Part shown: positions 1-64,000 of the stretch, one piece after another | How positions within the stretch are numbered: position 1 is the first letter of the stretch | Layout: every line of letters starts with the position of its first letter | Assembly (NCBI RefSeq): GCF_000027125.1 | Contig: NC_017626.1 | Source of the DNA: Escherichia coli 042 | Lineage (GTDB): Bacteria; Pseudomonadota; Gammaproteobacteria; Enterobacterales; Enterobacteriaceae | Length of the DNA stretch: 64,000 nucleotides | Direction: 5' to 3' (one strand) | Made by a program: the position numbers and the translations under genes | Notes under the pieces: generated by a model | What the model was told of the DNA's origin: nothing | What the model saw: only the letters and a program-made list of their open reading frames with translations | Databases searched by the model: none

Positions 1-1
1 G

Positions 2-103
2 CAGCAATTGCAGCAGACTGTGATGACTCACGGCTGGATTTACACCGACGCCCAGCTGTTACGCGATGATATTCAAACACTTTTCACGGCAGAACGATAT
101 TGA
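2..103 (+). CDS. crfC: 3' end of dynamin-like CrfC/YjdA (partial, enters from window edge)
   Basis: Frame 2 is open from the window edge and ends ...RDDIQTLFTAERY* (TGA 101-103), overlapping the TTG start of yjcZ. The assignment rests on the remembered K-12 order crfC(yjdA)-yjcZ-proP, not on alignment. Confidence 0.5.
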   Translation, partial: QQLQQTVMTHGWIYTDAQLLRDDIQTLFTAERY

Positions 104-978
104 CCAAGACGTTACTTGACGGCCCCGGTCGCGTGCTGGAGTCGGTTTATTCCCGCTTTTTAGTGGATTTGGCGCAGGGCGATGATGCCCGCCTTCCACA
201 AGCCCATCAGCAGCAGTTTCGTGAACGACTGATGCAGGAACTTCTTGCGCGCGTGCAGCTTCAGGCATGGACGAACGGCGGCATGTTAAATGCGCCGCTT
301 AGCCTGCGTCTGACATTGGTGGAAAAACTGGCGTCGATGCTGGATCCCGGTCATCTGGCGCTGACGCAGATCGCGCAGCATCTGGCGCTGCTGCAAAAAA
401 TGGATCACCGCCAGCACTCTGCTTTCCCGGAGCTCCCCCAGCAAATTGCCGCCTTGTATGAGTGGTTTTCAGCCCGTTGTCGCTGGAAGGAAAAGGCGTT
501 AACGCAACGAGGCCTACTGGTGCAGGCAGGTGAACAGAGCGAGCAAATTTTTACCCGCTGGCGTGCTGGGGCGTATAACGCCTGGTCGTTGCCTGGGCGC
601 TGTTTTATCGTTCTGGAGGAGTTACGCTGGGGGGCATTTGGCGATGCCTGCCGTCTGGGAAACCCGCAAGCGGTGGCGTTGTTGCTGGGTGATTTGCGCG
701 AGAAAGCGACACAACATCTGGCAGAGAGTATCAATGCGGCACCGACCACGCGTCACTATTACCATCAGTGGTTTGCCTCTTCGACCGTTCCGACGGGCGG
801 GGAGCATGCTGATTTTTTAAGTTGGCTGGGAAAGTGGACCACGGCAGATAAACAACCCGTTTGCTGGTCAGTGACCCAACGTTGGCAAACTGTCGCGCTG
901 GGGATGCCACGACTCTGTTCAGCGCAGCGTTTGGTGGGGGCAATGGTCGAGGAAATCTTCTCTGTAAATTTGGCGTAA
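100..978 (+). CDS. yjcZ: YjcZ, conserved protein of unknown function
   Basis: 292-aa ORF (MTKTLLDGPGRVLESVY...). Length and position directly upstream of proP match K-12 YjcZ. TTG start. Confidence 0.85.
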   Translation: MTKTLLDGPGRVLESVYSRFLVDLAQGDDARLPQAHQQQFRERLMQELLARVQLQAWTNGGMLNAPLSLRLTLVEKLASMLDPGHLALTQIAQHLALLQKMDHRQHSAFPELPQQIAALYEWFSARCRWKEKALTQRGLLVQAGEQSEQIFTRWRAGAYNAWSLPGRCFIVLEELRWGAFGDACRLGNPQAVALLLGDLREKATQHLAESINAAPTTRHYYHQWFASSTVPTGGEHADFLSWLGKWTTADKQPVCWSVTQRWQTVALGMPRLCSAQRLVGAMVEEIFSVNLA

Positions 979-1241
979 ATAATCAGTTACATCAATGAGT
1001 CCTAAACGAAATCCATATGTGAAGTTGATCACAAATTTAAACACTGGTAGGGTAAAAAGGTCATTAACTGCCCAATTCAGGCGTCAACTGGTTTGATTGT
1101 ACATTCCTTAACCGGAGGGTGTAAGCAAACCCGCTACGCTTGTTACAGAGATTGCATCCTGCAATTCCCGCTCCCCTTTTGCGGCCGTCGCGCTGATTTT
1201 TCTGGCGTTTGCGGAAATGGGCCAACTCTGCGAGGAAAGCT

Positions 1242-2744
1242 ATGCTGAAAAGGAAAAAAGTAAAACCAATTACCCTTCGTGATGTCACCATTATTGATGA
1301 CGGTAAACTGCGTAAAGCCATTACCGCAGCATCACTGGGTAATGCAATGGAATGGTTTGATTTTGGTGTTTATGGTTTTGTTGCTTACGCATTAGGTAAA
1401 GTTTTTTTCCCGGGGGCTGACCCCAGCGTGCAGATGGTTGCTGCACTTGCCACTTTCTCCGTTCCCTTTCTGATTCGACCGCTTGGCGGACTCTTCTTTG
1501 GTATGTTGGGCGATAAATATGGTCGCCAGAAGATCCTCGCTATCACTATTGTGATTATGTCGATCAGTACGTTCTGTATTGGCTTAATACCGTCCTACGA
1601 CACGATTGGTATTTGGGCACCGATTCTGCTGTTGATCTGTAAGATGGCACAAGGTTTCTCGGTCGGCGGTGAATATACCGGGGCGTCGATATTTGTTGCG
1701 GAATACTCCCCTGACCGTAAACGTGGATTTATGGGCAGCTGGCTGGACTTCGGTTCTATTGCCGGGTTTGTGCTGGGTGCGGGCGTGGTGGTGTTAATTT
1801 CGACCATTGTCGGCGAAGCGAACTTCCTCGACTGGGGCTGGCGTATTCCGTTCTTTATTGCTCTGCCGTTAGGGATTATCGGGCTTTACCTGCGCCATGC
1901 GCTGGAAGAGACCCCGGCGTTCCAGCAGCATGTTGATAAACTGGAGCAGGGCGACCGCGAAGGTTTGCAGGATGGCCCGAAAGTCTCGTTTAAAGAGATT
2001 GCCACCAAACACTGGCGCAGCCTGTTGACATGTATTGGTCTGGTAATTGCCACCAACGTGACTTACTACATGTTGCTGACCTATATGCCGAGTTATTTGT
2101 CGCATAACCTGCATTACTCCGAAGACCACGGGGTGCTGATTATTATCGCCATTATGATCGGTATGCTGTTTGTCCAGCCGGTGATGGGCTTGCTGAGTGA
2201 CCGTTTTGGCCGTCGTCCGTTTGTGCTGCTTGGTAGTGTTGCACTGTTTGTGTTGGCGATCCCGGCGTTTATTCTGATTAACAGTAACGTCATCGGCCTG
2301 ATTTTTGCCGGGTTACTGATGCTGGCGGTGATCCTTAACTGCTTTACGGGCGTTATGGCTTCTACCTTGCCAGCGATGTTCCCGACGCATATCCGATACA
2401 GCGCGCTGGCGGCGGCATTTAATATTTCGGTGCTGGTTGCCGGTCTGACGCCAACACTGGCGGCCTGGCTGGTCGAAAGCTCGCAGAATCTGATGATGCC
2501 TGCCTATTACCTGATGGTAGTGGCGGTGGTTGGTTTAATCACCGGCGTAACCATGAAAGAGACGGCAAATCGTCCGTTGAAAGGTGCGACACCGGCGGCG
2601 TCAGATATACAGGAAGCGAAGGAAATTCTCGTCGAGCATTACGATAATATCGAGCAGAAAATCGATGATATTGACCACGAGATTGCCGATTTGCAGGCGA
2701 AACGTACTCGCCTGGTGCAGCAACATCCGCGAATTGATGAATAA
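1242..2744 (+). CDS. proP: ProP osmosensing proline/glycine betaine:H+ symporter (MFS)
   Basis: ORF 1209-2744. The K-12 ProP N-terminus MLKRKKVKPITLRDVTIIDDGKL corresponds to the ATG at 1242, giving 500 aa. Twelve-TM MFS pattern plus the C-terminal coiled coil ...DHEIADLQAKRTRLVQQHPRIDE. Confidence 0.97.
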   Translation: MLKRKKVKPITLRDVTIIDDGKLRKAITAASLGNAMEWFDFGVYGFVAYALGKVFFPGADPSVQMVAALATFSVPFLIRPLGGLFFGMLGDKYGRQKILAITIVIMSISTFCIGLIPSYDTIGIWAPILLLICKMAQGFSVGGEYTGASIFVAEYSPDRKRGFMGSWLDFGSIAGFVLGAGVVVLISTIVGEANFLDWGWRIPFFIALPLGIIGLYLRHALEETPAFQQHVDKLEQGDREGLQDGPKVSFKEIATKHWRSLLTCIGLVIATNVTYYMLLTYMPSYLSHNLHYSEDHGVLIIIAIMIGMLFVQPVMGLLSDRFGRRPFVLLGSVALFVLAIPAFILINSNVIGLIFAGLLMLAVILNCFTGVMASTLPAMFPTHIRYSALAAAFNISVLVAGLTPTLAAWLVESSQNLMMPAYYLMVVAVVGLITGVTMKETANRPLKGATPAASDIQEAKEILVEHYDNIEQKIDDIDHEIADLQAKRTRLVQQHPRIDE

Positions 2745-2756
2745 GCTGAAACGGAT

Positions 2757-2785
2757 GGCCTGATGTGACGCTGTCTTATCAGGCC
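2757..2785. repeat. REP-like palindromic element downstream of proP
   Basis: ggcctgatgtgacgctgtcttatcaggcc has the GCCTGATG...CTTATCAGGCC arms typical of E. coli REP units. It starts 13 nt after the proP stop. Confidence 0.5.
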
Positions 2786-2794
2786 AATTGAAGT

Positions 2795-2811
2795 CTTAAG
2801 GTTCACTTAAT
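2795..2811 (+). promoter_or_regulatory. BasR/PmrA box upstream of pmrR
   Basis: cttaag-gttca-cttaat fits the YTTAAK-N5-YTTAAK direct-repeat consensus for PmrA/BasR. It lies about 45 nt upstream of the pmrR ATG. Confidence 0.6.
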
Positions 2812-2855
2812 CTCTGACGCGCATACTCTCCTCCAGGTTAACGGAGGAGAGTGCA

Positions 2856-2945
2856 ATGAAAAACCGTGTTTATGAAAGTTTAACTACCGTGTTCAGCGTG
2901 CTGGTGGTCAGCAGCTTTCTTTATATCTGGTTTGCCACGTACTGA
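2856..2945 (+). CDS. pmrR: PmrR small membrane peptide (29 aa)
   Basis: ATG 2856 preceded by the SD GGAGGAG. It encodes MKNRVYESLTTVFSVLVVSSFLYIWFATY*, a single TM helix. Below the 60-aa cutoff of the ORF track. Its 3' end overlaps the convergent basS by 25 nt. Confidence 0.8.
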   Translation: MKNRVYESLTTVFSVLVVSSFLYIWFATY

Positions 2946-4012
2946 TCTTTCTTCAGCCGTACCCAGGCCCGCGTGCCGGAAGTCTCTTGCCGGTTTTGCA
3001 GGAAAAACTGCCCGTGATGCAACTGTGTAATGCGGCTGACAATACTTAACCCCAGACCAATCCCGCCATAACGGCTGTCCATACGTACAAACGCTTTACT
3101 CAACTCCCCGCATTTACTCTCATCAATACCCGGTCCTTCATCTTCAACGGCCATGACCGCTCCGCCATCTTCTTGCAGCTTAATCATAATGTTGCTGCCT
3201 TGCGGGCTGTAACGATGGGCGTTTTCTACCAGGTTTCGCAATAACATCCGCAGCAGGGTTGCATCACCTTGAACGGTGATGTCGGCGGCGCTCTCTGGCA
3301 ATAGCAGGGTTTGCTGTCGCTGGTCGAGCATGGTACTGAGTTCGTCATACGAGGGGAGAATGACATCTTCCAGCAGTTTTACATGTTGATAATTACCGGA
3401 AGAAAATGACTGTCCGGCACGCGCCAGTTGCAGCAGCTGGGAGACACTCTCCATCATCTGATCAAGCCGTGCCACTAACGGTGCTACATCAATGTGATGC
3501 GTTTTCGCCAGCAGTTCCAGATGCAAACGCACCCCCGCCAGTGGCGTTCGCAGTTCGTGCGCGACGTCAGCGGTAAACAACCTTTCGTTATCCAGCGTGC
3601 TGGTCAGGCGACTGACCAGATCGTTCAACGCCGAAACCACCGCTTCGATTTCGAGGGTGGCGCTGTGAATGGCAATAGGCGTTAAGTTGTCGGCGGTGCG
3701 CGCTTCCAGCTCTTTTTGCAGCTCCGCCAGCGGCCGGGTGATGCGGCGTACCGCCTGATAGCAGATAAATAGCGTCAGGCTGACCATAAAGACGCCGGGG
3801 ACGATCAGGCTGGCGACCGCCTCGCGGATCTCACGCATGATGTGGCGATCGTTGTTGCGATTGTCGCGTAGCGCCTGCTCAAACAGCTGAATCTGCTCGG
3901 TACTTTCATGCCATAGCCAGAAGACGCTGATCAGCTCAAACACCAACAAAATGGCCCCAATGGTCAATATCAGCCGTTGGCGCAGCGATATTGGTCGGCG
4001 CAGAAAACGCAT
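2921..4012 (-). CDS. basS: BasS/PmrB sensor histidine kinase
   Basis: ORF 2921-4021. The ATG at 4012 gives the 363-aa protein M(R)FLRRPISLRQRLILTIG..., with H-box ADVAHELRTPL and ATPase G-boxes. It sits immediately downstream of basR. Confidence 0.95.
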   Translation of the reverse strand: MRFLRRPISLRQRLILTIGAILLVFELISVFWLWHESTEQIQLFEQALRDNRNNDRHIMREIREAVASLIVPGVFMVSLTLFICYQAVRRITRPLAELQKELEARTADNLTPIAIHSATLEIEAVVSALNDLVSRLTSTLDNERLFTADVAHELRTPLAGVRLHLELLAKTHHIDVAPLVARLDQMMESVSQLLQLARAGQSFSSGNYQHVKLLEDVILPSYDELSTMLDQRQQTLLLPESAADITVQGDATLLRMLLRNLVENAHRYSPQGSNIMIKLQEDGGAVMAVEDEGPGIDESKCGELSKAFVRMDSRYGGIGLGLSIVSRITQLHHGQFFLQNRQETSGTRAWVRLKKDQYVANQI

Positions 4013-4021
4013 CAGATTCAA

Positions 4022-4690
4022 TTAGTTTTCCTCATTCGCGACCAGCATATAGCCAAATCCGCGCACGGTGCGGATACGGGCTTTGCCCACTTTGTCGCGC
4101 AGATTGTGGATATGCACTTCCAGGGTGTTGGTCGAGGGTTCATTGTCCCAGTTATAGATGTCGTTGTAGAGAATTTCCCGATGCACCGGGCTGCCTGCTT
4201 TAAGCATCAGGCGCGACAGCAGAGCATATTCTTTGGGCGTCAGAATCAGTTCTTCTCCGCTCATCCATACCTGGCGGCGACCCATATTCAGCGTCAGATT
4301 GCCAACAATCAGCTCACTTTCGCCCTGATTATTATGGCGTCGTAGCAGGGCGCGGATACGGGCGTGTAACTCTTCCAGCGCAAAAGGCTTCACCAGATAG
4401 TCATCGGCACCGACATCCAGCCCGGCGATTTTGTCGGTCAGCGTATCGCGAGCGGTGAGGATCAGTACCGGCAGGGTGTATTTTTTCTGCCGGATACGGG
4501 CGAGAAAATGCAGTCCATCTTCGTCGGGTAACCCTAAATCCAGTACCACCAGGCTGTAATGACCGGCCTCAAGGCTTTGTTCCGCCATCCGCGCGGTTGT
4601 CACGCCATCGCACGCGTAGCCTTCGGTTTGCGCCGCCAGAATCAATCCCTGCAATAACAGCGTATCGTCTTCAACAATCAGAATTTTCAT
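4022..4690 (-). CDS. basR: BasR/PmrA OmpR-family response regulator
   Basis: 222 aa, [16 protein letters not shown]..., receiver domain plus winged-helix domain. Its start overlaps the eptA stop (ATGA). Confidence 0.97.
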
Positions 4691-6330
4691 TCACTCACTC
4701 TCCTGCAAGTTTGCAGAATATCATCCGCAGCCTGGTAATACTTCGTCTCAACGCCAGTTAATCCCAATAGCGTGGAGAATAAATTATCTTGTGAATAGTG
4801 TTGCGTTTGCGCCTGTTTTTGCAGGCAGTTCTGGTCAACCTGATACCGTTTTTGATAATCCTCCGACAGCCACAGCAGCATCGGCACCTGTTTTTGGCTA
4901 TCCGGGGCGATGGCATAAGGCAGACCGTGCAGATAGATGCCATTTTCACCTAACGACTCACCGTGGTCAGAAAGATAAACCAGGCTGGTGGTGAATTTAT
5001 CCTGATGTTCTTTCAGCAGATTAATCGCTTTATCAACAATATAGTCGACGTAAACCAGCGTGTTGTCGTAAGTGTTCACCAGTTGCTCTTTGGTACAGGT
5101 CTGGATCTCGTTAGTGTCGCAGGTTGGGGTAAATTTCCTGAACTGCGGCGGATAGCGGTTGTAATAGGTCGGACCGTGGCTGCCGATGGTGTGTAAGACA
5201 ATCACGCCATCACCCTGCAGGTTATTGATGTACTCTTCCAGCCCGTGGAACAGCACTTCGTCATAGCATTCGCCGTTGATGCACTGACCAGGCAGATTCA
5301 GCGCGGTGACGTTCTGGTGAGGCACGCGGTCGCAGGCACCTTTACAGCCGCCATCGTTGTCATTCCACAGCACGTTGATGCCCGCTCGCTGAATGATATC
5401 CAGCACGCCTTCCTGGTGCTGTGCCAGCTCTTCTTTGTAGTGCTCACGCGGCATATCCGAGAACATGCACGGTACTGAAACTGCCGTTGCCGTGCCGCAA
5501 GATGCGGTATTAGGGAAATAGACCACGTTATCTTTTGCCAGCCGCGGGTTAGTTTCACGCGGATAGCCATTGAGGGAGAAGTTCTCCGCCCGCGAGGTTT
5601 CGCCGACAATCAGGATGGTCAAATTTTTACGTTTCTCTTTCTGCATTAATGGGTTGCGGTGCGCGTCTTCACCAATTCGCACCAGCGGCAGATTTGCCAG
5701 TCGCTGATGGGAGTACCATGACCAGCTGGCAACAATGCTGTTAGAGGGGCTTAAGGATTTCACCAGCTCTTTGTTGTTGCGGAACAATGAGGCGTAGTCT
5801 TTATAAAACAGTGCGGCGACCAGCAAAATCAGCAGTACAGACACCAGAATATTGGCTCCACGGAAAAGAACACTGCGCAGGCGCGAGGTGGCAGGTTTGA
5901 TTTTAATCCAGCAGGCAATCAGCGCAGCAAGCACGCCGCTGAATCCCAGCGTTAATAACATTTGCGGCGTCATCAACGCATAACTTTCTGCCGGAGTGGT
6001 ATCAATAATATTGGCAATCATCGAGCGGTCGATGACGATGCCGTAAGTCATTATGAAATATTGTGCAGCCGCGCCGACCAGAATAAACAGGCAGGCCAGC
6101 GGTCGATTAAGCCATAAGAAAGAGCTTAGTGTCAGGACAATATTAATCACGCTGAAGGCGACGACTGGCATCGACAAGAAAACCAGTACGTTATGCAGCG
6201 AGTCCAGCGGCAGCGCCTGCAACACCTGTTTAAAAAAGGCAATATTCAGGCAGATAGAGATATAAAAAGCGGCCAACAATAGCCAGGCGAGTAAATTCAA
6301 AGAGGGTCTTTTTAGTAGGCGCTTCAACAT
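4687..6330 (-). CDS. eptA: EptA/PmrC lipid A phosphoethanolamine transferase
   Basis: ORF 4687-6375. The K-12 N-terminus [18 protein letters not shown]... corresponds to the ATG at 6330 (547 aa). N-terminal TM bundle plus sulfatase-type periplasmic domain. Confidence 0.95.
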
Positions 6331-6376
6331 CACGGTGTTTCCATCGAACAAAGTGCGCATATGCTCGCAAAGCAAA

Positions 6377-6393
6377 ATTAAGCCAACCTTAAG
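6377..6393 (-). promoter_or_regulatory. BasR/PmrA box of the eptA-basRS promoter
   Basis: The minus strand reads cttaag-gttgg-cttaat (YTTAAK-N5-YTTAAK), about 47 nt upstream of the eptA ATG. It is embedded in the palindrome listed next. Confidence 0.55.
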
Positions 6394-6409
6394 TTCTTAA
6401 GGTTGGCTT
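6380..6409. terminator. Palindromic hairpin between adiC 3' end and eptA promoter (probable adiC terminator)
   Basis: aagccaaccttaag-ttc-ttaaggttggctt has a 13-14 bp stem with T/A runs on both sides. It lies 25 nt downstream of the adiC stop. Confidence 0.5.
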
Positions 6410-6433
6410 TTATGTTTGCTGGATTAAGGGGAA

Positions 6434-7771
6434 TTAATCTTTGCTTATTGGTGCATCTAAGGGATACGGGTTTTTATGCAGCCGGTTGTAATTCAGCGCA
6501 TACATGGCGGTGATGACCATCAGGGTGACAAATGACCACATAACCTCTTTCGCCCCGGACCCCACCACGGCCCAGATGCAGTAGAGGAAGGCAATGGTAG
6601 TAACTGCCAGATATACCGGGCGTGCTTTACCAAAGTGGCCGTGGCCGAGCAGCAGTAACGCCGCACAGGTGTAAAGATATGGCACCAGTGTAAAGATGAC
6701 CGAGACGGAAGAAACCAGACCGAACTCTTTGGTCGCGTTTGGTGAAATGCTGCTGAGCTGGAAGATGGTCATCAAAATACCGACGATAATCAGCCCCGCC
6801 ACTGGCGTACCCGCTTTATTAACACGGGCAAAAATCGGTGGGAACAGTCCGTCATCGGCAGCGGCTTTCGCCGTTTGACCCGCCAGCAACGTCCAGCCGC
6901 CCAGTGAACCTAAGCAACCCGCAGCTGCGCAGAAGGAAACAATGGCCCCGGCGGTGTCACCCAACGCCATCCGTGCGGCATCACCGAATGGCGAGGCAGA
7001 AACGCGCAGTGCGGCATTAGGGATCATCCCCATAATCGCGGTGGTGGAGAGTACATAGCAAACGGCGGCAATCAATACCCCACCAATGGTGGCGATAGGG
7101 ACGTTGCGTTTCGGGTTTTTCACCACACCTGCGGCAACGGAGGCACTTTCCACACCGATGAACGACCACAGCGTAACGTTAAGGGTACTTTGAATTGCAC
7201 CGAAGGTGCCCAGGCCGCTGACGTTCCATGCCGCCATATAGGTTTCACCACGGAACCAGAACCAGCCAAATACGGCAATCCCGACGATGGGGATCAGCGC
7301 CAGCACGGTGGCAACGGCCTGCACGCGGGTGATCATTTTCGGACCGACAATATTCAGCAGGACGAAGATCCACAGCACCACGACGCAGGTGATGGTTAAT
7401 ACCAATGGATCTTTCAGAATCGGGAAGAAGTAACTTAAATAACCTACGCCAATGACCACCATGGCGATATTGCCGATCCAGCAGGCCAGCCAGTAGAGGA
7501 CGTTGGTTTGATAACCGAGAAACGGCCCAAAGCAGCGACGGGCGTAAGCGTAAGAACCACCAGGACTTGGGTCGAGGAACGACATTTTGGCGTATACCAT
7601 CGAGAGCCCCAGCGCACCGATAATCGTCACCAACCATCCATAAATGGCAATCCCGCCAGTGGAGGCCAGGTTTGCAGGTAACAGAAAAACACCTGACCCC
7701 ATAATATTCCCCGACACCATCAGGGTGACGGGGATTAAGCCCACTTTGTGAGCATCAGCATCCGAAGACAT
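6434..7771 (-). CDS. adiC: AdiC arginine:agmatine antiporter (APC family)
   Basis: 445 aa, [36 protein letters not shown]...; paralogous to CadB in this window. Confidence 0.97.
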
Positions 7772-7907
7772 AATTAAACTCCTGCGAAGGCGAGCTTCGT
7801 GACAATAAATTACGTCATATCATACGCCTGCATTCGATAGTTGAATTATTATCGACCGGGTTATCGCTGATGCCGTTATTAATATAGCTCTTCGTTAAGG
7901 TTAAAAA

Positions 7908-8669
7908 TCAGGCGACAGTGCGTTCTCTGTGCTGACTAACATAATGCAGAGGCGTCATACCGTAGAAGTCTTTAAAGACAGAAATAAAGTACGACGTACT
8001 GTTGTAGCCGCAGGATTGTGATACCTGAGAGATATTTTTACCGTCCATCATTAATTCATTGACGGCATAACGCATGCGGCAGGTGGTGATTATTTGGCTA
8101 TAACTGGTGTTTTCGCTTTTCAGCTTTTTCTTTAACAGACTCGGGCTAAGACATAAACAACCGGCTACCATACTAAGATTCCAGTCTTTGTGGATATCGC
8201 TTTCAATAATTTGATAAACGCTGTCACTTACACAATTACGTAACATATACATCATTAATGAAAGGAATTTTTTACTGTCGAGAAAACGGGATAGCACAGT
8301 GAATAATAATGCACGTGTTCGTTCCTTTTCTGACTCAGTTTCAGCGGGCATCATGCTATGTTGCGCGGCAACGCGAAAGACGTCTGGCGTCAGGCATGGC
8401 AGGGTGAGGATGGGCGTAGCGCTACGTTGCCATACTGGTATTTGCGAGAGATCTTTATTCAGAAACCGGAGGTAATCTTTGATGATGTCGTGACTAATAT
8501 GAGCAACCAAAGTGTTATTAAGAGAGGAGACGTCGATAATATTATTTTCACAATTTAATAACGCCATATGGTTAGCTTTAAGGCTAATAGGTTCTTTCCC
8601 ATTCACCCTTATCCAGACATCTTTTTCAGTCAATAAAACAATACAAGGTTGGTCGCTGCAAATCCTCAT
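7908..8669 (-). CDS. adiY: AdiY AraC-family activator of the adi system
   Basis: 253 aa with a C-terminal AraC HTH (...SQVSQSCGYNSTSYFISVFKDFYGMTPLHY...), located between adiA and adiC as in K-12. Confidence 0.95.
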   Translation of the reverse strand: MRICSDQPCIVLLTEKDVWIRVNGKEPISLKANHMALLNCENNIIDVSSLNNTLVAHISHDIIKDYLRFLNKDLSQIPVWQRSATPILTLPCLTPDVFRVAAQHSMMPAETESEKERTRALLFTVLSRFLDSKKFLSLMMYMLRNCVSDSVYQIIESDIHKDWNLSMVAGCLCLSPSLLKKKLKSENTSYSQIITTCRMRYAVNELMMDGKNISQVSQSCGYNSTSYFISVFKDFYGMTPLHYVSQHRERTVA

Positions 8670-8860
8670 ACATGTACTCCTGAGTGCGAATAAAAGACCA
8701 GTTCTCGCTAAAGCGAAGCGATACCGGGAAATGGTTATATAATTGTATGATGAATATAAACATGCATAAAAATAACGAGTTTTACTAATATTACAAATTT
8801 TTATAGTAATTTCTCATGTACATATTTTTTTACAGGCTAAAAAAAGGATAAATAACAGGC

Positions 8861-8887
8861 AAAAAAAAGCGCGGGGTGGGACCGCGC
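8861..8887 (-). terminator. Rho-independent terminator downstream of adiA
   Basis: The minus strand reads gcgcggtcccaccccgcgc followed by an 8-T run. Confidence 0.6.
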
Positions 8888-9004
8888 AAAAAGCATGACA
8901 TTTTTTGTTTGCAGCAATTTTTATGAAAACGTTGCCATACTTAAAAGGCCTCAAGCCAGGCGGCGTAATGTTATTTAACAATTACGCCTTCAGCGGAATA
9001 GTGG

Positions 9005-11275
9005 TTACGCTTTCACACACATAACGTGGTAAATACCGTCAATAATTTCTGTCCCTTCTGTTTCGTGTTCAAATCCAGGGAAATGATGGTCCCAGGATTG
9101 CAGCGAGCGTAAATAACTTACTTGCGGACTGTTTTTATCGCCGAAGTTTTCACCAGACAGCAGCATCGGGATTCCTGGCGGATACGGGATAACTGAGTTT
9201 GCCGCGATGCGTCCTGGCAGATTTTCAATGGATACCAGTTCGACATTGTTGTCGACAATCGCGTTGTACGCTTCACGCGGGGTGATTTCCGCCACCGGCA
9301 GGCCGGAATAGGCTTCGTTCAACCGTGCGCCAGGGTTGTTTTCTTTCAGCCAGGCAAACATGGTGTCACCCAGATCGTGAATCCCCATGTTCGCGTAAGT
9401 GTCAGGATATTGTTCAACAAGTTCCGGCATCACCTGCGCCAGCGGTGTGTTGGCGTCATAGTGGCGTTTGAAGGAGCAAAGGGTGTTAACCAGAGTCCCC
9501 CATTTCCCACGGGTTATGCCCATAGAGAACAGGAACATGATTTGGAAGTCAGTGGTGCGGGTAGGCACAATGCCGTGGCGACCAAGCCAGGCAGTGACCA
9601 GCGCCGCCGGAACACCGGTTTCTTCCAGTTCACCATCTTCACCCATTCCCGGAGCAAGGATGCTGACTTTAATCGGGTCGAGCATACTCCAGTTATCCGG
9701 AATATCTTTGAAGCCGTGCCAGCTTTCGCCCGGATGCATGACCCAGCAGTCCTGAACGGTGGTCAGCAGTTTGGTTGGTGCGTCAGCAAAGTCATAGGTT
9801 TTGCCGGTTTGTGGGTCGGTGACGACTTCTTTGTTCCACGGTTTGAAGAACCAGCTACCGTCAGCGGTGAACTCTTTATACAGCCGCGCCATCGCCTGAC
9901 GGAAATCAACCGCTTCGTCGATCACTTCCTGGGTCAGTGACAGGCCGCTGTTGCCGTCCATCATCGACACTGCCACGTCGTTGGATGCACAGATGGCATA
10001 CAGCGGGGAGGTGGTGGCATGCATCATGTAGGCCTGGTTGAAGCGGGAGAAGTTAATCGCCCCACGACCTTCACGTACATGAATATAAGAGGCCTGTGAC
10101 AGTGCATTCAGTAGTTTGTGGGTGGAGTGGGTGGCGAAAACGGTAGGACCGTTGTGATCGCCAGGTTCGCCGCGCATGGCATAGTGATCGGCATAGATCG
10201 GGTTGAAACGTGCATAGCCGTACCAGGCTTCGTCAAAGTGCAGACGATCGGAGGTTTTTTCCAGCAGATCCTGCGCTTCTTTAGCGTTATAACACACGCC
10301 GTCATAGGTACAGTTGGTCACTACGCAGTAAGACGGTTTTTGCCCGGCTTTGTCTTTAGTCAGCGGGCTTTCACTGATTTTCTTCTGCAAGGTTTCAGGT
10401 TGCATTTCCTGCGGATAGATTGGCCCGATAATGCCGTAGCGGTTGCGGCTTGGCACCATGTAGACCGGTTTCGCGCCCGTCAGCATCAAGCCTTGTTCGA
10501 TGGATTTATGGCAGTTACGGTCAACGACCACGACATCGTTATCGGTCATGCAAGCCTGCATGATGGTGCGGTTAGAGCCGGAAGTACCGACGACTACCGA
10601 CCAGGAGCGATCGGCACCAAATACGCGTGCGGCATATTTTTCGCTTTCGCCAAATGCGCCAGTATGGTCAAGCAAAGAACCGAGGGAAGTTCGTTCGATG
10701 CCCATGTCGGTGCGGAACAGATTTTCACCATAGAAGTCATGGTAGAAACGTCCGGCGGGTGTTTTGGTAAAACCAACGCCACCCTGGTGGCCTGGCGCTG
10801 CCCAGGAATATTCATGGATGTCGCTATATTTCATCAGCGCGCTGAACAGTGGCGGCAACAGTTGCTGGCGGTAGCGGGTCATCGCGGCAACGGCGCGTCC
10901 GGCGATAAAGTCGGCGGTATCTTCCAGAATCCAGGCGAATTCATCGACAAGCTCCAGCAGATCCCGGTCCATTGCGGCGAGGGCTTTTTCCCGATCGCCC
11001 AACAGGAAGACCGGCACGTTTTGTTGGCGCTCATGAAGCTTACCGATCAATTGTCTGACGTTTTGATGTTCGTCCGGATGTTCCATTTGATAGCTGAACA
11101 TCAGGCAGTCAATGGCTTCGTTTGAAGAGAGAATGGCAAAACCATCATCAAAGGAGGTGGATTTAATCACGGTAACATTTTGCTGGCTTAAAGCATCTGC
11201 CAGACGCTCAACGGCGTTACCGACCCAGGTGTCTTGATGGAGAAACTCGCTTTCAACAATTAATACTTTCATCAT
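9005..11275 (-). CDS. adiA: AdiA biodegradative (acid-inducible) arginine decarboxylase
   Basis: 756-aa ORF, M(M)KVLIVESEFLHQDTWVGNAVERLADAL...; PLP fold-I Orn/Lys/Arg decarboxylase. The alternative second-codon ATG at 11272 gives the 755-aa K-12 form. Confidence 0.97.
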   Translation of the reverse strand: MMKVLIVESEFLHQDTWVGNAVERLADALSQQNVTVIKSTSFDDGFAILSSNEAIDCLMFSYQMEHPDEHQNVRQLIGKLHERQQNVPVFLLGDREKALAAMDRDLLELVDEFAWILEDTADFIAGRAVAAMTRYRQQLLPPLFSALMKYSDIHEYSWAAPGHQGGVGFTKTPAGRFYHDFYGENLFRTDMGIERTSLGSLLDHTGAFGESEKYAARVFGADRSWSVVVGTSGSNRTIMQACMTDNDVVVVDRNCHKSIEQGLMLTGAKPVYMVPSRNRYGIIGPIYPQEMQPETLQKKISESPLTKDKAGQKPSYCVVTNCTYDGVCYNAKEAQDLLEKTSDRLHFDEAWYGYARFNPIYADHYAMRGEPGDHNGPTVFATHSTHKLLNALSQASYIHVREGRGAINFSRFNQAYMMHATTSPLYAICASNDVAVSMMDGNSGLSLTQEVIDEAVDFRQAMARLYKEFTADGSWFFKPWNKEVVTDPQTGKTYDFADAPTKLLTTVQDCWVMHPGESWHGFKDIPDNWSMLDPIKVSILAPGMGEDGELEETGVPAALVTAWLGRHGIVPTRTTDFQIMFLFSMGITRGKWGTLVNTLCSFKRHYDANTPLAQVMPELVEQYPDTYANMGIHDLGDTMFAWLKENNPGARLNEAYSGLPVAEITPREAYNAIVDNNVELVSIENLPGRIAANSVIPYPPGIPMLLSGENFGDKNSPQVSYLRSLQSWDHHFPGFEHETEGTEIIDGIYHVMCVKA

Positions 11276-11470
11276 TGCTTACCCGGTTATGAAGGAATCT
11301 TCGTTGCGGGCAAGTATCTTCCGGCCTTTTCGGGCTGTAAAGCGCGTGAAAAACAAACATTTTTGAAATATTTGTTTTTATAAACAATATGTTATGTGAT
11401 TATTTTAAATTATTTTCACTGCTTATTATCGACGGCTAAACTATTTTTTTGGCTGATACTGATATCGTCT

Positions 11471-12379
11471 TTAGCCGGGAAACGTCTGGCGGCGCTGTTG
11501 GCTAAGTTTGCGGTATTGTTGCGGCGACATGCCGACATATTTGCCGAACGTGCTGTAAAAACGACTACTTGAACGAAAGCCTGCCGTCAGGGCAATATCG
11601 AGAATACTTTTATCGGTATCGCTCAGTAACGCGCGAACGTGGTTGATGCGCATCGCGGTTATGTACTGTTTCATCGTCAATTGCATGACCCGCTGGAATA
11701 TCCCCATTGCATAGTTGGCGTTAAGTTTGACGTGCTCAGCCACATCGTTGATGGTCAGCGCCTGATCATAGTTTTCGGCAATAAAGCCCAGCATCTGGCT
11801 AACATAAAATTGCGCATGGCGCGAGACGCTGTTTTTGTGTGTGCGCGAGGTTTTATTGACCAGAATCGGTTCCCAGCCAGAGAGGCTAAATCGCTTGAGC
11901 ATCAGGCCAATTTCATCAATGGCGAGCTGGCGAATTTGCTCGTTCGGACTGTTCAATTCCTGCTGCCAGCGGCGCACTTCAAACGGGCTAAGTTGCTGTG
12001 TGGCCAGTGATTTGATCACCATGCCGTGAGTGACGTGGTTAATCAGGTCTTTATCCAGCGGCCAGGAGAGAAACAGATGCATCGGCAGATTAAAAATCGC
12101 CATGCTCTGACAGGTTCCTGTATCTGTTAGTTGGTGCGGTGTACAGGCCCAGAACAGCGTGATATGACCCTGATTGATATTCACTTTTTCATTGTTGATC
12201 AGGTATTCCACATCGCCATCGAAAGGCACATTCACTTCGACCTGGCCATGCCAGTGGCTGGTGGGCATGATATGCGGTGCGCGAAACTCAATCTCCATCC
12301 GCTGGTATTCCGAATACAGCGACAGCGGGCTGCGGGTCTGTTTTTCGTCGCTGCTGCACATAAACGTATCTGTATTCAT
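11471..12379 (-). CDS. melR: MelR AraC-family melibiose operon activator
   Basis: 302 aa, MNTDTFMCSSDEKQTRSPLSLYSEYQRMEIEF..., divergent from melA. Confidence 0.97.
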   Translation of the reverse strand: MNTDTFMCSSDEKQTRSPLSLYSEYQRMEIEFRAPHIMPTSHWHGQVEVNVPFDGDVEYLINNEKVNINQGHITLFWACTPHQLTDTGTCQSMAIFNLPMHLFLSWPLDKDLINHVTHGMVIKSLATQQLSPFEVRRWQQELNSPNEQIRQLAIDEIGLMLKRFSLSGWEPILVNKTSRTHKNSVSRHAQFYVSQMLGFIAENYDQALTINDVAEHVKLNANYAMGIFQRVMQLTMKQYITAMRINHVRALLSDTDKSILDIALTAGFRSSSRFYSTFGKYVGMSPQQYRKLSQQRRQTFPG

Positions 12380-12528
12380 GGATGGCTCTCTTTCCTGGAA
12401 TATCAGAATTATGGCAGGAGTGAGGGAGGATGACTGCGAGTGGGAGCACGGTTTTCACCCTCTTCCCACAGCGGCGAGGGGAGCGTCCGAGCATCATGAG
12501 GCCGAAAACTCTGCTTTTCAGGTAACTT

Positions 12529-12584
12529 ATTCCCATAAACTCAGATTTATTGATGCTTCACGTAGGATCTGAGTTTATGGGAAT
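12529..12584. promoter_or_regulatory. MelR operator sites 1 and 2 of the melAB promoter
   Basis: Two 18-bp inverted copies, attcccataaactcagat (12529-12546) and atctgagtttatgggaat (12567-12584). Their centres are 38 bp apart, matching the published Site 1 (-100.5) / Site 2 (-62.5) spacing. Confidence 0.65.
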
Positions 12585-12661
12585 GCTCAACCTGGAAGCC
12601 GGAGGTTTTCTGCAGATTCGCCTGCCATGATGAAGTTATTCAAGCAAGCCAGGAGATCTGC

Positions 12662-14017
12662 ATGATGTCTGCACCCAAAATTACATTTATCGGCGCTGGT
12701 TCGACGATTTTCGTTAAAAATATTCTTGGTGATGTGTTCCATCGCGAGGCGCTGAAAACGGCGCATATTGCCCTGATGGACATTGATCCCACCCGCCTGG
12801 AAGAGTCGCATATTGTGGTGCGCAAGCTGATGGATTCAGCAGGGGCCAGCGGCAAAATCACCTGCCACACCCAACAGAAAGAAGCCTTACAGGATGCCGA
12901 TTTTGTCGTGGTGGCATTTCAGATTGGCGGTTATGAACCTTGCACGGTGACTGATTTCGAGGTCTGTAAGCGGCATGGTCTGGAACAAACCATTGCCGAT
13001 ACGTTGGGGCCGGGCGGTATTATGCGCGCGCTACGTACCATTCCGCATCTGTGGCAAATTTGCGAGGACATGACGGAAGTCTGCCCCGATGCCACCATGC
13101 TCAACTACGTTAACCCAATGGCGATGAATACCTGGGCGATGTATGCCCGCTATCCGCATATCAAACAGGTAGGGCTGTGCCATTCGGTGCAGGGAACGGC
13201 GGAAGAGCTGGCGCGTGACCTCAATATCGACCCGGCTACGCTGCGTTACCGTTGCGCAGGTATCAACCATATGGCGTTTTACCTGGAACTGGAGCGCAAA
13301 ACCGCCGACGGCAGTTACGTGAATCTCTACCCGGAACTGCTGGCGGCTTATGAAGCAGGGCAGGCACCGAAGCCGAATATTCATGGCAATACTCGCTGCC
13401 AGAATATTGTGCGCTATGAAATGTTCAAAAAGCTGGGCTACTTCGTCACGGAATCGTCAGAACATTTTGCTGAGTACACACCGTGGTTTATTAAGCCAGG
13501 TCGTGAGGATTTGATTGAGCGTTATAAAGTACCGCTGGATGAGTACCCGAAACGCTGCGTCGAGCAGCTGGCGAACTGGCATAAAGAGCTGGAGGAGTAT
13601 AAAAACGCCTCCCGGATTGATATTAAACCGTCACGGGAATATGCCAGCACAATCATGAACGCTATCTGGACTGGCGAGCCGAGTGTGATTTACGGCAACG
13701 TCCGTAACGATGTTTTGATTGATAACCTGCCACAAGGATGTTGCGTGGAAGTAGCCTGTCTGGTTGATGCTAATGGCATTCAGCCGACCAAAGTCGGTAC
13801 GCTACCTTCGCATCTGGCCGCTCTGATGCAAACCAACATCAACGTACAGACGCTGCTGACCGAAGCCATTCTTACGGAAAATCGCGACCGTGTTTACCAC
13901 GCCGCGATGATGGACCCGCATACTGCCGCCGTGCTGGGCATTGACGAAATATATGCTCTTGTTGACGACCTGATTGCTGCCCACGGCGACTGGCTGCCAG
14001 GCTGGTTGCACCGCTAA
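12662..14017 (+). CDS. melA: MelA alpha-galactosidase (GH4, NAD/Mn dependent)
   Basis: 451 aa, MMSAPKITFIGAGSTIFVKNILGD...GDWLPGWLHR*; full length as in K-12. Confidence 0.97.
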   Translation: MMSAPKITFIGAGSTIFVKNILGDVFHREALKTAHIALMDIDPTRLEESHIVVRKLMDSAGASGKITCHTQQKEALQDADFVVVAFQIGGYEPCTVTDFEVCKRHGLEQTIADTLGPGGIMRALRTIPHLWQICEDMTEVCPDATMLNYVNPMAMNTWAMYARYPHIKQVGLCHSVQGTAEELARDLNIDPATLRYRCAGINHMAFYLELERKTADGSYVNLYPELLAAYEAGQAPKPNIHGNTRCQNIVRYEMFKKLGYFVTESSEHFAEYTPWFIKPGREDLIERYKVPLDEYPKRCVEQLANWHKELEEYKNASRIDIKPSREYASTIMNAIWTGEPSVIYGNVRNDVLIDNLPQGCCVEVACLVDANGIQPTKVGTLPSHLAALMQTNINVQTLLTEAILTENRDRVYHAAMMDPHTAAVLGIDEIYALVDDLIAAHGDWLPGWLHR

Positions 14018-14664
14018 GGGGTTATCGCTTCCGGCGCTCTGGTTATCAAGCCAAAGCGCCGTAGCTGGCGGCAATGCAAGCGAGCGAGGAATATCACCGT
14101 CGTTAATGCGCCAAGCAGCGCGCAGAACATATCGGATTGCGTGTCCCACTGGTCGCCCTGGGTGCCGAGAAAATCATCCGCTCCCTGACCCATTGCCAGC
14201 GCCGCCCACCACTCGATTAATTCATACATCGCGCTTATCGCCAGCGCCACGCAACAGACCAGAAACGCCACCATTTTACGTCCGCGAACGTACATCCCGC
14301 GCACAAGGATCTCACGTGCCACCAGTGCAGGCACCAGCCCCTGGAAAAAATGCCCCAGCTTGTCATACGGATTACGGCTCAACCCCAGCCATTCCTGCAC
14401 CTCAAAACCAACGGGGACTTTCGCGTAGGTGTATTGTCCGCCGACCATCAGGATGATGGCGTGAAAGAAAATGAGCGTATAGAGCAGCGGCGTTAACGGA
14501 TAACGTCTGGCGGTGGCAAGCAGTAGCGGCACGACAATAATCACCGGTGTCACTTCCATCAGCCAGGTGAGTTTGTCATGGGCCGAAATGCCGGTATAAA
14601 TCAGGATTAACGTTAGCGCCAGTGCGCCGGTGTTAAGAATTAACGGCTTGAGTGTGCGGGTCAT
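14014..14664 (-). CDS. yjdF: YjdF inner-membrane protein (DUF2238), 3' end altered at a deletion junction
   Basis: 216 aa, MTRTLKPLILNTGALALTLILIYTG...; multi-TM. As I recall, K-12 YjdF is about 209 aa. Here the tail ...RRFGLIT-RAPEAITP* runs into melA, and the two stop codons overlap (14014-14017). Confidence 0.85.
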   Translation of the reverse strand: MTRTLKPLILNTGALALTLILIYTGISAHDKLTWLMEVTPVIIVVPLLLATARRYPLTPLLYTLIFFHAIILMVGGQYTYAKVPVGFEVQEWLGLSRNPYDKLGHFFQGLVPALVAREILVRGMYVRGRKMVAFLVCCVALAISAMYELIEWWAALAMGQGADDFLGTQGDQWDTQSDMFCALLGALTTVIFLARLHCRQLRRFGLITRAPEAITP

Positions 14665-14750
14665 GGTGAGTTCGCAAGTCAGGGAAAATACTGACTATTC
14701 ACCAGCAAGCGTGAAATTACAATCGTAAAAGAGGTGGCCCAGGGGGATCA

Positions 14751-14770
14751 CCTGGCAGCATGCTGCCAGG
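14751..14770 (-). terminator. Perfect 20-bp palindrome downstream of fumB (possible terminator or stabiliser)
   Basis: cctggcagca|tgctgccagg lies 17 nt downstream of the fumB stop. No clear T-run follows, so function is uncertain. Confidence 0.3.
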
Positions 14771-14786
14771 CGCTGGGCCGAAGAGG

Positions 14787-16433
14787 TTACTTAGTGCAGT
14801 TCGCGCACTGTTTGTTGACGATTTGCTGGAAGAAGTCGTTACCTTTGTCATCGACCAGGATAAACGCCGGGAAATCTTCTACTTCGATTTTCCAGATAGC
14901 TTCCATACCCAGCTCTGGATAAGCGACGCATTCCAGATGCTTGATGCTCTGCTGCGCCAGTACCGCCGCCGGACCGCCGATGCTACCGAGGTAGAAGCCG
15001 CCGTGTTTATGACACGCGTCGGTAACCTGCTGACTGCGGTTACCTTTCGCCAGCATGATCATGCTGCCGCCGTGGGATTGCAGCAGATCCACGTAGGAGT
15101 CCATACGACCTGCGGTAGTTGGGCCAAGTGAACCTGATGGATAACCGGCAGGGGTTTTCGCCGGACCCGCGTAGTAGATCGGGTGATCTTTGATGTACTG
15201 CGGAAGTTCTTTACCGGCGTCAATCAGCTCTTTCAGCTTGGCGTGTGCAATATCTCGACCCACAATAATGGTGCCGGTGAGCGACAAACGAGTGGAAACC
15301 GGATATTGCGAAAGCTGGGCGAGGATCTCTTTCATCGGGCGGTTAAGGTCGACCTTCACCGCTTCGCCTTCACCGGCCTGACGCAGTTCTTGTGGAATGT
15401 ACTGGCCTGGATTGTGTTCCAGTTTTTCGATCCAGATACCTTCGCGGTTGATTTTCGCTTTAATGTTACGGTCAGCGGAGCAGGAGACGCCCATGCCTAC
15501 CGGGCAGGATGCGCCGTGACGTGGCAGACGGATAACGCGAATGTCGTGCGCGAAGTATTTACCGCCAAACTGCGCGCCAAGACCGAGTTTCTGGGCCTCT
15601 TCCAGCAGTTCCTGTTCCAGCTGGACATCGCGGAACGCCTGACCATGTTCGTTCCCTTCCGTCGGCAGCTCATCATAATAGTGAGCGCTTGCTAACTTGA
15701 CGGTTTTCAGGTTGGTTTCCGCAGACGTACCGCCAATCACAAACGCGATATGGTACGGCGGGCAGGCTGCCGTACCGAGGGTACGCATTTTCTCAACGAG
15801 GAAGTTTTTCAGTTTGCCGGGAGTCAGCAGAGCTTTGGTTTCCTGGTAGAGATAGGTTTTGTTGGCAGAGCCGCCGCCTTTAGCGACACAGAGGAATTTG
15901 TACTCATCGCCATCTACCGCGTACAGGTCGATTTGCGCAGGCAGGTTAGTGCCGGTGTTGACCTCTTTGTACATGTCCAGCGCCGCATTCTGTGAATAGC
16001 GCAGGTTATCTTCGATATAGGTGTTATAGACGCCTTTCGACAGCGCTTCTTCATCACCGCCGCCGGTCCACACGCGCTGACCTTTTTTACCGACGATGAT
16101 CGCGGTGCCGGTGTCCTGGCAGGTCGGCAGCACGCCTTTGGCGGCGATTTCGGAGTTTCTTAAGAATTGCAGCGCCACGTACTTGTCGTTTTCGCTGGCT
16201 TCTGGATCTTGAAGAATAGCCGCGACCTGTTTCTGGTGTGCCGGGCGGAGCATGAAAGAAGCGTCGTGAAAGGCTTGCTGCGCCAGCAGAGTCAGGGCTT
16301 CTGGTTCCACTTTCAGGATGGTTTCACCGTCGAAGTCGGCAACGCTAACGTAATCGGAAGTGAGTAGATAGTATTCGGTATTGTCTTTCCCCATCGGGAA
16401 AGGTGCCTGGTAGATAAAGGGTTTGTTTGACAT
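14787..16433 (-). CDS. fumB: FumB class I (Fe-S) anaerobic fumarate hydratase
   Basis: 548 aa, [31 protein letters not shown]..., directly downstream of dcuB as in K-12. Confidence 0.97.
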
Positions 16434-16510
16434 AGCTTCCAGCCTGTAACTCTGTATTTGTTATTCGAAAATGGCGTGCCGCGTAGTGACGGGCGGCACG
16501 CAAAGTGCAT

Positions 16511-17851
16511 TTATAAGAACCCGTACATCGCGGCGAAGATCCAGCCGAAGACGCACGATACGCTCACACCAATCAACCCCGGCAGAATAAAGCTGTGGTT
16601 AATGACGAAGCGACCGATGTGGGTGGTGCCGGAACGGTCAAACTGAATCGCTGCCAGATCGCTCGGATAAGTCGGCAGGATGTAATAACCGTAGCAAGCC
16701 GGTGCTGAAGCCACGATGTATGCCGGATCAACGCCGATCGCCAGCGCGACCGGAACAATCGCCGCCAGCGCCGCAGCCTGAGAGTTTACAAACTTGGAAA
16801 CCAGCAGCAGAACAATGGCATAGGCCCACGGATACTCTTTCACCATTTCGCCCAGTACGCCCTGAATTTCAGACATATGTGCACCGAACATGGTTTCTGC
16901 CATCCATGCGATACCGTACACCGCCACGATGGCGATCATACCGGAACGGAAGACTTCGTTTTTTGAGATAGACGCGGGATTGGTTTTGGTCAGGATAATA
17001 ATCAGCGCCCCGGTCAGCAGCATAAACATCTGAATAACCAGTACCATCGACAGCGGTTTGCCACCGAAGGATGGACGCAGGTCCGAATCAGCACCAAGAA
17101 GGGCGACTACAGCGATTGCCCCGAGGAAAATCCACATTGCCAGCCAGTTGCTTTTCGGCAGTTTTTTATCCAGCAGCGTCGCGGTATCACCGTAAACATA
17201 CTCACGGTTTTCCGGTACGGAGATGAATTTCTGGAACTCTTCGTCTTTATCCAGATCTTTACCGCGGAACCAGCTGAAGATACCGATCGCCAGGATACCG
17301 ATTAACGTCGATGGAATGGTGATTGCCAGCAGGTCGAGGAACTCAAGATGGCGACCATCAAAGGTGACATTACCCAGCATCGCAACCAGAGACACGACTG
17401 CAACCGACACCGGACTGGCGATAATCCCCATCTGTGCACCAATAGAACTTGCCGCCATCGGACGTTCCGGACGGATATTGTTCTTAATAGCAACGTCGTA
17501 GATGATCGGCAGAATGGTGTAAACCACATGACCCGTACCGCAAAGAATGGTCAGCGTACAGGTCACAAACGGCGCGACAATTGAGACATATTTCGGGTTA
17601 CGGCGCAGCAGCTTCTCGGCAATTTGCAGCATGACATCAAGACCGCCCGAAGCTTGCAAGGTCGCCGATGCCGCCACCACCGCAATGATAACCAGCATGA
17701 CATCAACCGGTGGTTTACCTGGCTGAAGGTGGAAGACGAAGACCAGAATGACCAGACCGATACCGCCTAATAAACCCAGCGCGATACCACCCTTTCTGGC
17801 ACCATAAAACAGACATATCAGTATTATGATAAGTTGGATAGTAAATAACAT
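16511..17851 (-). CDS. dcuB: DcuB anaerobic C4-dicarboxylate antiporter
   Basis: 446 aa, [30 protein letters not shown]...; polytopic membrane protein. Confidence 0.97.
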
Positions 17852-18421
17852 GTGTGAACCCTCGCGATAATCCTATTTAAATTTTTGCTGAATAGATCAC
17901 AGTCACGTTCTGTTTTGTATGAACTGTTTTCAGAGCCTGACTAAATATCCGTTTGGTCGTTACCGGCTTGAGCAAATACCTCACAGTGAATATTGGCTGA
18001 TTAAAGCAGCGGCAAATTTATGCACTGTGATAAGCGGCTTTTTCAGAGAGAAAGACTCTCTGGCGATGGGTTTATAGTTTGTACAACGCAGATGTTAATG
18101 TTTTGTTTGCTTCTATCTTATTGATATTTATCGGTCTGTTTTTTGTTCTCAGGGCAGATGTCATTAGGTTTATAGATTAATCTGATCTACCCATTTGTGG
18201 GTAAAAATACACATAATGCGGGTGACATAATAGTTAATTAACTTTTGTTAGCGTTTTGAAATTAAAAACACCGTTCATCTGAAGAGATATTAATTTTTAA
18301 CGATGATGGAGGGATAATTATATTTGATCTGGCACAAGTTTTACTGATGAAGAATGTAACTTGTGCCAGGAATATTTTGCATTACAGTAATAATTATTAC
18401 TTACAGATAACCAGCGATCCG
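17852..18421 (-). promoter_or_regulatory. Long AT-rich dcuB regulatory region
   Basis: 570-bp ORF-free AT-rich interval between dcuR and dcuB. In K-12 this interval carries the DcuR/FNR/CRP/NarL-controlled dcuB promoter. Individual sites were not mapped here. Confidence 0.4.
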
Positions 18422-19141
18422 TTATTGGCAATATTGTTTCAGCAGTGAGTAGTGTTCTGCCTGAATTCGGTAACGGTAAACCGGACGCCCCGTTACGCCA
18501 TAATGGATACTGGTGAACAAGATGTGGCAGTTGACCAGCCAGATGAGGTATTTACGGCAGGAAACACGTGAGATGTTAACCTCGTTGGCCAGCTCGTCGG
18601 TTGAAAACTCATAGTCCTGATGCGCGTCAATCCACTGGCACAGCGTGCGTAACGTCTGCGGCGTTAAGCCTTTTGGCAAGCGACGAGGATCCTGTTCGTT
18701 GGAGCTGCTGCCGTGGATTAGCTGATCAAGCTCGGCCTGGTCATAATACTGATGTTTTTCCAGCGCCATTTTCTTTTGCCGCCAGCCGGTGAGCGCCTCT
18801 TCAAAGCGGGAAGCCTGGAAGGGTTTGATCAGGTAATCCACGACACCGTAATGCAGCGAATCTTTAATGGTTGCCGCATCGGCTGCGGAGGAGATGACAA
18901 TCACATCACTTTTGCAACGCGCGTTATGCAGGACAGGCAGTAAATCGAGCCCGTTCTCTTTTTGCATATAGATATCGAGCAATATCAGGTCGATAGGCGT
19001 ATCGCTATCGAAGATAATCTCTTTGGCTTTCTCCAGCGTCGAGGCTGTTCCACAGCATTGAAAGCCCGGGATTTGTGCCACGTATCGGCGATTCAGCTCC
19101 GCGACCATTGCGTCGTCATCGATAATTAATACATTGATCAT
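18422..19141 (-). CDS. dcuR: DcuR response regulator (CitB family)
   Basis: 239 aa, MINVLIIDDDAMVAELNRRYVAQIPGF...; overlaps the dcuS stop by 4 nt. Confidence 0.97.
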   Translation of the reverse strand: MINVLIIDDDAMVAELNRRYVAQIPGFQCCGTASTLEKAKEIIFDSDTPIDLILLDIYMQKENGLDLLPVLHNARCKSDVIVISSAADAATIKDSLHYGVVDYLIKPFQASRFEEALTGWRQKKMALEKHQYYDQAELDQLIHGSSSNEQDPRRLPKGLTPQTLRTLCQWIDAHQDYEFSTDELANEVNISRVSCRKYLIWLVNCHILFTSIHYGVTGRPVYRYRIQAEHYSLLKQYCQ

Positions 19142-20769
19142 CTGTTCGACCTCTCCCCGTCCCAGGGTATCTGGACAAAAAATTGTGTGAAAATCCCGGG
19201 TTCCGATTCCACGGCGATGCTGCCGCCGAGATTTTCTACCTGTTGTTTGACAAGTGCTAAACCGACGCCTCGCTCGCTTCCTTTTGTCGAGACACCTTTG
19301 TCAAAAATGTGATCGATTTTGTCGGGTGCGATCCCCGGTCCATCATCGTTAACTTCACAGTGCAGCCAGCCGTGACGGTAGTGCAATGTTACGCTAATTT
19401 CGCCACCGGGTTCCGGCCCTAATGCTTCCAGCGCGTTTTCTATCAGATTTCCCAACGTGGTAATCAGCGTCGCGACCTGGTCTTCACTGCCGCTGTCTGG
19501 CAGCTGGCTTTCACTGTTTAAAATCAGCGTATGGCCTAAATCGGTCGCGCGGTTAATCTTGCTGATTAAAAAACCAGCGATAACCGGAGATTTGATCTTA
19601 CCCAGCAGAGAGCCAATCTCTTCCTGATAGTTATTGGCTGTTTTGAGAATGTAATCTTCCAACTGCTTATAACTCTTCAGATGCAATAATCCGAGAATCA
19701 CATGCAATTTATTCATAAATTCGTGGGACCGTTCACGAAGTGCGTCAGCATAGTTGACCAGACCGTCGAGTCGTTGCATCAGTTTACGTACTTCAGTTTT
19801 GTCCCTGAAGGTTGAAATGGCACCGATGATAACGCCATTACTGCGCACCGGAACGGTGTTGATCAGTAATAGCCGGTCTTTAATCGTAATCTCTTCGTCG
19901 CGGCGCGGGGTACCGTCGCGTAACACTTCCGAGACATCTACCACCTGTGACCACGAGTGGCTTAGCGTCGACAGTTTCTCATCGTCCTGCGACTTACGGT
20001 AATTCAGCAATTCTTGTGCGGCATCGTTGATCAGCGTGACCTCGCCGCGATCGTCCACGGCAACGACGCCTTCTTTGATAGACTGCAACATGGCCTGGCG
20101 TTGCTCAAACAGCGTGGAGATTTCGTAGGGTTCCAGGCCGAAAAGGATTTTTTTCAGTACTTTAACCAGAATGCAGGTGCCAATCAGTCCGACCAGCATG
20201 CCAAATAATACTGACCAGATAATGCTCCAGCGACTGTCATTGATCTGTTGGGTCACGCGGCTTAACTCAAGGCCGATCGCCACCACGCCAATTTGTTTAT
20301 GATTTTCATCGTAGATGGGGGTAAATACGCGTAAAGCCTGCGCCAGAAAACCGCGATTGATAGCGACATTTTCTTCGCCATTCAGCGCTTTAAGGATGTC
20401 ATCACCTTTAAATGGCTGACCAATACGCTGGGCTTCAGGATGCGAGTAGCGAAGACTTTGCATATCGGTAACGACAATAAACAGCAGATCGTTGCGTTTG
20501 CGTACGGCTTCCGCGATGGCCTGGATGCCGCTCTCCTGCGGTTTTTTCTGCAAGCCCTGACGGATTTCCGGCGAGTCGGCGAGAGTACGCGCCACTGCCA
20601 GTGCCTTGTTGGCTAGCCCGTCTCGCGTCATATCACTGATTTGCGAGAAGTAAATCAGATGCACCACCAATAGCACCGAGAACAGTACCGCGCTGACCAT
20701 TAAGATCACAGTGGTACTCAATTTCATCGGACGTTTGCGTAACATGCGGTAGGGCAATGAATGTCTCAT
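19138..20769 (-). CDS. dcuS: DcuS C4-dicarboxylate sensor histidine kinase (CitA family)
   Basis: 543 aa with two TM segments, periplasmic PAS and cytoplasmic PAS domains, and a kinase core (...HEFMNKLHVILGLLHL...). Confidence 0.97.
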   Translation of the reverse strand: MRHSLPYRMLRKRPMKLSTTVILMVSAVLFSVLLVVHLIYFSQISDMTRDGLANKALAVARTLADSPEIRQGLQKKPQESGIQAIAEAVRKRNDLLFIVVTDMQSLRYSHPEAQRIGQPFKGDDILKALNGEENVAINRGFLAQALRVFTPIYDENHKQIGVVAIGLELSRVTQQINDSRWSIIWSVLFGMLVGLIGTCILVKVLKKILFGLEPYEISTLFEQRQAMLQSIKEGVVAVDDRGEVTLINDAAQELLNYRKSQDDEKLSTLSHSWSQVVDVSEVLRDGTPRRDEEITIKDRLLLINTVPVRSNGVIIGAISTFRDKTEVRKLMQRLDGLVNYADALRERSHEFMNKLHVILGLLHLKSYKQLEDYILKTANNYQEEIGSLLGKIKSPVIAGFLISKINRATDLGHTLILNSESQLPDSGSEDQVATLITTLGNLIENALEALGPEPGGEISVTLHYRHGWLHCEVNDDGPGIAPDKIDHIFDKGVSTKGSERGVGLALVKQQVENLGGSIAVESEPGIFTQFFVQIPWDGERSNR

Positions 20770-20949
20770 CAGCTTCCTTGTGTGACAAATTTCTTAAGCA
20801 TTATCTCTGATGAGGCGGGTAATTCAAAGGGAGTAAGAATGATTGGCTATATAGGGGAAGAGACTCTGGCAACGGAAACTGCCAGTGCTGTATGAAGATT
20901 CCAGGGCTATGCTTATAGTGAAAACCATACTGATGAGAGAGGGAAGGTC

Positions 20950-21180
20950 ATGGATCAGGCGCTACTGGACGGGGGTTATCGCTGTTATACCGGCGAAAAG
21001 ATCGATGTCTATTTCAATACTGCGATATGTCAGCATTCTGGCAATTGCGTACGTGGCAACGGCAAGTTATTTAATCTCAAACGAAAGCCGTGGATCATGC
21101 CGGATGAAGTCGACGTTGCCACTGTGGTTAAAGTGATTGATACGTGCCCGAGCGGCGCGCTGAAATACCGTCATAAATAA
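20950..21180 (+). CDS. yjdI: YjdI small Cys-rich (Fe-S-type) protein
   Basis: 76 aa, [36 protein letters not shown]...[11 protein letters not shown]; same position as in K-12. Confidence 0.85.
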
Positions 21181-21191
21181 GCGAGGGTAAA

Positions 21192-21464
21192 ATGGAAATA
21201 CGCGAAGGCCACAATAAATTTTACATTAATGACGAACAGGGCAAGCAAATCGCTGAAATTGTCTTTGTGCCGACCGGAGAGAATTTAGCGATTATCGAAC
21301 ATACCGATGTCGATGAAAGCCTGAAAGGGCAAGGGATTGGTAAACAGCTGGTTGCGAAAGTCGTGGAAAAAATGCGTCGGGAAAAACGAAAAATTATCCC
21401 ACTATGCCCATTTGCGAAACACGAATTTGATAAAACGCGTGAGTATGATGATATTCGAAGTTGA
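21192..21464 (+). CDS. yjdJ: YjdJ GNAT-like small acetyltransferase-fold protein
   Basis: 90 aa, [27 protein letters not shown]...GQGIGKQLV...; starts 11 nt after yjdI. Confidence 0.85.
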
Positions 21465-21692
21465 TGGGAGAGTACAGAGTCACGATATTTTTCTTGCTCT
21501 CCGCGGTGTGATGCAGGAGAGTATCTGAAGGGTAGGGGGATGCACAAAGAATGGTCAGAGAGAGCGTTTTTTTGTCCCAAGTCATCCCCTTTACTGAGCA
21601 AAAAAAAAAGAATATCTCCTATATGAAAATCATCGATCGGGGTTAATAAGTTTTGCGTCCCCAGAGCGTTCAATATTGATAGGAGTCATATT

Positions 21693-21989
21693 ATGGAAGG
21701 TAAAAACAAGTTCAATACTTATGTTGTTTCTTTTGATTATCCATCATCTTATTCCTCAGTGTTCTTAAGGTTAAGATCATTGATGTATGATATGAATTTC
21801 TCCTCTATCGTGGCTGATGAATATGGGATACCACGACAATTGAATGAAAACTCCTTCGCAATAACGACATCGTTAGCCGCAAGTGAAATCGAAGATTTAA
21901 TCAGGCTTAAATGCTTAGACTTACCGGATATTGACTTTGACCTCAACATTATGACAGTTGATGATTATTTCCGTCAGTTTTACAAGTAG
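21693..21989 (+). CDS. ghoS: GhoS type V antitoxin (endoribonuclease)
   Basis: 98 aa, MEGKNKFNTYVVSFDYPSSYSSVFLRLRSLMYDMNF...; followed by ghoT. Confidence 0.9.
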   Translation: MEGKNKFNTYVVSFDYPSSYSSVFLRLRSLMYDMNFSSIVADEYGIPRQLNENSFAITTSLAASEIEDLIRLKCLDLPDIDFDLNIMTVDDYFRQFYK

Positions 21990-22016
21990 CCAGGAAGGAT
22001 AAGAAGAACATAAAAA

Positions 22017-22190
22017 ATGGCACTATTCTCTAAAATATTAATTTTTTATGTGATTGGTGTGAACATATCCTTTGTCATTATCTGGTTTATCTCACATGAG
22101 AAAACACATATTCGTTTACTTAGTGCATTCCTGGTCGGAATAACCTGGCCAATGAGTCTGCCTGTGGCATTACTTTTTTCTCTCTTTTAG
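22017..22190 (+). CDS. ghoT: GhoT small membrane-lytic toxin (57 aa)
   Basis: The ATG at 22017 encodes MALFSKILIFYVIGVNISFVIIWFISHEKTHIRLLSAFLVGITWPMSLPVALLFSLF* (two TM helices). Below the ORF-track cutoff; found by manual translation. Confidence 0.85.
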   Translation: MALFSKILIFYVIGVNISFVIIWFISHEKTHIRLLSAFLVGITWPMSLPVALLFSLF

Positions 22191-22265
22191 GAGCTGTAGT
22201 TGAGTGGACCCGCTGGTTATCTTGAAACGAAGCGTCTCTCCTCATAACTGGATTTGCGGAACGAC

Positions 22266-22300
22266 GAACGAAGCAGTCGCCTGACTGCTTCGTTCATTTA
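22266..22300. terminator. Hairpin between convergent ghoT and lysU
   Basis: gaacgaagcagtc-gcct-gactgcttcgttc (13-bp stem) followed by cattt on the plus strand. Confidence 0.45.
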
Positions 22301-22308
22301 AGTGAAAT

Positions 22309-23826
22309 TTATTTCTGTGGGCGCATCGCCGGGAAGAGAATAACGTCGCGAATAGTATGGCTGTTAGTAAACAGCATAATCATTCGGTCGATACCAATAC
22401 CCAGACCAGCGGTTGGCGGCAGACCATATTCCAGCGCAGTCACGTAATCTTCGTCATAGAACATGGCTTCGTCGTCACCTGCAGCTTTAGCGTTAACCTG
22501 TTCCTGGAAACGTTCAGCCTGATCTTCTGCGTCGTTTAATTCGCTAAAACCATTACCGATTTCACGACCACCGATGAAGAATTCAAATCGGTCGGTGATT
22601 TCCGGGTTAACATCATTACGGCGCGCCAGCGGAGACACTTCTGCCGGATATTCCGTAATAAAGGTTGGCTGAATCAGATGTGCTTCTGCCACTTCATCAA
22701 AGATCTCCGTAACAATACGTCCCAGACCCCAGCTTTTCTCTACCGTAATTCCGATAGATTCAGCTAATGCTTTAGCAGCATCAAAATTATCCAGGTCGGC
22801 CATATCGGTTTCTGGACGATATTTTTTGATTGCTTCGCGCATGGTGAGTTTTTCAAACGGTTTGCCGAAATCAAACACATGCTCGCCATAAGTGACTTTA
22901 GTGGTACCAAGAACCTCTTGTGCCAGGGTGCGGAACAGGGACTCCGTCAGTTCAATCAAATCGTGGTAATCCGCATACGCCATGTAGAGTTCCATCATTG
23001 TGAACTCAGGATTATGGCGAACAGAAATACCTTCATTACGGAAGTTACGGTTGATTTCGAATACCCGTTCAAAACCGCCTACAACCAGACGTTTCAGATA
23101 CAGCTCTGGCGCGATACGCAGGTACATATCTAAATCCAGAGCGTTATGATGGGTAATAAACGGGCGAGCAGATGCCCCACCTGGAATTACCTGCATCATC
23201 GGGGTTTCTACTTCCATAAAGCCGCGCGCGACCATGAACTGACGGATAGCGGCCAGAATTTTTGAACGGACAACAAACGTTTGACGGGATTTATCGTTAG
23301 CGATGAGGTCCAGATAACGTTGACGATAACGGACTTCCTGATCCTGCAGACCATGGAATTTATCTGGTAAAGGACGTAGTGCTTTAGTCAGCAGGCGCAG
23401 CTCAGTACAGTGAATGGAAAGCTCACCCGTTTGCGTCTTAAACAGCGTACCGCGGGCACCGATAATGTCACCCAGATCCCATTTTTTAAACTGATCGTTA
23501 TAAACACCTTCTGGCAGGCTATCTCTTGCAACGTACAGTTGAATACGGCCACCGACATCCTGCAACGTTACAAAGGAGGCTTTCCCCATGATACGACGGG
23601 TCATCATTCGGCCAGCAACCGAGACTTCAATGTTTAAGGATTCCAGTTCCTGGTTATCCTTCGCATCAAACTCTTCGTGCAACTGGTCAGAGGTATGGTC
23701 GCGGCGAAAATCATTGGGAAACGCCACACCTTGCTGACGTAGTGCCGCCAGTTTTTCGCGGCGATTTCTCAGTTCATCGTTAAAATCAATAGCCTCATTG
23801 GCTCCCCGTGTTTCTCGTTCAGACAT
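22309..23826 (-). CDS. lysU: LysU heat-inducible lysyl-tRNA synthetase
   Basis: ORF 22309-23853. The ATG at 23826 gives the 505-aa form [33 protein letters not shown]...; class II aaRS. The locus next to dtpC/cadA identifies lysU rather than lysS. Confidence 0.97.
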
Positions 23827-24062
23827 TTTGGTTCCTCTAAATCCAGCTTTCAATTTAGCGTAGATAAAGAGACAGATCGGTACACTGTATTATCTGCCTC
23901 GACTATTAATAACTCAGTTTATCTTATCGAAACTAACGCTTACCTCAAGTTGATATCACTAATAAATAACCATAAAAATGGTTTAAATGACTTATTAATC
24001 TCGATTTGCTAGTGTGATAAACTGAAAGTTAATTTATTCATAACCAATTGTTTTTACGACAG

Positions 24063-25520
24063 TTAATCGTTGCTCTCCTGTATCATATTCGTCGGCGTGC
24101 TAAACAGAAAACGGGTAGCAAAGGCCAATACCACGATGATCGCGACACAAGCCAACGTCCACTCTCCCATCTGAGAAAAGAATCGCTGGTAAGCGGCAAT
24201 TGCCATACCGCTAATTTGCGACTCTGTCGTCTGCTGTGCCACGACGCCTGCCAGCCAGTTGGCGACCGCGCCTGTTGCCAGCATATAAATACCGGTTAAT
24301 ACGCCAGACATTTTCAGACGCGTGATTTGCGCAATCGCCACCGGGTCAATAAAGAGTTCAGCAAAGCCCATTAGCGCCAGCCCGGATACCATCACGCCCA
24401 TTGACGCTTGACCGCCAGCCGCTGCATGTCGGGCATCAAATGCCAGCAACATAAAGCCACAAGCCATCAGCAGTAAGCCAAAGGCAAACTTCAGCCAGAC
24501 GCGCAATGCTGAATTGCCGCGGCTTTCTGGCGACGCCAGCCAGGCCAGAACAACCCCAGCGAGCATCACCGCAATGGCATTCACCGACTGGAATAGTGCT
24601 GTAGGTACTTCAATATTGAATGCCTGACGATTCACAAAGCGATCGATAAACAAGCTGATGGTACTGCCGCCCTGTTGTGCCAGTACCCAGAACAACGTCC
24701 CGACAAACATCAACAATACAATTTGCCAAAGAGCACGGCGGTGTTCGGGGAATTTGATCATCATGCGGGCAATGATTTGTGCTGCAATGAGGCAAACGAT
24801 CGCCAGCAAATATCCGGACCAGTCGTTCTCCAGCAGCAGGGTAAAAAATACTGGGGCTAAACAGAGCATCACCACTAACCAGCTCCATACTGGTAAGGCA
24901 AATTTGACGCTAGTGAGCGCTTTCTTATCCATACTACGCGTGGACTGGAAATGACGATGACCGCTTAAGAAAATCAACAAACCGATAAACATGCCGCCAC
25001 CCGCAAGGGCAAAGCCAACATGCCATCCATACCACTGAGCAGCCAGGCCGCAGGCGATGGGGGCGGCGATAGAACCGATATTGCCTGCAGCATACAGCAG
25101 CGAAAAACCGCCATCACGTCGATGATCGTTCTCGTCGTAGAGCTCGCCAAGCAAACAGCTGATGTTTGATTTGAATAAACCGTAGCCACAAATAATGATT
25201 GCCAGCGCCAGATACAGGCTAAAGGTTGAATTTGTATCAATGCCCAGCACTACATGGCCAAGGGTCATTAACAGCGCGCCGGCAATCACTGCAGTGCGGT
25301 TGCCGAGCAGGCGGTCGGCAAGCCAGCCGCCGAGAATAGGGGTAACGTAAACCAGAGAAGCATATGCGCTGAACAGGCTGATGGCATGGTTATCATCAAA
25401 ACCAAGCTGATGGGTGAGATAGAGAATGAGTAAGGCACGCATGCCGTAAAAACTGAAGTACTCCCAGATTTGGATCGCCACGATATAGTATATCGCGCGC
25501 GGCTGTGAGGGTGTTTTCAT
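24063..25520 (-). CDS. dtpC: DtpC (YjdL) POT-family di/tripeptide permease
   Basis: 485 aa, [35 protein letters not shown]... (PTR2 signature). Confidence 0.95.
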
Positions 25521-25536
25521 GTGTTCTCCTTATGAG

Positions 25537-25565
25537 CAAAAAAGGGAAGTGGCAAGCCACTTCCC
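25537..25565 (-). terminator. Rho-independent terminator of cadBA
   Basis: The minus strand reads gggaagtggcttgccacttccc followed by tttttt, 14 nt downstream of the cadA stop. Confidence 0.6.
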
Positions 25566-25578
25566 TTGTACGAGCTAA

Positions 25579-27726
25579 TTATTTTTTGCTTTCTTCTTTC
25601 AATACCTTAACGGTATAGCGGCCATCAGCCTGACGGTATGCACCGTGAATATCGGTTTCAAAGCCCGGATAGTGAGCGCCGATTTCACACAGCATCTGCA
25701 GGAACTCCAGAACCGGACGGCTTTCTTCGGTGATCATTTCACCCGGCATTACCAGAGGAACTCCCGGCGGATACGGAAGGATCATATTGGCGTTAATACG
25801 ACCGACCATTTCGTCGAGGTAAACTTCTTCGGTCATACCGTGCAGCTCTTTCTGGAACGCAGCATACGGAGTCATTACCATTGTCGGCAGCACTTCAAAT
25901 GCGCGATACATCAGATCCGGCAGATTGTGGTGAACAATCAGTTTGTGGATATTCTGAGCCAGTTCCTGAATACGCATGTTTTCATAGAATTCAGGATCTT
26001 CACGATACAGAGACGGCAGCATGTTTTTCACACGCAGGTTCAGATCGAACGCACGTTTGAAGTCAGTCAGAGCACGCAGCAGGCTCAGTGCTTTGGTCTT
26101 ATCGATACCGATGCTGAACAGGAACAGCAGGTTATACGGACCGGTTTTCTCAACAACGATGCCATGTTCGTCGAGGTATTTCGCCACGATGCTGGCCGGA
26201 ATACCGAAGTCGCTCATGGTGCCGTCTTTTTCCATCCCCGGAGTCAGCAGGGTGACTTTGATCGGGTCAAGATACATGTGCTCGTTATCGATGTTTTTGA
26301 AGCCGTGCCAGGTGCTGTCAGAACGCAGCGGCCAGCATTCAGTCGTATCGATATGATCCGGCTGCCATACATCAAAGAACCAGCCATCAGATTCCGTTCT
26401 CAGGCGTTTGATCTCTTTACGGAATTTGATCGCACGTTCAATGGAACCGTTGATCAGACGCTTACCAGCATTACCTTTCATCATCGCCGCAGCGGTTTCA
26501 GTGGACGCCACGATACCGTAGTGCGGAGAAGTGGTGGTGTGCATCATGTAGGCTTCGTTAAAGGTTTCTTCGTTTACGTCACCTTTAACGTGGATCATGG
26601 AAGCCTGAGAGAATGCCGCCAGCAGTTTGTGAGTGGACTGGGTTTCGTAAATCACTTTCCCTTCTACACGGCCACCGCTCATACCGCATTTACCTTCGTA
26701 AATCGGTGAGAAGTTGGTGTAAGGCACCCACGCGGAGTCAAAGTGGATGGATTTGACATCCAGTGTTTTCTTGATGAAGTCGGTGTTGTACAGCAGACCA
26801 TCATAGGTAGAGTTAGTAATTACAGCATGTACCGGCCAGGTTGCGTTTGGTGTTTCTTTCACGCGCTTAGCAATGGTAGCGTGCTGGAATTCACTCTGTG
26901 GGATACCACCAAGAATACCGTAAGCGTTACGGGTCGGGCGGAAATAGATTGGCGTAACATCGCTCATCATCATCAGGTGGGTCAGCGATTTGTGGCAGTT
27001 ACGGTCAATCAGAATGGTGCTGCCTGCCGGAGCTGAGTACATACCAACAATTTTGTTCGCAGTGGAAGTACCGTTGGTCACCATGTAGCTGCGGTCTGCG
27101 TTAAAGACGCGAGCAATATACTGTTCTGCTTCTTTGTGTGGACCACTGTGATCCAGCAGAGAACCCAGTTCAGATACTGAAATGGAAATATCAGATTTCA
27201 TGGTGTTCGGACCAAAGAAATCATAGAACAGGCTACCTACCGGGCTTTTCTGGAATGCAGTACCGCCCATGTGACCAGGAGTACAGAAAGTATATTTACC
27301 TTCACGAACATATTTAAACAATGCTTTGGTCAGCGGAGGCAGAATAGTGTTGATATATTCGTCAGTGGTCTGCTTGATCTTGTTAGCAATATCTTCAGCA
27401 GCACCCAGCGCATATTCAAAGAAGCTAATCTGTAAACGCAGGTCATTCAGGCTTACATCGAGAGTGGAATACGTATTAGCGAACGCGTACAACGGCAGGT
27501 TCTCGTTCATTTTGCTAATTTCTTCGCACAGCTCGAGATTATATTTATCCCAGTCAAAAATAACGCCGCACAGACGCGCATTGTTTTCGATCAGTTTTAA
27601 TAAGTCGTCACGGTCGTTCGGGTAAACAATCTGGAAGTTCAGACGTTCAAGCGCGCGATGAAGTTCACGGATGGGTTCTTCTTTAAAATAAACCCCCATG
27701 TGATTCAATATTGCAATAACGTTCAT
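25579..27726 (-). CDS. cadA: CadA inducible lysine decarboxylase
   Basis: ORF 25579-27765. The K-12 N-terminus MNVIAILNHMGVYFKEEPIRELHRALERL... corresponds to the ATG at 27726 (715 aa). Confidence 0.97.
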   Translation of the reverse strand: MNVIAILNHMGVYFKEEPIRELHRALERLNFQIVYPNDRDDLLKLIENNARLCGVIFDWDKYNLELCEEISKMNENLPLYAFANTYSTLDVSLNDLRLQISFFEYALGAAEDIANKIKQTTDEYINTILPPLTKALFKYVREGKYTFCTPGHMGGTAFQKSPVGSLFYDFFGPNTMKSDISISVSELGSLLDHSGPHKEAEQYIARVFNADRSYMVTNGTSTANKIVGMYSAPAGSTILIDRNCHKSLTHLMMMSDVTPIYFRPTRNAYGILGGIPQSEFQHATIAKRVKETPNATWPVHAVITNSTYDGLLYNTDFIKKTLDVKSIHFDSAWVPYTNFSPIYEGKCGMSGGRVEGKVIYETQSTHKLLAAFSQASMIHVKGDVNEETFNEAYMMHTTTSPHYGIVASTETAAAMMKGNAGKRLINGSIERAIKFRKEIKRLRTESDGWFFDVWQPDHIDTTECWPLRSDSTWHGFKNIDNEHMYLDPIKVTLLTPGMEKDGTMSDFGIPASIVAKYLDEHGIVVEKTGPYNLLFLFSIGIDKTKALSLLRALTDFKRAFDLNLRVKNMLPSLYREDPEFYENMRIQELAQNIHKLIVHHNLPDLMYRAFEVLPTMVMTPYAAFQKELHGMTEEVYLDEMVGRINANMILPYPPGVPLVMPGEMITEESRPVLEFLQMLCEIGAHYPGFETDIHGAYRQADGRYTVKVLKEESKK

Positions 27727-27805
27727 AGTCATATCTCCAGGTAAAAAAGGCCCCTCCCAACACATGGGACAAAATGAAAGGAGGAGCCTCGGAAAATACT
27801 TTTAA

Positions 27806-29140
27806 TTAATGTGCGTTAGACGCGGTGTGGTTATCCATTGAGTGGCTCTGGCGCTCGTGCATTTTGCGAGCGTAGAACATCAGAATAATCAGGCTGACGA
27901 TGAAGGTACCTGCCAGCTCGAAGGAGCTTGCGCCCATCAGCGCGATGAAGCAGAACACGCAACCCAGTACAGAGCAGATCAGGCTGACAAAGTTGCGGAT
28001 GTTAACGCCTTCAAAACGAATCAGGTCAACGCAAGAGTAGAAGTACGGCAGCATAGTCAGCAGTACTGCGATACCGGTCAGTTCACCGAACAGGTCAGAT
28101 GCTTTACCACCGGCAGAGTTCATCAGAGTGATGAGGATCATCAGGGCAGTCATTTTCACTGCAGCCAGCAGCAGACCTTTTTTCGGAATACCGTTGCTGT
28201 CGACTTCACCATAAACTTTCGGGAAGTTACCGTCGTTAGCGGCACGTACACCTGCCTGGCCTACCAACATCATCCAGGAGCCCAGAGAAGTCAGGCACGC
28301 AAAGGCGGTGAATGCAGAAACCAGCGGCGCAGCCCAGTTACCGAGGATAGTTGAAGCACTGATTGCAAACGGAGCACCGGAAGCTGCCATTACAGAAGAC
28401 GGATACATACCGGAAAGCACCTGAGTCGCAGCGATATAAACAATACCTGCTAAACCAGTACCCAGCATGGTTGCCAGCGGAACGGTACGTTTCGGGTTTT
28501 TAACCATACCAGTACTTACTGCTGCGGATTCAACACCCACGAAGGCCCACAGGCAGAGCAGAATACTTTTAATGATCGCATGACCATCAGTGGTATCCGC
28601 AGTATTCCAGTTAGCTGCATAAGTTGCAGCATCAAACCAATGCCAGCCAACAATAGCAGTCATCACCACAGGAATAAGAACCAGCACCAGACCAATAGTG
28701 GTTAAACGGCTTACCCAGGTACCGCCGAGCATATTTACAAAGGTAAATACCCAGACGATAGCAATACAGGCGATACCCGCCGGAACAGGATCATTTAATA
28801 CTGGGAAGAAGGTGGAAAGATAAGATACAGCGGTAATACCAATCGCCAGGTTACCAATCCAGTTAGCATGGTAATAAAGAACACCTGTCTGAAAACCAAA
28901 TGCAGGGGAAATTTCTCCGGCATAAGCAATTGGGCCACCTTGTTGCGGGTTTTTTGTTGCCAGTCGGGCATATACATACGCCAGCGACATTGCACCAATA
29001 ATAGAGATAATCCAACCCCAGATAGCAATACCACCGATACTTGCTAGGTTCGCAGGTAATAATGCAATACCGCTCCCCATCATATTACCGGCAACCACAC
29101 CGGTACAGGCAAATAGCCCGATCTTCTTGGCAGAACTCAT
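27806..29140 (-). CDS. cadB: CadB lysine:cadaverine antiporter
   Basis: 444 aa, [34 protein letters not shown]...; APC family. Confidence 0.97.
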   Translation of the reverse strand: MSSAKKIGLFACTGVVAGNMMGSGIALLPANLASIGGIAIWGWIISIIGAMSLAYVYARLATKNPQQGGPIAYAGEISPAFGFQTGVLYYHANWIGNLAIGITAVSYLSTFFPVLNDPVPAGIACIAIVWVFTFVNMLGGTWVSRLTTIGLVLVLIPVVMTAIVGWHWFDAATYAANWNTADTTDGHAIIKSILLCLWAFVGVESAAVSTGMVKNPKRTVPLATMLGTGLAGIVYIAATQVLSGMYPSSVMAASGAPFAISASTILGNWAAPLVSAFTAFACLTSLGSWMMLVGQAGVRAANDGNFPKVYGEVDSNGIPKKGLLLAAVKMTALMILITLMNSAGGKASDLFGELTGIAVLLTMLPYFYSCVDLIRFEGVNIRNFVSLICSVLGCVFCFIALMGASSFELAGTFIVSLIILMFYARKMHERQSHSMDNHTASNAH

Positions 29141-29345
29141 GCTCTTCTCCTAATTTCATTTTTGAATTTGGAGTCCGGGTCATGATGTATAACTATTTCC
29201 TGACCAGACCAAACTGGCGCTAAGAATACTCACGAAAAAAGGATTAATCCTAAAGATTAGGTGAAATAACACAAAAGTTTCTGTAAGTGAGAACTTGAGG
29301 TTTTTTATTAACACATCAGGATCGCAAGTTGATATCATGAAAAGA

Positions 29346-29362
29346 TAAACATTCAATGTTTA
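29346..29362. promoter_or_regulatory. Palindrome in Pcad, candidate CadC Cad1 site
   Basis: taaacat-tca-atgttta (7-bp perfect arms) lies about 214 bp upstream of the cadB ATG. Position and quasi-palindromic nature fit what is described for the Cad1 CadC-binding site. The transcription start was not determined here. Confidence 0.45.
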
Positions 29363-29505
29363 CAATGGATTGCGGGACATTTTCTGGTTAAATTTATGTA
29401 ATAAAAATTATGCGGCAAATAAATTGCCGCAACATATTATACCAACAGAAACATACAAAAACTCAACAATAAATATTGCCGAGCATAAATCAACCCGGGA
29501 GTTAC

Positions 29506-31044
29506 TTATTCTGAAGCGAGAAATTTGTCGAGATAAGGTACAACATAAGGAACAGAAGTCTGGAATATACCATTTTCAATCCAGTAAAGGGTGTTTGCCC
29601 CTGGGCGTAAATTAAAGGCGGTGAGATATGCATCAGCTGCTTCCCGGTTCATCCCCTTCATTTCATAAACCTTGCCAAGCAACACATAATTTAGCCAGGA
29701 CATTTCAAGATCAATGCCAGTATTTATCGCCTGGTAAGACTCATCTGTTTTACCTTTTACCAGAGCACTGACCGCTTTTATTTGATATATAATGGACAGG
29801 TTATTCAATTCCGGTAGTGTAACAATGTTATCTATTTCTGTGTTCAGTGCTGCTAATTGTTTTTCATCTAAAGGATGTTGAGAATGGCGCACGATATCAA
29901 CTAATGCTTTTTCTGCTCTCGCGTAGGTAAATTCTGGGGATGATTGAACAATCTCACCTAATAATTCACTGGCACGGTTCAATGATTTATCATCGCCATG
30001 CAGTAAATAATCATGTGCCTGATAAAAATTAGTTAATAACGCACCACGATGAGGCAAAATTTGCTGGAGCATCTCCTGCATTCGTTGTGGCCACGGTTGG
30101 TTTAACGCTTTTGATAAACTCTGGAGTAAATCATTTTGAATCGCCAGCTGATTACCGTTAGTGATGACATAACGTTTATCCAGCATGGTTGAACCATCTG
30201 CATTGTCTACCAATTTTACCGACATAAAGCATTGTTGAGCACGGTATTGGCGCTGATTAACAAACGCAATAGATAATGTTTTACCGGAACTGCTCGGTTC
30301 ATCAATGTTGTAGTTGATTTTGTCATGCACCATAAAGGTGGAGAAGGTGTTAAGTGATGTCGCCACCAAATCACCCACGCCTATCGCGTAAGAGAGCTGA
30401 TACGGGGAACTCCAGCTGTTACAACTTTTATTTACCATATTAATGTCAATATCGCGTGGATTGAGCAAAATACGCGATTTGCTCATCGGAAGACGTGTAT
30501 CAAGACTTGAAAACGCTACCAGTGCTACACAGATACCTAACGACAACAGGAAAAAAAACCATACCCAAAAGGTAGTGAATCGTTTGCTTTTAACTGGGGA
30601 TTGTTCAGGTGGCGTTGCGGTGTTTTGAATGTTAAGACTGTGGGAGGGAGAATCTGTGTCAGGAACCGCCTCTGGTATAGGGGGAGGCGAAGATAGCATT
30701 ATTTCCTCTCCCTCTTCTTCGCTGTACCAGATAACCGGCACCATTAATTTATAGCCGCGCTTTGGTACAGTAGCGATATAGACAGGACTATCTTCATCAT
30801 TATCTTTTAATGACTTACGTAGTTCTGAGATACTCTGCGTCACAACGTGATTGGTGACAATACTTCTCTTCCAGACATTATCGATAAGTTCATCCCTGCT
30901 AAGTACTTCGCCACTGTGTTGAGCAAAGAAAACCAGAAGATCGATTAATCTCGGCTCAAGGGTAAGTTGACGCCCATTGCGGCTAATTTGGTTTATGGAC
31001 GGAGTAACAAGCCATTCGCCAACGCGAACTACAGGTTGTTGCAT
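29506..31044 (-). CDS. cadC: CadC ToxR-like membrane-integrated pH/lysine-responsive activator
   Basis: 512 aa, MQQPVVRVGEWLVTPSINQISRNGRQLTLEPRLIDLLVFF... (winged-helix N-terminus), a single TM segment (FWVWFFFLLSLGICVALVAF) and a periplasmic sensor domain. Confidence 0.97.
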   Translation of the reverse strand: MQQPVVRVGEWLVTPSINQISRNGRQLTLEPRLIDLLVFFAQHSGEVLSRDELIDNVWKRSIVTNHVVTQSISELRKSLKDNDEDSPVYIATVPKRGYKLMVPVIWYSEEEGEEIMLSSPPPIPEAVPDTDSPSHSLNIQNTATPPEQSPVKSKRFTTFWVWFFFLLSLGICVALVAFSSLDTRLPMSKSRILLNPRDIDINMVNKSCNSWSSPYQLSYAIGVGDLVATSLNTFSTFMVHDKINYNIDEPSSSGKTLSIAFVNQRQYRAQQCFMSVKLVDNADGSTMLDKRYVITNGNQLAIQNDLLQSLSKALNQPWPQRMQEMLQQILPHRGALLTNFYQAHDYLLHGDDKSLNRASELLGEIVQSSPEFTYARAEKALVDIVRHSQHPLDEKQLAALNTEIDNIVTLPELNNLSIIYQIKAVSALVKGKTDESYQAINTGIDLEMSWLNYVLLGKVYEMKGMNREAADAYLTAFNLRPGANTLYWIENGIFQTSVPYVVPYLDKFLASE

Positions 31045-31334
31045 AATAGAAACTCATTCGAAAAGGGAATGATGCAATGATAATTGCCACAACCTATTTT
31101 TACCATCTATAGATGGGTTTATTTACATATTATTGGTGAATGCAAGACGTTATTTTTACCAGACATAAACTTCTTGATCACATAGTATTGAGAAAGGATT
31201 TTACTGAGAACCAGAAGTAATATTCCTTACCATCAAAATTCATCATCTTTGCCAAAGAAAAATGTTCAGAAAATAATCCATGGAAAATTGTCCGGAGCGC
31301 TTACTATTTTAATGGATTGTTAGTCTTTGCATGA

Positions 31335-31600
31335 GCAAGCGGACTGATACATTTCTCTTTGTTCTCATTCAGAAAATCTCATCAGTCGGCGTTCAGACCG
31401 GTGTTGTGCTTTATGGATGCGTTACGCTCCTGATGACGTCATTTGACATTCAACAGCATCACGGGGTCGCACGACATTTCACGTCAGTCAGCGCTATAGC
31501 TCAGGAACAAATTTTCCCGAATTGGGATATACCCGCAAAATGCTGGTGTTGTGGGGAGAATTTGGTTGAGTTCGGTAGAAATGATTTTTAGGCAGAACGC
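31335..31600 (-). pseudogene. P4-type integrase C-terminal remnant (yjdQ-like)
   Basis: Minus-strand translation gives broken fragments such as ...HQERNASIKHNTGLNAD* and RLMRFSE. These resemble the ...LSHSERNNVRAAYIH...ERRLMLQWW... C-terminus of P4-family integrases but carry frame breaks. K-12 carries an integrase-remnant pseudogene at this spot (recalled). Boundaries are approximate. Confidence 0.4.
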
Positions 31601-31621
31601 TTAAATTGTGGCGTCCTGAAA

Positions 31622-31650
31622 CGAAAAACGGACCTCCGTGGAGGTCCGTT
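31622..31650 (-). terminator. Original pheU rho-independent terminator
   Basis: The minus strand reads aacggacctcc-ac-ggaggtccgtt followed by ttttt, 10 nt downstream of the tRNA-Phe 3' fragment. Confidence 0.6.
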
Positions 31651-31660
31651 TATATGAATT

Positions 31661-31682
31661 TGGTGCCGGACTCGGAATCGAA
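31661..31682 (-). repeat. 22-nt 3'-terminal fragment of tRNA-Phe (pheU/pheV): island-distal att direct repeat
   Basis: tggtgccggactcggaatcgaa is the reverse complement of ...TTCGATTCCGAGTCCGG(G)CACCA, the acceptor/T-arm 3' end of E. coli tRNA-Phe with one C missing. The rest of the tRNA is absent, and unrelated AT-rich DNA follows at 31683. Confidence 0.8.
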
Positions 31683-31792
31683 AATTTCTTTTATCATATT
31701 GATATTAATATAATTTATTTGGTTTGATTAAAAATGTACCCTCAATTATACCCGCAGTCCCTTTTGATATCGAAAGGGAATCACACTCGGGA

Positions 31793-32635
31793 TCAGGCTG
31801 AGAGCACAGAAGGAAAGTACCTGGCTATTATATCGTTAATTCTGTCAATCAGTTCCAGCCTTTTGAAAGTGATGTGTGCAGATCCCTTCTTAAAGTATTT
31901 AATGATGAACATCTCGTCTTCATAGCGCTCTTTACCCTGAACGGACTGGATGTGACCATCCAGACGAATAGTGATGTTTTCCCGGTTGTCGGGGATCGGT
32001 TTGCCGCTGAACAGATGTAGCATTCTTTCCAGGTCGACGAGTCGGTCAGTCTGTTGCCCGGTGATAAGATGAAACCCCCACCGGTCCCACCTCACTAGGT
32101 TGTTGACGATAATTTTACTGCCAAATTTGCAGGGGCAATTGGTTTTGTAATTCCAGTTCAGTCCCCTGAAGACGTTGATCACCCCTCGCTCAAACACCTC
32201 ATCCTTATTCTGGTGTAGTTGTTCAAATGTGCTCAGAATGTTCGCTTCACTGATTTCCGGAAAATTATCGTGCTCCAGTGACCGGTACCATGTATCACGG
32301 GCCTGTGCATCCATTAAGGAAAGCATCCCTGAACGTTGCATCAGGTCACGCCAGATTTCGCGATCGAGATTGCGTGTGATGGCTTTCATTGCGGTTTCCG
32401 GTTTCTCCATCAGCCAGCAGCCGCAGCGAAAATCCTGTTTCATGGCCCAGTCCGGGGCGGCTTTACCGCCAATACTTTCTGTCATTGCTGATATTTCAGC
32501 CAGTTGCCGGATAAGTGTGTCGATTTGCAGCAGTGTACTCTTTCGTACAGCCAGAATGTGGCGGATACTGGTTGAGCAGATAACGTCCGTATGCCCGGTG
32601 ACCACTTCCGGACGGGAGATTGTGATGTCTGACAT
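31793..32635 (-). CDS. DUF4942-family protein (terminal gene of CP4-like elements)
   Basis: 280 aa, MSDITISRPEVVTGHTDVICSTSIRHILAVRKS.... Family recognised from memory of the gene that follows cbtA/yeeW in such elements; not verified. Confidence 0.6.
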   Translation of the reverse strand: MSDITISRPEVVTGHTDVICSTSIRHILAVRKSTLLQIDTLIRQLAEISAMTESIGGKAAPDWAMKQDFRCGCWLMEKPETAMKAITRNLDREIWRDLMQRSGMLSLMDAQARDTWYRSLEHDNFPEISEANILSTFEQLHQNKDEVFERGVINVFRGLNWNYKTNCPCKFGSKIIVNNLVRWDRWGFHLITGQQTDRLVDLERMLHLFSGKPIPDNRENITIRLDGHIQSVQGKERYEDEMFIIKYFKKGSAHITFKRLELIDRINDIIARYFPSVLSA

Positions 32636-32719
32636 TATCGGTTTCCCTTTTGGTTTATAAACGAAAACGCCAGCCCTGTTCAGGCTGACGTCAGTGGAAT
32701 GAAGTATGGTGAGTGATAT

Positions 32720-33142
32720 TTACCGGTTCTGGTGCAGAAGCTGCAGATGACGAAGAGTACGGACATCCTCCCGGGCCTGTTCGATACAGGGCAACAGTGC
32801 TACCGAATCCGTTTTATCCTCATCGTTGTCAAAGATAATTCCCGATTCGCAGTCGATATTGTCCTGCAGCCACGCAATGAGGATATCCAGCGCTGTTTCA
32901 GTGGTTAATGGCATCACGCTCTGTATCACTGTATTGTCTTCCGGCAACTGATGAGGGCTGGCAGAAGTCGCCGGTGTTTCGGTAGCGTCACGTTCATTCA
33001 CCACGCGGAGTGAATAACCGTTTTCAGCGACTTTGTTAATCAGTTCAGCGAGCTCAATACCATCGACGTCAACGACAATGCGCCCCATGTTCAGCGCCTG
33101 CGCATTAATGCTGTCGGCTTCCAGCGTCAGGGCCAGTTTCAT
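32720..33142 (-). CDS. YeeW-like protein downstream of the CbtA toxin
   Basis: 140 aa, MKLALTLEADSINAQALNMGRIVVDVDGIELAELINKVAENGYSLRVV...; its start overlaps the cbtA stop by 4 nt. Confidence 0.55.
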   Translation of the reverse strand: MKLALTLEADSINAQALNMGRIVVDVDGIELAELINKVAENGYSLRVVNERDATETPATSASPHQLPEDNTVIQSVMPLTTETALDILIAWLQDNIDCESGIIFDNDEDKTDSVALLPCIEQAREDVRTLRHLQLLHQNR

Positions 33143-33516
33143 TGTTTCGCCCCCGGATGTTTACCCAGGGTAATGTTATTTACCGTTCTGTAGTTGTCGC
33201 GTGTCATCAGGCCGGTTGCCCGGCGTGCCCGGAGAATATCAATGCTGTTGATTAACTGCGACGGGGCTCCTGCGCTGAATCCCGGCTGGTCGGTACGTAC
33301 CAGCGCGTATTTTTCAACGAGAAAGTTCACCGCGTCACACAGTGAAATCCCTGCCTCAATATGCTGCTCAATCACACGTTCATCAGCGAACGGTGTGTCA
33401 TTCAGCGTGAGGCCATAGTGCTGGTCCAGCAGTCGGGTGAGCAGTGTCTGCCAGATGGTGATGGGAGACGGGCAGCCCGATGCCTCCCGTACGTGAGTGT
33501 CGGGTAATGTATTCAT
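33139..33516 (-). CDS. cbtA: CbtA/YkfI/YpjF-family toxin (FtsZ/MreB inhibitor)
   Basis: ORF 33139-33621. The family N-terminus MNTLPDTHVREASGCPSPITIWQTLLTRLLDQHYGLTLNDTPF... begins at the ATG at 33516 (125 aa). Confidence 0.85.
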   Translation of the reverse strand: MNTLPDTHVREASGCPSPITIWQTLLTRLLDQHYGLTLNDTPFADERVIEQHIEAGISLCDAVNFLVEKYALVRTDQPGFSAGAPSQLINSIDILRARRATGLMTRDNYRTVNNITLGKHPGAKQ

Positions 33517-33562
33517 CTTAAGTTCTCTGTAACAGGTGGTTATAAAGGGGAGATATCCGGTG

Positions 33563-33940
33563 TTATACGGTGGTTGCGGGCGCTGCCGGTGTCGGATAAA
33601 CAGCCAGATAAACGTAACCACAGGAGCCGAGGGTGTCGGCTTCGCAGGTCAGCCCTTTCGCATACAGTGTCACGGTATGCTGATGGCGGGGATTCAGTTC
33701 ACCACTGGTGAGCATGAGCTCCAGTTGTTTCATCAGCAGCGGAAAGGCCTGGTCCAGGTGGTATGCATCTGCATCGCTGAACCGGCCTCTGATACCGGCG
33801 CGGTCGGCAAGGTAATGCAACCGGTTACCCTTCTGCACCAGACGTGCCCCGAAACAGGGCGTCACGGTGCAGGGCAGTCCCCACCAGAGGCGGTCGTGAT
33901 TGTCGTCGGGAGGCGTTGTCCCGGGGAGTGTGTCTGACAC
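33563..33940 (-). CDS. cbeA: CbeA/YeeU-family antitoxin
   Basis: 125 aa, MSDTLPGTTPPDDNHDRLWWGLPCTVTPCFGARLVQKGNRLHYLADRAG...; directly upstream of cbtA. Confidence 0.85.
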   Translation of the reverse strand: MSDTLPGTTPPDDNHDRLWWGLPCTVTPCFGARLVQKGNRLHYLADRAGIRGRFSDADAYHLDQAFPLLMKQLELMLTSGELNPRHQHTVTLYAKGLTCEADTLGSCGYVYLAVYPTPAAPATTV

Positions 33941-34019
33941 GATAAAGTCCTCACAGAAAATCGGTTAAGAATGGTCCGGTAGTGGCGATAATTCTGCTCA
34001 TCAGAATTCCCTTCCAGAC

Positions 34020-34241
34020 TCAGTTCAGGGTGACGCTCATCAGCCGGACATACGGACCAAAACTGTCCTTACGGCGTTCTGCAAACACAGCCAGTACACC
34101 GGGAATATCCTGCACTTCACGGCCGGTATATGTATCCGTGCTACCGTGCCAGCGGTATTTACCGGTACAGAACGGAAAAAGACGGGATGCAGGATGCTGA
34201 CGGTGAATACGCATGGCTTCACCACGGGTGATGATTTTCAT
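34020..34241 (-). CDS. YeeT-like DUF987 protein
   Basis: 73 aa, MKIITRGEAMRIHRQHPASRLFPFCTGKYRWHGSTDTYTGREVQDIPG... Confidence 0.8.
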   Translation of the reverse strand: MKIITRGEAMRIHRQHPASRLFPFCTGKYRWHGSTDTYTGREVQDIPGVLAVFAERRKDSFGPYVRLMSVTLN

Positions 34242-34327
34242 GAGAATAGTCCTCCTGAATGTGAAAGTAAGAAACAGCTGAGAAAGAGAAACTGAAGTGA
34301 TATGAAGGTGATTGTGACGGTGACGGG

Positions 34328-34804
34328 TTAAAGCAGACCGTGTTCCGCAAAGGAGAAAACCTGGCTGCCACCGACTATCAGATGGTCCGGTACCCGGATA
34401 TCAACCAGGGCCAGTGCCTGTACCAGACGCTCAGTGATAAGGCGGTCTGCCTTGCTGGGGGGGACTTCACCGGACGGGTGATTGTGCGCCAGCACCACGG
34501 CAGCGGCATTGTGGTACAGGGCGCGTTTAATCACTTCCCGGGGATGGACTTCCGTACGGTTGATGGTGCCGGTGAAGAGGGTTTCACCGGCAATCAGCTG
34601 ATTCTGGTTGTTCAGATACAGCACCCGGAACTCTTCACGCTCCAGTCCCGCCATGTTCAGAATCAGCCATTCCCGTGCCGCATGCGTGGAGGTGAAGGCC
34701 ACGCCGGGTTCATGAAGATGGCGGTCCAGGGTTTTCAGGGCCCGCTGAATGAGGCTGCGCTCGCCGGGTGTCATCTCTCCGGGCAGAAAGGAAAGTTGTT
34801 GCAT
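34328..34804 (-). CDS. RadC-like JAB/MPN domain protein (YeeS family)
   Basis: MQQLSFLPGEMTPGERSLIQRALKTL... with the JAMM motif HNHPSG. The ATG at 34804 has the SD GGAGAG. An alternative ATG at 34819 abuts the upstream stop. Confidence 0.88.
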   Translation of the reverse strand: MQQLSFLPGEMTPGERSLIQRALKTLDRHLHEPGVAFTSTHAAREWLILNMAGLEREEFRVLYLNNQNQLIAGETLFTGTINRTEVHPREVIKRALYHNAAAVVLAHNHPSGEVPPSKADRLITERLVQALALVDIRVPDHLIVGGSQVFSFAEHGLL

Positions 34805-34819
34805 TGTGCTTCTCTCCAT

Positions 34820-35293
34820 TCAATCGATGATGCGCATAATGGCGCTGCATTCCGGATGCTGCAGGGCGTAATCCCGCAGCCGGTAATAATGGACCGTCAT
34901 GGCATAACACTCCGTACGACAGGCATGATGACTGTACGTCATCAGACAGGCGGCAATGCCGGCGGCTTCCGGGCTCATTTCAGCGCGGTTACCGTTCATG
35001 GCATTGAACAGTACCCAGTTTTCGCCATCATCGTCATCCGGTTCGGGTGCCATAAATGCCCCGCCGTTGTTCAGGGTGTACAGATTCCAGATACCACCGC
35101 AGTAGTTTTCGCAAAGACGGTCCATCCAGCCGAAGACACGGGGCTCCAGGGTCACCCACTGTGGAATGAGGCCAAAGTGCTGCGGCCAGAAACTGATACG
35201 TTGTTCATCAGGGACGAGGCTGGCAACCAGTTGTTGCAGGTCAGTCTCCGGTGCTGAGACCGAAGAGGTGGTGTTCTGAGACAATGTTTTCAT
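34820..35293 (-). CDS. Antirestriction protein, KlcA/ArdB (YfjX) family
   Basis: 157 aa, ...RISFWPQHFGLIPQWVTLEPRVFGWMDRLCENYCGGIWNLYTLNNGGAFMAPE...; typical of CP4-type elements. Confidence 0.8.
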   Translation of the reverse strand: MKTLSQNTTSSVSAPETDLQQLVASLVPDEQRISFWPQHFGLIPQWVTLEPRVFGWMDRLCENYCGGIWNLYTLNNGGAFMAPEPDDDDGENWVLFNAMNGNRAEMSPEAAGIAACLMTYSHHACRTECYAMTVHYYRLRDYALQHPECSAIMRIID

Positions 35294-35594
35294 ATGTGAA
35301 ATCCTTGTAGTGTGAATAAATGCGAGGAAGTAAAGGTCGGGTGGCTGATAACATCACGTTCATCACTGACCGTGAGACCCGGTAATATCAGGGATGAATG
35401 ATATTCGGCTGAAATTCCGGACAGCCGTACGCGTAACCGTTCCGGTCACAGACGGATGGCCTGATGCCATTGCCTGTACTCAGTCTGCACAGACTGATTT
35501 CTCCGGGACGGTAAAGCAGACGGGTATACCAGGCGCACAGGTCATCATCAGAAATGGAACGACATCCCGGCAGCGCCTTCAGGGACAGGCTGCA

Positions 35595-36413
35595 TCAGCG
35601 CAGGCTCTCCAGCAGCGTTTCCGCCATCACCCACAATGCGCGGTTGAGCTTAATATCGGTGTCGATGCTGTGAATGGCACGGGTGTGGATACGTTTTCCT
35701 CTGGCACTGCGACCGGAAATCCCGCCTTTCAGCATATTCTCCTGGATGGTCTGATAAGTACTCCACAGGTCCTTACCGTAATCCTCCCTGCGTCGCGGTG
35801 TCAGAATGTCAGCGGTGGTGACGGGCTGATGTTCGTCACCATAACGGTAAGTCAGTGCCGCCTGTGCCAGCGCCTGGCGTGCCGGTGGCGGCAGAATCAG
35901 CGACTGCATGGCATCACGCTTTTCCTCAATCCGGTCAAAAACCCCCACCACCTCGTAAGCCCCTTCAATGACTCTGTCCACCACATTTCCCCGGTGCGGA
36001 ACACGCACTTCCCCCAGAGACTGACCACAGACGCATCCGTTCTGGCAGACGAACCTGAAGTAACCCGGCAGCATCTGGTAGCTGGAGGTACCGTCATGAG
36101 AGTTGAGCAGAATAATTTCAGGGAAATGTTCTCCGTTTATCTCTCCGGCCCGCCGCAGACGCAGCATGTGTTTTGTGTATCCCCGGCGGCCCGGGTCGCG
36201 CACACGGGTCTGGCAGGCGAAGAATGGCTGAAAGCCTTCCCGCTGCAGGCTTTCCAGTACGGTGATGGTGGGGATGTACGTATAGTTCTGGCTTCGGGAC
36301 GTGTGTTTATCTTCCCCGAAAATCCCCGGCACATAGTGCATCAGTTCTTCGTGTGTCAGCGGACGGTCACGGCGTATCTGGTTCGCATAACCAAAACGAC
36401 TGGCTAGTCGCAT
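35595..36413 (-). CDS. DUF932 protein (YfjQ/YafZ family)
   Basis: 272 aa, MRLASRFGYANQIRRDRPLTHEELMHYVPGIFGEDKHTSRSQNYTYIPT... Confidence 0.8.
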   Translation of the reverse strand: MRLASRFGYANQIRRDRPLTHEELMHYVPGIFGEDKHTSRSQNYTYIPTITVLESLQREGFQPFFACQTRVRDPGRRGYTKHMLRLRRAGEINGEHFPEIILLNSHDGTSSYQMLPGYFRFVCQNGCVCGQSLGEVRVPHRGNVVDRVIEGAYEVVGVFDRIEEKRDAMQSLILPPPARQALAQAALTYRYGDEHQPVTTADILTPRRREDYGKDLWSTYQTIQENMLKGGISGRSARGKRIHTRAIHSIDTDIKLNRALWVMAETLLESLR

Positions 36414-36512
36414 AATTTGCTCCTTATCGGTGGTTAAGATTTACTGGTGTAATAAATGAAAAAGCCACGTCTCCCGGAGAAGACGCGGCCTGATGGGTGA
36501 AATGAATGACGT

Positions 36513-36746
36513 TTATTGTCTGAGAAGACCGTCACTGGCGAGCCGCGTATTAAGCACCTTTCCGGCATCGGGTTCAGAATTCCGGCAGCGCCAGCGTCGC
36601 TGACCTTCCGCGTTGCGGATAACCCGACGGAAATGCATTCCCGGGTCATCCTGGATAAACACATTGCGGTAAGCTGTTATGACAGCAACCGCCTGCCCGT
36701 ATGAGAAAGATCCTTCAGCCAGGACATACTCTGTGTAACCCGGCAT
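36513..36746 (-). CDS. DUF905 small protein (YkfF/YafX-like)
   Basis: 77 aa, [52 protein letters not shown]... Confidence 0.6.
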
Positions 36747-36824
36747 ATCTGTTTTCTCCTGATAAATAAAAAGCCTCTGCCACGCGTTGTGACAGAGGCT
36801 GAAGCATGAAACTGACTTCAGGGA

Positions 36825-37280
36825 TCAGTTAACGTTTTTTCCGGAAACGGTAATTAGCAGTGGATGGTAGTCCTGGGGATCGAAAACCGATAACGGCAGA
36901 CTGACACGATGGCCGTTACTTTCTTCAGTTGCTTTAATGATTTCGGTTGTGGCGACATTTTCCACGCACTCCGTTTCCAGAAATGCGTCTGTGGTTCGCG
37001 TGGCATTACTGTCACCAAAAGCTTCCGTTTCCATTTTTCTGGTCACCAGCGTCTGACCATATTTGTCTTTGAGTTGCAGAGTGATGGTGAGGGGGCCAAA
37101 CCCTTCATCGTTTCCGCCATTATCCAGCCGGAACTGGTAAGCACAAATATTTCCCGGGAGCCATATCGTATCTGTATTGCGTATACTGATGTAACGTTGA
37201 TCCTGTGCCCGGAGTGGGGCAGACCACGTTAACCCCAGAATGAAGGCGGTAATCATGCAGGTTTTGAACAGGTGAATCAT
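36825..37280 (-). CDS. Small exported protein next to yeeR/flu (possibly the IrmA family)
   Basis: 151 aa with a clear Sec signal peptide, MIHLFKTCMITAFILGLTWSAPLRA|QD. Size and location beside Ag43/yeeR fit my recollection of UPEC IrmA, but I cannot verify the sequence identity. Confidence 0.55.
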   Translation of the reverse strand: MIHLFKTCMITAFILGLTWSAPLRAQDQRYISIRNTDTIWLPGNICAYQFRLDNGGNDEGFGPLTITLQLKDKYGQTLVTRKMETEAFGDSNATRTTDAFLETECVENVATTEIIKATEESNGHRVSLPLSVFDPQDYHPLLITVSGKNVN

Positions 37281-37355
37281 GGTATTTACCTCTCTGAATC
37301 ATGACGATGACACTGACAAGTCAGGTGATAAAACGTAAAAGGTGCAGAATACTCG

Positions 37356-39878
37356 TTATGCCGGTAACTCCGGGGGTAATGCTTCTTCCAGCCGGTTAAC
37401 CATATTGCCGAGATGGGATGCATCATATTCCATGACGGGGCGTTGCCTGATGATACTGACCACCAGTGGTTTGATTAACATATTGGTCGCGGCCCGTTGT
37501 TGTATACCGGCGGCGAAAATGATCTCCAGAGCATTCTGATCGATAACACGGGCCAGATTCGCGTTCAGATTTTCTGTTTCATGTCCGGTCAGCAGGAAAC
37601 TGCCGGCAAGCCATGTCACCTGTTCCTGAATCATTGCCAGAATTTTGACGCGATCTTCTTCAACCAGCGCTCCGGCAATTTTTCCTGATACAGCGGAGGC
37701 AATCATTCCCCCCAGAACACCGCCAACCACACGCCCTGTCAGTGCACCAAATGGTCCCAGTGGACTGAACAGTATCCCGCCCGCCACTGACCCGACAGCT
37801 CCACCTGCCACACCGGAAGATGCCACGGCAAGATTCCTGATGAACTGCGTACCGGAGATCCGTCCCCGCAACATTTTGATCATGTCAGGGCCGGTTGTGA
37901 CAGCTACCAGTGCCAGAGATGTCACCAGCGTACCCTTCATCACTTTGTTCAGGGCACTGATATTTCCTGTACCGGTCCCCTTCTGAAGAGCCAGTCGGAC
38001 AGTCGGACTGGCCGTCGAAAAATCAATGTGCTTCAGCATACCCTGAACAACACTGAGCCGGTGAAGTTGCTGGGTTGTGACGTAGACAGCCAGTGTGCGG
38101 GTGAAGGTTTTTCCTGCCTGGACAGCAGCTGTCTGCAGGGCAGCATCGCGATCGCCGGTGCTGAGCCAGAAGACCGATGCCGTCAGGGCAAAACTGATCC
38201 CTCCGGCCGCCAGACTGACAACCGAACCCTCGGCAATATCATAAGTGACCGATTCGATGGTCCCGAACCGGGTGATATTACGGGCCTGGGTATAAGTCAG
38301 ATGTCCCCGACGAATCAGCCGGGACGCTTCTGCGGGATCGGTTACACCAGGTACTTTACCTTCGCGGATCTTATTCCTCATGGTTTCAACAGCGCCGGCA
38401 TACTGATCACGGGGGACTTCCAGTTGCATGGGGCCATGATTTCCCATGTAACGATACTGTCCGTTTTGTCCGTCGAATGCCGCACCGACGCTACGGGCTG
38501 CAGTTGAACAATATTTCGTCTGGATCTCTGTTCCGCTGACCAGTCTGTCTGCTCCATTTCTGGCATTATTATCACCGAGGATCCGTGCGTTTTTCAGACG
38601 GACTCTGTCGACAATATGGTTTCCCCGTTCAGCGGCAAACCCATGTCCCTGCCCTCCGGAAGCAAACATTTTCTCATTTGTACTCCAGGTTTCCGGCAGT
38701 TTCATGAGAATCAGACCATTCGCCGTTGCATCGGAAATAAAACTGTTGTAGGGGCGTTCATAAATTTCCTGACACAGTGTTTCTGTTTCGCGACAAAGAG
38801 AGGAGCAGTACCATTCCGGATCCGGCTTATGATTTTCCGGGGCATGATGTACTTCTGTCAGCCCGCAGGAGGCACAGATACGAAGCTCATCCACGTGATG
38901 GAATGATACAAAACGGCGACCTTCTGAAAAGGGATACCAGTCACCGCCGTCCAGGCAACGATCGAGAAAATCGTCATTCGCTTCCGGTGATAAATTCAGG
39001 CGGTTCCGGAAGAGGGTTTTCAGTTCATCAGGGGTAAATGACAGGCTCTCTCTCAGCTTTTCGTTGAAACCCGCCATGTTTCTTTCATACCAGGCATTGT
39101 CCAGTAGCCAGTTTCCGTCTGCCAGTTCAAATTCCCTCAGTTCTCCCCGGGAAATCCGTTGTGAAATGAGTGTCAGCCAGATGCGCTCCGTCAGCGTTTC
39201 AGGAAGGCTGTAATCGTTTTGCAAACTGCTCAGCCATGATTTACTGTTGAGCACCGGTTGTTCTTCCAGTGTCTGGCTGATGGCACTGGTCAGTCTTTTC
39301 AGCGCCTGGATCTGGCTGGCCGCCCATAGCAGCGTCACTAATGCAGCCAGCCAGTACAACAACCCGCCCCACCACATCAGTGAGGGTGAAATATCGAACT
39401 GCAATGCGATCAATGGTGCGTATGCAGAACACGCCATAAGGAAAAAGGCAGTATAAAAACAGCAGTAATACCCGTTAATTTCCTTGCTGATATCTTCAGG
39501 TGTGAGCCCGTTCTGCTGAATGGTTCTTATCTGCACGGGAAGAGCCAGCAGACCAGCGGCGAGAGCGGTGGTCAGAATAAATTTTACAGAGTCAAAAGTA
39601 TGAGCCTCCAGTGCGATATGTTTACCATCAAGTCCCCACATGAAGCTGATGATCATTCCGGCAATCGTCAGAAATACGCCTGCCAGCCAGCGAATATGGA
39701 ATAACCGGGTTATGCGTTCAGTGATATAGCCAGCCAGTAAAGCCGGACCGAACAGACACAGCAATATGAACCCTGCCAGCGCAGACGCTGTGCTGGTTAA
39801 TGCTCTGAACAAAAGGCGAAGAATGGCAAATCCTGCGATCAGCAGAATCAGCGCGCCGACTATCTGTAACATAGTCAC
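37356..39878 (-). CDS. YeeR-like polytopic inner-membrane protein (long, 840-aa form)
   Basis: N-terminal and C-terminal clusters of hydrophobic helices with Gly-rich stretches (GGVLGGMIASAVSGKIAG). The central soluble part has a Cys cluster, CASCGLTEVHH...WYCSSLC. It sits immediately downstream of flu, as yeeR does in CP4-44. Confidence 0.7.
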   Translation of the reverse strand: MTMLQIVGALILLIAGFAILRLLFRALTSTASALAGFILLCLFGPALLAGYITERITRLFHIRWLAGVFLTIAGMIISFMWGLDGKHIALEAHTFDSVKFILTTALAAGLLALPVQIRTIQQNGLTPEDISKEINGYYCCFYTAFFLMACSAYAPLIALQFDISPSLMWWGGLLYWLAALVTLLWAASQIQALKRLTSAISQTLEEQPVLNSKSWLSSLQNDYSLPETLTERIWLTLISQRISRGELREFELADGNWLLDNAWYERNMAGFNEKLRESLSFTPDELKTLFRNRLNLSPEANDDFLDRCLDGGDWYPFSEGRRFVSFHHVDELRICASCGLTEVHHAPENHKPDPEWYCSSLCRETETLCQEIYERPYNSFISDATANGLILMKLPETWSTNEKMFASGGQGHGFAAERGNHIVDRVRLKNARILGDNNARNGADRLVSGTEIQTKYCSTAARSVGAAFDGQNGQYRYMGNHGPMQLEVPRDQYAGAVETMRNKIREGKVPGVTDPAEASRLIRRGHLTYTQARNITRFGTIESVTYDIAEGSVVSLAAGGISFALTASVFWLSTGDRDAALQTAAVQAGKTFTRTLAVYVTTQQLHRLSVVQGMLKHIDFSTASPTVRLALQKGTGTGNISALNKVMKGTLVTSLALVAVTTGPDMIKMLRGRISGTQFIRNLAVASSGVAGGAVGSVAGGILFSPLGPFGALTGRVVGGVLGGMIASAVSGKIAGALVEEDRVKILAMIQEQVTWLAGSFLLTGHETENLNANLARVIDQNALEIIFAAGIQQRAATNMLIKPLVVSIIRQRPVMEYDASHLGNMVNRLEEALPPELPA

Positions 39879-39992
39879 TCCGTGATGAATATCATGTTAT
39901 TGTGAATGCCAGTGAATGTGGCACTGAAATGTTTTCCCCCGTCCGGGTCCCGGTCATGATGACCGGAACCACAGAGAGGCAATGCAGAATTA

Positions 39993-42900
39993 TCAGAAGG
40001 TCACATTCAGCGTGGCCTGACTGTTATAACCTTCAGCGCTGCTGCCGCTGACGCTGTGGGCATAACCGGCCTGAACGCCCAGGGTGATATTTTCCCGGAC
40101 ACGGGCTTCCAGTCCGGCCTGCAGATCCAGTGAAGTGCCATTCTGTGAGGGAGAGAACGTCATCCCGCTGCCTGCGGTGGAGGTCCCCACACGCATATCA
40201 CCCCGGGAGCTGAAGGTGCGGATAACGGAAGGCTGTACCCACCAGTTCACCGGCAGTTCACGCACACTGTGTTTTGCACTGTCACGCAGGGGGGCACGGG
40301 ATGAGGTGCCTTCACCAAAGGTCATATCGTTGTGGCTGCCCAGACGGAAACCGGCACGCACATGTTGTGCACTGCCATGCCCGAACTTCACATAACCGGC
40401 GTTGTCCTTACCGTCATCCAGCGAAAGCCCCTGCCAGGTGTACTGCAGCCGTGGCTCCAGCATCAGGTTGTCAGTAATACTGAAGGGCAGACCGGTTTCC
40501 AGTGAGCCCAGCCAGCCCCAGCCCCGTGCGCGGAAGTCGTTATTGCCCGATGACGCTTTCATACTGTGGCGGGTTCCCTGTGCCACAATGTCAGCCCACA
40601 GGCCGGAGGAGGTGTGTGTCAGGTTCATATATCCGCCCAGGCTGCCGGCATCATCCCGGACCGTGCCGGCGCGGGAGCCGTCATCATCCTTAACATCAAC
40701 GGAAGAATGGCCTGCAGCACCATACACTCCTGTCGTCAGTGACATACCGGCGACCTCTGTTCTGAGCAGGTCACCCTCCAGACGGACGAAGCCATAGCTG
40801 CCGCTGCTTTCCGGCGTGGCCCCACGGGCAATACCGCCGTTGTTATCGTGACCGAGATGGCCGCCCTGAATGCTGAGACGGACGCTGTTATTTTCACCGT
40901 TTACACCGGTCTGATGGCTGCGTGAGCCTGCCAGAATCCGGTCATAGTCCATTGCCTGTGTCAGCATGGAGGCGTACAGGGGGACTTCAGCACGATAACG
41001 TTCTTCACTGCGCAGATACCAGCTCTCATCACTGTCCCGGTTGAGGGTGTAGTTAAAGGCCCCGGCCTGCAGCATATTCCCCTGGACAAAAGCCCCTTCC
41101 TCCGTGGTGGCACCGTTAATGGCCTCAACCACCTGAATACCCTTACCGGTGGTCGCCAGCCCCGTACCACTGTTGCCGGCGTTCACCAGATTCAGGATGG
41201 TTTTTCCGGTTGCCCTGCCACCGTCAATGACCAGTCTGTCAGCATTGTTCTGCGCCATATCCGGGCGTACACGCAGGCTGATGGTGCCATTCTGCCCGTT
41301 CAGGTTTTTCACCTGCAGGGTTGCCGGTACGAACTTCCCTGTGCGGGTGGAGGTGAAATGAATCTGTCCGGCATGGCTGAGGTCATCCACCACCGACTGC
41401 ACCGTGGCGTTATCAGGGATATTCCAGGTGGCACCGGATGTCAGGGTGACATTCGTGGGGTCAATGGCACCGTTCAGCACTGTGCTGCCGGTCAGCTTCA
41501 GGGCCGTGCCGCGCTGAGCGATGACATCCGTGGTGACGGTACTGTCGTTCAGCGTCAGCGTGCCTTCATTCAGGTTGACGGTTTTCTGGGTGAGTGTGGT
41601 GTTGCTGACAGTGAGTGTGCCACTTCCTGATTTTTCCACCCTGCCGTTACCGGTAAGAGCGCCTCCCTGCAGGAGTGCATCACCTTCACGGATGGTCAGG
41701 GTATCGTTATTCACCGTTTTCCCGGAAAGGGTAAGCGTGGCACCGTTATTCAGCGTGGTGGTGCCCGCCAGCGAGCCCCCTCTGGCAGTGAACAGTCCGC
41801 CATTTACCGTGGTATCCGTGGCCGTATCACCGGCGTTCAGCGTGAATGAACTGCCTTTTTCCAGCATCAGGGCATCCGCCTGACCGCCCCCGATACGGAA
41901 TGCCGTTCCGTCGCTCCGGGTACCACTGACAGCGGCCCCGGAATCGGCCAGCAGTACACCGCCATTCCCCATGGATACGGTGGTGGCGGCACCACCGTTG
42001 CGGACATCCAGCGTTCCGCCATCATCCACACGGGTATTAGTGGCTGTGTGTCCGCTCAGCACATCCAGACGTCCGCCATTTTCCAGTACGACATTATCAG
42101 CCTTACCCGCCAGAACGGAGAATGCTCCCAGGCGGTTTGTGCCGGTGACGGTTGCAGCTGTGCTGGTAACCAGTGCACCTCCCGTGTTCTGGGTGACATC
42201 AGACGCTTTACCGCCGGCATTCACCTGCAGCTTTCCTTTCTGGTTGATGGTGGTATGCGCGGTAGTTCCTCCTTCCTTAATCACCTGCCAGCCCCCCTCG
42301 TTAATTACCGTGTTCAGCGCAAGTCCGTATTTGTGCACATACTGGTTTCCTCCCTCCAGCCGGGTGTTATGTGCCTCGCCGTGTACCGTCTGGTCACCGC
42401 CGGCGTAAATGAGGGTGTCCCGTGCCATCCCCGAAGACCAGATAACCTGCCGGCCATTTTTGTTGATGGTGGTGGATTCAGCCGTCCCTCCGACCATCTG
42501 ACCGCTGGACACATTTTCAGACTCCGGACCACCTTCTGCACCGGTGTTGACGATGGTTCCGGTTGCCTGCCCGCCATGTTTAATGGTCTGGTAGCCAGAC
42601 TGGTTAATCACCGTTCCGGATGCACTGCCGCCTGCATGTATCCATTGTTCACCACCGTTAAGGACAGTACCGTAAGCCTGCCCGCGCAGATTCTGTCCTC
42701 CACCGGCACTGATAACCGTATCCGTGGCACTGCCACCTGCCATGACATCCTGCAGACCGTTTGCGGTGACCGTGGTGTTTCTGGCAGTGCCACCCCGGGC
42801 TATCTGCTGACCGCCGGTGTTGTCATCAGAGTCCGGCCCCAGCTCAAGCCCGGTACTGACAGTCACGCCATCAGCTGTTCCGGATACAAACTGGTTGTCA

Positions 42901-43112
42901 TGGTTTACCAGTGTTCCGCCATTCACTGTTTCACCCGGGTGCACAACGATGTCAGCAGCCAGCACCGGGAGTGACGTGACTGCGGCAAGAGACAGTGCAA
43001 CCGCCACACCGCCACGTTTACCCCGTGCGCGGGCCAGTTCGGAGGCAACCACGAAAGCGCCCGTAATGTGATTCCATACCAGCCTGTAGCAGGTATTCAG
43101 ATGTCGTTTCAT
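39993..43112 (-). CDS. flu: Antigen 43 self-associating autotransporter adhesin
   Basis: ORF 39993-43118. Extended autotransporter signal peptide MKRHLNTCYRLVWNHITGAFVVASELARARGKRGG..., a repetitive G/T/N-rich beta-helix passenger, and a C-terminal beta-barrel ending ...QATLNVTF. Confidence 0.95.
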   Translation of the reverse strand: MKRHLNTCYRLVWNHITGAFVVASELARARGKRGGVAVALSLAAVTSLPVLAADIVVHPGETVNGGTLVNHDNQFVSGTADGVTVSTGLELGPDSDDNTGGQQIARGGTARNTTVTANGLQDVMAGGSATDTVISAGGGQNLRGQAYGTVLNGGEQWIHAGGSASGTVINQSGYQTIKHGGQATGTIVNTGAEGGPESENVSSGQMVGGTAESTTINKNGRQVIWSSGMARDTLIYAGGDQTVHGEAHNTRLEGGNQYVHKYGLALNTVINEGGWQVIKEGGTTAHTTINQKGKLQVNAGGKASDVTQNTGGALVTSTAATVTGTNRLGAFSVLAGKADNVVLENGGRLDVLSGHTATNTRVDDGGTLDVRNGGAATTVSMGNGGVLLADSGAAVSGTRSDGTAFRIGGGQADALMLEKGSSFTLNAGDTATDTTVNGGLFTARGGSLAGTTTLNNGATLTLSGKTVNNDTLTIREGDALLQGGALTGNGRVEKSGSGTLTVSNTTLTQKTVNLNEGTLTLNDSTVTTDVIAQRGTALKLTGSTVLNGAIDPTNVTLTSGATWNIPDNATVQSVVDDLSHAGQIHFTSTRTGKFVPATLQVKNLNGQNGTISLRVRPDMAQNNADRLVIDGGRATGKTILNLVNAGNSGTGLATTGKGIQVVEAINGATTEEGAFVQGNMLQAGAFNYTLNRDSDESWYLRSEERYRAEVPLYASMLTQAMDYDRILAGSRSHQTGVNGENNSVRLSIQGGHLGHDNNGGIARGATPESSGSYGFVRLEGDLLRTEVAGMSLTTGVYGAAGHSSVDVKDDDGSRAGTVRDDAGSLGGYMNLTHTSSGLWADIVAQGTRHSMKASSGNNDFRARGWGWLGSLETGLPFSITDNLMLEPRLQYTWQGLSLDDGKDNAGYVKFGHGSAQHVRAGFRLGSHNDMTFGEGTSSRAPLRDSAKHSVRELPVNWWVQPSVIRTFSSRGDMRVGTSTAGSGMTFSPSQNGTSLDLQAGLEARVRENITLGVQAGYAHSVSGSSAEGYNSQATLNVTF

Positions 43113-43143
43113 CAGCATTTCCTTAATCAGAGTGAGGGTGAAT

Positions 43144-43177
43144 AAAAAAGCCGGTATCCACAGATGTGGATACCGGC
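43144..43177 (-). terminator. Intrinsic-terminator-like hairpin inside the flu 5' leader
   Basis: The minus strand reads gccggtatccac-atct-gtggataccggc followed by tttttt, about 30 nt upstream of the flu start codon. Confidence 0.55.
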
Positions 43178-43299
43178 AGGTAAAGGGTTACAGTGCCGGA
43201 GGTCCGGCTGACGGAAGTTTCTGACGTGTGGCTCTGTTGTTCCCTGAATCTCATGTCTGTGTGTATCTGCGCACGTTGCTAACAGGAGTTATTATTAGC

Positions 43300-43345
43300 A
43301 TGACGATCGATATAAACGATCGATAAAATAGGTATCGATCGTTTT
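43300..43345 (-). promoter_or_regulatory. agn43 (flu) phase-variation region: three GATC sites / OxyR operator
   Basis: GATC at 43305-43308, 43318-43321 and 43337-43340, within tgacGATCgatataaacGATCgataaaataggtatcGATCgtttta. Three closely spaced Dam sites overlapping the OxyR site are the known agn43 switch. Confidence 0.75.
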
Positions 43346-43445
43346 ATTCTATTATCAGGCTATTGCACGGACAAGAGAGACAGTAACGAAAACAGCGCTT
43401 TTGTGAGCAGACTCAGAGGCAGGGAGGACATCATCCACAACAGGT

Positions 43446-44318
43446 TCAGAAGAAGATCCAGTTCCATACCGCGCGGGCAACAGAGACCACGGTGTCACGA
43501 ACAGCGCGCAGGGCCGTACGGACAACAGAGGCAACACAGACGCTCTCCGCTGTGTCAAATATCCGGTCCACCGCACCGGTAAACTGTTCACGGGCCTGAG
43601 AGCGGACAGACTCCGTGCGCAGCTCGTCCTGCAGTCGGGTCATCAGGGGGCTGGCGGCATGGTCGGGAAGCGCTGTCATGAGCGCACTGACCAGCGTATC
43701 CAGTTCCCAGCCGGTGCGGGCCGATACGGCAACAACCGGATGTACGGGCCGGAACAGACGGAATACCGCCTCCGTTTTCTCACGAATGTTCTGTTCCTGT
43801 GCGGGAGAAGGCTGAATACCTGCCATATCCCATTCATGGCAGGGTTCCGTTTTGTCAGCCTGCGTCACCACAAACAGCACCTGCTGATGTCCGCACTGCA
43901 GGATGTGTCGCCAGAAATACTCATCCACAGACAGGGCCCGGTCATCGGCTTTAATCAGCCACAGCACCAGGTCCAGTTCAGGCAGAATGTCACGGTACAG
44001 GGCTTCATACTCTGCATCCCTGTCCCGGCTCTCGCCCACCCCGGGCAGGTCAGTGATAACCATGCTGTGACCGTGACCACTCAGACGGAAGCGCTGCACT
44101 TCCCGGGTGCCGGCGTGAACATCACTGACCGGTGTGACCTCCCCCTGAAACAGTGCATTACAGAGTGAAGATTTACCGGCCCCGCTTTTACCCATAATGC
44201 CAATCACGGGTTCGTGACTGGTGAGTTTGCGCAGATGTTCCAGGATGTGACGGGAAAGTGAGTAAGGCAGGGAGGAGAGCGGTTTTTCAATTGCCTCAAT
44301 GGCATCAGACGGATTCAT
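43446..44318 (-). CDS. YeeP/YfjP/YkfA-family GTPase
   Basis: ORF 43446-44357. The ATG at 44318 gives MNPSDAIEAIEKPLSSLPYSL... with the P-loop GIMGKSGAGKSS and a DLPG (G3) motif. Confidence 0.85.
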   Translation of the reverse strand: MNPSDAIEAIEKPLSSLPYSLSRHILEHLRKLTSHEPVIGIMGKSGAGKSSLCNALFQGEVTPVSDVHAGTREVQRFRLSGHGHSMVITDLPGVGESRDRDAEYEALYRDILPELDLVLWLIKADDRALSVDEYFWRHILQCGHQQVLFVVTQADKTEPCHEWDMAGIQPSPAQEQNIREKTEAVFRLFRPVHPVVAVSARTGWELDTLVSALMTALPDHAASPLMTRLQDELRTESVRSQAREQFTGAVDRIFDTAESVCVASVVRTALRAVRDTVVSVARAVWNWIFF

Positions 44319-44427
44319 ACATGTATTCCCGGTGAAAAAAGACAAAACCCCGCGCACCGGAAAGGTGGCGGGGGATTCACGGAGATAATATCTGTCTGAG
44401 ATTATTTAGAATGTAACAGGTAATGAA

Positions 44428-45447
44428 TTACTTCCTTCGCTTGTGTTCAAGATATTTCTCTGTAATCAGCATTTCAAAAAACTCTCCTGTTCTCAGACCG
44501 TAAACAGTTCTGAGCTCATCAAGCATTTCTTTCACATTGCTTCTTATATGTATATTAATGGCCTTTTTACCATCACTCCGATATTTGTCCTTTTGTTTTT
44601 TCTGATGCCAGGCATGATTTATTCGTGTTCTGAACAGTTCAATGGTATCAGGCGCTTCTTTCCATAAAGCAAAGGCGACAAGAGAGGCAAGATAATATTC
44701 TTTCGTTGAAGATGGTATGAACCACCGGGTCACTGGGTTATGTACTGGATGTTTTTCATCCTGTTTTTGTTTCAGTCTTGTCCAGAACCACTGACACATT
44801 TCATCATCGTCAGGAAGGAACCACTTAAACTTTTGACAAGCGCTTTTCTTTTTAAGCCACGCCTGCCTGAGTTCCTCGAGGTATATGCTTTTTGCATTTT
44901 TATTAATTAAAGAATGGCAGGAGTCAAAATATGAAATGATTACTTTTATTCGTTCGTTATGGGATGATGGATTATCCGGAAGGTTACTTTTTTTGTAAGT
45001 ATTTAACGTTTCATCGGTAACTGTTCGTATTTTCCTGACTTCAATTCCGTTTTTTATTCCTGATGAATTATGGTTTATTTTCGGGAATTTTGTATGGTCT
45101 TCCTTCGACAGATAAATAGTAGTCCAGGTAAAGAAAGTCGCAAGTTCGTCAGTTTTCAACCAGAGAAAACTCTCTTCAGGCAGTATTGCCTGCCCTGCAA
45201 TAATTTCAAGTTCATTAATTTCTTTGCTGAGAGCTTCTTCTGCAGTCGAACCAAAAACACCAAAAGAATTGTTTGAAGCTTTATAATACTTTTCTTTTAA
45301 AAACGAATTAACATTTCTGATACAGTTTTGTGGGTTGTCAGGCGCAAACTGAGGGAATTCATTGGGGTATTTGTGATTCAGATATTCGGCATAAAACCGA
45401 CATTTACGGGGATCTTTGCATTTGATAAGCATCTGTTCGTTATTCAT
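44428..45447 (-). CDS. Hypothetical 339-aa AT-rich protein with a putative C-terminal ribbon-helix-helix
   Basis: Long ORF in visibly AT-rich DNA, MNNEQMLIKCKDPRKCRFYAEYLNHKYPNEF.... The C-terminus KAINIHIRSNVKEMLDELRTVYGLRTGEFFEMLITEKYLEHKRRK has a strand-helix-helix pattern. No family recognised. Confidence 0.55.
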   Translation of the reverse strand: MNNEQMLIKCKDPRKCRFYAEYLNHKYPNEFPQFAPDNPQNCIRNVNSFLKEKYYKASNNSFGVFGSTAEEALSKEINELEIIAGQAILPEESFLWLKTDELATFFTWTTIYLSKEDHTKFPKINHNSSGIKNGIEVRKIRTVTDETLNTYKKSNLPDNPSSHNERIKVIISYFDSCHSLINKNAKSIYLEELRQAWLKKKSACQKFKWFLPDDDEMCQWFWTRLKQKQDEKHPVHNPVTRWFIPSSTKEYYLASLVAFALWKEAPDTIELFRTRINHAWHQKKQKDKYRSDGKKAINIHIRSNVKEMLDELRTVYGLRTGEFFEMLITEKYLEHKRRK

Positions 45448-46941
45448 TATCTCACTCCATGTCGCCTCTCTTATAACAAAATCGTCTCAATTTTATTTTG
45501 TCACTAAGTGATTATCAAATGTTTTTGTTGTGATTTGTTTATGTTTTTAAATGTCTATGTCATGTTATCAGTGTTTTTATATAAAGATACATTGATGTTT
45601 TTATGATGGTGAAAAATCATATTTTCTTTTATATTCATTTGGTTATGATTGTTTGTTCTGCATTTGGGGGATGACAGAAAAGAATGGGCTGTGTTGATCA
45701 CATGCGCCGTATGCGCTGTCCAGGTTACAGCGCACCTCAATATTCAGTGTTTTCCTGTTGACTGGCATTGTTAATCTTATGTTTTTGGTTTTGTTTTATT
45801 GTGTGGTTGTGAATGTTGTGTTTGGTTTGATGGTTGAGAAAGAAAAAAGAAGACTATGATGCACTAATCAGGAAATATTTTCGACGCCGGTTGAGTTAAA
45901 AGAACAGATAGAGTGGACAGGTGTTGTGTTAATAGTTTACGGCTGACAGCATTCTTATTTTAATAACAGGTGTTATTATTTATGGATTTATACAGACGAT
46001 ACTCCCGCTAAATAGTCAGGTGATGATGGTCGTTGAGTGGTTTTATAAGCTACGTATAGCTCTGTAAGACTTATTAATTCAACGATGACTACCGTTTATT
46101 GATATACATGTATTCGGGAAATGTCATAAAAAATGTCACGTTGTTTGCAGAATCTTTTGTTTTTTAGTTTTTGATACGCAATGACTAAGCAGGAGGACTC
46201 ACTTTGTTTGTATGCTGACCGTGATCGTCAGTGGAGATGAACAATTGACTCTTACACTGAAAAATATACTCTCTTGTTTTTTATCGTTTATCTGCATGAA
46301 ATAAATAATCTTCAGCATTTTTCATGTGAATTTCATCATCTTACCCTGAATGTTCATTTTATCAGTATGATATTCCTTTGTTTACTGATAAAATTAACCG
46401 ATAAATGTTCTTGTTAAGATTGCCAGAATGACAGTTTTTGCTGATTCCGTGCAATGGAAGAGATATTATATCATCTATTTAAGCAATAAGTTTAATACAA
46501 ATTTCAGAAGATGTGTTGGTGAGTTGATGACTAATTTTCAGAGGGGGATGGAAAAGTGTATGGAATCCCACAAAGAAAAAATCGTTATTGTTCAGTTGAC
46601 GTTTATTTCTGGGTGATGACTCCAGTCAGCAGAATATGTTTTTTTCGATGAATGACCCAATAACTTTTTCGTGAATTTCCACGGAGCATGAAAAGCAAAT
46701 CGTTTTCCGGTCCAGCCGTTTGATGTGGGAACGGGGGCAGATGGTGGTGCTCAATGCGCCGGGTAAATATCAATACGATTTGAGGAACCATTTGCTGGTT
46801 AATCTCTTTCCGATAGCATTGGATGCAGCAATCACTACATCCAACGTGAATAACCATGAATTGCACAGAAACAATATACCTGCGACCCTCTCCGGAAATT
46901 CCGGTATCACTGACTACGTACCGCCCGGGAGTGATTATGAA

Positions 46942-47514
46942 TCAACAGGCGTATAACAGGTACTCGTCAATCATCAGTTCAAGCTCGCGCTTTTCCCGTT
47001 TGCGCGCCACAGCCCAGCTTTCAAGTTCTGCGTGTGATTTATGCTTTAACTCTTCAGTCCAGGGCTGCATGGAGTGGGCGCACATCAGATCATACCAGCA
47101 CAGCCATATCAGGGTGTGGTAGAGATCGCGATCGTCAAAACGCCGGAGCAGACTGTTCAGCCTGTTTGCCAGTCGGCTTTCTCCCAGACGATGTAGTTCA
47201 CTGAGTAAAACACCACCCAGGTTAAAATGTGTAAGTAACATGATTTCATGAGTCTGAATGCTGGTCATTAACCCTTCCTGAATGGCAGGAATGAACGGTG
47301 GCGTTGCCGGGTTGACTACCTGATAGAGTCCCTGTGGTGCCACCGAGATGATGGTGCCTTTTTCCGGCAGAAAAAAGTGGGCCAGGGTCAGGCGATGATA
47401 ACCATGAAGATGCGGAGAGCCCATTCCGTGAGCGACAATAAACCGGGTTACACTTGCCATCCATTTCTGATGCTGGGTGAGCAGCAGATCACACCGGTTT
47501 TCAAGTTTTTGCAT
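46942..47514 (-). CDS. Hypothetical 190-aa protein co-oriented with alpA
   Basis: ORF 46942-47541. The ATG at 47514 is preceded by the SD AAAGGAGAG and lies 85 nt downstream of the alpA stop. MQKLENRCDLLLTQHQKWMASVTRFIVAHGMGSPHLHGYHRL.... No family recognised. Confidence 0.6.
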   Translation of the reverse strand: MQKLENRCDLLLTQHQKWMASVTRFIVAHGMGSPHLHGYHRLTLAHFFLPEKGTIISVAPQGLYQVVNPATPPFIPAIQEGLMTSIQTHEIMLLTHFNLGGVLLSELHRLGESRLANRLNSLLRRFDDRDLYHTLIWLCWYDLMCAHSMQPWTEELKHKSHAELESWAVARKREKRELELMIDEYLLYAC

Positions 47515-47599
47515 AATATTCTCTCCTTTAGCACGCAGCAAAATGCCTCCGGAGGCCGGATAGTGTATTCGCTGCGGTTGAACGGGTAATGGTCAGGAA

Positions 47600-47806
47600 T
47601 TACGGACGGGATTGTGCAATACGCGCCTGCAACCAGGCTTCCACTTCACTTTTCAGCCATCGGGAGCTGCGGCCGAGTTTGATGGGGGCCGGAAAGGCAC
47701 CATCCTTGATGAGCTTGTAAAACCACTTATCGGTTAAGCCGGTCAGTTGAGTGATAAACGCCATGTCGACCATCTGGTCATCCATCAGCGAAACTGGGGT
47801 ATTCAT
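47600..47806 (-). CDS. alpA: AlpA-family phage/island transcriptional regulator (MerR-like HTH)
   Basis: ORF 47600-47878. The ATG at 47806 has the SD GGAGG. MNTPVSLMDDQMVDMAFITQLTGLTDKWFYKLIKDGAFPAPIKLGRSSRWLKSEVEAWL... Confidence 0.85.
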   Translation of the reverse strand: MNTPVSLMDDQMVDMAFITQLTGLTDKWFYKLIKDGAFPAPIKLGRSSRWLKSEVEAWLQARIAQSRP

Positions 47807-48504
47807 GAAAATGTTCCTCCGGATGTTGTTAATCTCAACCGGCGTTGGTGATGAAAAACGCACCACCTTCACTGGCATAACAACCGGGGAGAAACGTAAA
47901 AAATGAGCAGGGGAATATTCCTGTCGGGAGATAAACAGGGAGCATGATGCTGGGATACCCGGTGGCTACCGCGAAACGATGTTTCTCGCGCGTACGCACG
48001 ACAGAGAAGGGATGATTTTCGGGAGGATGAGGGGAAGAACCGTCGTTCTTATAATTGCAGAGTTATTTACGGGGCGGTTACGGTGGGGCAGCTCGTGCCT
48101 TGTGGGCAGGGACAGGTATCACCGATGGGATAAGACTGTCTGATTGGTATTATAAATATATAAGAGAGATCAAACACATGAGTTCATATCTGTGAAATAA
48201 ACACTGTGAGTGTGATCAGTGGGTATGAGAACGCAGTAGCAACAGATTACGTTGTACTCACAGGGCTATCCCTGATAGCTGGCGTATAACCTGCGTATAT
48301 AAAACGTACCTGCAACACACGTGAACAGAGTGCATTAAGCATCCGTCTGAGCGGTAAACGTATCCGACCTGGTGAGTGACAGTCTGAGAGACCGGTTAAG
48401 TGGTGGTGCGGGAGTAATGAGTTTGGGGTGGGTACCAGAATGCCAGTCAGGTGCGGTATGCTGGCAGTATCACGTTAATTGCAGCATAAAGTGATGAGAG
48501 GCTA

Positions 48505-48717
48505 ATGGAAGTTAAAACCAAAGAAGACTGGCTGTATCAGTTCCGTCGTTGTTCATCCCGGGAGACGCTGGAAAAAGTGATTTCCCACACACGTTATAAA
48601 CTTACCCTTGCGGAGCTGGAAGCCTTCAACTCTGCGGTTGATCACCGACTGGCAGAACTAACCATGAACAAACTTTACGATCGCGTTCCGGCTTCTGTCT
48701 GGAAATATGTTACCTGA
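48505..48717 (+). CDS. Hha/YmoA-family H-NS co-regulator paralogue
   Basis: 70 aa. ...[14 protein letters not shown]...[36 protein letters not shown] matches by eye the Hha signature RRC..TLERVIE...[27 protein letters not shown]. Confidence 0.85.
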   Translation: [70 protein letters not shown]

Positions 48718-48956
48718 ACGTTCGGTAATCACAGCGGTATTGTGCCGGGCGTTATATGCCTGTGATTCTTTTGCTCTTCTCTGGTTGCTGCAAAGCTGAA
48801 TATGTTCCTGTTGTTGGAGGCCGAGGTAATACCGGGAACGTTAAGCGGTATAGCGACAACAAAGAATTCGAAATCAAAAGGGAATGGTGTACGGAGGTGC
48901 GGGCGGTAATGGGCCGATTTTCGGGCATTACCGACCTCTGCTGAGGTTTTCTCGTA

Positions 48957-49130
48957 TTAGCCGGGGATCCGGTGCGTTGAATATTGACGGCATAAACCGA
49001 CAGGCAGAGTCAGCACCAGCAGTGACGTCAGTAGACAGCGCCGACGATCGGTATTCCGGTAATGGGCAACATCCGTATTATGAGTAATTGCCTTACCACA
49101 ATCCCTGCACACCGTTTTGTGTATCACCAT
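48957..49130 (-). CDS. Possible unannotated 57-aa small protein (CxxC + one TM helix)
   Basis: Manual translation gives MVIHKTVCRDCGKAITHNTDVAHYRNTDRRRCLLTSLLVLTLPVGLCRQYSTHRIPG*. Strong SD GAGGAGGGAG immediately upstream of the ATG at 49130. Below the ORF-track cutoff. No homology evidence. Confidence 0.3.
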   Translation of the reverse strand: MVIHKTVCRDCGKAITHNTDVAHYRNTDRRRCLLTSLLVLTLPVGLCRQYSTHRIPG

Positions 49131-49333
49131 AGCTCCCTCCTCACAGTCTTATCTGTAACCGGTTTTTGGCATTAAAAAAACAACGCTGAAAATTCAGCCG
49201 TCAGTCCGGAGACGACAATCGGGTTATCACAGAGTGCCTGAGATATTGCCCGGTTGGAGGTCACTTCAGGGACTCTGCGCATTTTTTACGGCGTGGTTAT
49301 TCCGTATGAACGAAACCATACGGAGATTTAACC

Positions 49334-49903
49334 ATGACATACGAGTACAACCCCTTCTGGCAACAACGTATCCGTGAGACGGTGCTGCGCGCACTGGATG
49401 TTCATCCCCGTCTGACGGCATTGCGGATTGACCTGCGTCTCCCGGATGTACCGGCAGCAACTGACGCAGCAGTGATATCCCGCTTCATCAATGCCCTGAA
49501 AGCCCGAATCGATGCTTATCAGAAGCGTAAGCGCCGTGAAGGCAAACGCGTGCATCCCACAACCCTGCATTACGTCTGGGCCCGGGAGTTTGGGGAGTGC
49601 AAAGGTAAAAAACACTATCACCTGATGCTGCTGGTCAACCGGGATACCTGGTGTCGTGCCGGCGATTACCGCGCTCCGGGATCACTGGCCGGGATGATTA
49701 AACAGGCGTGGTGCAGTGCCCTGGGAGTGGATACCGGAGATCATACCACGCTGGCGCATTTTCCGGTCAGGCCGGCGGTGTGGCTGGAACGCGATGATGA
49801 CACCGGCTTTCAGCAGGTGCTGGAGCGTGCTGACTATCTGGCGAAGGAGAGTACCAAAGCTTACGGCACCGGTGAGCGCAACTTTGGCTGCAGTCGTGGC
49901 TGA
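49334..49903 (+). CDS. Inovirus Gp2-family protein (YagK/YfjJ family)
   Basis: 189 aa, MTYEYNPFWQQRIRETVLRALDVHPRLTALRIDLRLPD...HYVWAREFGECKGKKHYHLMLLVNRDTW...; pattern recalled from CP4-6 YagK / CP4-57 YfjJ. Confidence 0.75.
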   Translation: MTYEYNPFWQQRIRETVLRALDVHPRLTALRIDLRLPDVPAATDAAVISRFINALKARIDAYQKRKRREGKRVHPTTLHYVWAREFGECKGKKHYHLMLLVNRDTWCRAGDYRAPGSLAGMIKQAWCSALGVDTGDHTTLAHFPVRPAVWLERDDDTGFQQVLERADYLAKESTKAYGTGERNFGCSRG

Positions 49904-50064
49904 GCCCGACAGACGACTTATCTGACCTTAGTGTGATGACGTGTTCACAGCGACCACACTGATTTTCCCTTCTGAGACTGAACTGAAAACCGCCATTCAC
50001 ACCCTGACCACGCTGCCCGTACCGGGACGGCTGTTGCCTGCGTGTCGTCTGGCGGCTGAGGAAT

Positions 50065-50454
50065 ATGACGATGTACGCAAAATCCTTTCTCGCACTTGAT
50101 GGCAACGGACGTCTGACCGGTGCCCGTACCGCACAGACAGCGCCATACGATCGTTACACCTGCCACCTCTGTGGCAGTGCTCTCAGATACCACCCGCAAT
50201 ACGACACTGAACGTCCCTGGTTTGAACACACTGACGACGGGCTGACTGAGCATGGTCATGAGTGCCCTTATGTCAGACCGGAGCGCAGAGAAATACTGTT
50301 GATTAAACGCTTACGGCAATTCGTACCGGACGCCTTACCCGTAGTGCGTAAAGCCAGCTGGCACTGCAGACAATGTCACCACGATTATTATGGGGAGCAG
50401 TACTGCACACACTGTCATACAGGGCGCTTCAGTGAGGAGGTGGTTGCAGAATGA
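50065..50454 (+). CDS. Zinc-ribbon protein, paralogue 1
   Basis: 129 aa with two modules: CHLCGSALRYHPQYDTERPWFEH and WHCRQCHHDYYGEQYCTHCHTG. Confidence 0.65.
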   Translation: MTMYAKSFLALDGNGRLTGARTAQTAPYDRYTCHLCGSALRYHPQYDTERPWFEHTDDGLTEHGHECPYVRPERREILLIKRLRQFVPDALPVVRKASWHCRQCHHDYYGEQYCTHCHTGRFSEEVVAE

Positions 50455-50863
50455 ACGGTATAAAAACGGGGCTGGGATCACGCCGGGTGAGCACATTATC
50501 AGTGCCGATTCTGCGCTCAGCAGAAATATCCGGCATTGTTTCTGTCTTTCCTGTCGTGGCCGGTTGATTTTGCAGACAGATGCTCAGGGGGCGTGGTTTG
50601 AGCACGATTTACATGCCCTGAGCGCGCAACAGAAGGCGGCCTGCGTGGTGCTGAATCCGGAAAAATCCCATCCTTACATTGATGATATGGCGATGTTTTT
50701 ATCGCCATTACCTGTCGTGCTGGAGTGGCATTGTGTGATGTGCGGGCAGCATTTTTCCGGGAAAAAGTTCTGTGAAGCCTGTGGCACGGGGATTTATTGC
50801 AGAGCGGCATGTACGAAGTATGTTTACAGATACCAGCCAGATTTGCTCCGGGACCAGGAGTGA
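50390..50863 (+). CDS. Zinc-ribbon protein, paralogue 2 (start uncertain)
   Basis: Same two-module layout: CFCLSCRGRLILQTDAQGAWFEH and WHCVMCGQHFSGKKFCEACGTG. The ORF-track ATG at 50390 overlaps paralogue 1 by 65 nt. A TTG at 50444 just after the SD GAGGAGG is a plausible true start. Confidence 0.55.
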   Translation: MGSSTAHTVIQGASVRRWLQNERYKNGAGITPGEHIISADSALSRNIRHCFCLSCRGRLILQTDAQGAWFEHDLHALSAQQKAACVVLNPEKSHPYIDDMAMFLSPLPVVLEWHCVMCGQHFSGKKFCEACGTGIYCRAACTKYVYRYQPDLLRDQE

Positions 50864-50868
50864 GGGAG

Positions 50869-51051
50869 ATGCGACATAATTACTTGATCATGCCAGTCAT
50901 GCCCCTGCCGGATCCGGATGTGGTCCGGCGCTTTGTTCCGCGGACGGTGGCTCACTGGCTGTGTCTGCTGATGATCCTCTTTATGCGACATTCAGACAGG
51001 GGAGACATCGATAAACATCATCATCTGCGGGCAAATAGTTACACAGAATGA
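50869..51051 (+). CDS. Possible 60-aa ORF coupled to the zinc-ribbon gene
   Basis: The ATG at 50869 follows the SD GAGGGAG and starts 6 nt after the previous stop. MRHNYLIMPVMPLPDPDVVRRFVPRTVAHWLCLLMILFMRH.... No homology evidence. Confidence 0.25.
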   Translation: MRHNYLIMPVMPLPDPDVVRRFVPRTVAHWLCLLMILFMRHSDRGDIDKHHHLRANSYTE

Positions 51052-51135
51052 TCATTGCTACCGGTTATGGCAAAACTTGGTGATGACCAGGTGAACCATC
51101 GGTGCTTCCGTTGATTCTTATGGACTGATAAAGTT

Positions 51136-51795
51136 TTGTCAGCTGAATCTTTATACGGAATGCTCTTCAGTATGCGTACACAAATTGACTATCTGGCGGA
51201 TAAATACTGTTTTACAGAACGGAACGAATCGCCCCGTCTTCGCCAGCAGTGGCAGGATGTTCTGGAGGAGTGCCGGCAGACAGAGGCCGGGCCAGAAGAA
51301 CGGCTGCGTATTGCACTGCTGAATGTGGATTACGTCACCAGTTTTGAACTGCCTTTTCGCTTGTTGCTTACCCGTACACCACAACTGATTGCTGCGCTGC
51401 GTGAAGAATGGGGAATCAGCCAGAAAAATGTGGTGTTTAACGATAAACGGTTTGGCTGCGTGTACAGCCTGAAGGCCAGCCTTTCTGGTGTGCCGGATAC
51501 ATTCCGGTATCATCTGTCTCATCGTATTCGTCGCGTGGTTGGGAATGAAAACACATCATTGCCATATCAGCAGGTTGCCCGGGAAGTGAAAGCGCCCCGT
51601 GAACGGCTGAAGTATGCACTGGAGGCGGGTTTACTGGTGACTGCACTGGACGGCCTGTTCTGGTTTGGCAGTCAGCGTATTGCGGCTGATGTTCTGAGGC
51701 TGAGAAAGGCCGGAATGCCGGTGGTGACCACGACCGTGGAGGTGCACGATAACCTGACAGGAACAACCCGCAAAGTACCGGCATACCATCTCTGA
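51136..51795 (+). CDS. Hypothetical 219-aa protein (start uncertain)
   Basis: Uninterrupted ORF in the plus-strand block. TTG at 51136; alternative ATGs at 51160 and 51172. No family recognised. Confidence 0.5.
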   Translation: MSAESLYGMLFSMRTQIDYLADKYCFTERNESPRLRQQWQDVLEECRQTEAGPEERLRIALLNVDYVTSFELPFRLLLTRTPQLIAALREEWGISQKNVVFNDKRFGCVYSLKASLSGVPDTFRYHLSHRIRRVVGNENTSLPYQQVAREVKAPRERLKYALEAGLLVTALDGLFWFGSQRIAADVLRLRKAGMPVVTTTVEVHDNLTGTTRKVPAYHL

Positions 51796-51890
51796 TACAA
51801 CCATCAGGGGGAATATTGCTCTGGCAGCAGCAGTACGACATTCTTTATACTTTATCCCCGTGCCTGAAAACATGTGCTAAGGAAACGGGA

Positions 51891-52124
51891 ATGGCAAGGT
51901 CCGATTACGATATTATCAATCTGTCTCTGGAACATGAACTGAATGAGTGGCTGGCAGAGAGAGGTTATGCCGGACTGGTGGATAACCGGAACCGCCTGGC
52001 AGAGGTGGTTACCCGGAAATTGCAGGACAGCTTTTATATCAACGTTTCCTGGGATGCGCTGAACACAGCATACAGTGAACACCCGGAGTGGTTTTCAGGG
52101 CTTGTCTCCGGGGATGAGAATTAA
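51891..52124 (+). CDS. Hypothetical 77-aa protein
   Basis: The ATG at 51891 is preceded by the SD AAGGAA. MARSDYDIINLSLEHELNEWLAERGYAGLVDNRNRLAEVV... Confidence 0.45.
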   Translation: MARSDYDIINLSLEHELNEWLAERGYAGLVDNRNRLAEVVTRKLQDSFYINVSWDALNTAYSEHPEWFSGLVSGDEN

Positions 52125-52176
52125 TAAGTGGATTATGCTGCCATCAGGCAATGTGATTGCCGGCAGGGATTTCGTT

Positions 52177-52368
52177 TTATTCTGTTTCTTCCCGGGGTTC
52201 GGGTTTGAATTTTCCCAGGAAGTTGTACATCGGTCGCATGCAGGGATGCGGATAGCCGTCCCGCATAAACACCACCCGGGTTTCCTCAACACTGGTCACG
52301 GTGACAAGCGCACCATGATCGTCTCTGTATCGCTGATTGATTTTCGGTAATGGAATATCTTCTGACAT
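52177..52368 (-). CDS. Small protein, DUF4222-like
   Basis: 63 aa, MSEDIPLPKINQRYRDDHGALVTVTSVEETRVVFMRDGYPHPCMRPMYNFLGKFK.... Family name recalled with moderate certainty. Confidence 0.5.
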   Translation of the reverse strand: MSEDIPLPKINQRYRDDHGALVTVTSVEETRVVFMRDGYPHPCMRPMYNFLGKFKPEPREETE

Positions 52369-52417
52369 AGATTTCAGAACGGTAACAGTTAACTAAATTT
52401 TCATGTGGTAGCACTGA

Positions 52418-52450
52418 ATCAGGAGTCTCTGCCTCCTGATGTGTTTTGTT
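52418..52450 (+). terminator. Hairpin + T-rich tail upstream of the T6SS promoter
   Basis: atcaggag-tctctgc-ctcctgat (8-bp stem) followed by gtgttttgtt. Confidence 0.35.
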
Positions 52451-52745
52451 AATCTTCTGTTTTTACTAGAAATCCCCTCACTCCTTCTTTCATTGCATTT
52501 TGTTGGGCCCTTCCTCCATATCTTTCCCGCTTTCCAGAAATCACGTCAATGCTGCTGAAACTTTACTCATTGTGATTTTCAATGACTGAAATCAAGAAAA
52601 TACAGTGTTTATGTTAACTGGCTGTATCAAAAGTGTTTTGTGGAATAATTTTCTGTATTTTTACATTAACAATGGTTATAAGCTTTGAATATTCATTATT
52701 TTGCGACATTCCATAGAATAAAGTCCTGATTATTTGCATTATATC

Positions 52746-52798
52746 GATCGATGTATCTGTTATATTGAGATTTTTCAGATCTTCGTCCTATAATGATC
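52746..52798 (+). promoter_or_regulatory. T6SS (tssB) sigma70 promoter with three GATC sites
   Basis: -35 TTGAGA (52765-52770), an 18-bp spacer, and a perfect -10 TATAAT (52789-52794). GATC at 52746-52749, 52778-52781 (in the spacer) and 52795-52798 (abutting the -10). AT-rich Fur-box-like stretches include tataatgatcaaaattaaa. The ATG of tssB lies about 75 nt downstream. Confidence 0.6.
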
Positions 52799-52874
52799 AA
52801 AATTAAATCAGTGCACAAGGGGAGGCATCTGCGGTGATGGAACCCCTGAGATGCAGGTTTCACAGGAGAGAGCC

Positions 52875-53372
52875 ATGAGCAGTTCGTTTCAGAATGAAAT
52901 CCCGAAAGCAAGGGTAAATCTGAAATTAGACCTACATACGGGTGGTGGGCAGAAGAAAGTGGAGCTTCCGCTCAAACTTCTGGTTGCCGGTGATTTCAGT
53001 AACGGACAGGAAGAGCGTCCACTGTCAGAGCGTGTAAAAACGGATATTAATAAAAACAATTTTAATGATGTTCTGGCAGATATCTCCCCGTCTGTACATC
53101 TGAATGTGGAGAACACGCTTGCCGGTGATGGCTCTGAAGAGAGCATCAGCCTGACTTTCCGCAATATGAACGATTTCACGCCAGAGCAGGTCGCCCGACA
53201 GATTCCCCGTCTTAAAGCCATGCTGGCCATGCGTAGCCTTCTGCGGGACCTGAAAGCCAATCTGCTGGATAACGTGACTTTCCGTAAAGAGCTGGAAAAA
53301 ATTCTGCGTGACCCGGCACTGAGTCAGACGCTGCGTGATGAACTGCGTGCACTGGTGCCGGAAAAGGCGTGA
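52875..53372 (+). CDS. tssB: TssB (VipA/ImpB) small sheath subunit
   Basis: ORF 52851-53372. The ATG at 52875 has the SD AGGAGAG. MSSSFQNEIPKARVNLKLDLHTGGGQKKVELPLKLLVAGDFS... is the canonical TssB N-terminus. Confidence 0.95.
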   Translation: MSSSFQNEIPKARVNLKLDLHTGGGQKKVELPLKLLVAGDFSNGQEERPLSERVKTDINKNNFNDVLADISPSVHLNVENTLAGDGSEESISLTFRNMNDFTPEQVARQIPRLKAMLAMRSLLRDLKANLLDNVTFRKELEKILRDPALSQTLRDELRALVPEKA

Positions 53373-53393
53373 TTTAACGGATTACGAGAGAAA

Positions 53394-54938
53394 ATGCTGA
53401 TGTCTGTACAGAAAGAAAAGAACGTTGCAGAGAGCGTGGTATCTGAAGCGCATGCCGGCGACAGCGTATATGCTTCCCTGTTTGAAAAAATTAACCTGAG
53501 TCCGGTATCTGCCCTGAGTGCACTGGATATCTGGCAGGATCCACAGGCCATGTCAGAAGCATCTGCAGATGAACGTCTGACGGCAGGGATGCAGGTGTTT
53601 ATGGAGTGTCTGGCAAAAGCCGGCACGCAGGTGGAAAAACTCGATAAAGCGCTGATTGACCATCATATTGCAGAGCTTGATTATCAGATCAGCCGTCAAC
53701 TGGATGCTGTGCTTCATCATCCGGAATTTCAGAAAGTGGAGTCGCTGTGGCGGGGCGTGAAGTCCCTGGTGGATAAAACGGACTTCCGCCGTAATGTGAA
53801 AATTGAGCTGCTGGATCTGTCCAAAGACGATCTGCGTCAGGATTTTGAGGATGCGCCGGAAATTATTCAGAGCGGCCTTTATCTGCAGACCTATGTGGCT
53901 GAGTATGACACGCCGGGTGGTGAGCCCATTGCCGCCCTGGTTTCAGCCTGGGAGTTTGATGCATCTGCACAGGACGTGGCGTTGCTGAAAAATATTTCCC
54001 GGGTGGCGGCATCTGCACATATGCCGTTTATTGGTTCAGTTGGCCCGGCGTTCTTCCAGAAAGAAACCATGGAAGAGGTGGCTGCCATCAAGGATATTGG
54101 CAACCACTTTGAGCGTGCCGAGTACATCAAGTGGAATGCTTTCCGTGAGACGGACGATGCCCGCTATATTGGCCTGGTGATGCCCCGTGTACTGGGACGC
54201 CTGCCGTATGGCCCGGATACCGTACCTGTCCGCAGCTTTAACTATGTTGAAGAGGTGAAAGGACCGGACCACCATAAATATCTCTGGACGAACGCGTCTT
54301 TTGCCTTTGCAGCCAACATGGTGCGCAGTTTTGTCACCAACGGCTGGTGTGTTCAGATCCGTGGGCCTCAGGCCGGTGGTGCGGTGCAGGATTTGCCAAT
54401 CCATTTGTATGATCTGGGAACCGGTAATCAGGTCAAAATTCCGTCAGAGGTGATGATCCCGGAAACGCGGGAGTTTGAATTCGCGAATCTGGGCTTTATT
54501 CCGCTCTCTTACTACAAGAACCGGGATTATGCCTGCTTCTTCTCTGCTAACTCCGCCCAGAAACCGGCGCTGTACGATACGCCGGATGCAACGGCGAACA
54601 GTCGTATTAATGCCCGTCTTCCCTATATCTTCCTGCTGTCCCGTATTGCGCATTACCTGAAGATCATTCAGCGGGAAAATATCGGTACCACCAAAGATCG
54701 CCGTCTGCTTGAGCTGGAGCTGAATAACTGGATCCGGGGACTGGTGACGGAGATGACCGATCCGGGTGATGAACTGCAGGCCTCGCATCCGCTGCGTGAC
54801 GGAAAAGTGGTGGTGGAAGATATCGAAGACAATCCGGGATTCTTCCGCGTGAAACTCTACGCCGTACCGCATTTCCAGGTAGAAGGTATGGACGTCAGCC
54901 TGTCACTGGTTTCGCAGATGCCGAAGGCAAAAGCGTAA
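53394..54938 (+). CDS. tssC: TssC (VipB/ImpC) large sheath subunit
   Basis: 514 aa, directly after tssB. Conserved TssC stretches include ...HPEFQKVESLWRGVKSLV... and ...PFIGSVGPAFF.... Confidence 0.95.
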   Translation: MLMSVQKEKNVAESVVSEAHAGDSVYASLFEKINLSPVSALSALDIWQDPQAMSEASADERLTAGMQVFMECLAKAGTQVEKLDKALIDHHIAELDYQISRQLDAVLHHPEFQKVESLWRGVKSLVDKTDFRRNVKIELLDLSKDDLRQDFEDAPEIIQSGLYLQTYVAEYDTPGGEPIAALVSAWEFDASAQDVALLKNISRVAASAHMPFIGSVGPAFFQKETMEEVAAIKDIGNHFERAEYIKWNAFRETDDARYIGLVMPRVLGRLPYGPDTVPVRSFNYVEEVKGPDHHKYLWTNASFAFAANMVRSFVTNGWCVQIRGPQAGGAVQDLPIHLYDLGTGNQVKIPSEVMIPETREFEFANLGFIPLSYYKNRDYACFFSANSAQKPALYDTPDATANSRINARLPYIFLLSRIAHYLKIIQRENIGTTKDRRLLELELNNWIRGLVTEMTDPGDELQASHPLRDGKVVVEDIEDNPGFFRVKLYAVPHFQVEGMDVSLSLVSQMPKAKA

Positions 54939-54953
54939 GGCAGGTGTCGGGAA

Positions 54954-56291
54954 ATGAAGATTTATCGCCCATTATGGGAAGACGGGGCTTTTCTGATGCC
55001 CCAGCAGTTTCAGCAGCAGGCTGCCTGGGATGTTCATCTGGCAGACAGCGTTGCCAGAATGGGGCTGGCGCATCCATGGGGCGTGGTGGCTGCAGAGTTT
55101 GATGACTCTCTGTTACCGCTTTCACGGTTGAATGCCACCCGTCTGATTGTTCGTTTCCCGGACGGAACGCTTATTGATACGGAACGCGCGGATAATCTGC
55201 CTCCGGTCTGTGATTTATCGACGGTTTCTGATCGTTCCCTGGTGGATATTGTGCTGGCACTACCGTTACTGAATGCTAACGGTGGCAACCTTGATAATGG
55301 CAGTGAGAGCGAGCGTCCGCGTCGCTGGAAATCAGAAAGGGTGAATGTGCAGGAGCTGGCCGGGCATGAGCAAAGCGAAGTGGCGGTATTGCGGCATAAC
55401 CTGACTCTGCGCATGGCTCATCAGGAAAATGCTGCCTGGCTGACCTGTCCCGTTACCCGTCTTGTTCGTGATGCACAGGGACAGTGGTGCAGGGACCCGC
55501 GTTTTATTCCCCCTCTGCTGACGCTGTCTGCCAGTCCTTCGCTGATGACTGAACTTGCGGAGTTGCTTCATCACCTGCAGGCGCGTCGCCAGCGACTGAT
55601 GTCCATGCGTCGGGAGAACAATGCCCGTCTTGCGGATTTTGCTGTGGCGGACGTGTCGTTGTTCTGGTTGCTGAATGCCCTGAACAGTGCGGAGCCTGTT
55701 CTGAAAGAGTTGCTTGACATGCCTTACCGCCACCCGGAACTGTTGTACAGGGAGCTTGCCCGGCTGGCAGGCTCCCTGCTCACATTCTCGCTTGAGCATA
55801 ATGTGGATGCGGTTCCGGCATACCATCATGAAACACCTGAAAATGTTTTCCCACCATTGCTTTCTTTGCTGAACCGGCTGCTGGAGGCAAGCCTGCCTTC
55901 CCGTGTGGTTTTCATTGAACTGAAACAAAAGGGTGTGATGTGGGAGGGGGCATTACATGATGCGCGTCTGCGCGAAGGGGCTGATTTCTGGCTTTCAGTG
56001 CGCTCTTCCATGCCCGGGCATGAACTGCAGACGAAGTTTCCGCAGCTATGCAAAGCCGGGAGCCCCGATGATGTGTCTGAGGTGGTGAATGTGGCGCTGA
56101 GCGGGGTCATTATCCGTCCGGTTACGCATGTACCGGCGGCCATTCCGCTCCGGCTGGAAAACCAGTATTTCGCGCTGGATTTAAGTACGGATGCGGCCCG
56201 GGCGATGCTGGACGCGGGGCGTTGTACTTTCTACACCCCGGCATCGCTGGGAGATGTGAAACTGGAACTTTTTGCGGTGCTGCGGACATGA
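54954..56291 (+). CDS. tssK: TssK (ImpJ/VasE) baseplate subunit
   Basis: 445 aa, MKIYRPLWEDGAFLMPQQFQQQAAWDVH..., the typical TssK N-terminus. Confidence 0.92.
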   Translation: MKIYRPLWEDGAFLMPQQFQQQAAWDVHLADSVARMGLAHPWGVVAAEFDDSLLPLSRLNATRLIVRFPDGTLIDTERADNLPPVCDLSTVSDRSLVDIVLALPLLNANGGNLDNGSESERPRRWKSERVNVQELAGHEQSEVAVLRHNLTLRMAHQENAAWLTCPVTRLVRDAQGQWCRDPRFIPPLLTLSASPSLMTELAELLHHLQARRQRLMSMRRENNARLADFAVADVSLFWLLNALNSAEPVLKELLDMPYRHPELLYRELARLAGSLLTFSLEHNVDAVPAYHHETPENVFPPLLSLLNRLLEASLPSRVVFIELKQKGVMWEGALHDARLREGADFWLSVRSSMPGHELQTKFPQLCKAGSPDDVSEVVNVALSGVIIRPVTHVPAAIPLRLENQYFALDLSTDAARAMLDAGRCTFYTPASLGDVKLELFAVLRT

Positions 56292-56941
56292 ATAAACCTG
56301 TTATCTCCCGGGCTGAACAGATTTTTTATCCCGGCTGGCTGATGGTCAGCCAGCTGCGCAGCGGGCAACCGGTTGAGGATGGTAAGGCCCTGTATCGCCG
56401 TGCCTGTCAGCTGGTGAAACAGGCGCGTGAAGAGCTGGCCGAAGCAGGATTCAGTCAGAAAAGCAGTGACATCATGTTGTATGCCTTCTGCGCCCTGCTG
56501 GACGAGAGTGTACTGAACCGCGAAAAAACAGACGATGGCTGGCGCACCTGGCAGCAGGACCCGCTGCAGGCTCATTTTTTTGGTACGCTCAATGCCGGTG
56601 AAGAGCTCTGGGAGCGTATTCGTGAACAACTGAAATTACCAGCGCCGGATGTGGCGGTACTGACATGCCTCTGCCGTACGCTTCAGCTCGGTTTTACCGG
56701 TCAGTACCGGTCGCAGGATGATGAGCGTCGCGAAGATGTAATACGCGCACTGACAGCGCGTGTTCCTGCATTTACTTTCGCACAGGATGCGCCGGTGGTG
56801 GTGCGTGCACCGGGTTACCGTGCTGGCAGAACGATGTACTGGTTGTCATGGGGGGCGGGTATTGTGACGCTGGCTGGTCTCTGGTGTGTGCTTTCTTCTG
56901 TGCTTGCAGACCAGGTGGCACGGCTTACCGGGCAGGGATAA
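56288..56941 (+). CDS. tssL: TssL (DotU/ImpK) membrane-complex subunit
   Basis: The ATG at 56288 overlaps the tssK stop (ATGA). 217 aa with a DotU-type cytoplasmic domain plus one C-terminal TM segment (WLSWGAGIVTLAGLWCVLSSVL). Confidence 0.9.
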   Translation: MNKPVISRAEQIFYPGWLMVSQLRSGQPVEDGKALYRRACQLVKQAREELAEAGFSQKSSDIMLYAFCALLDESVLNREKTDDGWRTWQQDPLQAHFFGTLNAGEELWERIREQLKLPAPDVAVLTCLCRTLQLGFTGQYRSQDDERREDVIRALTARVPAFTFAQDAPVVVRAPGYRAGRTMYWLSWGAGIVTLAGLWCVLSSVLADQVARLTGQG

Positions 56942-56943
56942 CC

Positions 56944-58674
56944 ATGCACGTACGTTCCCGTCTCTGGCTGACAATACTGAGTCTGTTCCTGACACTGTGG
57001 CTGATTTCGGGATTCCTGCCGCTGTCTGCAGTAAACCAGATAATACTGACCCTGGTTTCAGTTGTGGCGGCGGGGCTTGTGCTGTGGTACCAGTGGCGTT
57101 GTCTGTCTTCCCGTCGTGATATCCCGGAGAAGGCCGGCGATGACGGTCTGCCGCCTGAGTATTTTCAGGGACATGTGCTGCTTGTTGCCGGAAACTCAGA
57201 TGCGTGGTTCGAACCCGGTCAGGCATACCGGGAAACAGCATCGGGATGGTATCTTCGTGTGGATACGCCGGAGCAGATGAGAATACTGGCAGAACGGTTG
57301 TCGTACAGCCGTCCGGCCCTGTGTGGCCAGGTCGTGGTCATGCTGGGACTTTTACCGGAGCAGCATACCTCAGATGAAGCTTTCCTGTCGTGGTTGCGGA
57401 ACTGGCAGCGTGCAGTCATGCAGTGCCGGCAGTGGCTGAATACCACGCCACCGGTGCTGGTTACATTGATGGTTTCAGAGCCGTCACCACAAAACACATC
57501 CTTAAATAAGCACTCTACACACTGGTTTACACTGACACCGGACCTGCCGGGAATGCATATACGCCTGACGGAAGCCGGAGCAATTCCGGCAGAGGAATGG
57601 CTGCAGGCGTGTGATGCAGCGTCCAGGCTCCGGTGCGTCAGTGAACTGTTATGGCTGAATGCCATGTTGTCCTGGTACAACCGGGTTACTGATGCCCTGA
57701 CAGCTATTTGCCGGCAGGAGCACTTTTATTTCCGGCCGGTTGCCGTTGGATTCTGTCTGACGTCGGTTGCGGCCCGCCCCGGTAATCTCTGGCAACAACA
57801 ACTGACGTCCCTCACTGCATTGCCACCGCCTGCCGGCGTGTCATCACAGGTATTGCCGTTGCCGGATATTCTGCTGTCCGGTATTCCCCGTCATCGTGGA
57901 CTCAGTCACTGGCACAGACTTTGTCGCCAGACGGGGGCGATTGTCGGTGTTTTTCTTCTGCTGGCTATGCTGGCGTCTTTTATGAATAACCAGCGGCTGG
58001 TTCGCAGCGTGGGGGAACACCTGACGGCCTGGCACCGGATGCGCGGATATTCATCTGAATCGAAAACAACAGCACTGCAACGTCTTCAGGCTGACAGCCA
58101 GTTACTGAACGACTGGCAGCAACGTGGTGTGCCACAGCGTTACGGACTGGGATTGTATCAGGGAATGTGGCTGATACCGCCGGTTGAGCGTGCGACTGGT
58201 GAGTGGGTTGCACCACGGCCTCCCCGTCCGGTGATACAGAAAGTTACTCAGACGCCGAAAACGGTTCGCCTTAACAGCCTGGCACTGTTTGATGCCGGTA
58301 AATGGACGCTGAAGCCGGGCGCCACAAAATGGCTGGTGAATGCCCTGGTGGATATTAAGGCAAAAGCAGGCTGGCTGATTGTGGTCAGTGGTCACACGGA
58401 TAATACCGGTGACCCGCTGCGCAACCAGGCCTTGTCCCTGAAGCGTGCAGAGGCCGTTCGCGACTGGATGCGGGATACCGGCGATATTCCCCAAAGCTGT
58501 TTTGCCGTACAGGGATACGGTGAAAGCCGCCCTGTGGCCCCGAATGACACGGCGGAAGGCCGTGCGCGTAACCGCCGTGTTGAAATCAGTCTGGTACCGC
58601 AGGCCGATGCCTGTCGTCTGCCGGACGTTTCCCCTGCGCCGGAAGAGGGCGCATCAGAAAACATAACGGAGTAA
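56944..58674 (+). CDS. tagL: TagL (SciZ-like) peptidoglycan-anchoring accessory protein
   Basis: The ATG at 56944 lies 2 nt after the tssL stop. 576 aa with three predicted TM helices and a C-terminal OmpA/MotB peptidoglycan-binding motif, GHTDNTGDPLRNQALSLKRAEAVRDW...NRRVEI. Confidence 0.85.
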   Translation: MHVRSRLWLTILSLFLTLWLISGFLPLSAVNQIILTLVSVVAAGLVLWYQWRCLSSRRDIPEKAGDDGLPPEYFQGHVLLVAGNSDAWFEPGQAYRETASGWYLRVDTPEQMRILAERLSYSRPALCGQVVVMLGLLPEQHTSDEAFLSWLRNWQRAVMQCRQWLNTTPPVLVTLMVSEPSPQNTSLNKHSTHWFTLTPDLPGMHIRLTEAGAIPAEEWLQACDAASRLRCVSELLWLNAMLSWYNRVTDALTAICRQEHFYFRPVAVGFCLTSVAARPGNLWQQQLTSLTALPPPAGVSSQVLPLPDILLSGIPRHRGLSHWHRLCRQTGAIVGVFLLLAMLASFMNNQRLVRSVGEHLTAWHRMRGYSSESKTTALQRLQADSQLLNDWQQRGVPQRYGLGLYQGMWLIPPVERATGEWVAPRPPRPVIQKVTQTPKTVRLNSLALFDAGKWTLKPGATKWLVNALVDIKAKAGWLIVVSGHTDNTGDPLRNQALSLKRAEAVRDWMRDTGDIPQSCFAVQGYGESRPVAPNDTAEGRARNRRVEISLVPQADACRLPDVSPAPEEGASENITE

Positions 58675-58679
58675 TTTTT

Positions 58680-59171
58680 ATGGCAATTCCAGTTTATCTG
58701 TGGCTGAAAGATGATGGCGGTGCAGATATCAAAGGGTCCGTGGATGTTCAGGACCGTGAGGGCAGCATTGAGGTGGTGGCTCAGGAGCACTGCCTCTACA
58801 TCCCGACGGATAACAATACCGGTAAGCTGACCGGTACCCGTATTCACACGCCGTTTCTGTTTACCAAGGAAATTGATTCTTCCAGCCCGTACCTTTACAA
58901 GGCCGTGACCACCGGGCAGACCCTGAAGTCTGCTGAGTTTAAGTGGTACAAAATCAATGATGCCGGTCAGGAGGTGGAGTATTTCAATACGAAGCTTGAG
59001 AACGTGAAGGTGGTGAAGGTTAACCCGGTCATGCACGACATCAAGAATCCCGCTTACGAGAAGCATAACCACCTTGAGCAGGTGGAACTGCGCTACGAGA
59101 AAATCACCTGGACTTACAAGGACGGCAACATCATTCATTCCGACGCATGGAGTGAGCGTACCACCGCGTAA
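58680..59171 (+). CDS. hcp: Hcp (TssD) inner tube protein
   Basis: 163 aa, MAIPVYLWLKDDGGADIKGSVDVQDREGSIEVV... Confidence 0.95.
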   Translation: MAIPVYLWLKDDGGADIKGSVDVQDREGSIEVVAQEHCLYIPTDNNTGKLTGTRIHTPFLFTKEIDSSSPYLYKAVTTGQTLKSAEFKWYKINDAGQEVEYFNTKLENVKVVKVNPVMHDIKNPAYEKHNHLEQVELRYEKITWTYKDGNIIHSDAWSERTTA

Positions 59172-59179
59172 TTCTGCCG

Positions 59180-59216
59180 GACGGACAGGGCATCCTGTCC
59201 GTCATTTTTATTTTTT
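59180..59216 (+). terminator. Strong intrinsic terminator after hcp
   Basis: gacggacagg-gcat-cctgtccgtc (10-bp perfect stem) followed by atttttatttttt. Confidence 0.7.
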
Positions 59217-59330
59217 CTTCAGCATCTGTTGGCGGGTGCTGAAGAAAGAATTCTCAATCCTGAACACAGACCTGATGCGCCTGGGTTACGGCGAAGGGCG
59301 GTAGCGTGCCTGACGGTCTCCTGACAGTGA

Positions 59331-61997
59331 GTGAATAACATGGAAAATTCGGCAGCCCTGTTACGTCGTCTTAATCATTACTGTGCCCGTGCACTGGAAG
59401 GCGCAGCCTCCCTTTGCCAGACCCGGGCCCATGCGGAAATCACCCCGGAGCACTGGTTACTGAAACTGCTGGAGCAGGGGGAAGGAGACCTTACCGTGCT
59501 GGGCAGGCGTTATGACTGGGATATGGACGCGATATGGCAGTCGCTGCTCGGCTGGCTGGATAACCAGCCCCGTAGCGTACGCAGTCGCCCGCAGCTTGCG
59601 CAGTCCCTGAATGCTCTGCTGAAACAGGCCTGGATGGTGGCCTCATTACAGGGAGAAGAACATATCCGCAGCGTGCATCTGCTGGGTGCCCTGACGGAAA
59701 ATCCGCACCTGGTTCGCTGTGACGGGCTGTGGCCTCTGCTGACACTGAGTCAGAGCCAGTTGCAGCGTCTGTCCCCGCTGCTGGATGCGCAGTCTGATGA
59801 GTGTCCGGAGACGTTACAGGATGCAGAGCCTGTGCTGCCTCAGGGAGACAGTGTGACCTTTATCGGGCGCCCTGTCGGTGCGGATACGGCAGGTATACCG
59901 TCAGGTGACCTGCCGCCGGTGTTACAGGGTGCGCTGGATAAATTCACCCGGGACATCACGGCCAGCGCGAGAGAGGGGAAAATTGACCCGGTATCGGGAC
60001 GCGATACGGAAATCCGTCAGATGGTGGATATTCTCTCCCGCCGTCGCAAGAATAACCCGATTCTGGTGGGGGACCCCGGTGTGGGGAAAACGGCTCTGGT
60101 GGAAGGGCTCGCCCTGCGTATTGTGGAAGGTAACGTACCAGAATCTCTCAGACCCGTCACCCTGCGCACCCTTGACCTCGGCCTGCTGCAGGCCGGTGCC
60201 GGCGTGAAAGGTGAATTTGAACAGCGTCTGAAAAACGTGATTGATGCCGTGCAGCTGTCACCGGCTCCTGTACTGCTGTTTATAGATGAAGCCCATACCC
60301 TTATCGGTGCCGGTAATCAGGCCGGTGGCGCGGATGCGGCCAACCTGCTGAAGCCTGCGCTGGCGCGAGGCGAACTGCGCACCATTGCTGCCACCACCTG
60401 GTCTGAGTACAAACAATACCTGGAACGTGACGCGGCTCTGGAGCGGCGTTTTCAGATGGTCAAAGTGGACGAGCCGGATGATGAGACGGCCTGTCTGATG
60501 CTGCGCTCCCTGAAATCCCGTTATGCGGAACATCATAACGTGCATATCACCGATGAGGCAGTACGTGCTGCCGTCACACTCTCGCGCCGTTATCTGACAG
60601 AACGTCAGTTACCGGACAAGGCCGTTGACCTGCTTGATACTGCTGCTGCCCGTGTGCGGATGAGCCTCGACACGGTGCCGGAACAGCTGACCCGAATCCG
60701 TTCACAGCTCGCTTCCCTCGGTATGGAAAAACAGGCACTGCTGGAAGATATTGCCGTTGGTCATCAGAATCACGGCGAACGCCTGTCTGCCATTGAGCAG
60801 GAAGAGAACGTGCTGATGACAGCACGTGATGACCTGGAGCAGCAGTACGCCCGTGAGTGCGAACTCACCGGTGAGTTACTTGAAAGCCGCAGCGATATTT
60901 CCCGCCAGAGTGAGACACATCACCTGCAGCAGGCACTGCACGACATTCAGCAGAATCAGCCCCTGCTCAGTGTGGATGTTGACGTACGCACCGTTGCCGG
61001 TGTGGTCGCGGACTGGACCGGAGTGCCGTTATCCTCACTGATGAAGGATGAACAGACGGAACTGCTGCATCTGGAAAAGGATATCGGCAGACGGGTGGTC
61101 GGACAGGACGTGGCACTGGAATCCATTGCACAGCGTCTGCGTGCGGCGAAAACGGGTCTGACATCCGGTAACGGCCCCCAGGAGGTGTTCCTGCTGGTCG
61201 GCCCCAGTGGTGTGGGAAAAACCGAAACGGCACTGGCGCTGGCAGATGTGATGTACGGCGGCGAAAAATCACTGATTACCATCAATCTGTCGGAATATCA
61301 GGAGCCCCATACGGTTTCCCAGCTTAAGGGTTCACCGCCCGGGTACGTGGGATACGGTCAGGGGGGTATTCTGACGGAAGCTGTACGTAAGCGCCCTTAC
61401 AGCGTGGTGCTGCTGGATGAAGTGGAAAAGGCCCACCGGGATGTGCTGAATCTGTTCTACCAGGTGTTTGACCGGGGCTTTATGCGCGACGGTGAGGGGC
61501 GTGAAATTGACTTCCGTAATACGGTCATTCTGATGACCTCCAATCTGGGCAGTGACCTTCTGATGCAGCAACTGAGCGAAAAGCCGGAGACAACGGAATC
61601 GGAGCTGCATGAGCTTATCCGTCCACTGCTGCGCGACCACTTCCAGCCAGCACTGCTTGCCCGTTTCCAGACCGTGATTTACCGTCCGCTGACACCGTCT
61701 GCTATGCGCACCATTGTGGAGATGAAGCTTGCACAGGTCTGCGAACGCCTGCACTGCCATTATGGGCTGAGCACATCGGTTGATGAACGTGTGTACGATG
61801 CCCTGACATCCGCCTGCCTGCTGCCGGATACGGGCGCCCGGAATGTGGAGAGTCTGCTGAACCAGCAACTGCTGCCGGTACTGAGCCGGCAGTTGCTGAG
61901 CCATATGGCCGCGAAGCAGAAACCGCAGGCGCTGGCTCTGGCATGGAGTGACGAAGACGGTATGGTGATTGAGCTGCGGCAGGAATGCGCGTTATGA
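59331..61997 (+). CDS. clpV: ClpV (TssH) AAA+ sheath-recycling ATPase
   Basis: 888 aa from the GTG at 59331 (in-frame ATG at 59340). Two AAA+ modules with Walker A motifs GDPGVGKT and GPSGVGKT, plus a Clp-N-like N-domain. Confidence 0.95.
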
Positions 61998-62560
61998 CCG
62001 GCTATGGCAGAAATCAGGACGCTGGCGCAGGTAAAAATCAAAGGGAAGAAGGCTCATTGCGGTTACTGACGCCGGGAGAGATTGCGCTGGCGAGGCTGGT
62101 ATTCAGGTTGACAATCCCTTATGAAAAGGTCTGGATCCACCATGACAGTTTTCTGCCTTTTGGTCTTCAGAATAAGCAAACTGCCATGCCCCCCGATGGT
62201 AAGATTTATTTCCGTGAGCACTATCGGGATGATTATTCACTCAGCGTTCCCTTTTATCAGCATATGTTTATTCATGAAATGGCGCATGTCTGGCAGCGTG
62301 AAAAGGGAATGAATGTCATCGGTCGGGGGATGTTCAGTTGGGCGGTGAATTACCGTTATGTTCTGGACGGGCGTCTGTTAAGCGAATATCCCATGGAGCA
62401 GCAGGCACAAATTATTGCTGATCATTTTACTTTGCAGGCTGAAGGATACGGGACATGGTGTGATATGAGAAGGGACGGTGATATCACACTGGACGGAAAT
62501 ATGTCTGAGTATGTTATTCGCAGCCTGTATACCAGCACGTTGCGGGGGTTCCCATGGTAA
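61994..62560 (+). CDS. Uncharacterised HExxH (zinc-metallopeptidase-motif) protein, T6SS-linked
   Basis: The ATG at 61994 overlaps the clpV stop (ATGA); an alternative ATG is at 61985. 188 aa with no signal peptide. Single HExxH motif in ...FYQHMFIHEMAHVWQREKG.... Confidence 0.75.
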   Translation: MTGYGRNQDAGAGKNQREEGSLRLLTPGEIALARLVFRLTIPYEKVWIHHDSFLPFGLQNKQTAMPPDGKIYFREHYRDDYSLSVPFYQHMFIHEMAHVWQREKGMNVIGRGMFSWAVNYRYVLDGRLLSEYPMEQQAQIIADHFTLQAEGYGTWCDMRRDGDITLDGNMSEYVIRSLYTSTLRGFPW

Positions 62561-63096
62561 AAATAAGAGCCTTTCGTTATCGTTCTGCTTTACTGCTCTG
62601 TCTGACGTTACTGACAGGATGCCCCGGACGCGGGGATTATTATCGGTTTGATGAAACAGTAACGGTCAGCACAAGAGGCGACAATGTGTGTTTCAGTGTC
62701 CCGGAGCCAGAGGACTACCAGCCAGTCAGCGTTTCCATCGCTCCACGGGGAACCCGATTCAGGGAGCGGCAAATTACATCTGAACCCTCGCTTCGTATCG
62801 TGAACGGCCAGCTGTGCATTCCGCCTTCATTCTGTCTTTTTCCTGATAAAGGCCAGTTCATTGTCAGGTCTGTTCTGCACTCTGAGCGCGATAAGGACAC
62901 ACCGCGCATCATGGTTGCCGGCATAGAGATTGCCGACGGGTGTATTTTCGATATCCCGCTTAATGACATGGAGGTCGTGAGGCCATACGGTGAGCTGAAA
63001 AGCAGTAATGTTCAGACTGACCAGAGCGAACGTCATGGTCCCTGCAAATACCCTTTCAGAGCTGTTCGTGGAGTGATAAATCATGAATCTCACTGA
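62554..63096 (+). CDS. Lipoprotein, T6SS-linked (candidate immunity protein)
   Basis: The ATG at 62554 overlaps the previous stop (ATGGTAA). 180 aa. Signal peptide plus lipobox, MVKIRAFRYRSALLLCLTLLTG|C. Confidence 0.75.
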   Translation: MVKIRAFRYRSALLLCLTLLTGCPGRGDYYRFDETVTVSTRGDNVCFSVPEPEDYQPVSVSIAPRGTRFRERQITSEPSLRIVNGQLCIPPSFCLFPDKGQFIVRSVLHSERDKDTPRIMVAGIEIADGCIFDIPLNDMEVVRPYGELKSSNVQTDQSERHGPCKYPFRAVRGVINHESH

Positions 63097-64000
63097 CTCC
63101 CTGCAAAATGTTTTATCCGGGGTGGGAACCCTGAACCGCTACAGACTGGATATACCTTCCTGCCCGTCATCGCTGGATGTTGAAGATTTCAGCGGAACTG
63201 AAGGCATAAGTAAGATTTACCGGTATGACATCATTTTTACCAGTACGGACAGGTATCCTGATGCTGCCTGGTTCCTGCGTAAATCCGCAACCCTGATAAT
63301 GGGAACCGGATTACTGGAAAGCCTGACTGAACAGAAAAAAGTGCACGGTGTTATTACTGATTTCAGACGTATTTCTGGCTCTGAGGACCAGGCACAATAC
63401 CGGATCACACTTAAACCTTTCATTTCCCTGCTGGATAAACAGTTCCGTACACACCGTTTTTTCGTTAATAAATCAGTGCCTGAGGTGGTGGAGCAAATCC
63501 TGACGGAACACGGGCTGAAAGGCTGGGAGTATGAGTTCAGCCTCAAAAGGACATATCCGAAGCGCGAACAGATTAACCAGTATCAGGAAAGCGATCTGAG
63601 ATTTATCCAGCGCCTGCTGGCAGAAGTGGGCATTTTTTACTTCTTTACGTTGCACCCGGATGCGCAGACAGAGGTGATCCACTTCGGTGACGTCCAGGCG
63701 GCGTTGATATTTGATAAAACACTGCCCGTTAACAGCCCGTCCGGTATGAGTGACAGTGGCACAGACTCAGTATGGGCATTGAATGTGGAGCACCGGGTGG
63801 TGGAAAGCCGTGTTATCACGAACGACTATAACCACCGCGAGGCCCAGAACATACTGATGTCCGTACCGGCGGACATGACCCGTGGAGAAGGTTACGACAC
63901 CAGTTATGGCGAGGTTTATCATTACCGGCCACGCCATACAGAAAGGGGCGATAAAATTGACCCTGCGCCGGAGACGGCTAACTTCTGGGCCCGGCTCGAT
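63083..64000 (+). CDS. vgrG: VgrG (TssI) spike protein, N-terminal 306 aa (runs off window end)
   Basis: Not in the ORF track because no stop falls in the window. Manual translation from the ATG at 63083 gives MNLTDSLQNVLSGVGTLNRYRLDIPSCPSSLDVEDFSGTEGISKIYRYDIIF...QYQESDLRFIQRLLAEVGIFYFF..., a gp27-like VgrG signature. Open to base 64000. Confidence 0.9.
   Translation, partial: MNLTDSLQNVLSGVGTLNRYRLDIPSCPSSLDVEDFSGTEGISKIYRYDIIFTSTDRYPDAAWFLRKSATLIMGTGLLESLTEQKKVHGVITDFRRISGSEDQAQYRITLKPFISLLDKQFRTHRFFVNKSVPEVVEQILTEHGLKGWEYEFSLKRTYPKREQINQYQESDLRFIQRLLAEVGIFYFFTLHPDAQTEVIHFGDVQAALIFDKTLPVNSPSGMSDSGTDSVWALNVEHRVVESRVITNDYNHREAQNILMSVPADMTRGEGYDTSYGEVYHYRPRHTERGDKIDPAPETANFWARLD

Follow-up and report, generated by a model that had tools for sequence, protein, structure and literature searches.

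In the 64-kb stretch of E. coli 042 DNA analysed here, which we call the window, the sequence of interest lies directly upstream of tssB (sciH, EC042_4524). The ORFs that follow tssB encode TssC (Pfam E = 4e-123) and TssK (Pfam E = 4e-124), and on the upstream side a DUF4222 gene occupies 52177-52368. Because this DUF4222 gene runs on the strand opposite to tssB, positions 52369-52874 form a divergent intergenic region, 506 nt long and 36% G+C. At the locus of E. coli 55989, which is 99.8% identical, the RefSeq gene order is tssB-tssC-tssK-tssL-OmpA family-hcp-tssH...vgrG-tle1, with the last gene product named ‘Tle1-EAEC’, and the order tssB...vgrG-tle1 is that of the sci1, or T6SS-1, cluster. 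No tRNA that could serve as an island anchor is present within the 64-kb window.

The features of the intergenic region are collected in Table 1. A promoter scan ranks the TTGAGA/TATAAT pair as the top promoter-like site of the region, with a consensus score of 11/12, and direct reading and a script both give the 18-nt spacer between the two hexamers as TTTTTCAGATCTTCGTCC. The first-pass annotation of this DNA had described just this near-consensus promoter, together with one GATC upstream of the -35, one in the spacer and one abutting the -10, and every base and coordinate that it gave for these elements was confirmed. Following published usage, we refer to the three sites as GATC-I to GATC-III, or G1 to G3. 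Each of them sits in a 6-nt palindrome. From end to end they cover 53 nt, with G2 and G3 flanking the -35 and G1 placed just 3' of the -10; relative to the first base of the -10, G3, G2 and G1 lie at offsets of -43, -11 and +6.

The exact transcription start that we list would follow from the geometry of the predicted -10. In the 2011 description of this promoter the -10, the -35 and the start site are themselves computer predictions (PMC3145626), and we found no mapped Psci1 start in the sci1 literature that we examined. The predicted leader matches no Rfam family above noise, and its fold is no more stable than those of shuffled sequences (z = -0.53).

Table 1. Features of the tssB upstream region, in window coordinates, with the identity of individual elements to the window across eight divergent E. 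coli lineages
Feature	Position	Strand	Basis or remarks	Identity to window
Published 596-bp sci1 promoter fragment, -578 to +18 of sciH/tssB	52298-52892	+	Primers and coordinates	
GATC-dis (distal GATC)	52317-52320	.	Position 22 of 596 on the published map	
Distal Fur box, fur2/F2, CCTGATTATTTGCATTATA	52725-52743	+	11/19 in the paper's register; opposite strand 12/19	71%
GATC-III/G3	52746-52749	.	Within CGATCG (PvuI) and ATCGAT (BspDI)	
G3 block				88%
-35 hexamer TTGAGA	52765-52770	+	Predicted; sequence reading and consensus scan; BProm-"putative" in the 2011 paper	90%
GATC-II/G2	52778-52781	.	In spacer, within AGATCT (BglII); overlapped by Hpy188I TCAGA	
Spacer				83%
-10 hexamer TATAAT	52789-52794	+	Predicted; sequence reading and consensus scan	
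Proximal Fur box, fur1/F1, TATAATGATCAAAATTAAA	52789-52807	+	13/19 consensus; overlaps -10 and G1	
GATC-I/G1	52795-52798	.	Within TGATCA (BclI), after the -10 and ahead of the expected start	
F1/-10/G1 block				97%
Predicted 5' untranslated leader	52801-52874	+	Promoter geometry; start about 7 nt after the -10	
Shine-Dalgarno AGGAGA	52864-52869	+	Ahead of the tssB ATG	
tssB (sciH, EC042_4524)	52875-53372	+	First sci1 T6SS gene; Pfam T6SS_VipA E = 4e-52	97% (coding sequence)
Flanking intergenic DNA				66-76%

The tssB upstream region is almost certainly Psci1, the main sigma-70 promoter of EAEC sci1 (T6SS-1), with the Fur/Dam switch that has been published for it. Table S1 of Brunet et al. 2011 (PLoS Genet 7:e1002205; PMC3145626) lists six oligonucleotides that anneal here, and all six match the window with 100% identity: the inserts for fur1 and fur2, a pair of cloning primers, and a pair of pT7 primers, of which the part that anneals to the window was compared. 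The pT7/pGE593 cloning primers fall at 52298-52320 and 52309-52333 on the plus strand and at 52865/52866-52892 on the minus strand. The cloned sci1 fragment was given as EAEC 042 nucleotides 4852298-4852892 (PMC3145626), numbers that exceed those of the window by 4,800,000; the window therefore very probably spans 4,800,001-4,864,000 of EAEC 042.

The published restriction map leads to the same place. Figure S1 of the 2011 paper shows GATC-dis at 22, Hpy188I sites at 64 and 77, GATC-III at 451, GATC-II at 483 and GATC-I at 500 in a total of 596 bp (PMC3145626). When an Hpy188I label is read as the start of the site counted from 52298, and a GATC label as the centre of the site (+2 bases), these sites fall exactly at window positions 52317, 52361, 52374, 52746, 52778 and 52795. 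The successive GATC spacings are 429, 32 and 17 nt, and the 429 nt from GATC-dis to GATC-III is the same in the paper and in the window. The text of that paper describes three GATCs over 53 nt, two around the -35 and a third, within fur1, on the 3' side of the -10 (PMC3145626), a description that the window sequence matches exactly. One disagreement concerns SspI, which has a single site in the fragment and would give pieces of about 393 and 202 bp, against stated sizes of 384 and 212 bp and, elsewhere, 396 bp (PMC3145626). As all other mapped sites fit exactly, we take this mismatch to be a counting slip in the paper.

A caveat to this identification is that the sci1 experiments were performed in strain 17-2 (PMC3145626; PMC13262931), and the identity of the window with the 17-2 promoter rests on the primer, box and restriction sites; in everything that could be compared, no difference was detected. 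The first-pass annotation had proposed that the layout was consistent with the Fur/Dam switch described for EAEC sci-1. Oligonucleotides, restriction map and published description all identify the same promoter, and this reading is right because the region is the published promoter itself.

The two Fur boxes of the published promoter are also found in the window. The 2011 paper scores fur1, which contains GATC-I, at 13/19 and fur2, upstream of the -35, at 11/19 (PMC3145626), and we reproduced both match counts. G1 lies within F1, and F2 sits two bases from G3. The oligonucleotides require some care, as their numbering runs opposite to the fur1/fur2 of the paper's text: the ‘Bfur2’ insert corresponds to 52786-52811 (F1), and the ‘Bfur1’ insert to 52722-52746 (F2, the box with 3-nt flanks). 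The assignment is settled by the match counts (13/19 versus 11/19) and by where the paper places each box.

Two Fur-like tracts had been pointed out in the first pass, and they met different fates. The first, tataatgatcaaaattaaa, lies at 52789-52807 and is the published box F1. The second, gaatattcattatt, suggested as a half Fur box at about 52688, is not a published box; it lies at 52687-52700 and scores 12/19 in the window, and we rejected it as a Fur box of the switch. An SspI site at 52688-52693 cuts it in two, and Fur bound the 3' SspI fragment of the promoter, not the 5' fragment (PMC3145626). In addition, the tract scores 7-8/19 in the six other lineages with a gap-free alignment and is not conserved. 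The validated distal box is instead F2, CCTGATTATTTGCATTATA.

According to the published mechanism, Fe-Fur would occupy F1, over the -10, and F2 when iron is replete. Fur bound there would keep RNA polymerase off the promoter and hide GATC-I from Dam, which is the OFF state. Once iron runs short, Fur would depart, transcription would begin and Dam would methylate GATC-I; the methylated site would in turn weaken the affinity of Fur for F1 and so stabilise the ON state. Returning from ON to OFF would need both iron and replication, the source of hemimethylated DNA. When iron is limiting, the cells would divide into heritable, reversible ON and OFF subpopulations, with F2 and GATC-III as the main determinants of this bistability.

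Several lines of published evidence bear on these steps. Expression of sci1-lacZ rises about 25-fold in fur insertion mutants and is also induced when iron is chelated with dipyridyl (PMC3145626). FURTA and gel shifts demonstrated that Fur binds the promoter and each box, and pre-binding of Fur lowers RNA polymerase binding in gel shifts (PMC3145626). In vitro, Fur shields GATC-I from Dam, and not GATC-II or GATC-III; in vivo, where a reporter plasmid was used, GATC-I is no longer protected once fur is mutated or dipyridyl is added; and methylation reduces the affinity of Fur for fur1 (PMC3145626). The 2011 methylation assays were restriction-based and used a low-copy plasmid rather than the chromosome (PMC3145626), and chromosomal methylation would presumably behave as it does on the reporter plasmid. 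A search for published methylome evidence on the Psci1 GATCs found none, and the two methylome papers that mention sci1 do no more than cite it.

A 2026 study, again in strain 17-2, reported reversible and heritable ON and OFF subpopulations under iron limitation (PLoS Biol 2026, PMC13262931). In that study mutation of F2 leaves cells ON in rich medium too, a G3 mutant and a triple-GATC mutant are homogeneously OFF, and G1 and G2 mutants are still heterogeneous with shifted ON/OFF ratios (PMC13262931). Competition with Fur does not fully explain the role of G3, because Fur leaves G3 unprotected from Dam and yet the G3 mutant is locked OFF.

We also considered how far the sequence features would have supported the switch by themselves. 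Fur likeness was scored as the number of matches to the 19-bp consensus GATAATGATAATCATTATC, and significance was judged against dinucleotide shuffles. At least three GATCs occur in 47% of shuffles of the 506-nt intergenic region, which makes their number unremarkable; three packed within 53 nt occur in 3% of shuffles only. The 64-kb window holds six such triples, compared with 1.9 +/- 1.5 expected for randomly placed sites. The non-coding ones are those of Psci1 and agn43 only, and the remaining four (at 3803, 10156, 26410 and 47088) all lie within long ORFs. By sequence the Fur boxes are weak, at 13/19 and 11-12/19. The best match of the region is F1, and a score as high as its 13/19 turns up in 25% of shuffles of this AT-rich DNA; F1 is one of 17 window positions that score at least 13/19. 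Since such scores are common in both the shuffles and the window, the Fur likeness is not significant from sequence by itself, and the first-pass impression of ‘Fur-box-like’ tracts could not be established in that way.

These frequencies are what one would cite for reading the clustered GATCs and the AT tracts that resemble Fur boxes as chance features of AT-rich DNA with no regulatory role: a GATC count reached by nearly half of shuffles, a Fur match reached by a quarter of them, and six triples in one window. We give this reading practically no credence. The tight 53-nt clustering is itself rare in shuffles, the four other triples sit in long ORFs, and the promoter core is conserved like coding DNA while its flanks diverge. 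The chance reading has already been refuted by published binding, protection and point-mutant data obtained on exactly the Psci1 sequence. Support for the Psci1 switch comes from the published experiments and from conservation; GATC count and Fur match alone are not significant.

The conservation was examined among complete E. coli genomes. Psci1 was found in 202 of 5,426 of them, in 43 at an identity of at least 99% and in 130 at 80-90%. We aligned the window, as reference, with nine representative loci, those of 55989 and of eight divergent lineages. The 55989 locus differs from the window at one base of 596, and T52764C is its sole mismatch in the promoter alignment. In the eight divergent lineages (Table 1), the F1/-10/G1 block is as close to the window as the tssB coding sequence, while the flanking intergenic DNA has diverged, which argues that the proximal module is strongly constrained.

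All ten aligned sequences, the window being one of them, have G3, the -10 TATAAT and the TTGA of the -35. F1 is identical in nine of the ten, and G1 is likewise present in nine, being missing in STEC17-190. G2 is found in eight, and both sequences without it have gained a GATC beside G3. A fourth GATC, at the 5' edge of the F2 position, is seen in six lineages, which read AAAGATCTG there in place of AAAGTCCTG, and their equivalents of F2 score only 8-10/19. Judged from these alignments, F2, the box that published work makes key to bistability, is specific to the 042/55989 lineage.

Beyond E. coli, taking one genome per species, we scanned for TssB relatives and obtained 80 loci, of which we analysed the 78 that are outside Escherichia, at 72-83% protein identity. 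Between -115 and -72 from the ATG, these 78 loci contain 71 GATCs, or 20.7 per kb, compared with 1.95 per kb for the other parts of the 300 nt upstream and 4.0 per kb overall. In the 39 loci that have a CTATTAT-type -10, GATCs recur at fixed offsets from the first base of the -10, namely -35 (22 loci), -22 (19), -11 (11) and -42 (8). The -22 GATC of other genera lies inside a TTGATC -35 hexamer, and the -11 GATC lies in the spacer. G2 of Psci1, at -11, shares its offset with a recurrent GATC of these genera, and G3, at -43, does so roughly (-42). Genera with GATCs at fixed offsets include Enterobacter, Citrobacter, Kluyvera, Salmonella (as Salmonella enterica subsp. arizonae), Pantoea and Cedecea, among others.

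Of the 78 loci, 77 have a complete 300 nt upstream. In 67 of these the strongest Fur match is 11-12/19, compared with 13/19 in the window; the other ten reach 13-14/19, none of them on the -10. Further upstream, the non-Escherichia tssB loci have in common a conserved palindrome, GGAAAATTCTTAAGAATTTTC. We found no report of cross-genus GATC positioning in tssB promoters in the literature searched. The 2011 paper called the Fur/Dam interplay ‘not widely distributed’, on a comparison with Edwardsiella and Francisella only (PMC3145626).

These observations raise the question of whether Dam acts at Psci1 partly without Fur. G2 and G3 would then be inherited from an older Enterobacterales promoter, to which F1 and G1 were added as an Escherichia-specific element, and methylation would touch RNA polymerase or another regulator directly. 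Such a reading would add to the published model without replacing it, and we hold it as a possibility that is somewhat doubtful. The concentration of GATCs in one short interval of the 78 loci and their fixed offsets in 39 point toward it, as does the scarcity there of Fur matches comparable to F1 and their consistent absence from the -10. The 2011 protection data agree, in that Fur leaves G2 and G3 unprotected, yet the G3 mutant is locked OFF; because of this pairing, a Fur-independent Dam input from an older promoter is reasonable, if unproven. However, the loci are homologous, and shared ancestry is an obvious caveat to the GATC pattern: the common sites may partly reflect descent, not selection. 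The GATCs could also be by-products of a regulator site or of the TTGATC variant of the -35, and G3 is two bases from F2, so that Fur at F2 could sense the methylation of G3. We also found no experiment in those other species in the literature searched.

Along the same lines, we tentatively suggest that the GATC-rich core promoter may be older and wider than the E. coli switch. Dam-dependent and possibly heterogeneous T6SS expression might then be general to the lineage, with Fur as the Escherichia-specific part, although the odds seem to us to be against it. If Dam control were indeed general to this T6SS lineage, it would explain why G3 matters without protection by Fur. Because the GATCs recur across genera, the generality of Dam control in the T6SS lineage is directly testable.

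The Psci1 switch joins iron sensing to epigenetic memory and splits a population into cells that have a bacterial weapon switched ON and cells that have it OFF. It is already known, down to point mutants of each element, and is not new; dam and fur mutants, iron chelation, GATC methylation and per-site point mutants have all been published (PMC3145626; PMC13262931). The finding of the switch adds no knowledge, since it was published in 2011, 2020 and 2026 for exactly this sequence. Here it serves as a positive control, in which a validated regulatory architecture was recovered by reading DNA letters. Two modest additions remain. Within E. coli, F1/-10/G1 is conserved like coding DNA and F2 is lineage-specific; and across genera, GATCs occupy fixed promoter positions, mostly without a comparable Fur match, an observation that is potentially new.

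A related arrangement lies in the same window. The agn43 gene is controlled by a phase-variation switch in which OxyR and Dam oppose each other at three GATCs. In the window, the regulatory GATCs of agn43 are at 43305, 43321 and 43337, upstream of a minus-strand Ag43 ORF that begins near 43112, in the sequence ...CGATCGATAC...TATCGATCGTTTATATCGATCG... The two promoters are alike in that a repressor and Dam compete for GATCs that overlap the operator, and in that the heritable ON and OFF states are reset at replication. They differ in the repressor, which is OxyR rather than Fur, and in layout, as all three agn43 GATCs lie in a single OxyR site within 36 nt. Switching at agn43 is stochastic, whereas that of Psci1 is gated by iron. 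A GATC inside or abutting a regulator site in the promoter is shared by Psci1 and switches of the agn43 and pap type. In pap, as in Psci1, methylation of promoter GATCs sets regulator binding and leads to heritable expression states (PMC3145626). The pap phase-variation system sets Lrp and PapI against Dam. Unlike Psci1, it has two GATCs, separated by about 100 bp and each in its own set of Lrp sites, requires the co-regulator PapI and has no metal-sensing input.

The agn43 triple and Psci1 are 9.4 kb apart. The first-pass annotation had counted them as two triple-GATC switches of the island about 9.5 kb from each other; the two triples and their distance hold, while ‘two’ is an undercount of the switches, because the literature adds a further Fur/Dam-controlled promoter. 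This is P4532, an internal promoter of sci1 under Fur/Dam control, for which later work cites a report from the same group (Brunet, Bernard and Cascales 2020, J Bacteriol 202:e00075-20). In the window, ATTATTGCTGATCATTTTA at 62411-62429 is a Fur-like box (12/19) that holds TGATCA, as at G1. It lies within the ORF at 61973-62557, about 130 nt upstream of the next ORF, a lipoprotein gene, and is a candidate for the Fur/GATC site of P4532. This candidate differs from Psci1 in having one GATC, in its location within a coding region and in lacking a strong -35/-10 match; it resembles Psci1 in having a Fur-like box that encloses a GATC of the TGATCA type.

The GATC sites of tssB promoters occupy preferred positions well beyond E. 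coli. Across 78 other Enterobacterales species, GATC density upstream of tssB reaches 20.7 per kb at -115 to -72 from the ATG and is about 2 per kb in the remaining upstream region. In the 39 loci with a CTATTAT -10 element in common, the sites lie at fixed offsets of -42, -35, -22 and -11, and the GATC at -22 falls within the -35 hexamer, TTGATC. The corresponding offsets in Psci1, the sci1 promoter of strain 042, are -11 for GATC-II and -43 for GATC-III. The best match to the Fur consensus scored below that of the window in most of these tssB loci, and in none did it lie on the -10. We found no earlier report of this fixed-position pattern of tssB promoters in the literature searched.

The distal Fur box, F2, is a published determinant of bistability (PMC13262931). 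Among eight sampled divergent lineages of E. coli, six (L002-L006 and L009, 75-90% identity) have an additional GATC, their fourth, in AAAGATCTG, a BglII palindrome; it aligns to window 52720-52728, on the 5' edge of the position of the distal box. Because the F2 equivalents in these six lineages score only 8-10/19, F2 looks specific to the 042/55989 lineage.

Mapping the oligonucleotides of the 2011 study to window 52298-52892 places 'Bfur1' on the distal box and 'Bfur2' on the proximal box, so that the oligonucleotide numbering runs opposite to the naming of fur1 and fur2 in the text (PMC3145626). The SspI fragment sizes stated there, 384/212 and elsewhere 396, are also at odds with the single SspI site in the window fragment, which gives about 393/202.

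Two further elements lie upstream of the promoter. In other genera (L013, L016, L026, L033, L047, L053, L063, L066 and others), a palindrome, GGAAAATTCTTAAGAATTTTC, is strongly kept upstream of the GATC cluster, about 60-80 nt 5' of the -10; its window counterpart is a degenerate trace only, GTGGAATAATTTTCTG, at about 52640. The palindrome is presumably an operator for some regulator and may bear a loose likeness to an RcsAB box. The second element is a terminator-like hairpin about 350 nt 5' of the sci1 -35, in the intergenic stretch from which the DUF4222 gene and tssB diverge. It could either shield Psci1 from read-through or be a chance feature; the number of such hairpins expected in shuffles is 0.2.

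Within the sci1 cluster, the Fur-like site ATTATTGCTGATCATTTTA includes the palindrome TGATCA with its GATC, the arrangement also seen at GATC-I of Psci1. It sits inside ORF 61973-62557, about 130 nt upstream of the next gene, annotated as a lipoprotein gene in 55989. This is probably the Fur/Dam site of P4532, the internal promoter already described.

Coordinates of GATC-containing and structural features
Feature	Position	Strand or setting	Remark
agn43 regulatory region, three GATCs within 36 nt (CGATCGATAC...TATCGATCGTTTATATCGATCG)	43305-43340	minus-strand gene	
Three GATCs within 60 nt	3803-3850	inside long ORF	
Three GATCs within 60 nt	10156-10199	inside long ORF	
Three GATCs within 60 nt	26410-26455	inside long ORF	
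Three GATCs within 60 nt	47088-47133	inside long ORF	
Terminator-like hairpin, ATCAGGAGTCTCTGCCTCCTGAT then GTGTTTTGTT	52418-52450	+ strand	
Fur-like site ATTATTGCTGATCATTTTA	62411-62429		12/19 of Fur consensus
GATC pile-up, tssB upstream regions of other species (L011-L089)	about 1385-1430 of each locus		for comparison, window 52746-52798

Four of the GATC triples in the window fall inside long ORFs. The first-pass annotation had also placed a triple-GATC switch at agn43 about 9.5 kb from Psci1, and this is borne out: the three sites lie 9.4 kb away, with the Ag43 ORF starting near 43112 on the minus strand. This region is the classical OxyR/Dam phase-variation operator.

Follow-up and report, generated by a model that had tools for sequence, protein, structure and literature searches.

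The distal part of the window, the whole 64,000-nucleotide stretch of Escherichia coli DNA analysed here, carries genes of a T6SS. The locus raises the questions of which T6SS this is, whether the system continues intact beyond position 64000, and what is encoded by the two genes between clpV and vgrG, referred to here as X and Y. Region 52875–64000 was assigned with high confidence as the promoter-proximal half of the Sci-1 cluster (called T6SS-1 in the literature) of an enteroaggregative-type E. coli (EAEC), located on a tRNA-Phe (pheU-side) island beside cadC.

Gene content and identity of the cluster

Reading of the open reading frames on the plus strand gave the order tssB-tssC-tssK-tssL-tagL-hcp-clpV-X-Y-vgrG (Table 1), with no internal stop codon in any gene of the cluster. 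The tssK and tssL genes overlapped by ATGA, the tssL/tagL junction (TAA-CC-ATG) left a 2-nt gap, and the start of Y overlapped the stop of X. The gene order and the first two of these junctions had been given exactly to the base by an earlier sequence-only reading, which had also placed tssA, tssE, tssF, tssG, tssJ, tssM, and PAAR outside the window; neither these genes nor tle were found elsewhere in the window in the ORF lists or in the annotation of matching genomes. The tssB start was the PGAP start in matching genomes, and an alternative clpV start was present at GTG 59331, giving 888 residues. Every named gene passed the curated Pfam and NCBIfam cut-offs for its family, TagL solely through its OmpA domain. 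The vgrG gene had no stop codon up to position 64000 and was cut by the window end. The window contained seven of the 13 core genes, namely tssB, tssC, tssD (hcp), tssH (clpV), tssK, tssL, and the 5′ part of tssI (vgrG).

Table 1. Coordinates of the genes, regulatory elements, and island edge in the window
Feature	Position	Strand	Supporting detail
tRNA-Phe 3′-end remnant, 22 nt, one C missing; cadC-side island edge	31662..31683	-	read directly
Psci1 promoter	52725..52807	+	layout matches Brunet 2011
fur2-like box	52725-52743	+	11/19
GATC-III	52746-52749	+	inside ATCGAT
Psci1 -35 TTGAGA	52765-52770	+	
GATC-II	52778-52781	+	inside TCAGA
Psci1 -10 TATAAT	52789-52794	+	
fur1 box	52789-52807	+	13/19
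GATC-I	52795-52798	+	inside TGATCA, within fur1 box
tssB (sciH), contractile sheath small subunit, 165 aa	52875..53372	+	PF05591, TIGR03358
tssC, contractile sheath large subunit, 514 aa	53394..54938	+	PF05943 + PF18945; TIGR03355, 665 bits
tssK, baseplate subunit, 445 aa	54954..56291	+	TIGR03353; PDB 5M30
tssL short form, C-tail-anchored membrane-complex subunit, 217 aa	56288..56941	+	NF038239 'TssL short form'
tagL (sciZ), inner-membrane peptidoglycan anchor, 576 aa	56944..58674	+	OmpA domain PF00691
hcp (tssD), inner tube protein, 163 aa	58680..59171	+	TIGR03344
Hairpin and T-tract, terminator-like, directly 3′ of hcp	59180..59213	+	10-bp stem, 7 GC pairs
ops1 element GGCGGTAGCGTG, RfaH recruitment site, hcp-clpV intergenic	59297..59308	+	exact match
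clpV (tssH), sheath-recycling AAA+ ATPase, 885 aa	59340..61997	+	TIGR03345, 1095 bits
X, putative zinc-metallopeptidase-like effector, 188 aa	61994..62560	+	EC042_4531 by position
Y, lipoprotein, putative periplasmic immunity protein to X, 180 aa	62554..63096	+	EC042_4532 by position; PF24295 DUF7480, NF045617
vgrG1 (tssI), first 305 codons	63083..64000	+	TIGR03361, TIGR01646; VgrG N-terminal domains

Where structures of EAEC Sci-1 proteins have been solved, the encoded proteins matched them at about 99–100%. TssK was identical to EAEC TssK (PDB code 5M30) at 444 of 445 residues, residues 438–576 of TagL were identical to the peptidoglycan-binding domain (PDB code 5M38) at 139 of 139 positions, and Hcp was identical to EAEC Hcp1 (PDB code 4HKH) with the exception of two positions, which are Trp in the crystallised chain. 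Matches at the level of near-identity were obtained for residues 1–183 of TssL (PDB code 3U66, 411 bits), the N-domain of ClpV (EAEC ClpV1-Nt, PDB code 4HH5, 345 bits over 159 residues), and residues 1–305 of VgrG1 (EAEC VgrG1, PDB code 6SJL, 692 bits).

The membrane anchor showed the same agreement with published topologies. TssL contained a single C-terminal hydrophobic segment (residues 188–208), and TagL contained three (about residues 7–27, 31–51, and 328–350), corresponding to its three published transmembrane segments, with the OmpA domain at residues 480–576 of the long ORF. A separate three-transmembrane TagL with a C-terminal OmpA-like peptidoglycan-binding domain adjoined a short-form, C-tail-anchored TssL. 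Systems with an 'evolved' or 'specialised' TssL (e.g. A. tumefaciens ImpK) or with TagN, TagP, or TagW anchors are likewise anchored to peptidoglycan via an OmpA-like domain, whereas in the window this domain was located on a separate TagL and TssL was of the short form. The identity to the solved Sci-1 proteins bore out the sequence-only reading, which had named a sci-1 cluster with a separate TagL; the locus tags it had given (EC042_452x–454x) also agreed with the literature, in which tssB, tssC, tssL, tagL, and clpV are EC042_4524, 4525, 4527, 4528, and 4530, respectively.

The Sci-1 cluster of EAEC 042 and 17-2 (EC042_4524–4545, T6SS-1 family), the model system of the Cascales laboratory, shared the gene order, and its crystallised proteins were essentially identical to those encoded here. 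The Fur/Dam promoter, ops1, and the separate TagL with a short TssL were also common to both, as probably was the pheU-side position, and no substantial difference was found apart from one private SNP at position 52761, upstream of the −35 hexamer. In these comparisons EAEC 042 was represented by its proteins and literature, and strains 55989, BR1220, and UPEC69 by DNA. The half of the cluster seen here is intact but ordinary and holds nothing new; its discovery value is small because Sci-1 is among the best-characterised T6SSs. Its value lies in annotation, since the window can be confidently labelled Sci-1 with an intact Fur/Dam promoter and ops1.

Regulatory elements and proposed machine

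The promoter Psci1 was the top promoter-like match of the region (11/12). Brunet 2011 described three GATC sites over 53 nt, lying in BspDI, Hpy188I, and BclI sites, together with a fur1 box (13/19) that overlaps the −10 hexamer and a fur2 box (11/19) upstream of the −35 hexamer. The same arrangement was found in the window, with two Fur boxes, three GATC sites within 53 nt, and GATC-I inside fur1 at the −10 hexamer, as reported there and in bioRxiv 10.1101/2025.02.11.637775. The private SNP, a C-to-T change, was located in the promoter region and touched no hexamer, Fur box, or GATC site.

The ops1 sequence had one exact match in the window, and the ops1 of EAEC sci1 has the same sequence and position (bioRxiv 10.1101/2025.02.08.637259). 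The hairpin and T-tract upstream of it were the best terminator-like match of the region and may act as a terminator.

The mechanism of the machine was taken from published work on essentially identical proteins. Transcription would begin at the sigma-70 promoter under repression by Fur, Dam methylation of GATC-I inside the fur1 box would lock the promoter ON, and RfaH at ops1 would be needed for read-through past hcp. TssB and TssC would form the contractile sheath round the Hcp tube, with VgrG1 at the tip, and TssK, as a part of the baseplate, would dock onto the TssJLM membrane complex. In the inner membrane, the C-tail-anchored TssL would bind TagL, the periplasmic OmpA-like domain of which would tether the machine to peptidoglycan, and ClpV would recycle the contracted sheath. 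Since the promoter and ops1 were intact in a cluster of the Sci-1 type, the strain probably has an iron-regulated antibacterial T6SS, and T6SS activity would be expected in it.

The X–Y pair between clpV and vgrG

X carried an HExxH zinc-binding motif, in which His94, Glu95, and His98 were invariant in 30 homologues, and was similar in both sequence and fold to a solved effector domain (PDB code 6H56). It was classified as a stand-alone, zinc-metallopeptidase-like putative effector of the VgrG2b-C-ter/Tpe1 family, which is a known family. Y contained a lipobox, LLTGC (residues 19–23), and matched DUF7480 and NF045617, the latter named 'putative T6SS immunity periplasmic lipoprotein'. Compared with the P. 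aeruginosa VgrG2b C-terminal domain with PA0261 and with A. baylyi Tpe1-Tpi1, X was a free 188-residue cargo form and not fused to VgrG, and Y was a lipoprotein and not a signal-peptide or transmembrane protein. Wood 2019 noted that the Enterobacteriaceae homologues (SARI_02727/02726) are likewise lipoproteins and included in the family Enterobacteriaceae cargo forms with lipoprotein immunity.

The clpV-X-Y-vgrG synteny was kept in E. coli, Erwinia, and Yersinia, and Y was invariably located 3′ of X in the latter two genera. Between genera, X was conserved at 62–68%, compared with 70% for ClpV, and Y at 43–50%. In Yersinia, an extra diverged Y copy was located behind a truncated X copy. Cross-genus conservation at about the level of ClpV is unusually stable for a toxin and speaks against X being one.

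On balance, Sci-1 appears to carry a second effector–immunity pair in the clpV–vgrG gap of its main operon, X–Y (EC042_4531/4532 by position), composed of a free VgrG2b-type metallopeptidase and an outer-membrane lipoprotein immunity protein and as well conserved in Enterobacterales as the core components. X would most likely act in the periplasm as a zinc metallopeptidase with Y as its lipoprotein immunity protein, a second pair besides Tle1/Tli1; X is predicted to be both secreted and toxic. The alternative is that X and Y are conserved components of this T6SS subtype with an accessory or structural role, such as a factor that acts on the cell wall or processes lipoproteins and is needed for assembly. 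Their unchanging place between clpV and vgrG in the three taxa and the ClpV-level conservation of X fit such a role, and the EAEC papers searched name neither protein as an effector. This alternative is nevertheless improbable, as X is clearly homologous to a toxin domain that has been shown to act against bacteria in the periplasm, and Y is a small envelope-targeted ORF like the cognate immunity family and is so named by NCBI. In addition, Y diverges faster than X, and an extra Y copy after a truncated X, as in Yersinia, is typical of immunity arrays.

Sci-1 is generally regarded as having a single effector, Tle1, and the laboratory killing of E. coli K-12 by Sci-1 is accounted for by Tle1, which speaks against a second toxin. 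Neither experiments on EC042_4531/4532 nor a Sci-1 study of a VgrG2b/Tpe1-type effector was found in the literature searched. As an effector–immunity pair, X and Y gain putative labels, X as a metallopeptidase effector of the VgrG2b/Tpe1 type and Y as the lipoprotein that confers immunity to it, and for the EAEC model system they raise the question of whether a second toxin is delivered by Sci-1.

Completeness and chromosomal context

Completeness was extrapolated from other genomes because just seven of the 13 core genes, one of them cut, were in the window. BR1220 and UPEC69 were 99.97–100% identical to the window over the shared 12 kb, and against BR1220 and EAEC 55989 the 12-kb segment was 100.0% identical, with two intergenic SNPs. 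None of the complete genomes in the collection matched the window without differences over its full length; the closest differed by 2–4 SNPs in the 12 kb. The downstream order in both BR1220 and UPEC69 was vgrG-tle1-tli1-tli1-PAAR-hyp-tssM-tssA-hyp-tssF-tssG-tssJ-tssE, with tssA, tssE, tssF, tssG, tssJ, and tssM intact. As the sequence-only reading had predicted, the core genes absent from the window were found downstream in the two closest genomes read. Since both carry the remaining genes, the cluster is very probably complete in this strain as well, and a Tle1/Tli1 pair would be expected just downstream of vgrG.

That the cluster is instead a truncated or decayed remnant, with downstream core genes missing or interrupted and no functional T6SS, is very unlikely. 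The window stops inside vgrG, islands of this type are rich in IS elements and pseudogenes, and in UPEC69 the second tli1 copy is frameshifted and several broken T6SS fragments lie in the same island. However, each of the nine genes fully contained in the window was intact, as were the promoter and ops1, none of the SNPs relative to BR1220 was in a coding region, and the full gene set was present in both near-identical genomes examined.

The cluster was located about 21 kb into the island, which begins at the tRNA-Phe remnant; cadC ended at position 31044, and similarity to the same island in BR1220 began at 31653. The sequence-only reading had named a pheU island, and the cadC flank and the tRNA-Phe remnant fit this placement. 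No tRNA gene was found in the window, so the intact pheU is absent from it and must sit past the far end of the island. Both cadCBA and adiA-adiY-adiC were present as full-length ORFs, as that reading had stated, but the interest it saw in their proximity to a T6SS island did not stand, as cad and adi form the normal chromosomal flank of pheU.

The island was shared by E. coli 55989, BR1220, and O104:H4 strains with 99.9–100% DNA identity over 25–30 kb; Ag43 and the cbtA/cbeA module lay in this shared stretch together with the T6SS. In BR1220 it adjoins glcA and gspL-yghD, whereas in the window it adjoins cadC, a different chromosomal site; the BR1220 site is the pheV side on the K-12 map. UPEC69 shared the cadC-side context and carried an aai/sci-2 cluster further along. 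According to the literature, EAEC 042 has both clusters (sciH, EC042_4524; aaiA, EC042_4562), about 40 kb apart. Related clusters are common, with partial segment matches in 2487 of 5426 E. coli genomes, mostly at 60–90% identity. A cluster of another E. coli subtype (T6SS-2 or T6SS-3/aai) with only the order of its genes in common with Sci-1, a different subtype being an outcome that the sequence-only reading had itself raised, has practically no probability left. The identity of the proteins to the Sci-1 references refutes it, and in UPEC69 the aai/T6SS-3 genes were ordered differently and lay at a locus of their own.

Gene content and identity with the Sci-1 proteins

Reading of the ORFs in 52875–64000 gave ten close-set genes on the + strand, without internal stops (see the table). 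Each named gene matched its expected Pfam and NCBIfam family above the curated cut-offs, with tssL assigned to NF038239 (TssL, short form). The gene order tssB-tssC-tssK-tssL-tagL-hcp-clpV-X-Y-vgrG and two junctions, which had been described in the sequence-only reading, were exact to the base: the TGA of tssK was overlapped by the ATG of tssL (GACATGAAT), and tssL and tagL were separated by a gap of 2 nt (GATAACCATG).

The EAEC 042 reference for comparison consisted of the PDB sequences of Sci-1 proteins and published locus tags. TssK was identical to PDB 5M30 at 444 of 445 residues, and residues 438–576 of TagL were identical to PDB 5M38 throughout (139/139). Hcp was the same as PDB 4HKH apart from two positions, both of which are tryptophans in the crystallised chain. 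Residues 1–183 of TssL (PDB 3U66), the N-domain of ClpV (PDB 4HH5), and residues 1–305 of VgrG (PDB 6SJL) gave scores at the level of near-identity. The published locus tags of EAEC sci-1 are EC042_4524 (sciH/tssB), 4525 (tssC1), 4527 (tssL), 4528 (tagL), and 4530 (clpV1); the literature assigns sci-1 to the T6SS-1 sub-family and ties these PDB entries and genes to it. Judged by these sequence comparisons, the cluster encodes the actual Sci-1 proteins of EAEC and not just relatives of them. A different T6SS subtype was ruled out by the identity values. The earlier assignment to sci-1/T6SS-1 was thus supported by near-identity to the solved proteins and by the matching locus tags, and all features tested agreed with it. 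The cluster is an already known system, with nothing new in kind, and the gain is one of annotation: the promoter, the ops1 element, the edge of the island, and what X-Y encode.

EAEC 55989 was among several complete genomes with 100.0% DNA identity to the 12-kb segment 52000–64000. The segment differed by two SNPs, both intergenic, from BR1220 and by four SNPs from UPEC69, two near-identical E. coli genomes. Among 5426 complete E. coli genomes, no more than 67 had at least 80% of the segment; partial matches, mostly of lower identity, were found in about 2,500.

Features of the island and the Sci-1 cluster in window coordinates
Feature	Position	Strand	Remark
Integrase pseudogene remnant	~31310-31463		UPEC69 annotation; between cadC and island
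tRNA-Phe 3'-end remnant	31662-31683		22 nt, TGGTGCCGGACTCGGAATCGAA; reverse complement, one C missing
cbtA/cbeA toxin-antitoxin pair	33139-33939	-
Ag43	39993-43118	-
hha-like gene	about 48505-48717	+
Fur box, 11/19	52725-52743		5' of -35
GATC sites	52746, 52778, 52795		span 53 nt; within ATCGAT (BspDI), TCAGA (Hpy188I), TGATCA (BclI), respectively
-35 TTGAGA	52765-52770	+	18-nt spacer to -10
-10 TATAAT	52789-52794	+
Fur box, 13/19			over -10, includes GATC-I
tssB	52875-53372	+
tssC	53394-54938	+
tssK	54954-56291	+
tssL	56288-56941	+
tagL	56944-58674	+	recognised via C-terminal OmpA domain
hcp	58680-59171	+
Hairpin and T-tract	59180-59213		strong, terminator-like; directly 3' of hcp
ops element	59297-59308		exact consensus GGCGGTAGCGTG; 3' of hairpin
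clpV	59340-61997	+	alternative GTG start 59331; TIGR03345 (TssH/ClpV), 1095 bits
X	61994-62560	+	188 aa
Y	62554-63096	+	180 aa
vgrG	from 63083	+	open at window end

The Psci1 promoter and the hcp-clpV intergenic region

The cluster also has regulatory parts that the sequence-only reading had not named. The published Psci1 promoter was found within the 500-bp AT-richer spacer 5' of tssB, where the TTGAGA/TATAAT pair ranked first among the promoter-like sites of the region. The BspDI, Hpy188I, and BclI sites that contain the three GATC sites were made use of by Brunet et al. (2011). In the published mechanism, Fur represses Psci1 and shields GATC-I, and under iron limitation Dam methylation of GATC-I lowers the affinity of Fur and stabilises the ON state.

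A private C-to-T change was observed in the Psci1 region at 52761, 4 nt 5' of the -35 hexamer. The 60-nt promoter segment was present in 43 complete E. coli genomes, each of which matched the window at 59 of 60 positions, and BR1220 and UPEC69 had C at 52761. The change touched none of the Fur boxes, GATC sites, and hexamers, and is therefore probably neutral or a sequencing error.

The ops sequence between hcp and clpV occurred as a single exact copy in the whole window. This element, ops1, was recently shown to make the transcription of clpV and the downstream genes dependent on RfaH (bioRxiv 10.1101/2025.02.08.637259). The order of the hairpin followed by ops1 fits a design of attenuation and RfaH read-through. 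One of the two BR1220 SNPs (59194; C in the window, T in BR1220) was located in the 3' stem arm of the hairpin.

The X-Y pair between clpV and vgrG

X and Y correspond by position to EC042_4531 and EC042_4532. X had no match in Pfam, at E values up to 10, or in NCBIfam, and was identified solely by phmmer against PDB sequences and a fold search. The phmmer match (E 8e-20) was PDB 6H56, which is the effector domain at the C terminus of P. aeruginosa VgrG2b. The HExxH motif of X, IHEMAHVWQ, was invariant across 30 homologues, which came from Yersinia, Enterobacter, Citrobacter, Erwinia, Serratia, Klebsiella, Salmonella, and other genera; most of these homologues bear the incorrect name 'type IV secretion protein Rhs'. 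The VgrG2b domain acts in the periplasm as an antibacterial zinc metallopeptidase and is neutralised by PA0261; the family includes Tpe1-Tpi1 of A. baylyi and, in many Enterobacteriaceae, a free 'cargo' form whose gene is followed by that of a lipoprotein immunity protein, as in SARI_02727/02726 (Wood et al., 2019).

The stop codon of X was overlapped by the start codon of Y. Y carried the lipobox LLTGC and matched DUF7480 in Pfam and NF045617, a putative T6SS immunity periplasmic lipoprotein, in NCBIfam. The order clpV-X-Y-vgrG was also present in Erwinia billingiae and Yersinia, with identities between the genera of 62–68% for X and 43–50% for Y. The pair could instead be a conserved accessory module, which we consider unlikely. 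X and Y are most likely a second effector–immunity pair of a known family, with X as the putative toxin and Y as the putative immunity protein. No experimental paper on EC042_4531/4532 was found in the literature searched. If the assignment is true, the model Sci-1 system holds an overlooked second effector, of a known family that had already been predicted, in a general way, to occur in Enterobacteriaceae.

In Yersinia, an extra unit of a clpV fragment, a truncated X, and a diverged Y resembled immunity arrays in pattern. It was a tandem partial duplication 3' of the intact X-Y (7034–8611 of the locus from GCA_902170405.1), composed of a C-terminal fragment of ClpV (98% identity to the resident copy), a truncated X (93%), and a second DUF7480 lipoprotein (51%). 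The unit looks like an orphan-immunity array made by recombination.

Island edge and downstream gene content

The left 31.6 kb of the window was core chromosome (proP, pmrAB, adiC-adiY-adiA, mel, fumB, dcu, lysU, dtpC, and cadA-cadB-cadC, with cadC ending at 31044), and all ORFs checked there were full length. The edge of the island is marked by the integrase remnant and the copy of the tRNA-Phe 3' end, which was found by direct reading of the sequence. A tRNA scan of the window gave no tRNA gene, and a 23-nt pheU 3'-end pattern with up to three mismatches had no match in the window, owing to the single nucleotide deleted from the remnant. Judged by orientation, the intact pheU should be found where the island ends on its other side.

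From 31653 on, the window was 99.9% identical by BLAST to the BR1220 island, which carries the cbtA/cbeA module, Ag43, an hha gene, and small phage-like genes, followed by the T6SS. Ag43 is a Dam/OxyR phase-variable gene, and Hha is a modulator of H-NS silencing. An 840-aa ORF beside Ag43 (37356–39878, - strand), which bears the annotation 'membrane protein' in UPEC69, was intact both there and in the window; its BR1220 counterpart was frameshifted by a 1-bp indel.

The left flank of the BR1220 island differed from that of the window, and the island was beside glcA and gspL-yghD, another chromosomal site, which we take from the K-12 map to be the pheV side. In UPEC69, HSP60, and OZ547038, the island was beside cadC, as in the window. 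The same island at two chromosomal sites therefore suggests that it moved or recombined between them, and the sites are probably the two identical tRNA-Phe genes. The intact cad and adi loci next to the T6SS had been regarded as the interest of the strain; in this context, these loci are the normal flank of pheU and not notable.

The core genes absent from the window had been expected downstream, and this was borne out in the closest genomes because BR1220 and UPEC69 carried, past vgrG (841 aa), tle1, tli1, tli1, PAAR, a hypothetical gene, tssM, tssA, a hypothetical gene, tssF, tssG, tssJ, and tssE; for the 042 window itself, the same content is inferred. Past sci-1, the island of UPEC69, the closest genome with the cadC-side location, contained group II introns, pic, and the T6SS-3 cluster aai/sci-2, a layout from sci-1 to aai/sci-2 that resembles the published one of EAEC 042. 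Several broken T6SS gene fragments (tssB, ImpA, and VasL) were also observed downstream of sci-1 in UPEC69.

What the first reader, a model, noticed from the sequence alone, without database searches (positions are those of the whole stretch)
61994..63096. HExxH protein + lipoprotein translationally chained between clpV and vgrG: candidate undescribed T6SS effector/immunity (or spike-loading) pair
Seen in the sequence: the clpV stop and the next start share ATGA (61994-61997). That ORF's stop and the following start share ATGGTAA (62554-62560). The third ORF overlaps the vgrG start by 14 nt, so all four genes are translationally coupled. ORF1 (188 aa) has no export signal and a single zinc-peptidase-type motif, FIHEMAHVWQ. 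ORF2 (180 aa) has a textbook lipobox (LLTG|C) and is therefore exported. A cytoplasmic enzyme-like protein followed by a small exported partner directly upstream of vgrG is the canonical layout of periplasm-acting antibacterial T6SS effectors with their immunity proteins. I know of no assigned function for this pair. As I recall, the characterised sci-1 effector (Tle1 phospholipase) lies downstream of vgrG, outside this window.
Basis: partly seen in the sequence, partly recalled or inferred. Interest (0 to 1): 0.75.

Follow-up and report, generated by a model that had tools for sequence, protein, structure and literature searches.

The report
Known-type T6SS metallopeptidase toxin and immunity
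The two small genes between clpV and vgrG in this E. coli type VI secretion cluster very probably encode a zinc-peptidase toxin fired into rival bacteria and the lipoprotein that protects the producer. This toxin/immunity family (Tpe/Tpi, VgrG2b C-terminal type) was described in 2019 and tested in Salmonella in 2026, so the finding is real but not new.

Summary
The window is the Sci-1-type T6SS cluster of E. coli 55989, with gene order clpV-ORF1-ORF2-vgrG and overlaps of 4, 7 and 14 nt.

ORF1 (188 aa) matches no Pfam or NCBIfam model. It does match the crystal structure of the P. aeruginosa VgrG2b C-terminal effector domain (6h56; phmmer E 8e-20; Foldseek on the AF2 model E 4e-9). H94, E95, H98 and E135 are invariant and correspond to the VgrG2b zinc site.

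ORF2 (180 aa) is a lipoprotein (Cys23) of DUF7480/NF045617. RefSeq already names it "putative T6SS immunity periplasmic lipoprotein".

The pair occupies the same slot as S. arizonae SARI_02727/SARI_02726 (63% and 43% identity). That pair was shown in 2026 to be a periplasm-acting effector/immunity pair.

In sister E. coli clusters about 94% identical on both flanks, window 61970-63150 is replaced by an Ssp6-family effector cassette or is absent. The pair is therefore swappable cargo, not machinery.

Verdict: the effector/immunity reading is supported, and "undescribed" is not. This is a new member of a known kind. The substrate and the loading route remain unknown.

The parts
59297..59308 (+). 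ops element (GGCGGTAGCGTG), the RfaH loading site, in the hcp-clpV intergenic region upstream of the operon segment that holds ORF1/ORF2
   Evidence: one match in the window against 0.09 expected. bioRxiv 10.1101/2025.02.08.637259 reports that in EAEC a reporter placed between clpV and the next gene loses expression in ops1 and rfaH mutants.
59340..61997 (+). clpV/tssH (T6SS ATPase); its stop overlaps the ORF1 start (ATGA)
   Evidence: RefSeq annotation; sequence.
61970..63150 (+). Exchangeable cassette segment. It is bounded by the last ~25 nt of clpV and the first ~68 nt of vgrG. Sister E. coli clusters lose homology exactly between these points.
   Evidence: blastn of L001 against L003: 94.1% identity up to L001 20070 (window 61969) and 93.5% identity from L001 21252 (window 63151). 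In 26 listed E. coli genomes (60 further matching records were not listed) megablast matches stop at query position 1470, which is window 61969.
61994..62560 (+). ORF1, 188 aa. A stand-alone Tpe-type (VgrG2b C-terminal-like) zinc metallopeptidase and predicted T6SS cargo effector.
   Evidence: phmmer against PDB: 6h56_A, E 7.9e-20. AF2 model pLDDT 79.9. Foldseek 6h56 E 4e-9, TM 0.59-0.62. 63% identity to the S. arizonae SPI-20 protein P0175. 246 homologues found.
62273..62287 (+). HEMAH codons (H94, E95, H98): predicted zinc ligands and catalytic glutamate
   Evidence: Invariant in alignments A1 and A4. They align with H935/E936/H939 of VgrG2b (residue roles from PMC6899460).
62396..62398 (+). 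E135 codon (in MEQQAQII): predicted third zinc ligand of a gluzincin
   Evidence: Invariant. It aligns with the E of IEQQ in 6h56. The H-to-E spacing of 41 residues plus the 7-residue insertion in VgrG2b gives 48, matching H935-E983.
62554..63096 (+). ORF2, 180 aa. A Tpi-type immunity lipoprotein (DUF7480 / NF045617), predicted to be anchored to the outer membrane and to face the periplasm.
   Evidence: NCBIfam NF045617 5e-24 and Pfam PF24295 2e-11. 43% identity to the partner of the S. arizonae effector. AF2 model is an Ig/FN3-like beta-sandwich.
62554..62622 (+). Lipoprotein signal peptide with lipobox LTG|C (Cys23 at 62620-62622; +2 residue is Pro, not Asp)
   Evidence: Sequence. G22, C23 and P24 are invariant in A5. 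A lipobox is present in nearly all Enterobacterales partners.
63083..64000 (+). 5' part of vgrG (cut by the window end); overlaps ORF2 by 14 nt; followed outside the window by tle1-tli1-tli1-PAAR
   Evidence: Pfam Phage_GPD 3e-47 and TIGR03361; RefSeq annotation.

Best explanation
ORF1/ORF2 are a T6SS antibacterial effector/immunity cassette of the Tpe/Tpi (VgrG2b C-terminal metallopeptidase / PA0261) family.

Proposed mechanism:
- ORF1 is made in the cytoplasm without a signal peptide. It is harmless there because its target is in the cell envelope.
- It is loaded as a small (about 21 kDa) cargo onto the Hcp/VgrG/PAAR projectile of the Sci-1 machine and fired into the periplasm of neighbouring Gram-negative cells.
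- There its zinc-dependent peptidase centre (H94, E95, H98, E135) damages an envelope target. In the characterised relative this causes blebbing at the division site and lysis.
- Sister cells are protected by ORF2. This is a lipoprotein exported by Sec/Lsp and probably sorted to the outer membrane. Its periplasmic beta-sandwich domain binds and blocks ORF1.
- The two genes are co-transcribed with clpV and vgrG in the RfaH-dependent part of the operon, and their overlapping stop/start codons favour coupled synthesis.

Shown here: homology, catalytic residues, fold, lipobox, synteny with a validated pair, and cassette behaviour.

Inferred: toxicity, delivery by this T6SS, binding of ORF2 to ORF1, the loading route (Hcp lumen or VgrG) and the substrate.
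For: (1) ORF1 matches the solved VgrG2b effector domain by sequence (E 7.9e-20, residues 22-153). It also matches by predicted fold: 6h56 is the only significant PDB hit, E 4e-9, TM about 0.6.

(2) H94/E95/H98/E135 are invariant in 35 homologues. They correspond to H935/E936/H939/E983 of VgrG2b. Mutation of the first three (H935, E936, H939) abolishes periplasmic toxicity; E983 is the third zinc ligand in the structure (PMC6899460).

(3) ORF2 passes the curated cut-offs of NF045617 'putative T6SS immunity periplasmic lipoprotein' and of DUF7480. It has an invariant lipobox.

(4) In S. arizonae SPI-20 the same slot, clpV-X-Y-vgrG, holds a 189-aa protein 63% identical to ORF1 and a 154-aa DUF7480 lipoprotein 43% identical to ORF2. 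SARI_02727/SARI_02726 (189 aa and 154 aa, H95/E96) were shown to be an effector/immunity pair. The evidence was competition assays, PelB-directed periplasmic toxicity and partial rescue by the lipoprotein (PMC12992299).

(5) The pair behaves as a cassette.
- In E. coli clusters 94% identical on both flanks, window 61970-63150 is replaced by an 'Ssp6 family T6SS pore-forming effector' plus an 83-aa membrane ORF, with the same vgrG-tle1 downstream.
- In others the segment is absent.
- Tpe-type pairs are combined with at least four different vgrG-cargo sets.

(6) The family shows typical toxin-domain behaviour.
- Stand-alone copies are followed by a lipoprotein in about 45 Enterobacterales loci.
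- Some copies are fused to VgrG C-termini (L062, L077).
- Some pairs are orphans, one directly after an orphan hcp (L039).
- Some loci carry duplicated immunity genes.

(7) The immunity gene diverges faster than the effector: about 43% against about 64% identity across syntenic loci.
Against: - There is no experiment on the E. coli proteins.
- A review (PMC6730261) summarises Flaugnatti et al. 2016 as attributing the antibacterial activity of EAEC Sci-1 to Tle1. Any contribution of ORF1 may therefore be small or conditional. I could not verify that the model strains 17-2/042 carry this cassette rather than the Ssp6-like one.
- The A. baylyi relative Tpe1 intoxicates E. coli only in low-salt medium (PMC6899460).
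- No substrate has been identified for any family member.
- ORF1 carries no recognised loading signal (no MIX, PAAR or Rhs), and no adaptor gene is nearby.
- Homology of ORF2 to the Pseudomonas-type partners is only moderately supported: hhalign probability 85%, E 6e-6, with no Pfam hit for those partners.
Confidence: 0.85

Rival explanations
1. Structural accessory or spike-loading pair: ORF1/ORF2 help assemble or load the Sci-1 machine (for example a chaperone/adaptor for VgrG, or an enzyme that opens the cell wall for the apparatus) and are not a toxin and antidote.
For: The genes sit between two core genes and overlap both. The position clpV-X-Y-vgrG is conserved in many Enterobacterales genera.
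Against: - Sci-1-type clusters in other E. coli, 94-97% identical in clpV and the other core genes, lack the pair or have an unrelated effector cassette in its place.
- The same domain is found fused to VgrG C-termini and as orphan pairs next to housekeeping genes.
- ORF2 is duplicated in several loci.
- ORF1 has no signal peptide, so it cannot reach the producer's own cell wall.
- The S. arizonae deletion mutant behaves as an effector/immunity mutant, not as an assembly mutant.
Confidence: 0.03
2. Mainly an anti-eukaryotic (or trans-kingdom) effector: ORF1 acts on host cells during EAEC infection, as was proposed for VgrG2b and the microtubule-nucleating complex. ORF2 would be only a safeguard.
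For: VgrG2b promotes uptake of P. aeruginosa into epithelial cells (PMC4453011, listed; discussed). The host strain is an enteric pathogen.
Against: - A dedicated periplasmic immunity lipoprotein, conserved and co-inherited in about 45 loci including plant- and soil-associated genera, argues for a bacterial periplasmic target.
- The validated relatives kill bacteria.
- Nothing in the sequence points to a eukaryotic target.
Confidence: 0.05
3. A retained but inactive or undelivered cassette in this strain: the genes are intact but contribute nothing to Sci-1 killing, which is carried by Tle1.
For: - The reported dominance of Tle1 in EAEC.
- Conditional toxicity of Tpe1.
- Altered HExxH motifs in two species representatives (HEMAY in L004, HEMVD in L050) show that the family can decay.
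- Truncated E. coli copies exist in the protein cluster.
Against: - Here all four catalytic residues and the lipobox are intact.
- The pair is 96.5-100% conserved over 33 full-length matches in complete E. coli genomes and is present on more than 1000 contigs.
- It is placed in the RfaH-dependent operon segment.
Confidence: 0.07

Closest known systems
SARI_02727 / SARI_02726 of Salmonella enterica subsp. arizonae SPI-20 (PMC12992299, 2026)
   Same: - Same slot (clpV-effector-lipoprotein-vgrG) in a syntenic T6SS cluster.
- The effector is 189 aa against 188 aa, 63% identical, with HExxH and Glu at equivalent positions.
- The partner is a DUF7480 lipoprotein, 43% identical.
- The same 7-nt stop/start overlap (8564-8570 in L084).
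   Different: - ORF2 has an extra C-terminal tail of about 26 residues that overlaps vgrG.
- S. arizonae has an additional 69-aa ORF before vgrG.
- S. arizonae has a different vgrG cargo set (741-aa protein plus an FGE-sulfatase-like protein instead of Tle1/Tli1).
- The E. coli pair is untested.
VgrG2b C-terminal domain / PA0261 of Pseudomonas aeruginosa (Wood et al. 2019, PMC6899460; PDB 6h56)
   Same: - Homologous catalytic domain (E 8e-20; 36% identity over 160 structurally aligned columns).
- Same zinc ligands.
- A periplasm-exposed partner encoded immediately downstream.
   Different: - There the domain is fused to the VgrG spike (a specialised effector). Here it is a free-standing cargo protein with a disordered 20-residue N-terminus and a conserved C-terminal LRGFPW.
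- PA0261-type partners have a type I signal peptide and are not matched by DUF7480. Only a profile-profile link was found.
Tpe1 / Tpi1 (ACIAD0053/ACIAD0054) of Acinetobacter baylyi (Ringel et al. 2017, as cited in PMC6899460)
   Same: A stand-alone cargo metallopeptidase effector of the same family that acts in the periplasm.
   Different: Its immunity protein is anchored by a transmembrane helix in the inner membrane, not by a lipid anchor. Its toxicity to E. coli is seen only at low osmolarity. I made no direct sequence comparison here.
Ssp6-family pore-forming effector cassette in sister E. coli Sci-1-type clusters
   Same: It occupies exactly the same clpV-vgrG slot with the same flanks: a small effector followed by a small envelope protein.
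   Different: The sequence is unrelated (213 aa, no HExxH), and the partner is an 83-aa membrane protein. The family name rests on one RefSeq annotation. No Pfam or NCBIfam model matched.

Membership tests
Tpe (VgrG2b C-terminal) T6SS metallopeptidase effectors | Sequence homology to the VgrG2b C-terminal effector domain | tested here: met
   phmmer against PDB: 6h56_A E 7.9e-20, residues 22-153.
Tpe (VgrG2b C-terminal) T6SS metallopeptidase effectors | HExxH plus a downstream Glu as third zinc ligand (gluzincin) | tested here: met
   H94, E95, H98 and E135 are invariant in 35 homologues and align with H935/E936/H939/E983.
Tpe (VgrG2b C-terminal) T6SS metallopeptidase effectors | Thermolysin-like fold of 6h56 | tested here: met
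   AF2 model pLDDT 79.9, pTM 0.78. In Foldseek against PDB only 6h56 is significant: E 4e-9, probability 1.00, TM 0.59-0.62. This is a predicted model, not a solved structure.
Tpe (VgrG2b C-terminal) T6SS metallopeptidase effectors | Genetic association with a T6SS and with a small envelope-targeted ORF immediately downstream | tested here: met
Tpe (VgrG2b C-terminal) T6SS metallopeptidase effectors | Toxicity in the periplasm that depends on the catalytic residues; T6SS-dependent delivery | not testable with these tools
   Shown for VgrG2b, Tpe1 and SARI_02727 in the literature, not for this protein.
Pfam DUF4157 (the label Wood et al. say is often attached to this family) | Match to the Pfam model | tested here: not met
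   ORF1 matches no Pfam-A family at E <= 1 and no NCBIfam model. The enterobacterial stand-alone subfamily is outside current profile coverage and is mislabelled 'type IV secretion protein Rhs' in databases.
Tpi / DUF7480 / NF045617 immunity lipoproteins | Match above the curated cut-off | tested here: met
   NF045617 84.7 bits (cut-off 43); PF24295 44.3 bits (cut-off 27).
Tpi / DUF7480 / NF045617 immunity lipoproteins | Lipoprotein signal peptide with lipobox Cys; no Asp at +2 (outer-membrane sorting) | tested here: met
   LTG|C23-P24. G22/C23/P24 are invariant. Outer-membrane location was shown only for SARI_02726.
Tpi / DUF7480 / NF045617 immunity lipoproteins | Homology to PA0261-type partners of VgrG-fused effectors | tested here: inconclusive
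   hhalign of A2 against A3: probability 85%, E 6.3e-6 over 136 columns, with conserved Cys positions aligned. Pfam DUF7480 does not hit those partners. The PA0261 sequence itself was not available.
Tpi / DUF7480 / NF045617 immunity lipoproteins | Binds and neutralises the cognate effector | not testable with these tools
   AF3 ipTM 0.87 and partial rescue were reported for the S. arizonae pair.
T6SS structural/accessory (Tag) proteins | Present wherever the cluster type is present | tested here: not met
   About 90 E. coli genomes have a clpV at least 90% identical, but only 33-34 carry the pair. 36 carry the Ssp6-like cassette, and at least one cluster examined (L002) joins clpV directly to vgrG.

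The most novel reading that the evidence does not exclude
The clpV-vgrG junction of Sci-1-type clusters is a dedicated exchange slot. Short effector/immunity cassettes (Tpe/Tpi-type, Ssp6-type, or none) are swapped there by recombination within the conserved last ~25 nt of clpV and the first ~70 nt of vgrG. This swapping is independent of the cargo encoded after vgrG.

If so, the model EAEC-type Sci-1 machine carries a second, so far overlooked payload besides Tle1. That payload is probably loaded by a route that does not use the VgrG C-terminal extension, for example the Hcp lumen.
Probability: 0.45. Interest if true: 0.4.

Novelty: new member of a known kind. Interest (0 to 1): 0.28.

Why it matters
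- The Sci-1 cluster is the best-studied E. coli T6SS, and its killing has been ascribed to Tle1. Recognising a second intact effector/immunity cassette inside it matters for interpreting competition experiments and immunity phenotypes.
- Database names need correcting. ORF1 homologues are widely mislabelled 'type IV secretion protein Rhs' or 'hypothetical', and no Pfam or NCBIfam model covers them.
- The family's substrate is still unknown. An E. coli member in a genetically tractable model system would be a convenient place to find it.
- The cassette-swap pattern gives a simple rule for finding further effectors: look between clpV and vgrG.
- None of this changes the current picture of T6SS biology.

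Tried and rejected
- Pfam and NCBIfam scans of ORF1 gave no hit. The identification came only from the PDB sequence search.
- The PDB sequence search with ORF2 gave no hit. Foldseek of the ORF2 model against PDB gave only generic Ig/FN3-like sandwiches, none below E 0.01. Foldseek against AFDB50 was unavailable, so no structural link to PA0261 could be tested.
It was repeated without that fragment.
- E. coli 042 (NC_017626.1) is not in the genome collection. I therefore could not verify whether EC042_4531/4532 of the model strain are this cassette or the Ssp6-like one.
- NCBIfam and Pfam gave nothing for the Ssp6-like protein or its 83-aa partner. That family name rests on one RefSeq product name.
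- Pfam DUF7480 does not reach the partners of the VgrG-fused forms.
- I considered and rejected a cell-wall-remodelling enzyme acting for the producer's own machine, because ORF1 has no export signal.
- I considered and rejected a structural Tag protein, because the pair is absent from sister clusters.
- The upstream neighbours of orphan pairs are heterogeneous housekeeping genes. They give no common loading partner, apart from one orphan hcp (L039) and one position after tssE (L050).


Full report
WHAT IS THERE

The window is 100% identical to the chromosome of enteroaggregative E. coli 55989 (NC_011748.1). The finding lies in its Sci-1-type T6SS cluster. The gene order is tssB-tssC-tssK-tssL-tagL(OmpA)-hcp-clpV-ORF1-ORF2-vgrG-tle1-tli1-tli1-PAAR-...-tssM.

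- The clpV stop and ORF1 start share ATGA at 61994-61997.
- ORF1 (61994-62560) is 188 aa and has one HExxH, H94-E95-M-A-H98.
- The ORF1 stop and ORF2 start share ATGGTAA at 62554-62560.
- ORF2 (62554-63096) is 180 aa and has the lipobox LTG|C23.
- vgrG begins at 63083, giving a 14-nt overlap with ORF2.
- Tle1 is indeed encoded after vgrG, outside the window.

These are also the RefSeq gene calls. RefSeq labels ORF1 'hypothetical protein' and ORF2 'putative T6SS immunity periplasmic lipoprotein'.

IDENTITY OF ORF1

ORF1 matches no Pfam or NCBIfam model. Against all PDB sequences it has a single strong match: the effector domain of P. aeruginosa VgrG2b (6h56_A, E 7.9e-20, residues 22-153).

An AlphaFold2 model built on 35 homologues has mean pLDDT 79.9, with residues 1-19 disordered. 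In a Foldseek search of the PDB the model finds only 6h56 with significance (E 4e-9, probability 1.00, TM 0.59-0.62).

The database search returned 246 homologues. The 120 best, which were the ones listed, are 138-197 aa (mostly about 175-195) and come from Enterobacterales. They are commonly mislabelled 'type IV secretion protein Rhs'.

In alignments of 35 homologues (59-79% identity), H94, E95, H98 and E135 (in MEQQAQII) are invariant. Allowing for a 7-residue insertion in VgrG2b, E135 corresponds to E983. H94/E95/H98 correspond to H935/E936/H939, which are the zinc ligands and catalytic glutamate of the crystal structure. Mutation of H935, E936 or H939 abolishes toxicity (PMC6899460).

IDENTITY OF ORF2

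ORF2 passes the curated thresholds of NCBIfam NF045617 ('putative T6SS immunity periplasmic lipoprotein', 84.7 bits) and Pfam DUF7480. G22-C23-P24 and two further cysteines are invariant. The +2 residue is not Asp, so outer-membrane sorting is expected.

The AF2 model (pLDDT 71.8) is an Ig/FN3-like beta-sandwich with no specific relative in the PDB.

A profile-profile comparison links the enterobacterial lipoproteins to the signal-peptide proteins encoded after VgrG-fused metallopeptidases in Pseudomonas, Massilia, Luteimonas and others (hhalign probability 85%, E 6e-6). Pfam DUF7480 does not reach those proteins.

LITERATURE

Wood et al. 2019 (PMC6899460) solved 6h56 and reported the following:
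- The domain is toxic only in the periplasm and only with an intact HExxH.
- PA0261 is its periplasmic immunity protein.
- They proposed the family name Tpe/Tpi.
- They noted that many Enterobacteriaceae encode the domain as a stand-alone cargo effector followed by a lipoprotein, naming SARI_02727/SARI_02726 of S. arizonae.

A 2026 paper (PMC12992299) validated that pair with deletion/competition assays, PelB-directed periplasmic toxicity, partial rescue by the lipoprotein and an AF3 complex with ipTM 0.87.

I retrieved an S. arizonae SPI-20 locus (L084). It has tssC-tssK-tssL-tagL-hcp-clpV, then a 189-aa protein, then a 154-aa DUF7480 lipoprotein overlapping it by 7 nt, and then vgrG. These two proteins are 63% and 43% identical to ORF1 and ORF2. 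Their sizes and catalytic positions match those published for SARI_02727/26.

I found no paper that discusses the E. coli pair. The only hit for the neighbouring locus tags uses the clpV/EC042_4531 junction as a reporter insertion site.

CARGO OR MACHINERY?

The distribution in 5,426 complete E. coli genomes answers this.
- About 90 genomes have a clpV at least 90% identical to this one. In the 26 of them listed in the table (60 further matching records were not listed), the match stops at window 61969, about 25 nt before the clpV stop.
- Only 33-34 genomes carry ORF1-ORF2.
- In 36 genomes the slot holds a 213-aa protein that RefSeq names 'Ssp6 family T6SS pore-forming effector' in one record, followed by an 83-aa membrane ORF.
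- A direct comparison shows 94% identity up to window 61969 and again from window 63151. This includes the same vgrG-tle1-tli1-tli1-PAAR. Only the cassette 61970-63150 is exchanged.
- In strain A19, clpV abuts a different vgrG, followed by a VgrG3-like muramidase and TsiV3.
- The Ssp6-like cassette also occurs with another vgrG cargo set.
- Diverged Tpe/Tpi alleles occur in other E. coli with vgrG plus 'lipase family protein'.

The cassette and the post-vgrG cargo therefore assort independently. This is the behaviour of an effector/immunity module, not of an assembly factor.

ACROSS SPECIES

I examined 80 loci from GTDB species representatives with scripts.
- The arrangement clpV-ORF1-ORF2-vgrG recurs in about 25 Enterobacterales loci, usually with the same 7-nt overlap.
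- In about 45 Enterobacterales loci the homologue is followed by a 135-175-aa lipoprotein. This holds even where BLASTP no longer detects ORF2 similarity; Pfam DUF7480 confirmed several of these.
- The immunity-like gene is duplicated in L004, L009, L010 and L012.
- Orphan pairs sit among housekeeping genes. One sits directly after an orphan hcp (L039) and one after tssE (L050).
- In Massilia (L062) and a Pseudomonas (L077) the domain is the C-terminus of an evolved VgrG.
- The effector is more conserved than its partner: about 64% against about 43% identity to the E. coli proteins.
- Two representatives have altered motifs: HEMAY in L004 and HEMVD in L050.

MECHANISM

The best-supported reading is a cargo effector delivered by Sci-1 into the prey periplasm, where a gluzincin-type zinc peptidase damages the envelope. 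Self-protection comes from a periplasm-facing, probably outer-membrane, lipoprotein.

Shown here are the homology, the catalytic residues, the fold, the lipobox, synteny with a validated pair, and the cassette behaviour.

Inferred are the toxicity of this particular protein, its delivery, and ORF1-ORF2 binding.

Unknown are the substrate and the loading route.
- Substrate: Wood et al. found no direct cleavage. They saw blebbing at the septum and depletion of lipoproteins from membranes.
- Loading route: the small size, the absence of an adaptor, association with several VgrG types and one hcp-linked orphan make the Hcp lumen a reasonable guess. This guess was not tested.

CAVEATS

- Sci-1 killing in EAEC has been attributed to Tle1.
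- Tpe1 of A. baylyi is toxic to E. coli only at low salt.
- ORF1 may therefore be a conditional or minor contributor.
- I could not check which cassette the model strains 042 and 17-2 carry.

VERDICT

The pair is a member of an already described and experimentally tested family, and ORF2 is already annotated accordingly. The small residual interest lies in three points:
- An overlooked second payload in a model T6SS.
- The clean cassette-exchange slot between clpV and vgrG.
- The lack of any profile-database coverage for the enterobacterial effector subfamily.

Noticed in passing
window 59297-59308 (+): A perfect ops element (GGCGGTAGCGTG) lies in the hcp-clpV intergenic region; 0.09 matches are expected by chance. 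It fits the RfaH-dependent transcription of the distal Sci-1 genes reported for EAEC, so ORF1/ORF2 expression should depend on RfaH.
   Followed up: partly
window 61970-63150; L003 10471-11520; L087 4987-5930: The clpV-vgrG slot is an exchange point. In 36 E. coli genomes the Tpe/Tpi pair is replaced by an 'Ssp6 family' effector (213 aa) plus an unannotated 83-aa ORF with two hydrophobic stretches (L003 11129-11380). The flanks are about 94% identical.
   Followed up: yes
L002 12877-15547 (E. coli A19): A sister cluster has no gene between clpV and vgrG. After vgrG it carries a 774-aa protein with a VgrG3-like C-terminal (muramidase-type) domain and a TsiV3-family immunity gene.
   Followed up: partly
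L004 5983-6528; L050 5992-6513: Two species representatives have a changed second histidine in the motif: Pseudenterobacter timonensis HEMAY and Ewingella americana HEMVD. These may be inactivated toxins or an alternative metal ligand.
   Followed up: no
L004 6522-7694; L009 6510-7497; L010 2038-3159; L012 6513-7522: The ORF2-type lipoprotein gene is present in two or more tandem copies or fragments after the effector. This looks like an immunity-gene array.
   Followed up: no
window 62536-62560 and the ORF1 C-terminus: The last residues of ORF1 (LRGFPW) are nearly invariant. Their codons (CGG GGG TTC CCA TGG TAA) also supply a G-rich ribosome-binding stretch and the ATG of ORF2. 'FP(W)' persists in orphan pairs without the overlap, so the constraint is at least partly on the protein.
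   Followed up: partly
window 61985 vs 61994: ORF1 has two in-frame ATG codons three codons apart (MRVMTG...). An AGGA lies 9-12 nt upstream of it.
   Followed up: no
window 56848-58674: The longest ORF for the OmpA-domain TagL-like protein is 608 aa. RefSeq starts it 32 codons later (576 aa, window 56944), abutting tssL.
   Followed up: no
L039 5499-6995 (Rahnella sp.): An orphan hcp (Pfam T6SS_HCP) is followed directly by a Tpe homologue and a DUF7480 lipoprotein, far from any T6SS core gene. This hints at Hcp-dependent loading for this effector family.
   Followed up: partly
public protein databases: ORF1 homologues are systematically named 'type IV secretion protein Rhs', which is wrong on both counts. 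No Pfam or NCBIfam model covers them.
   Followed up: yes
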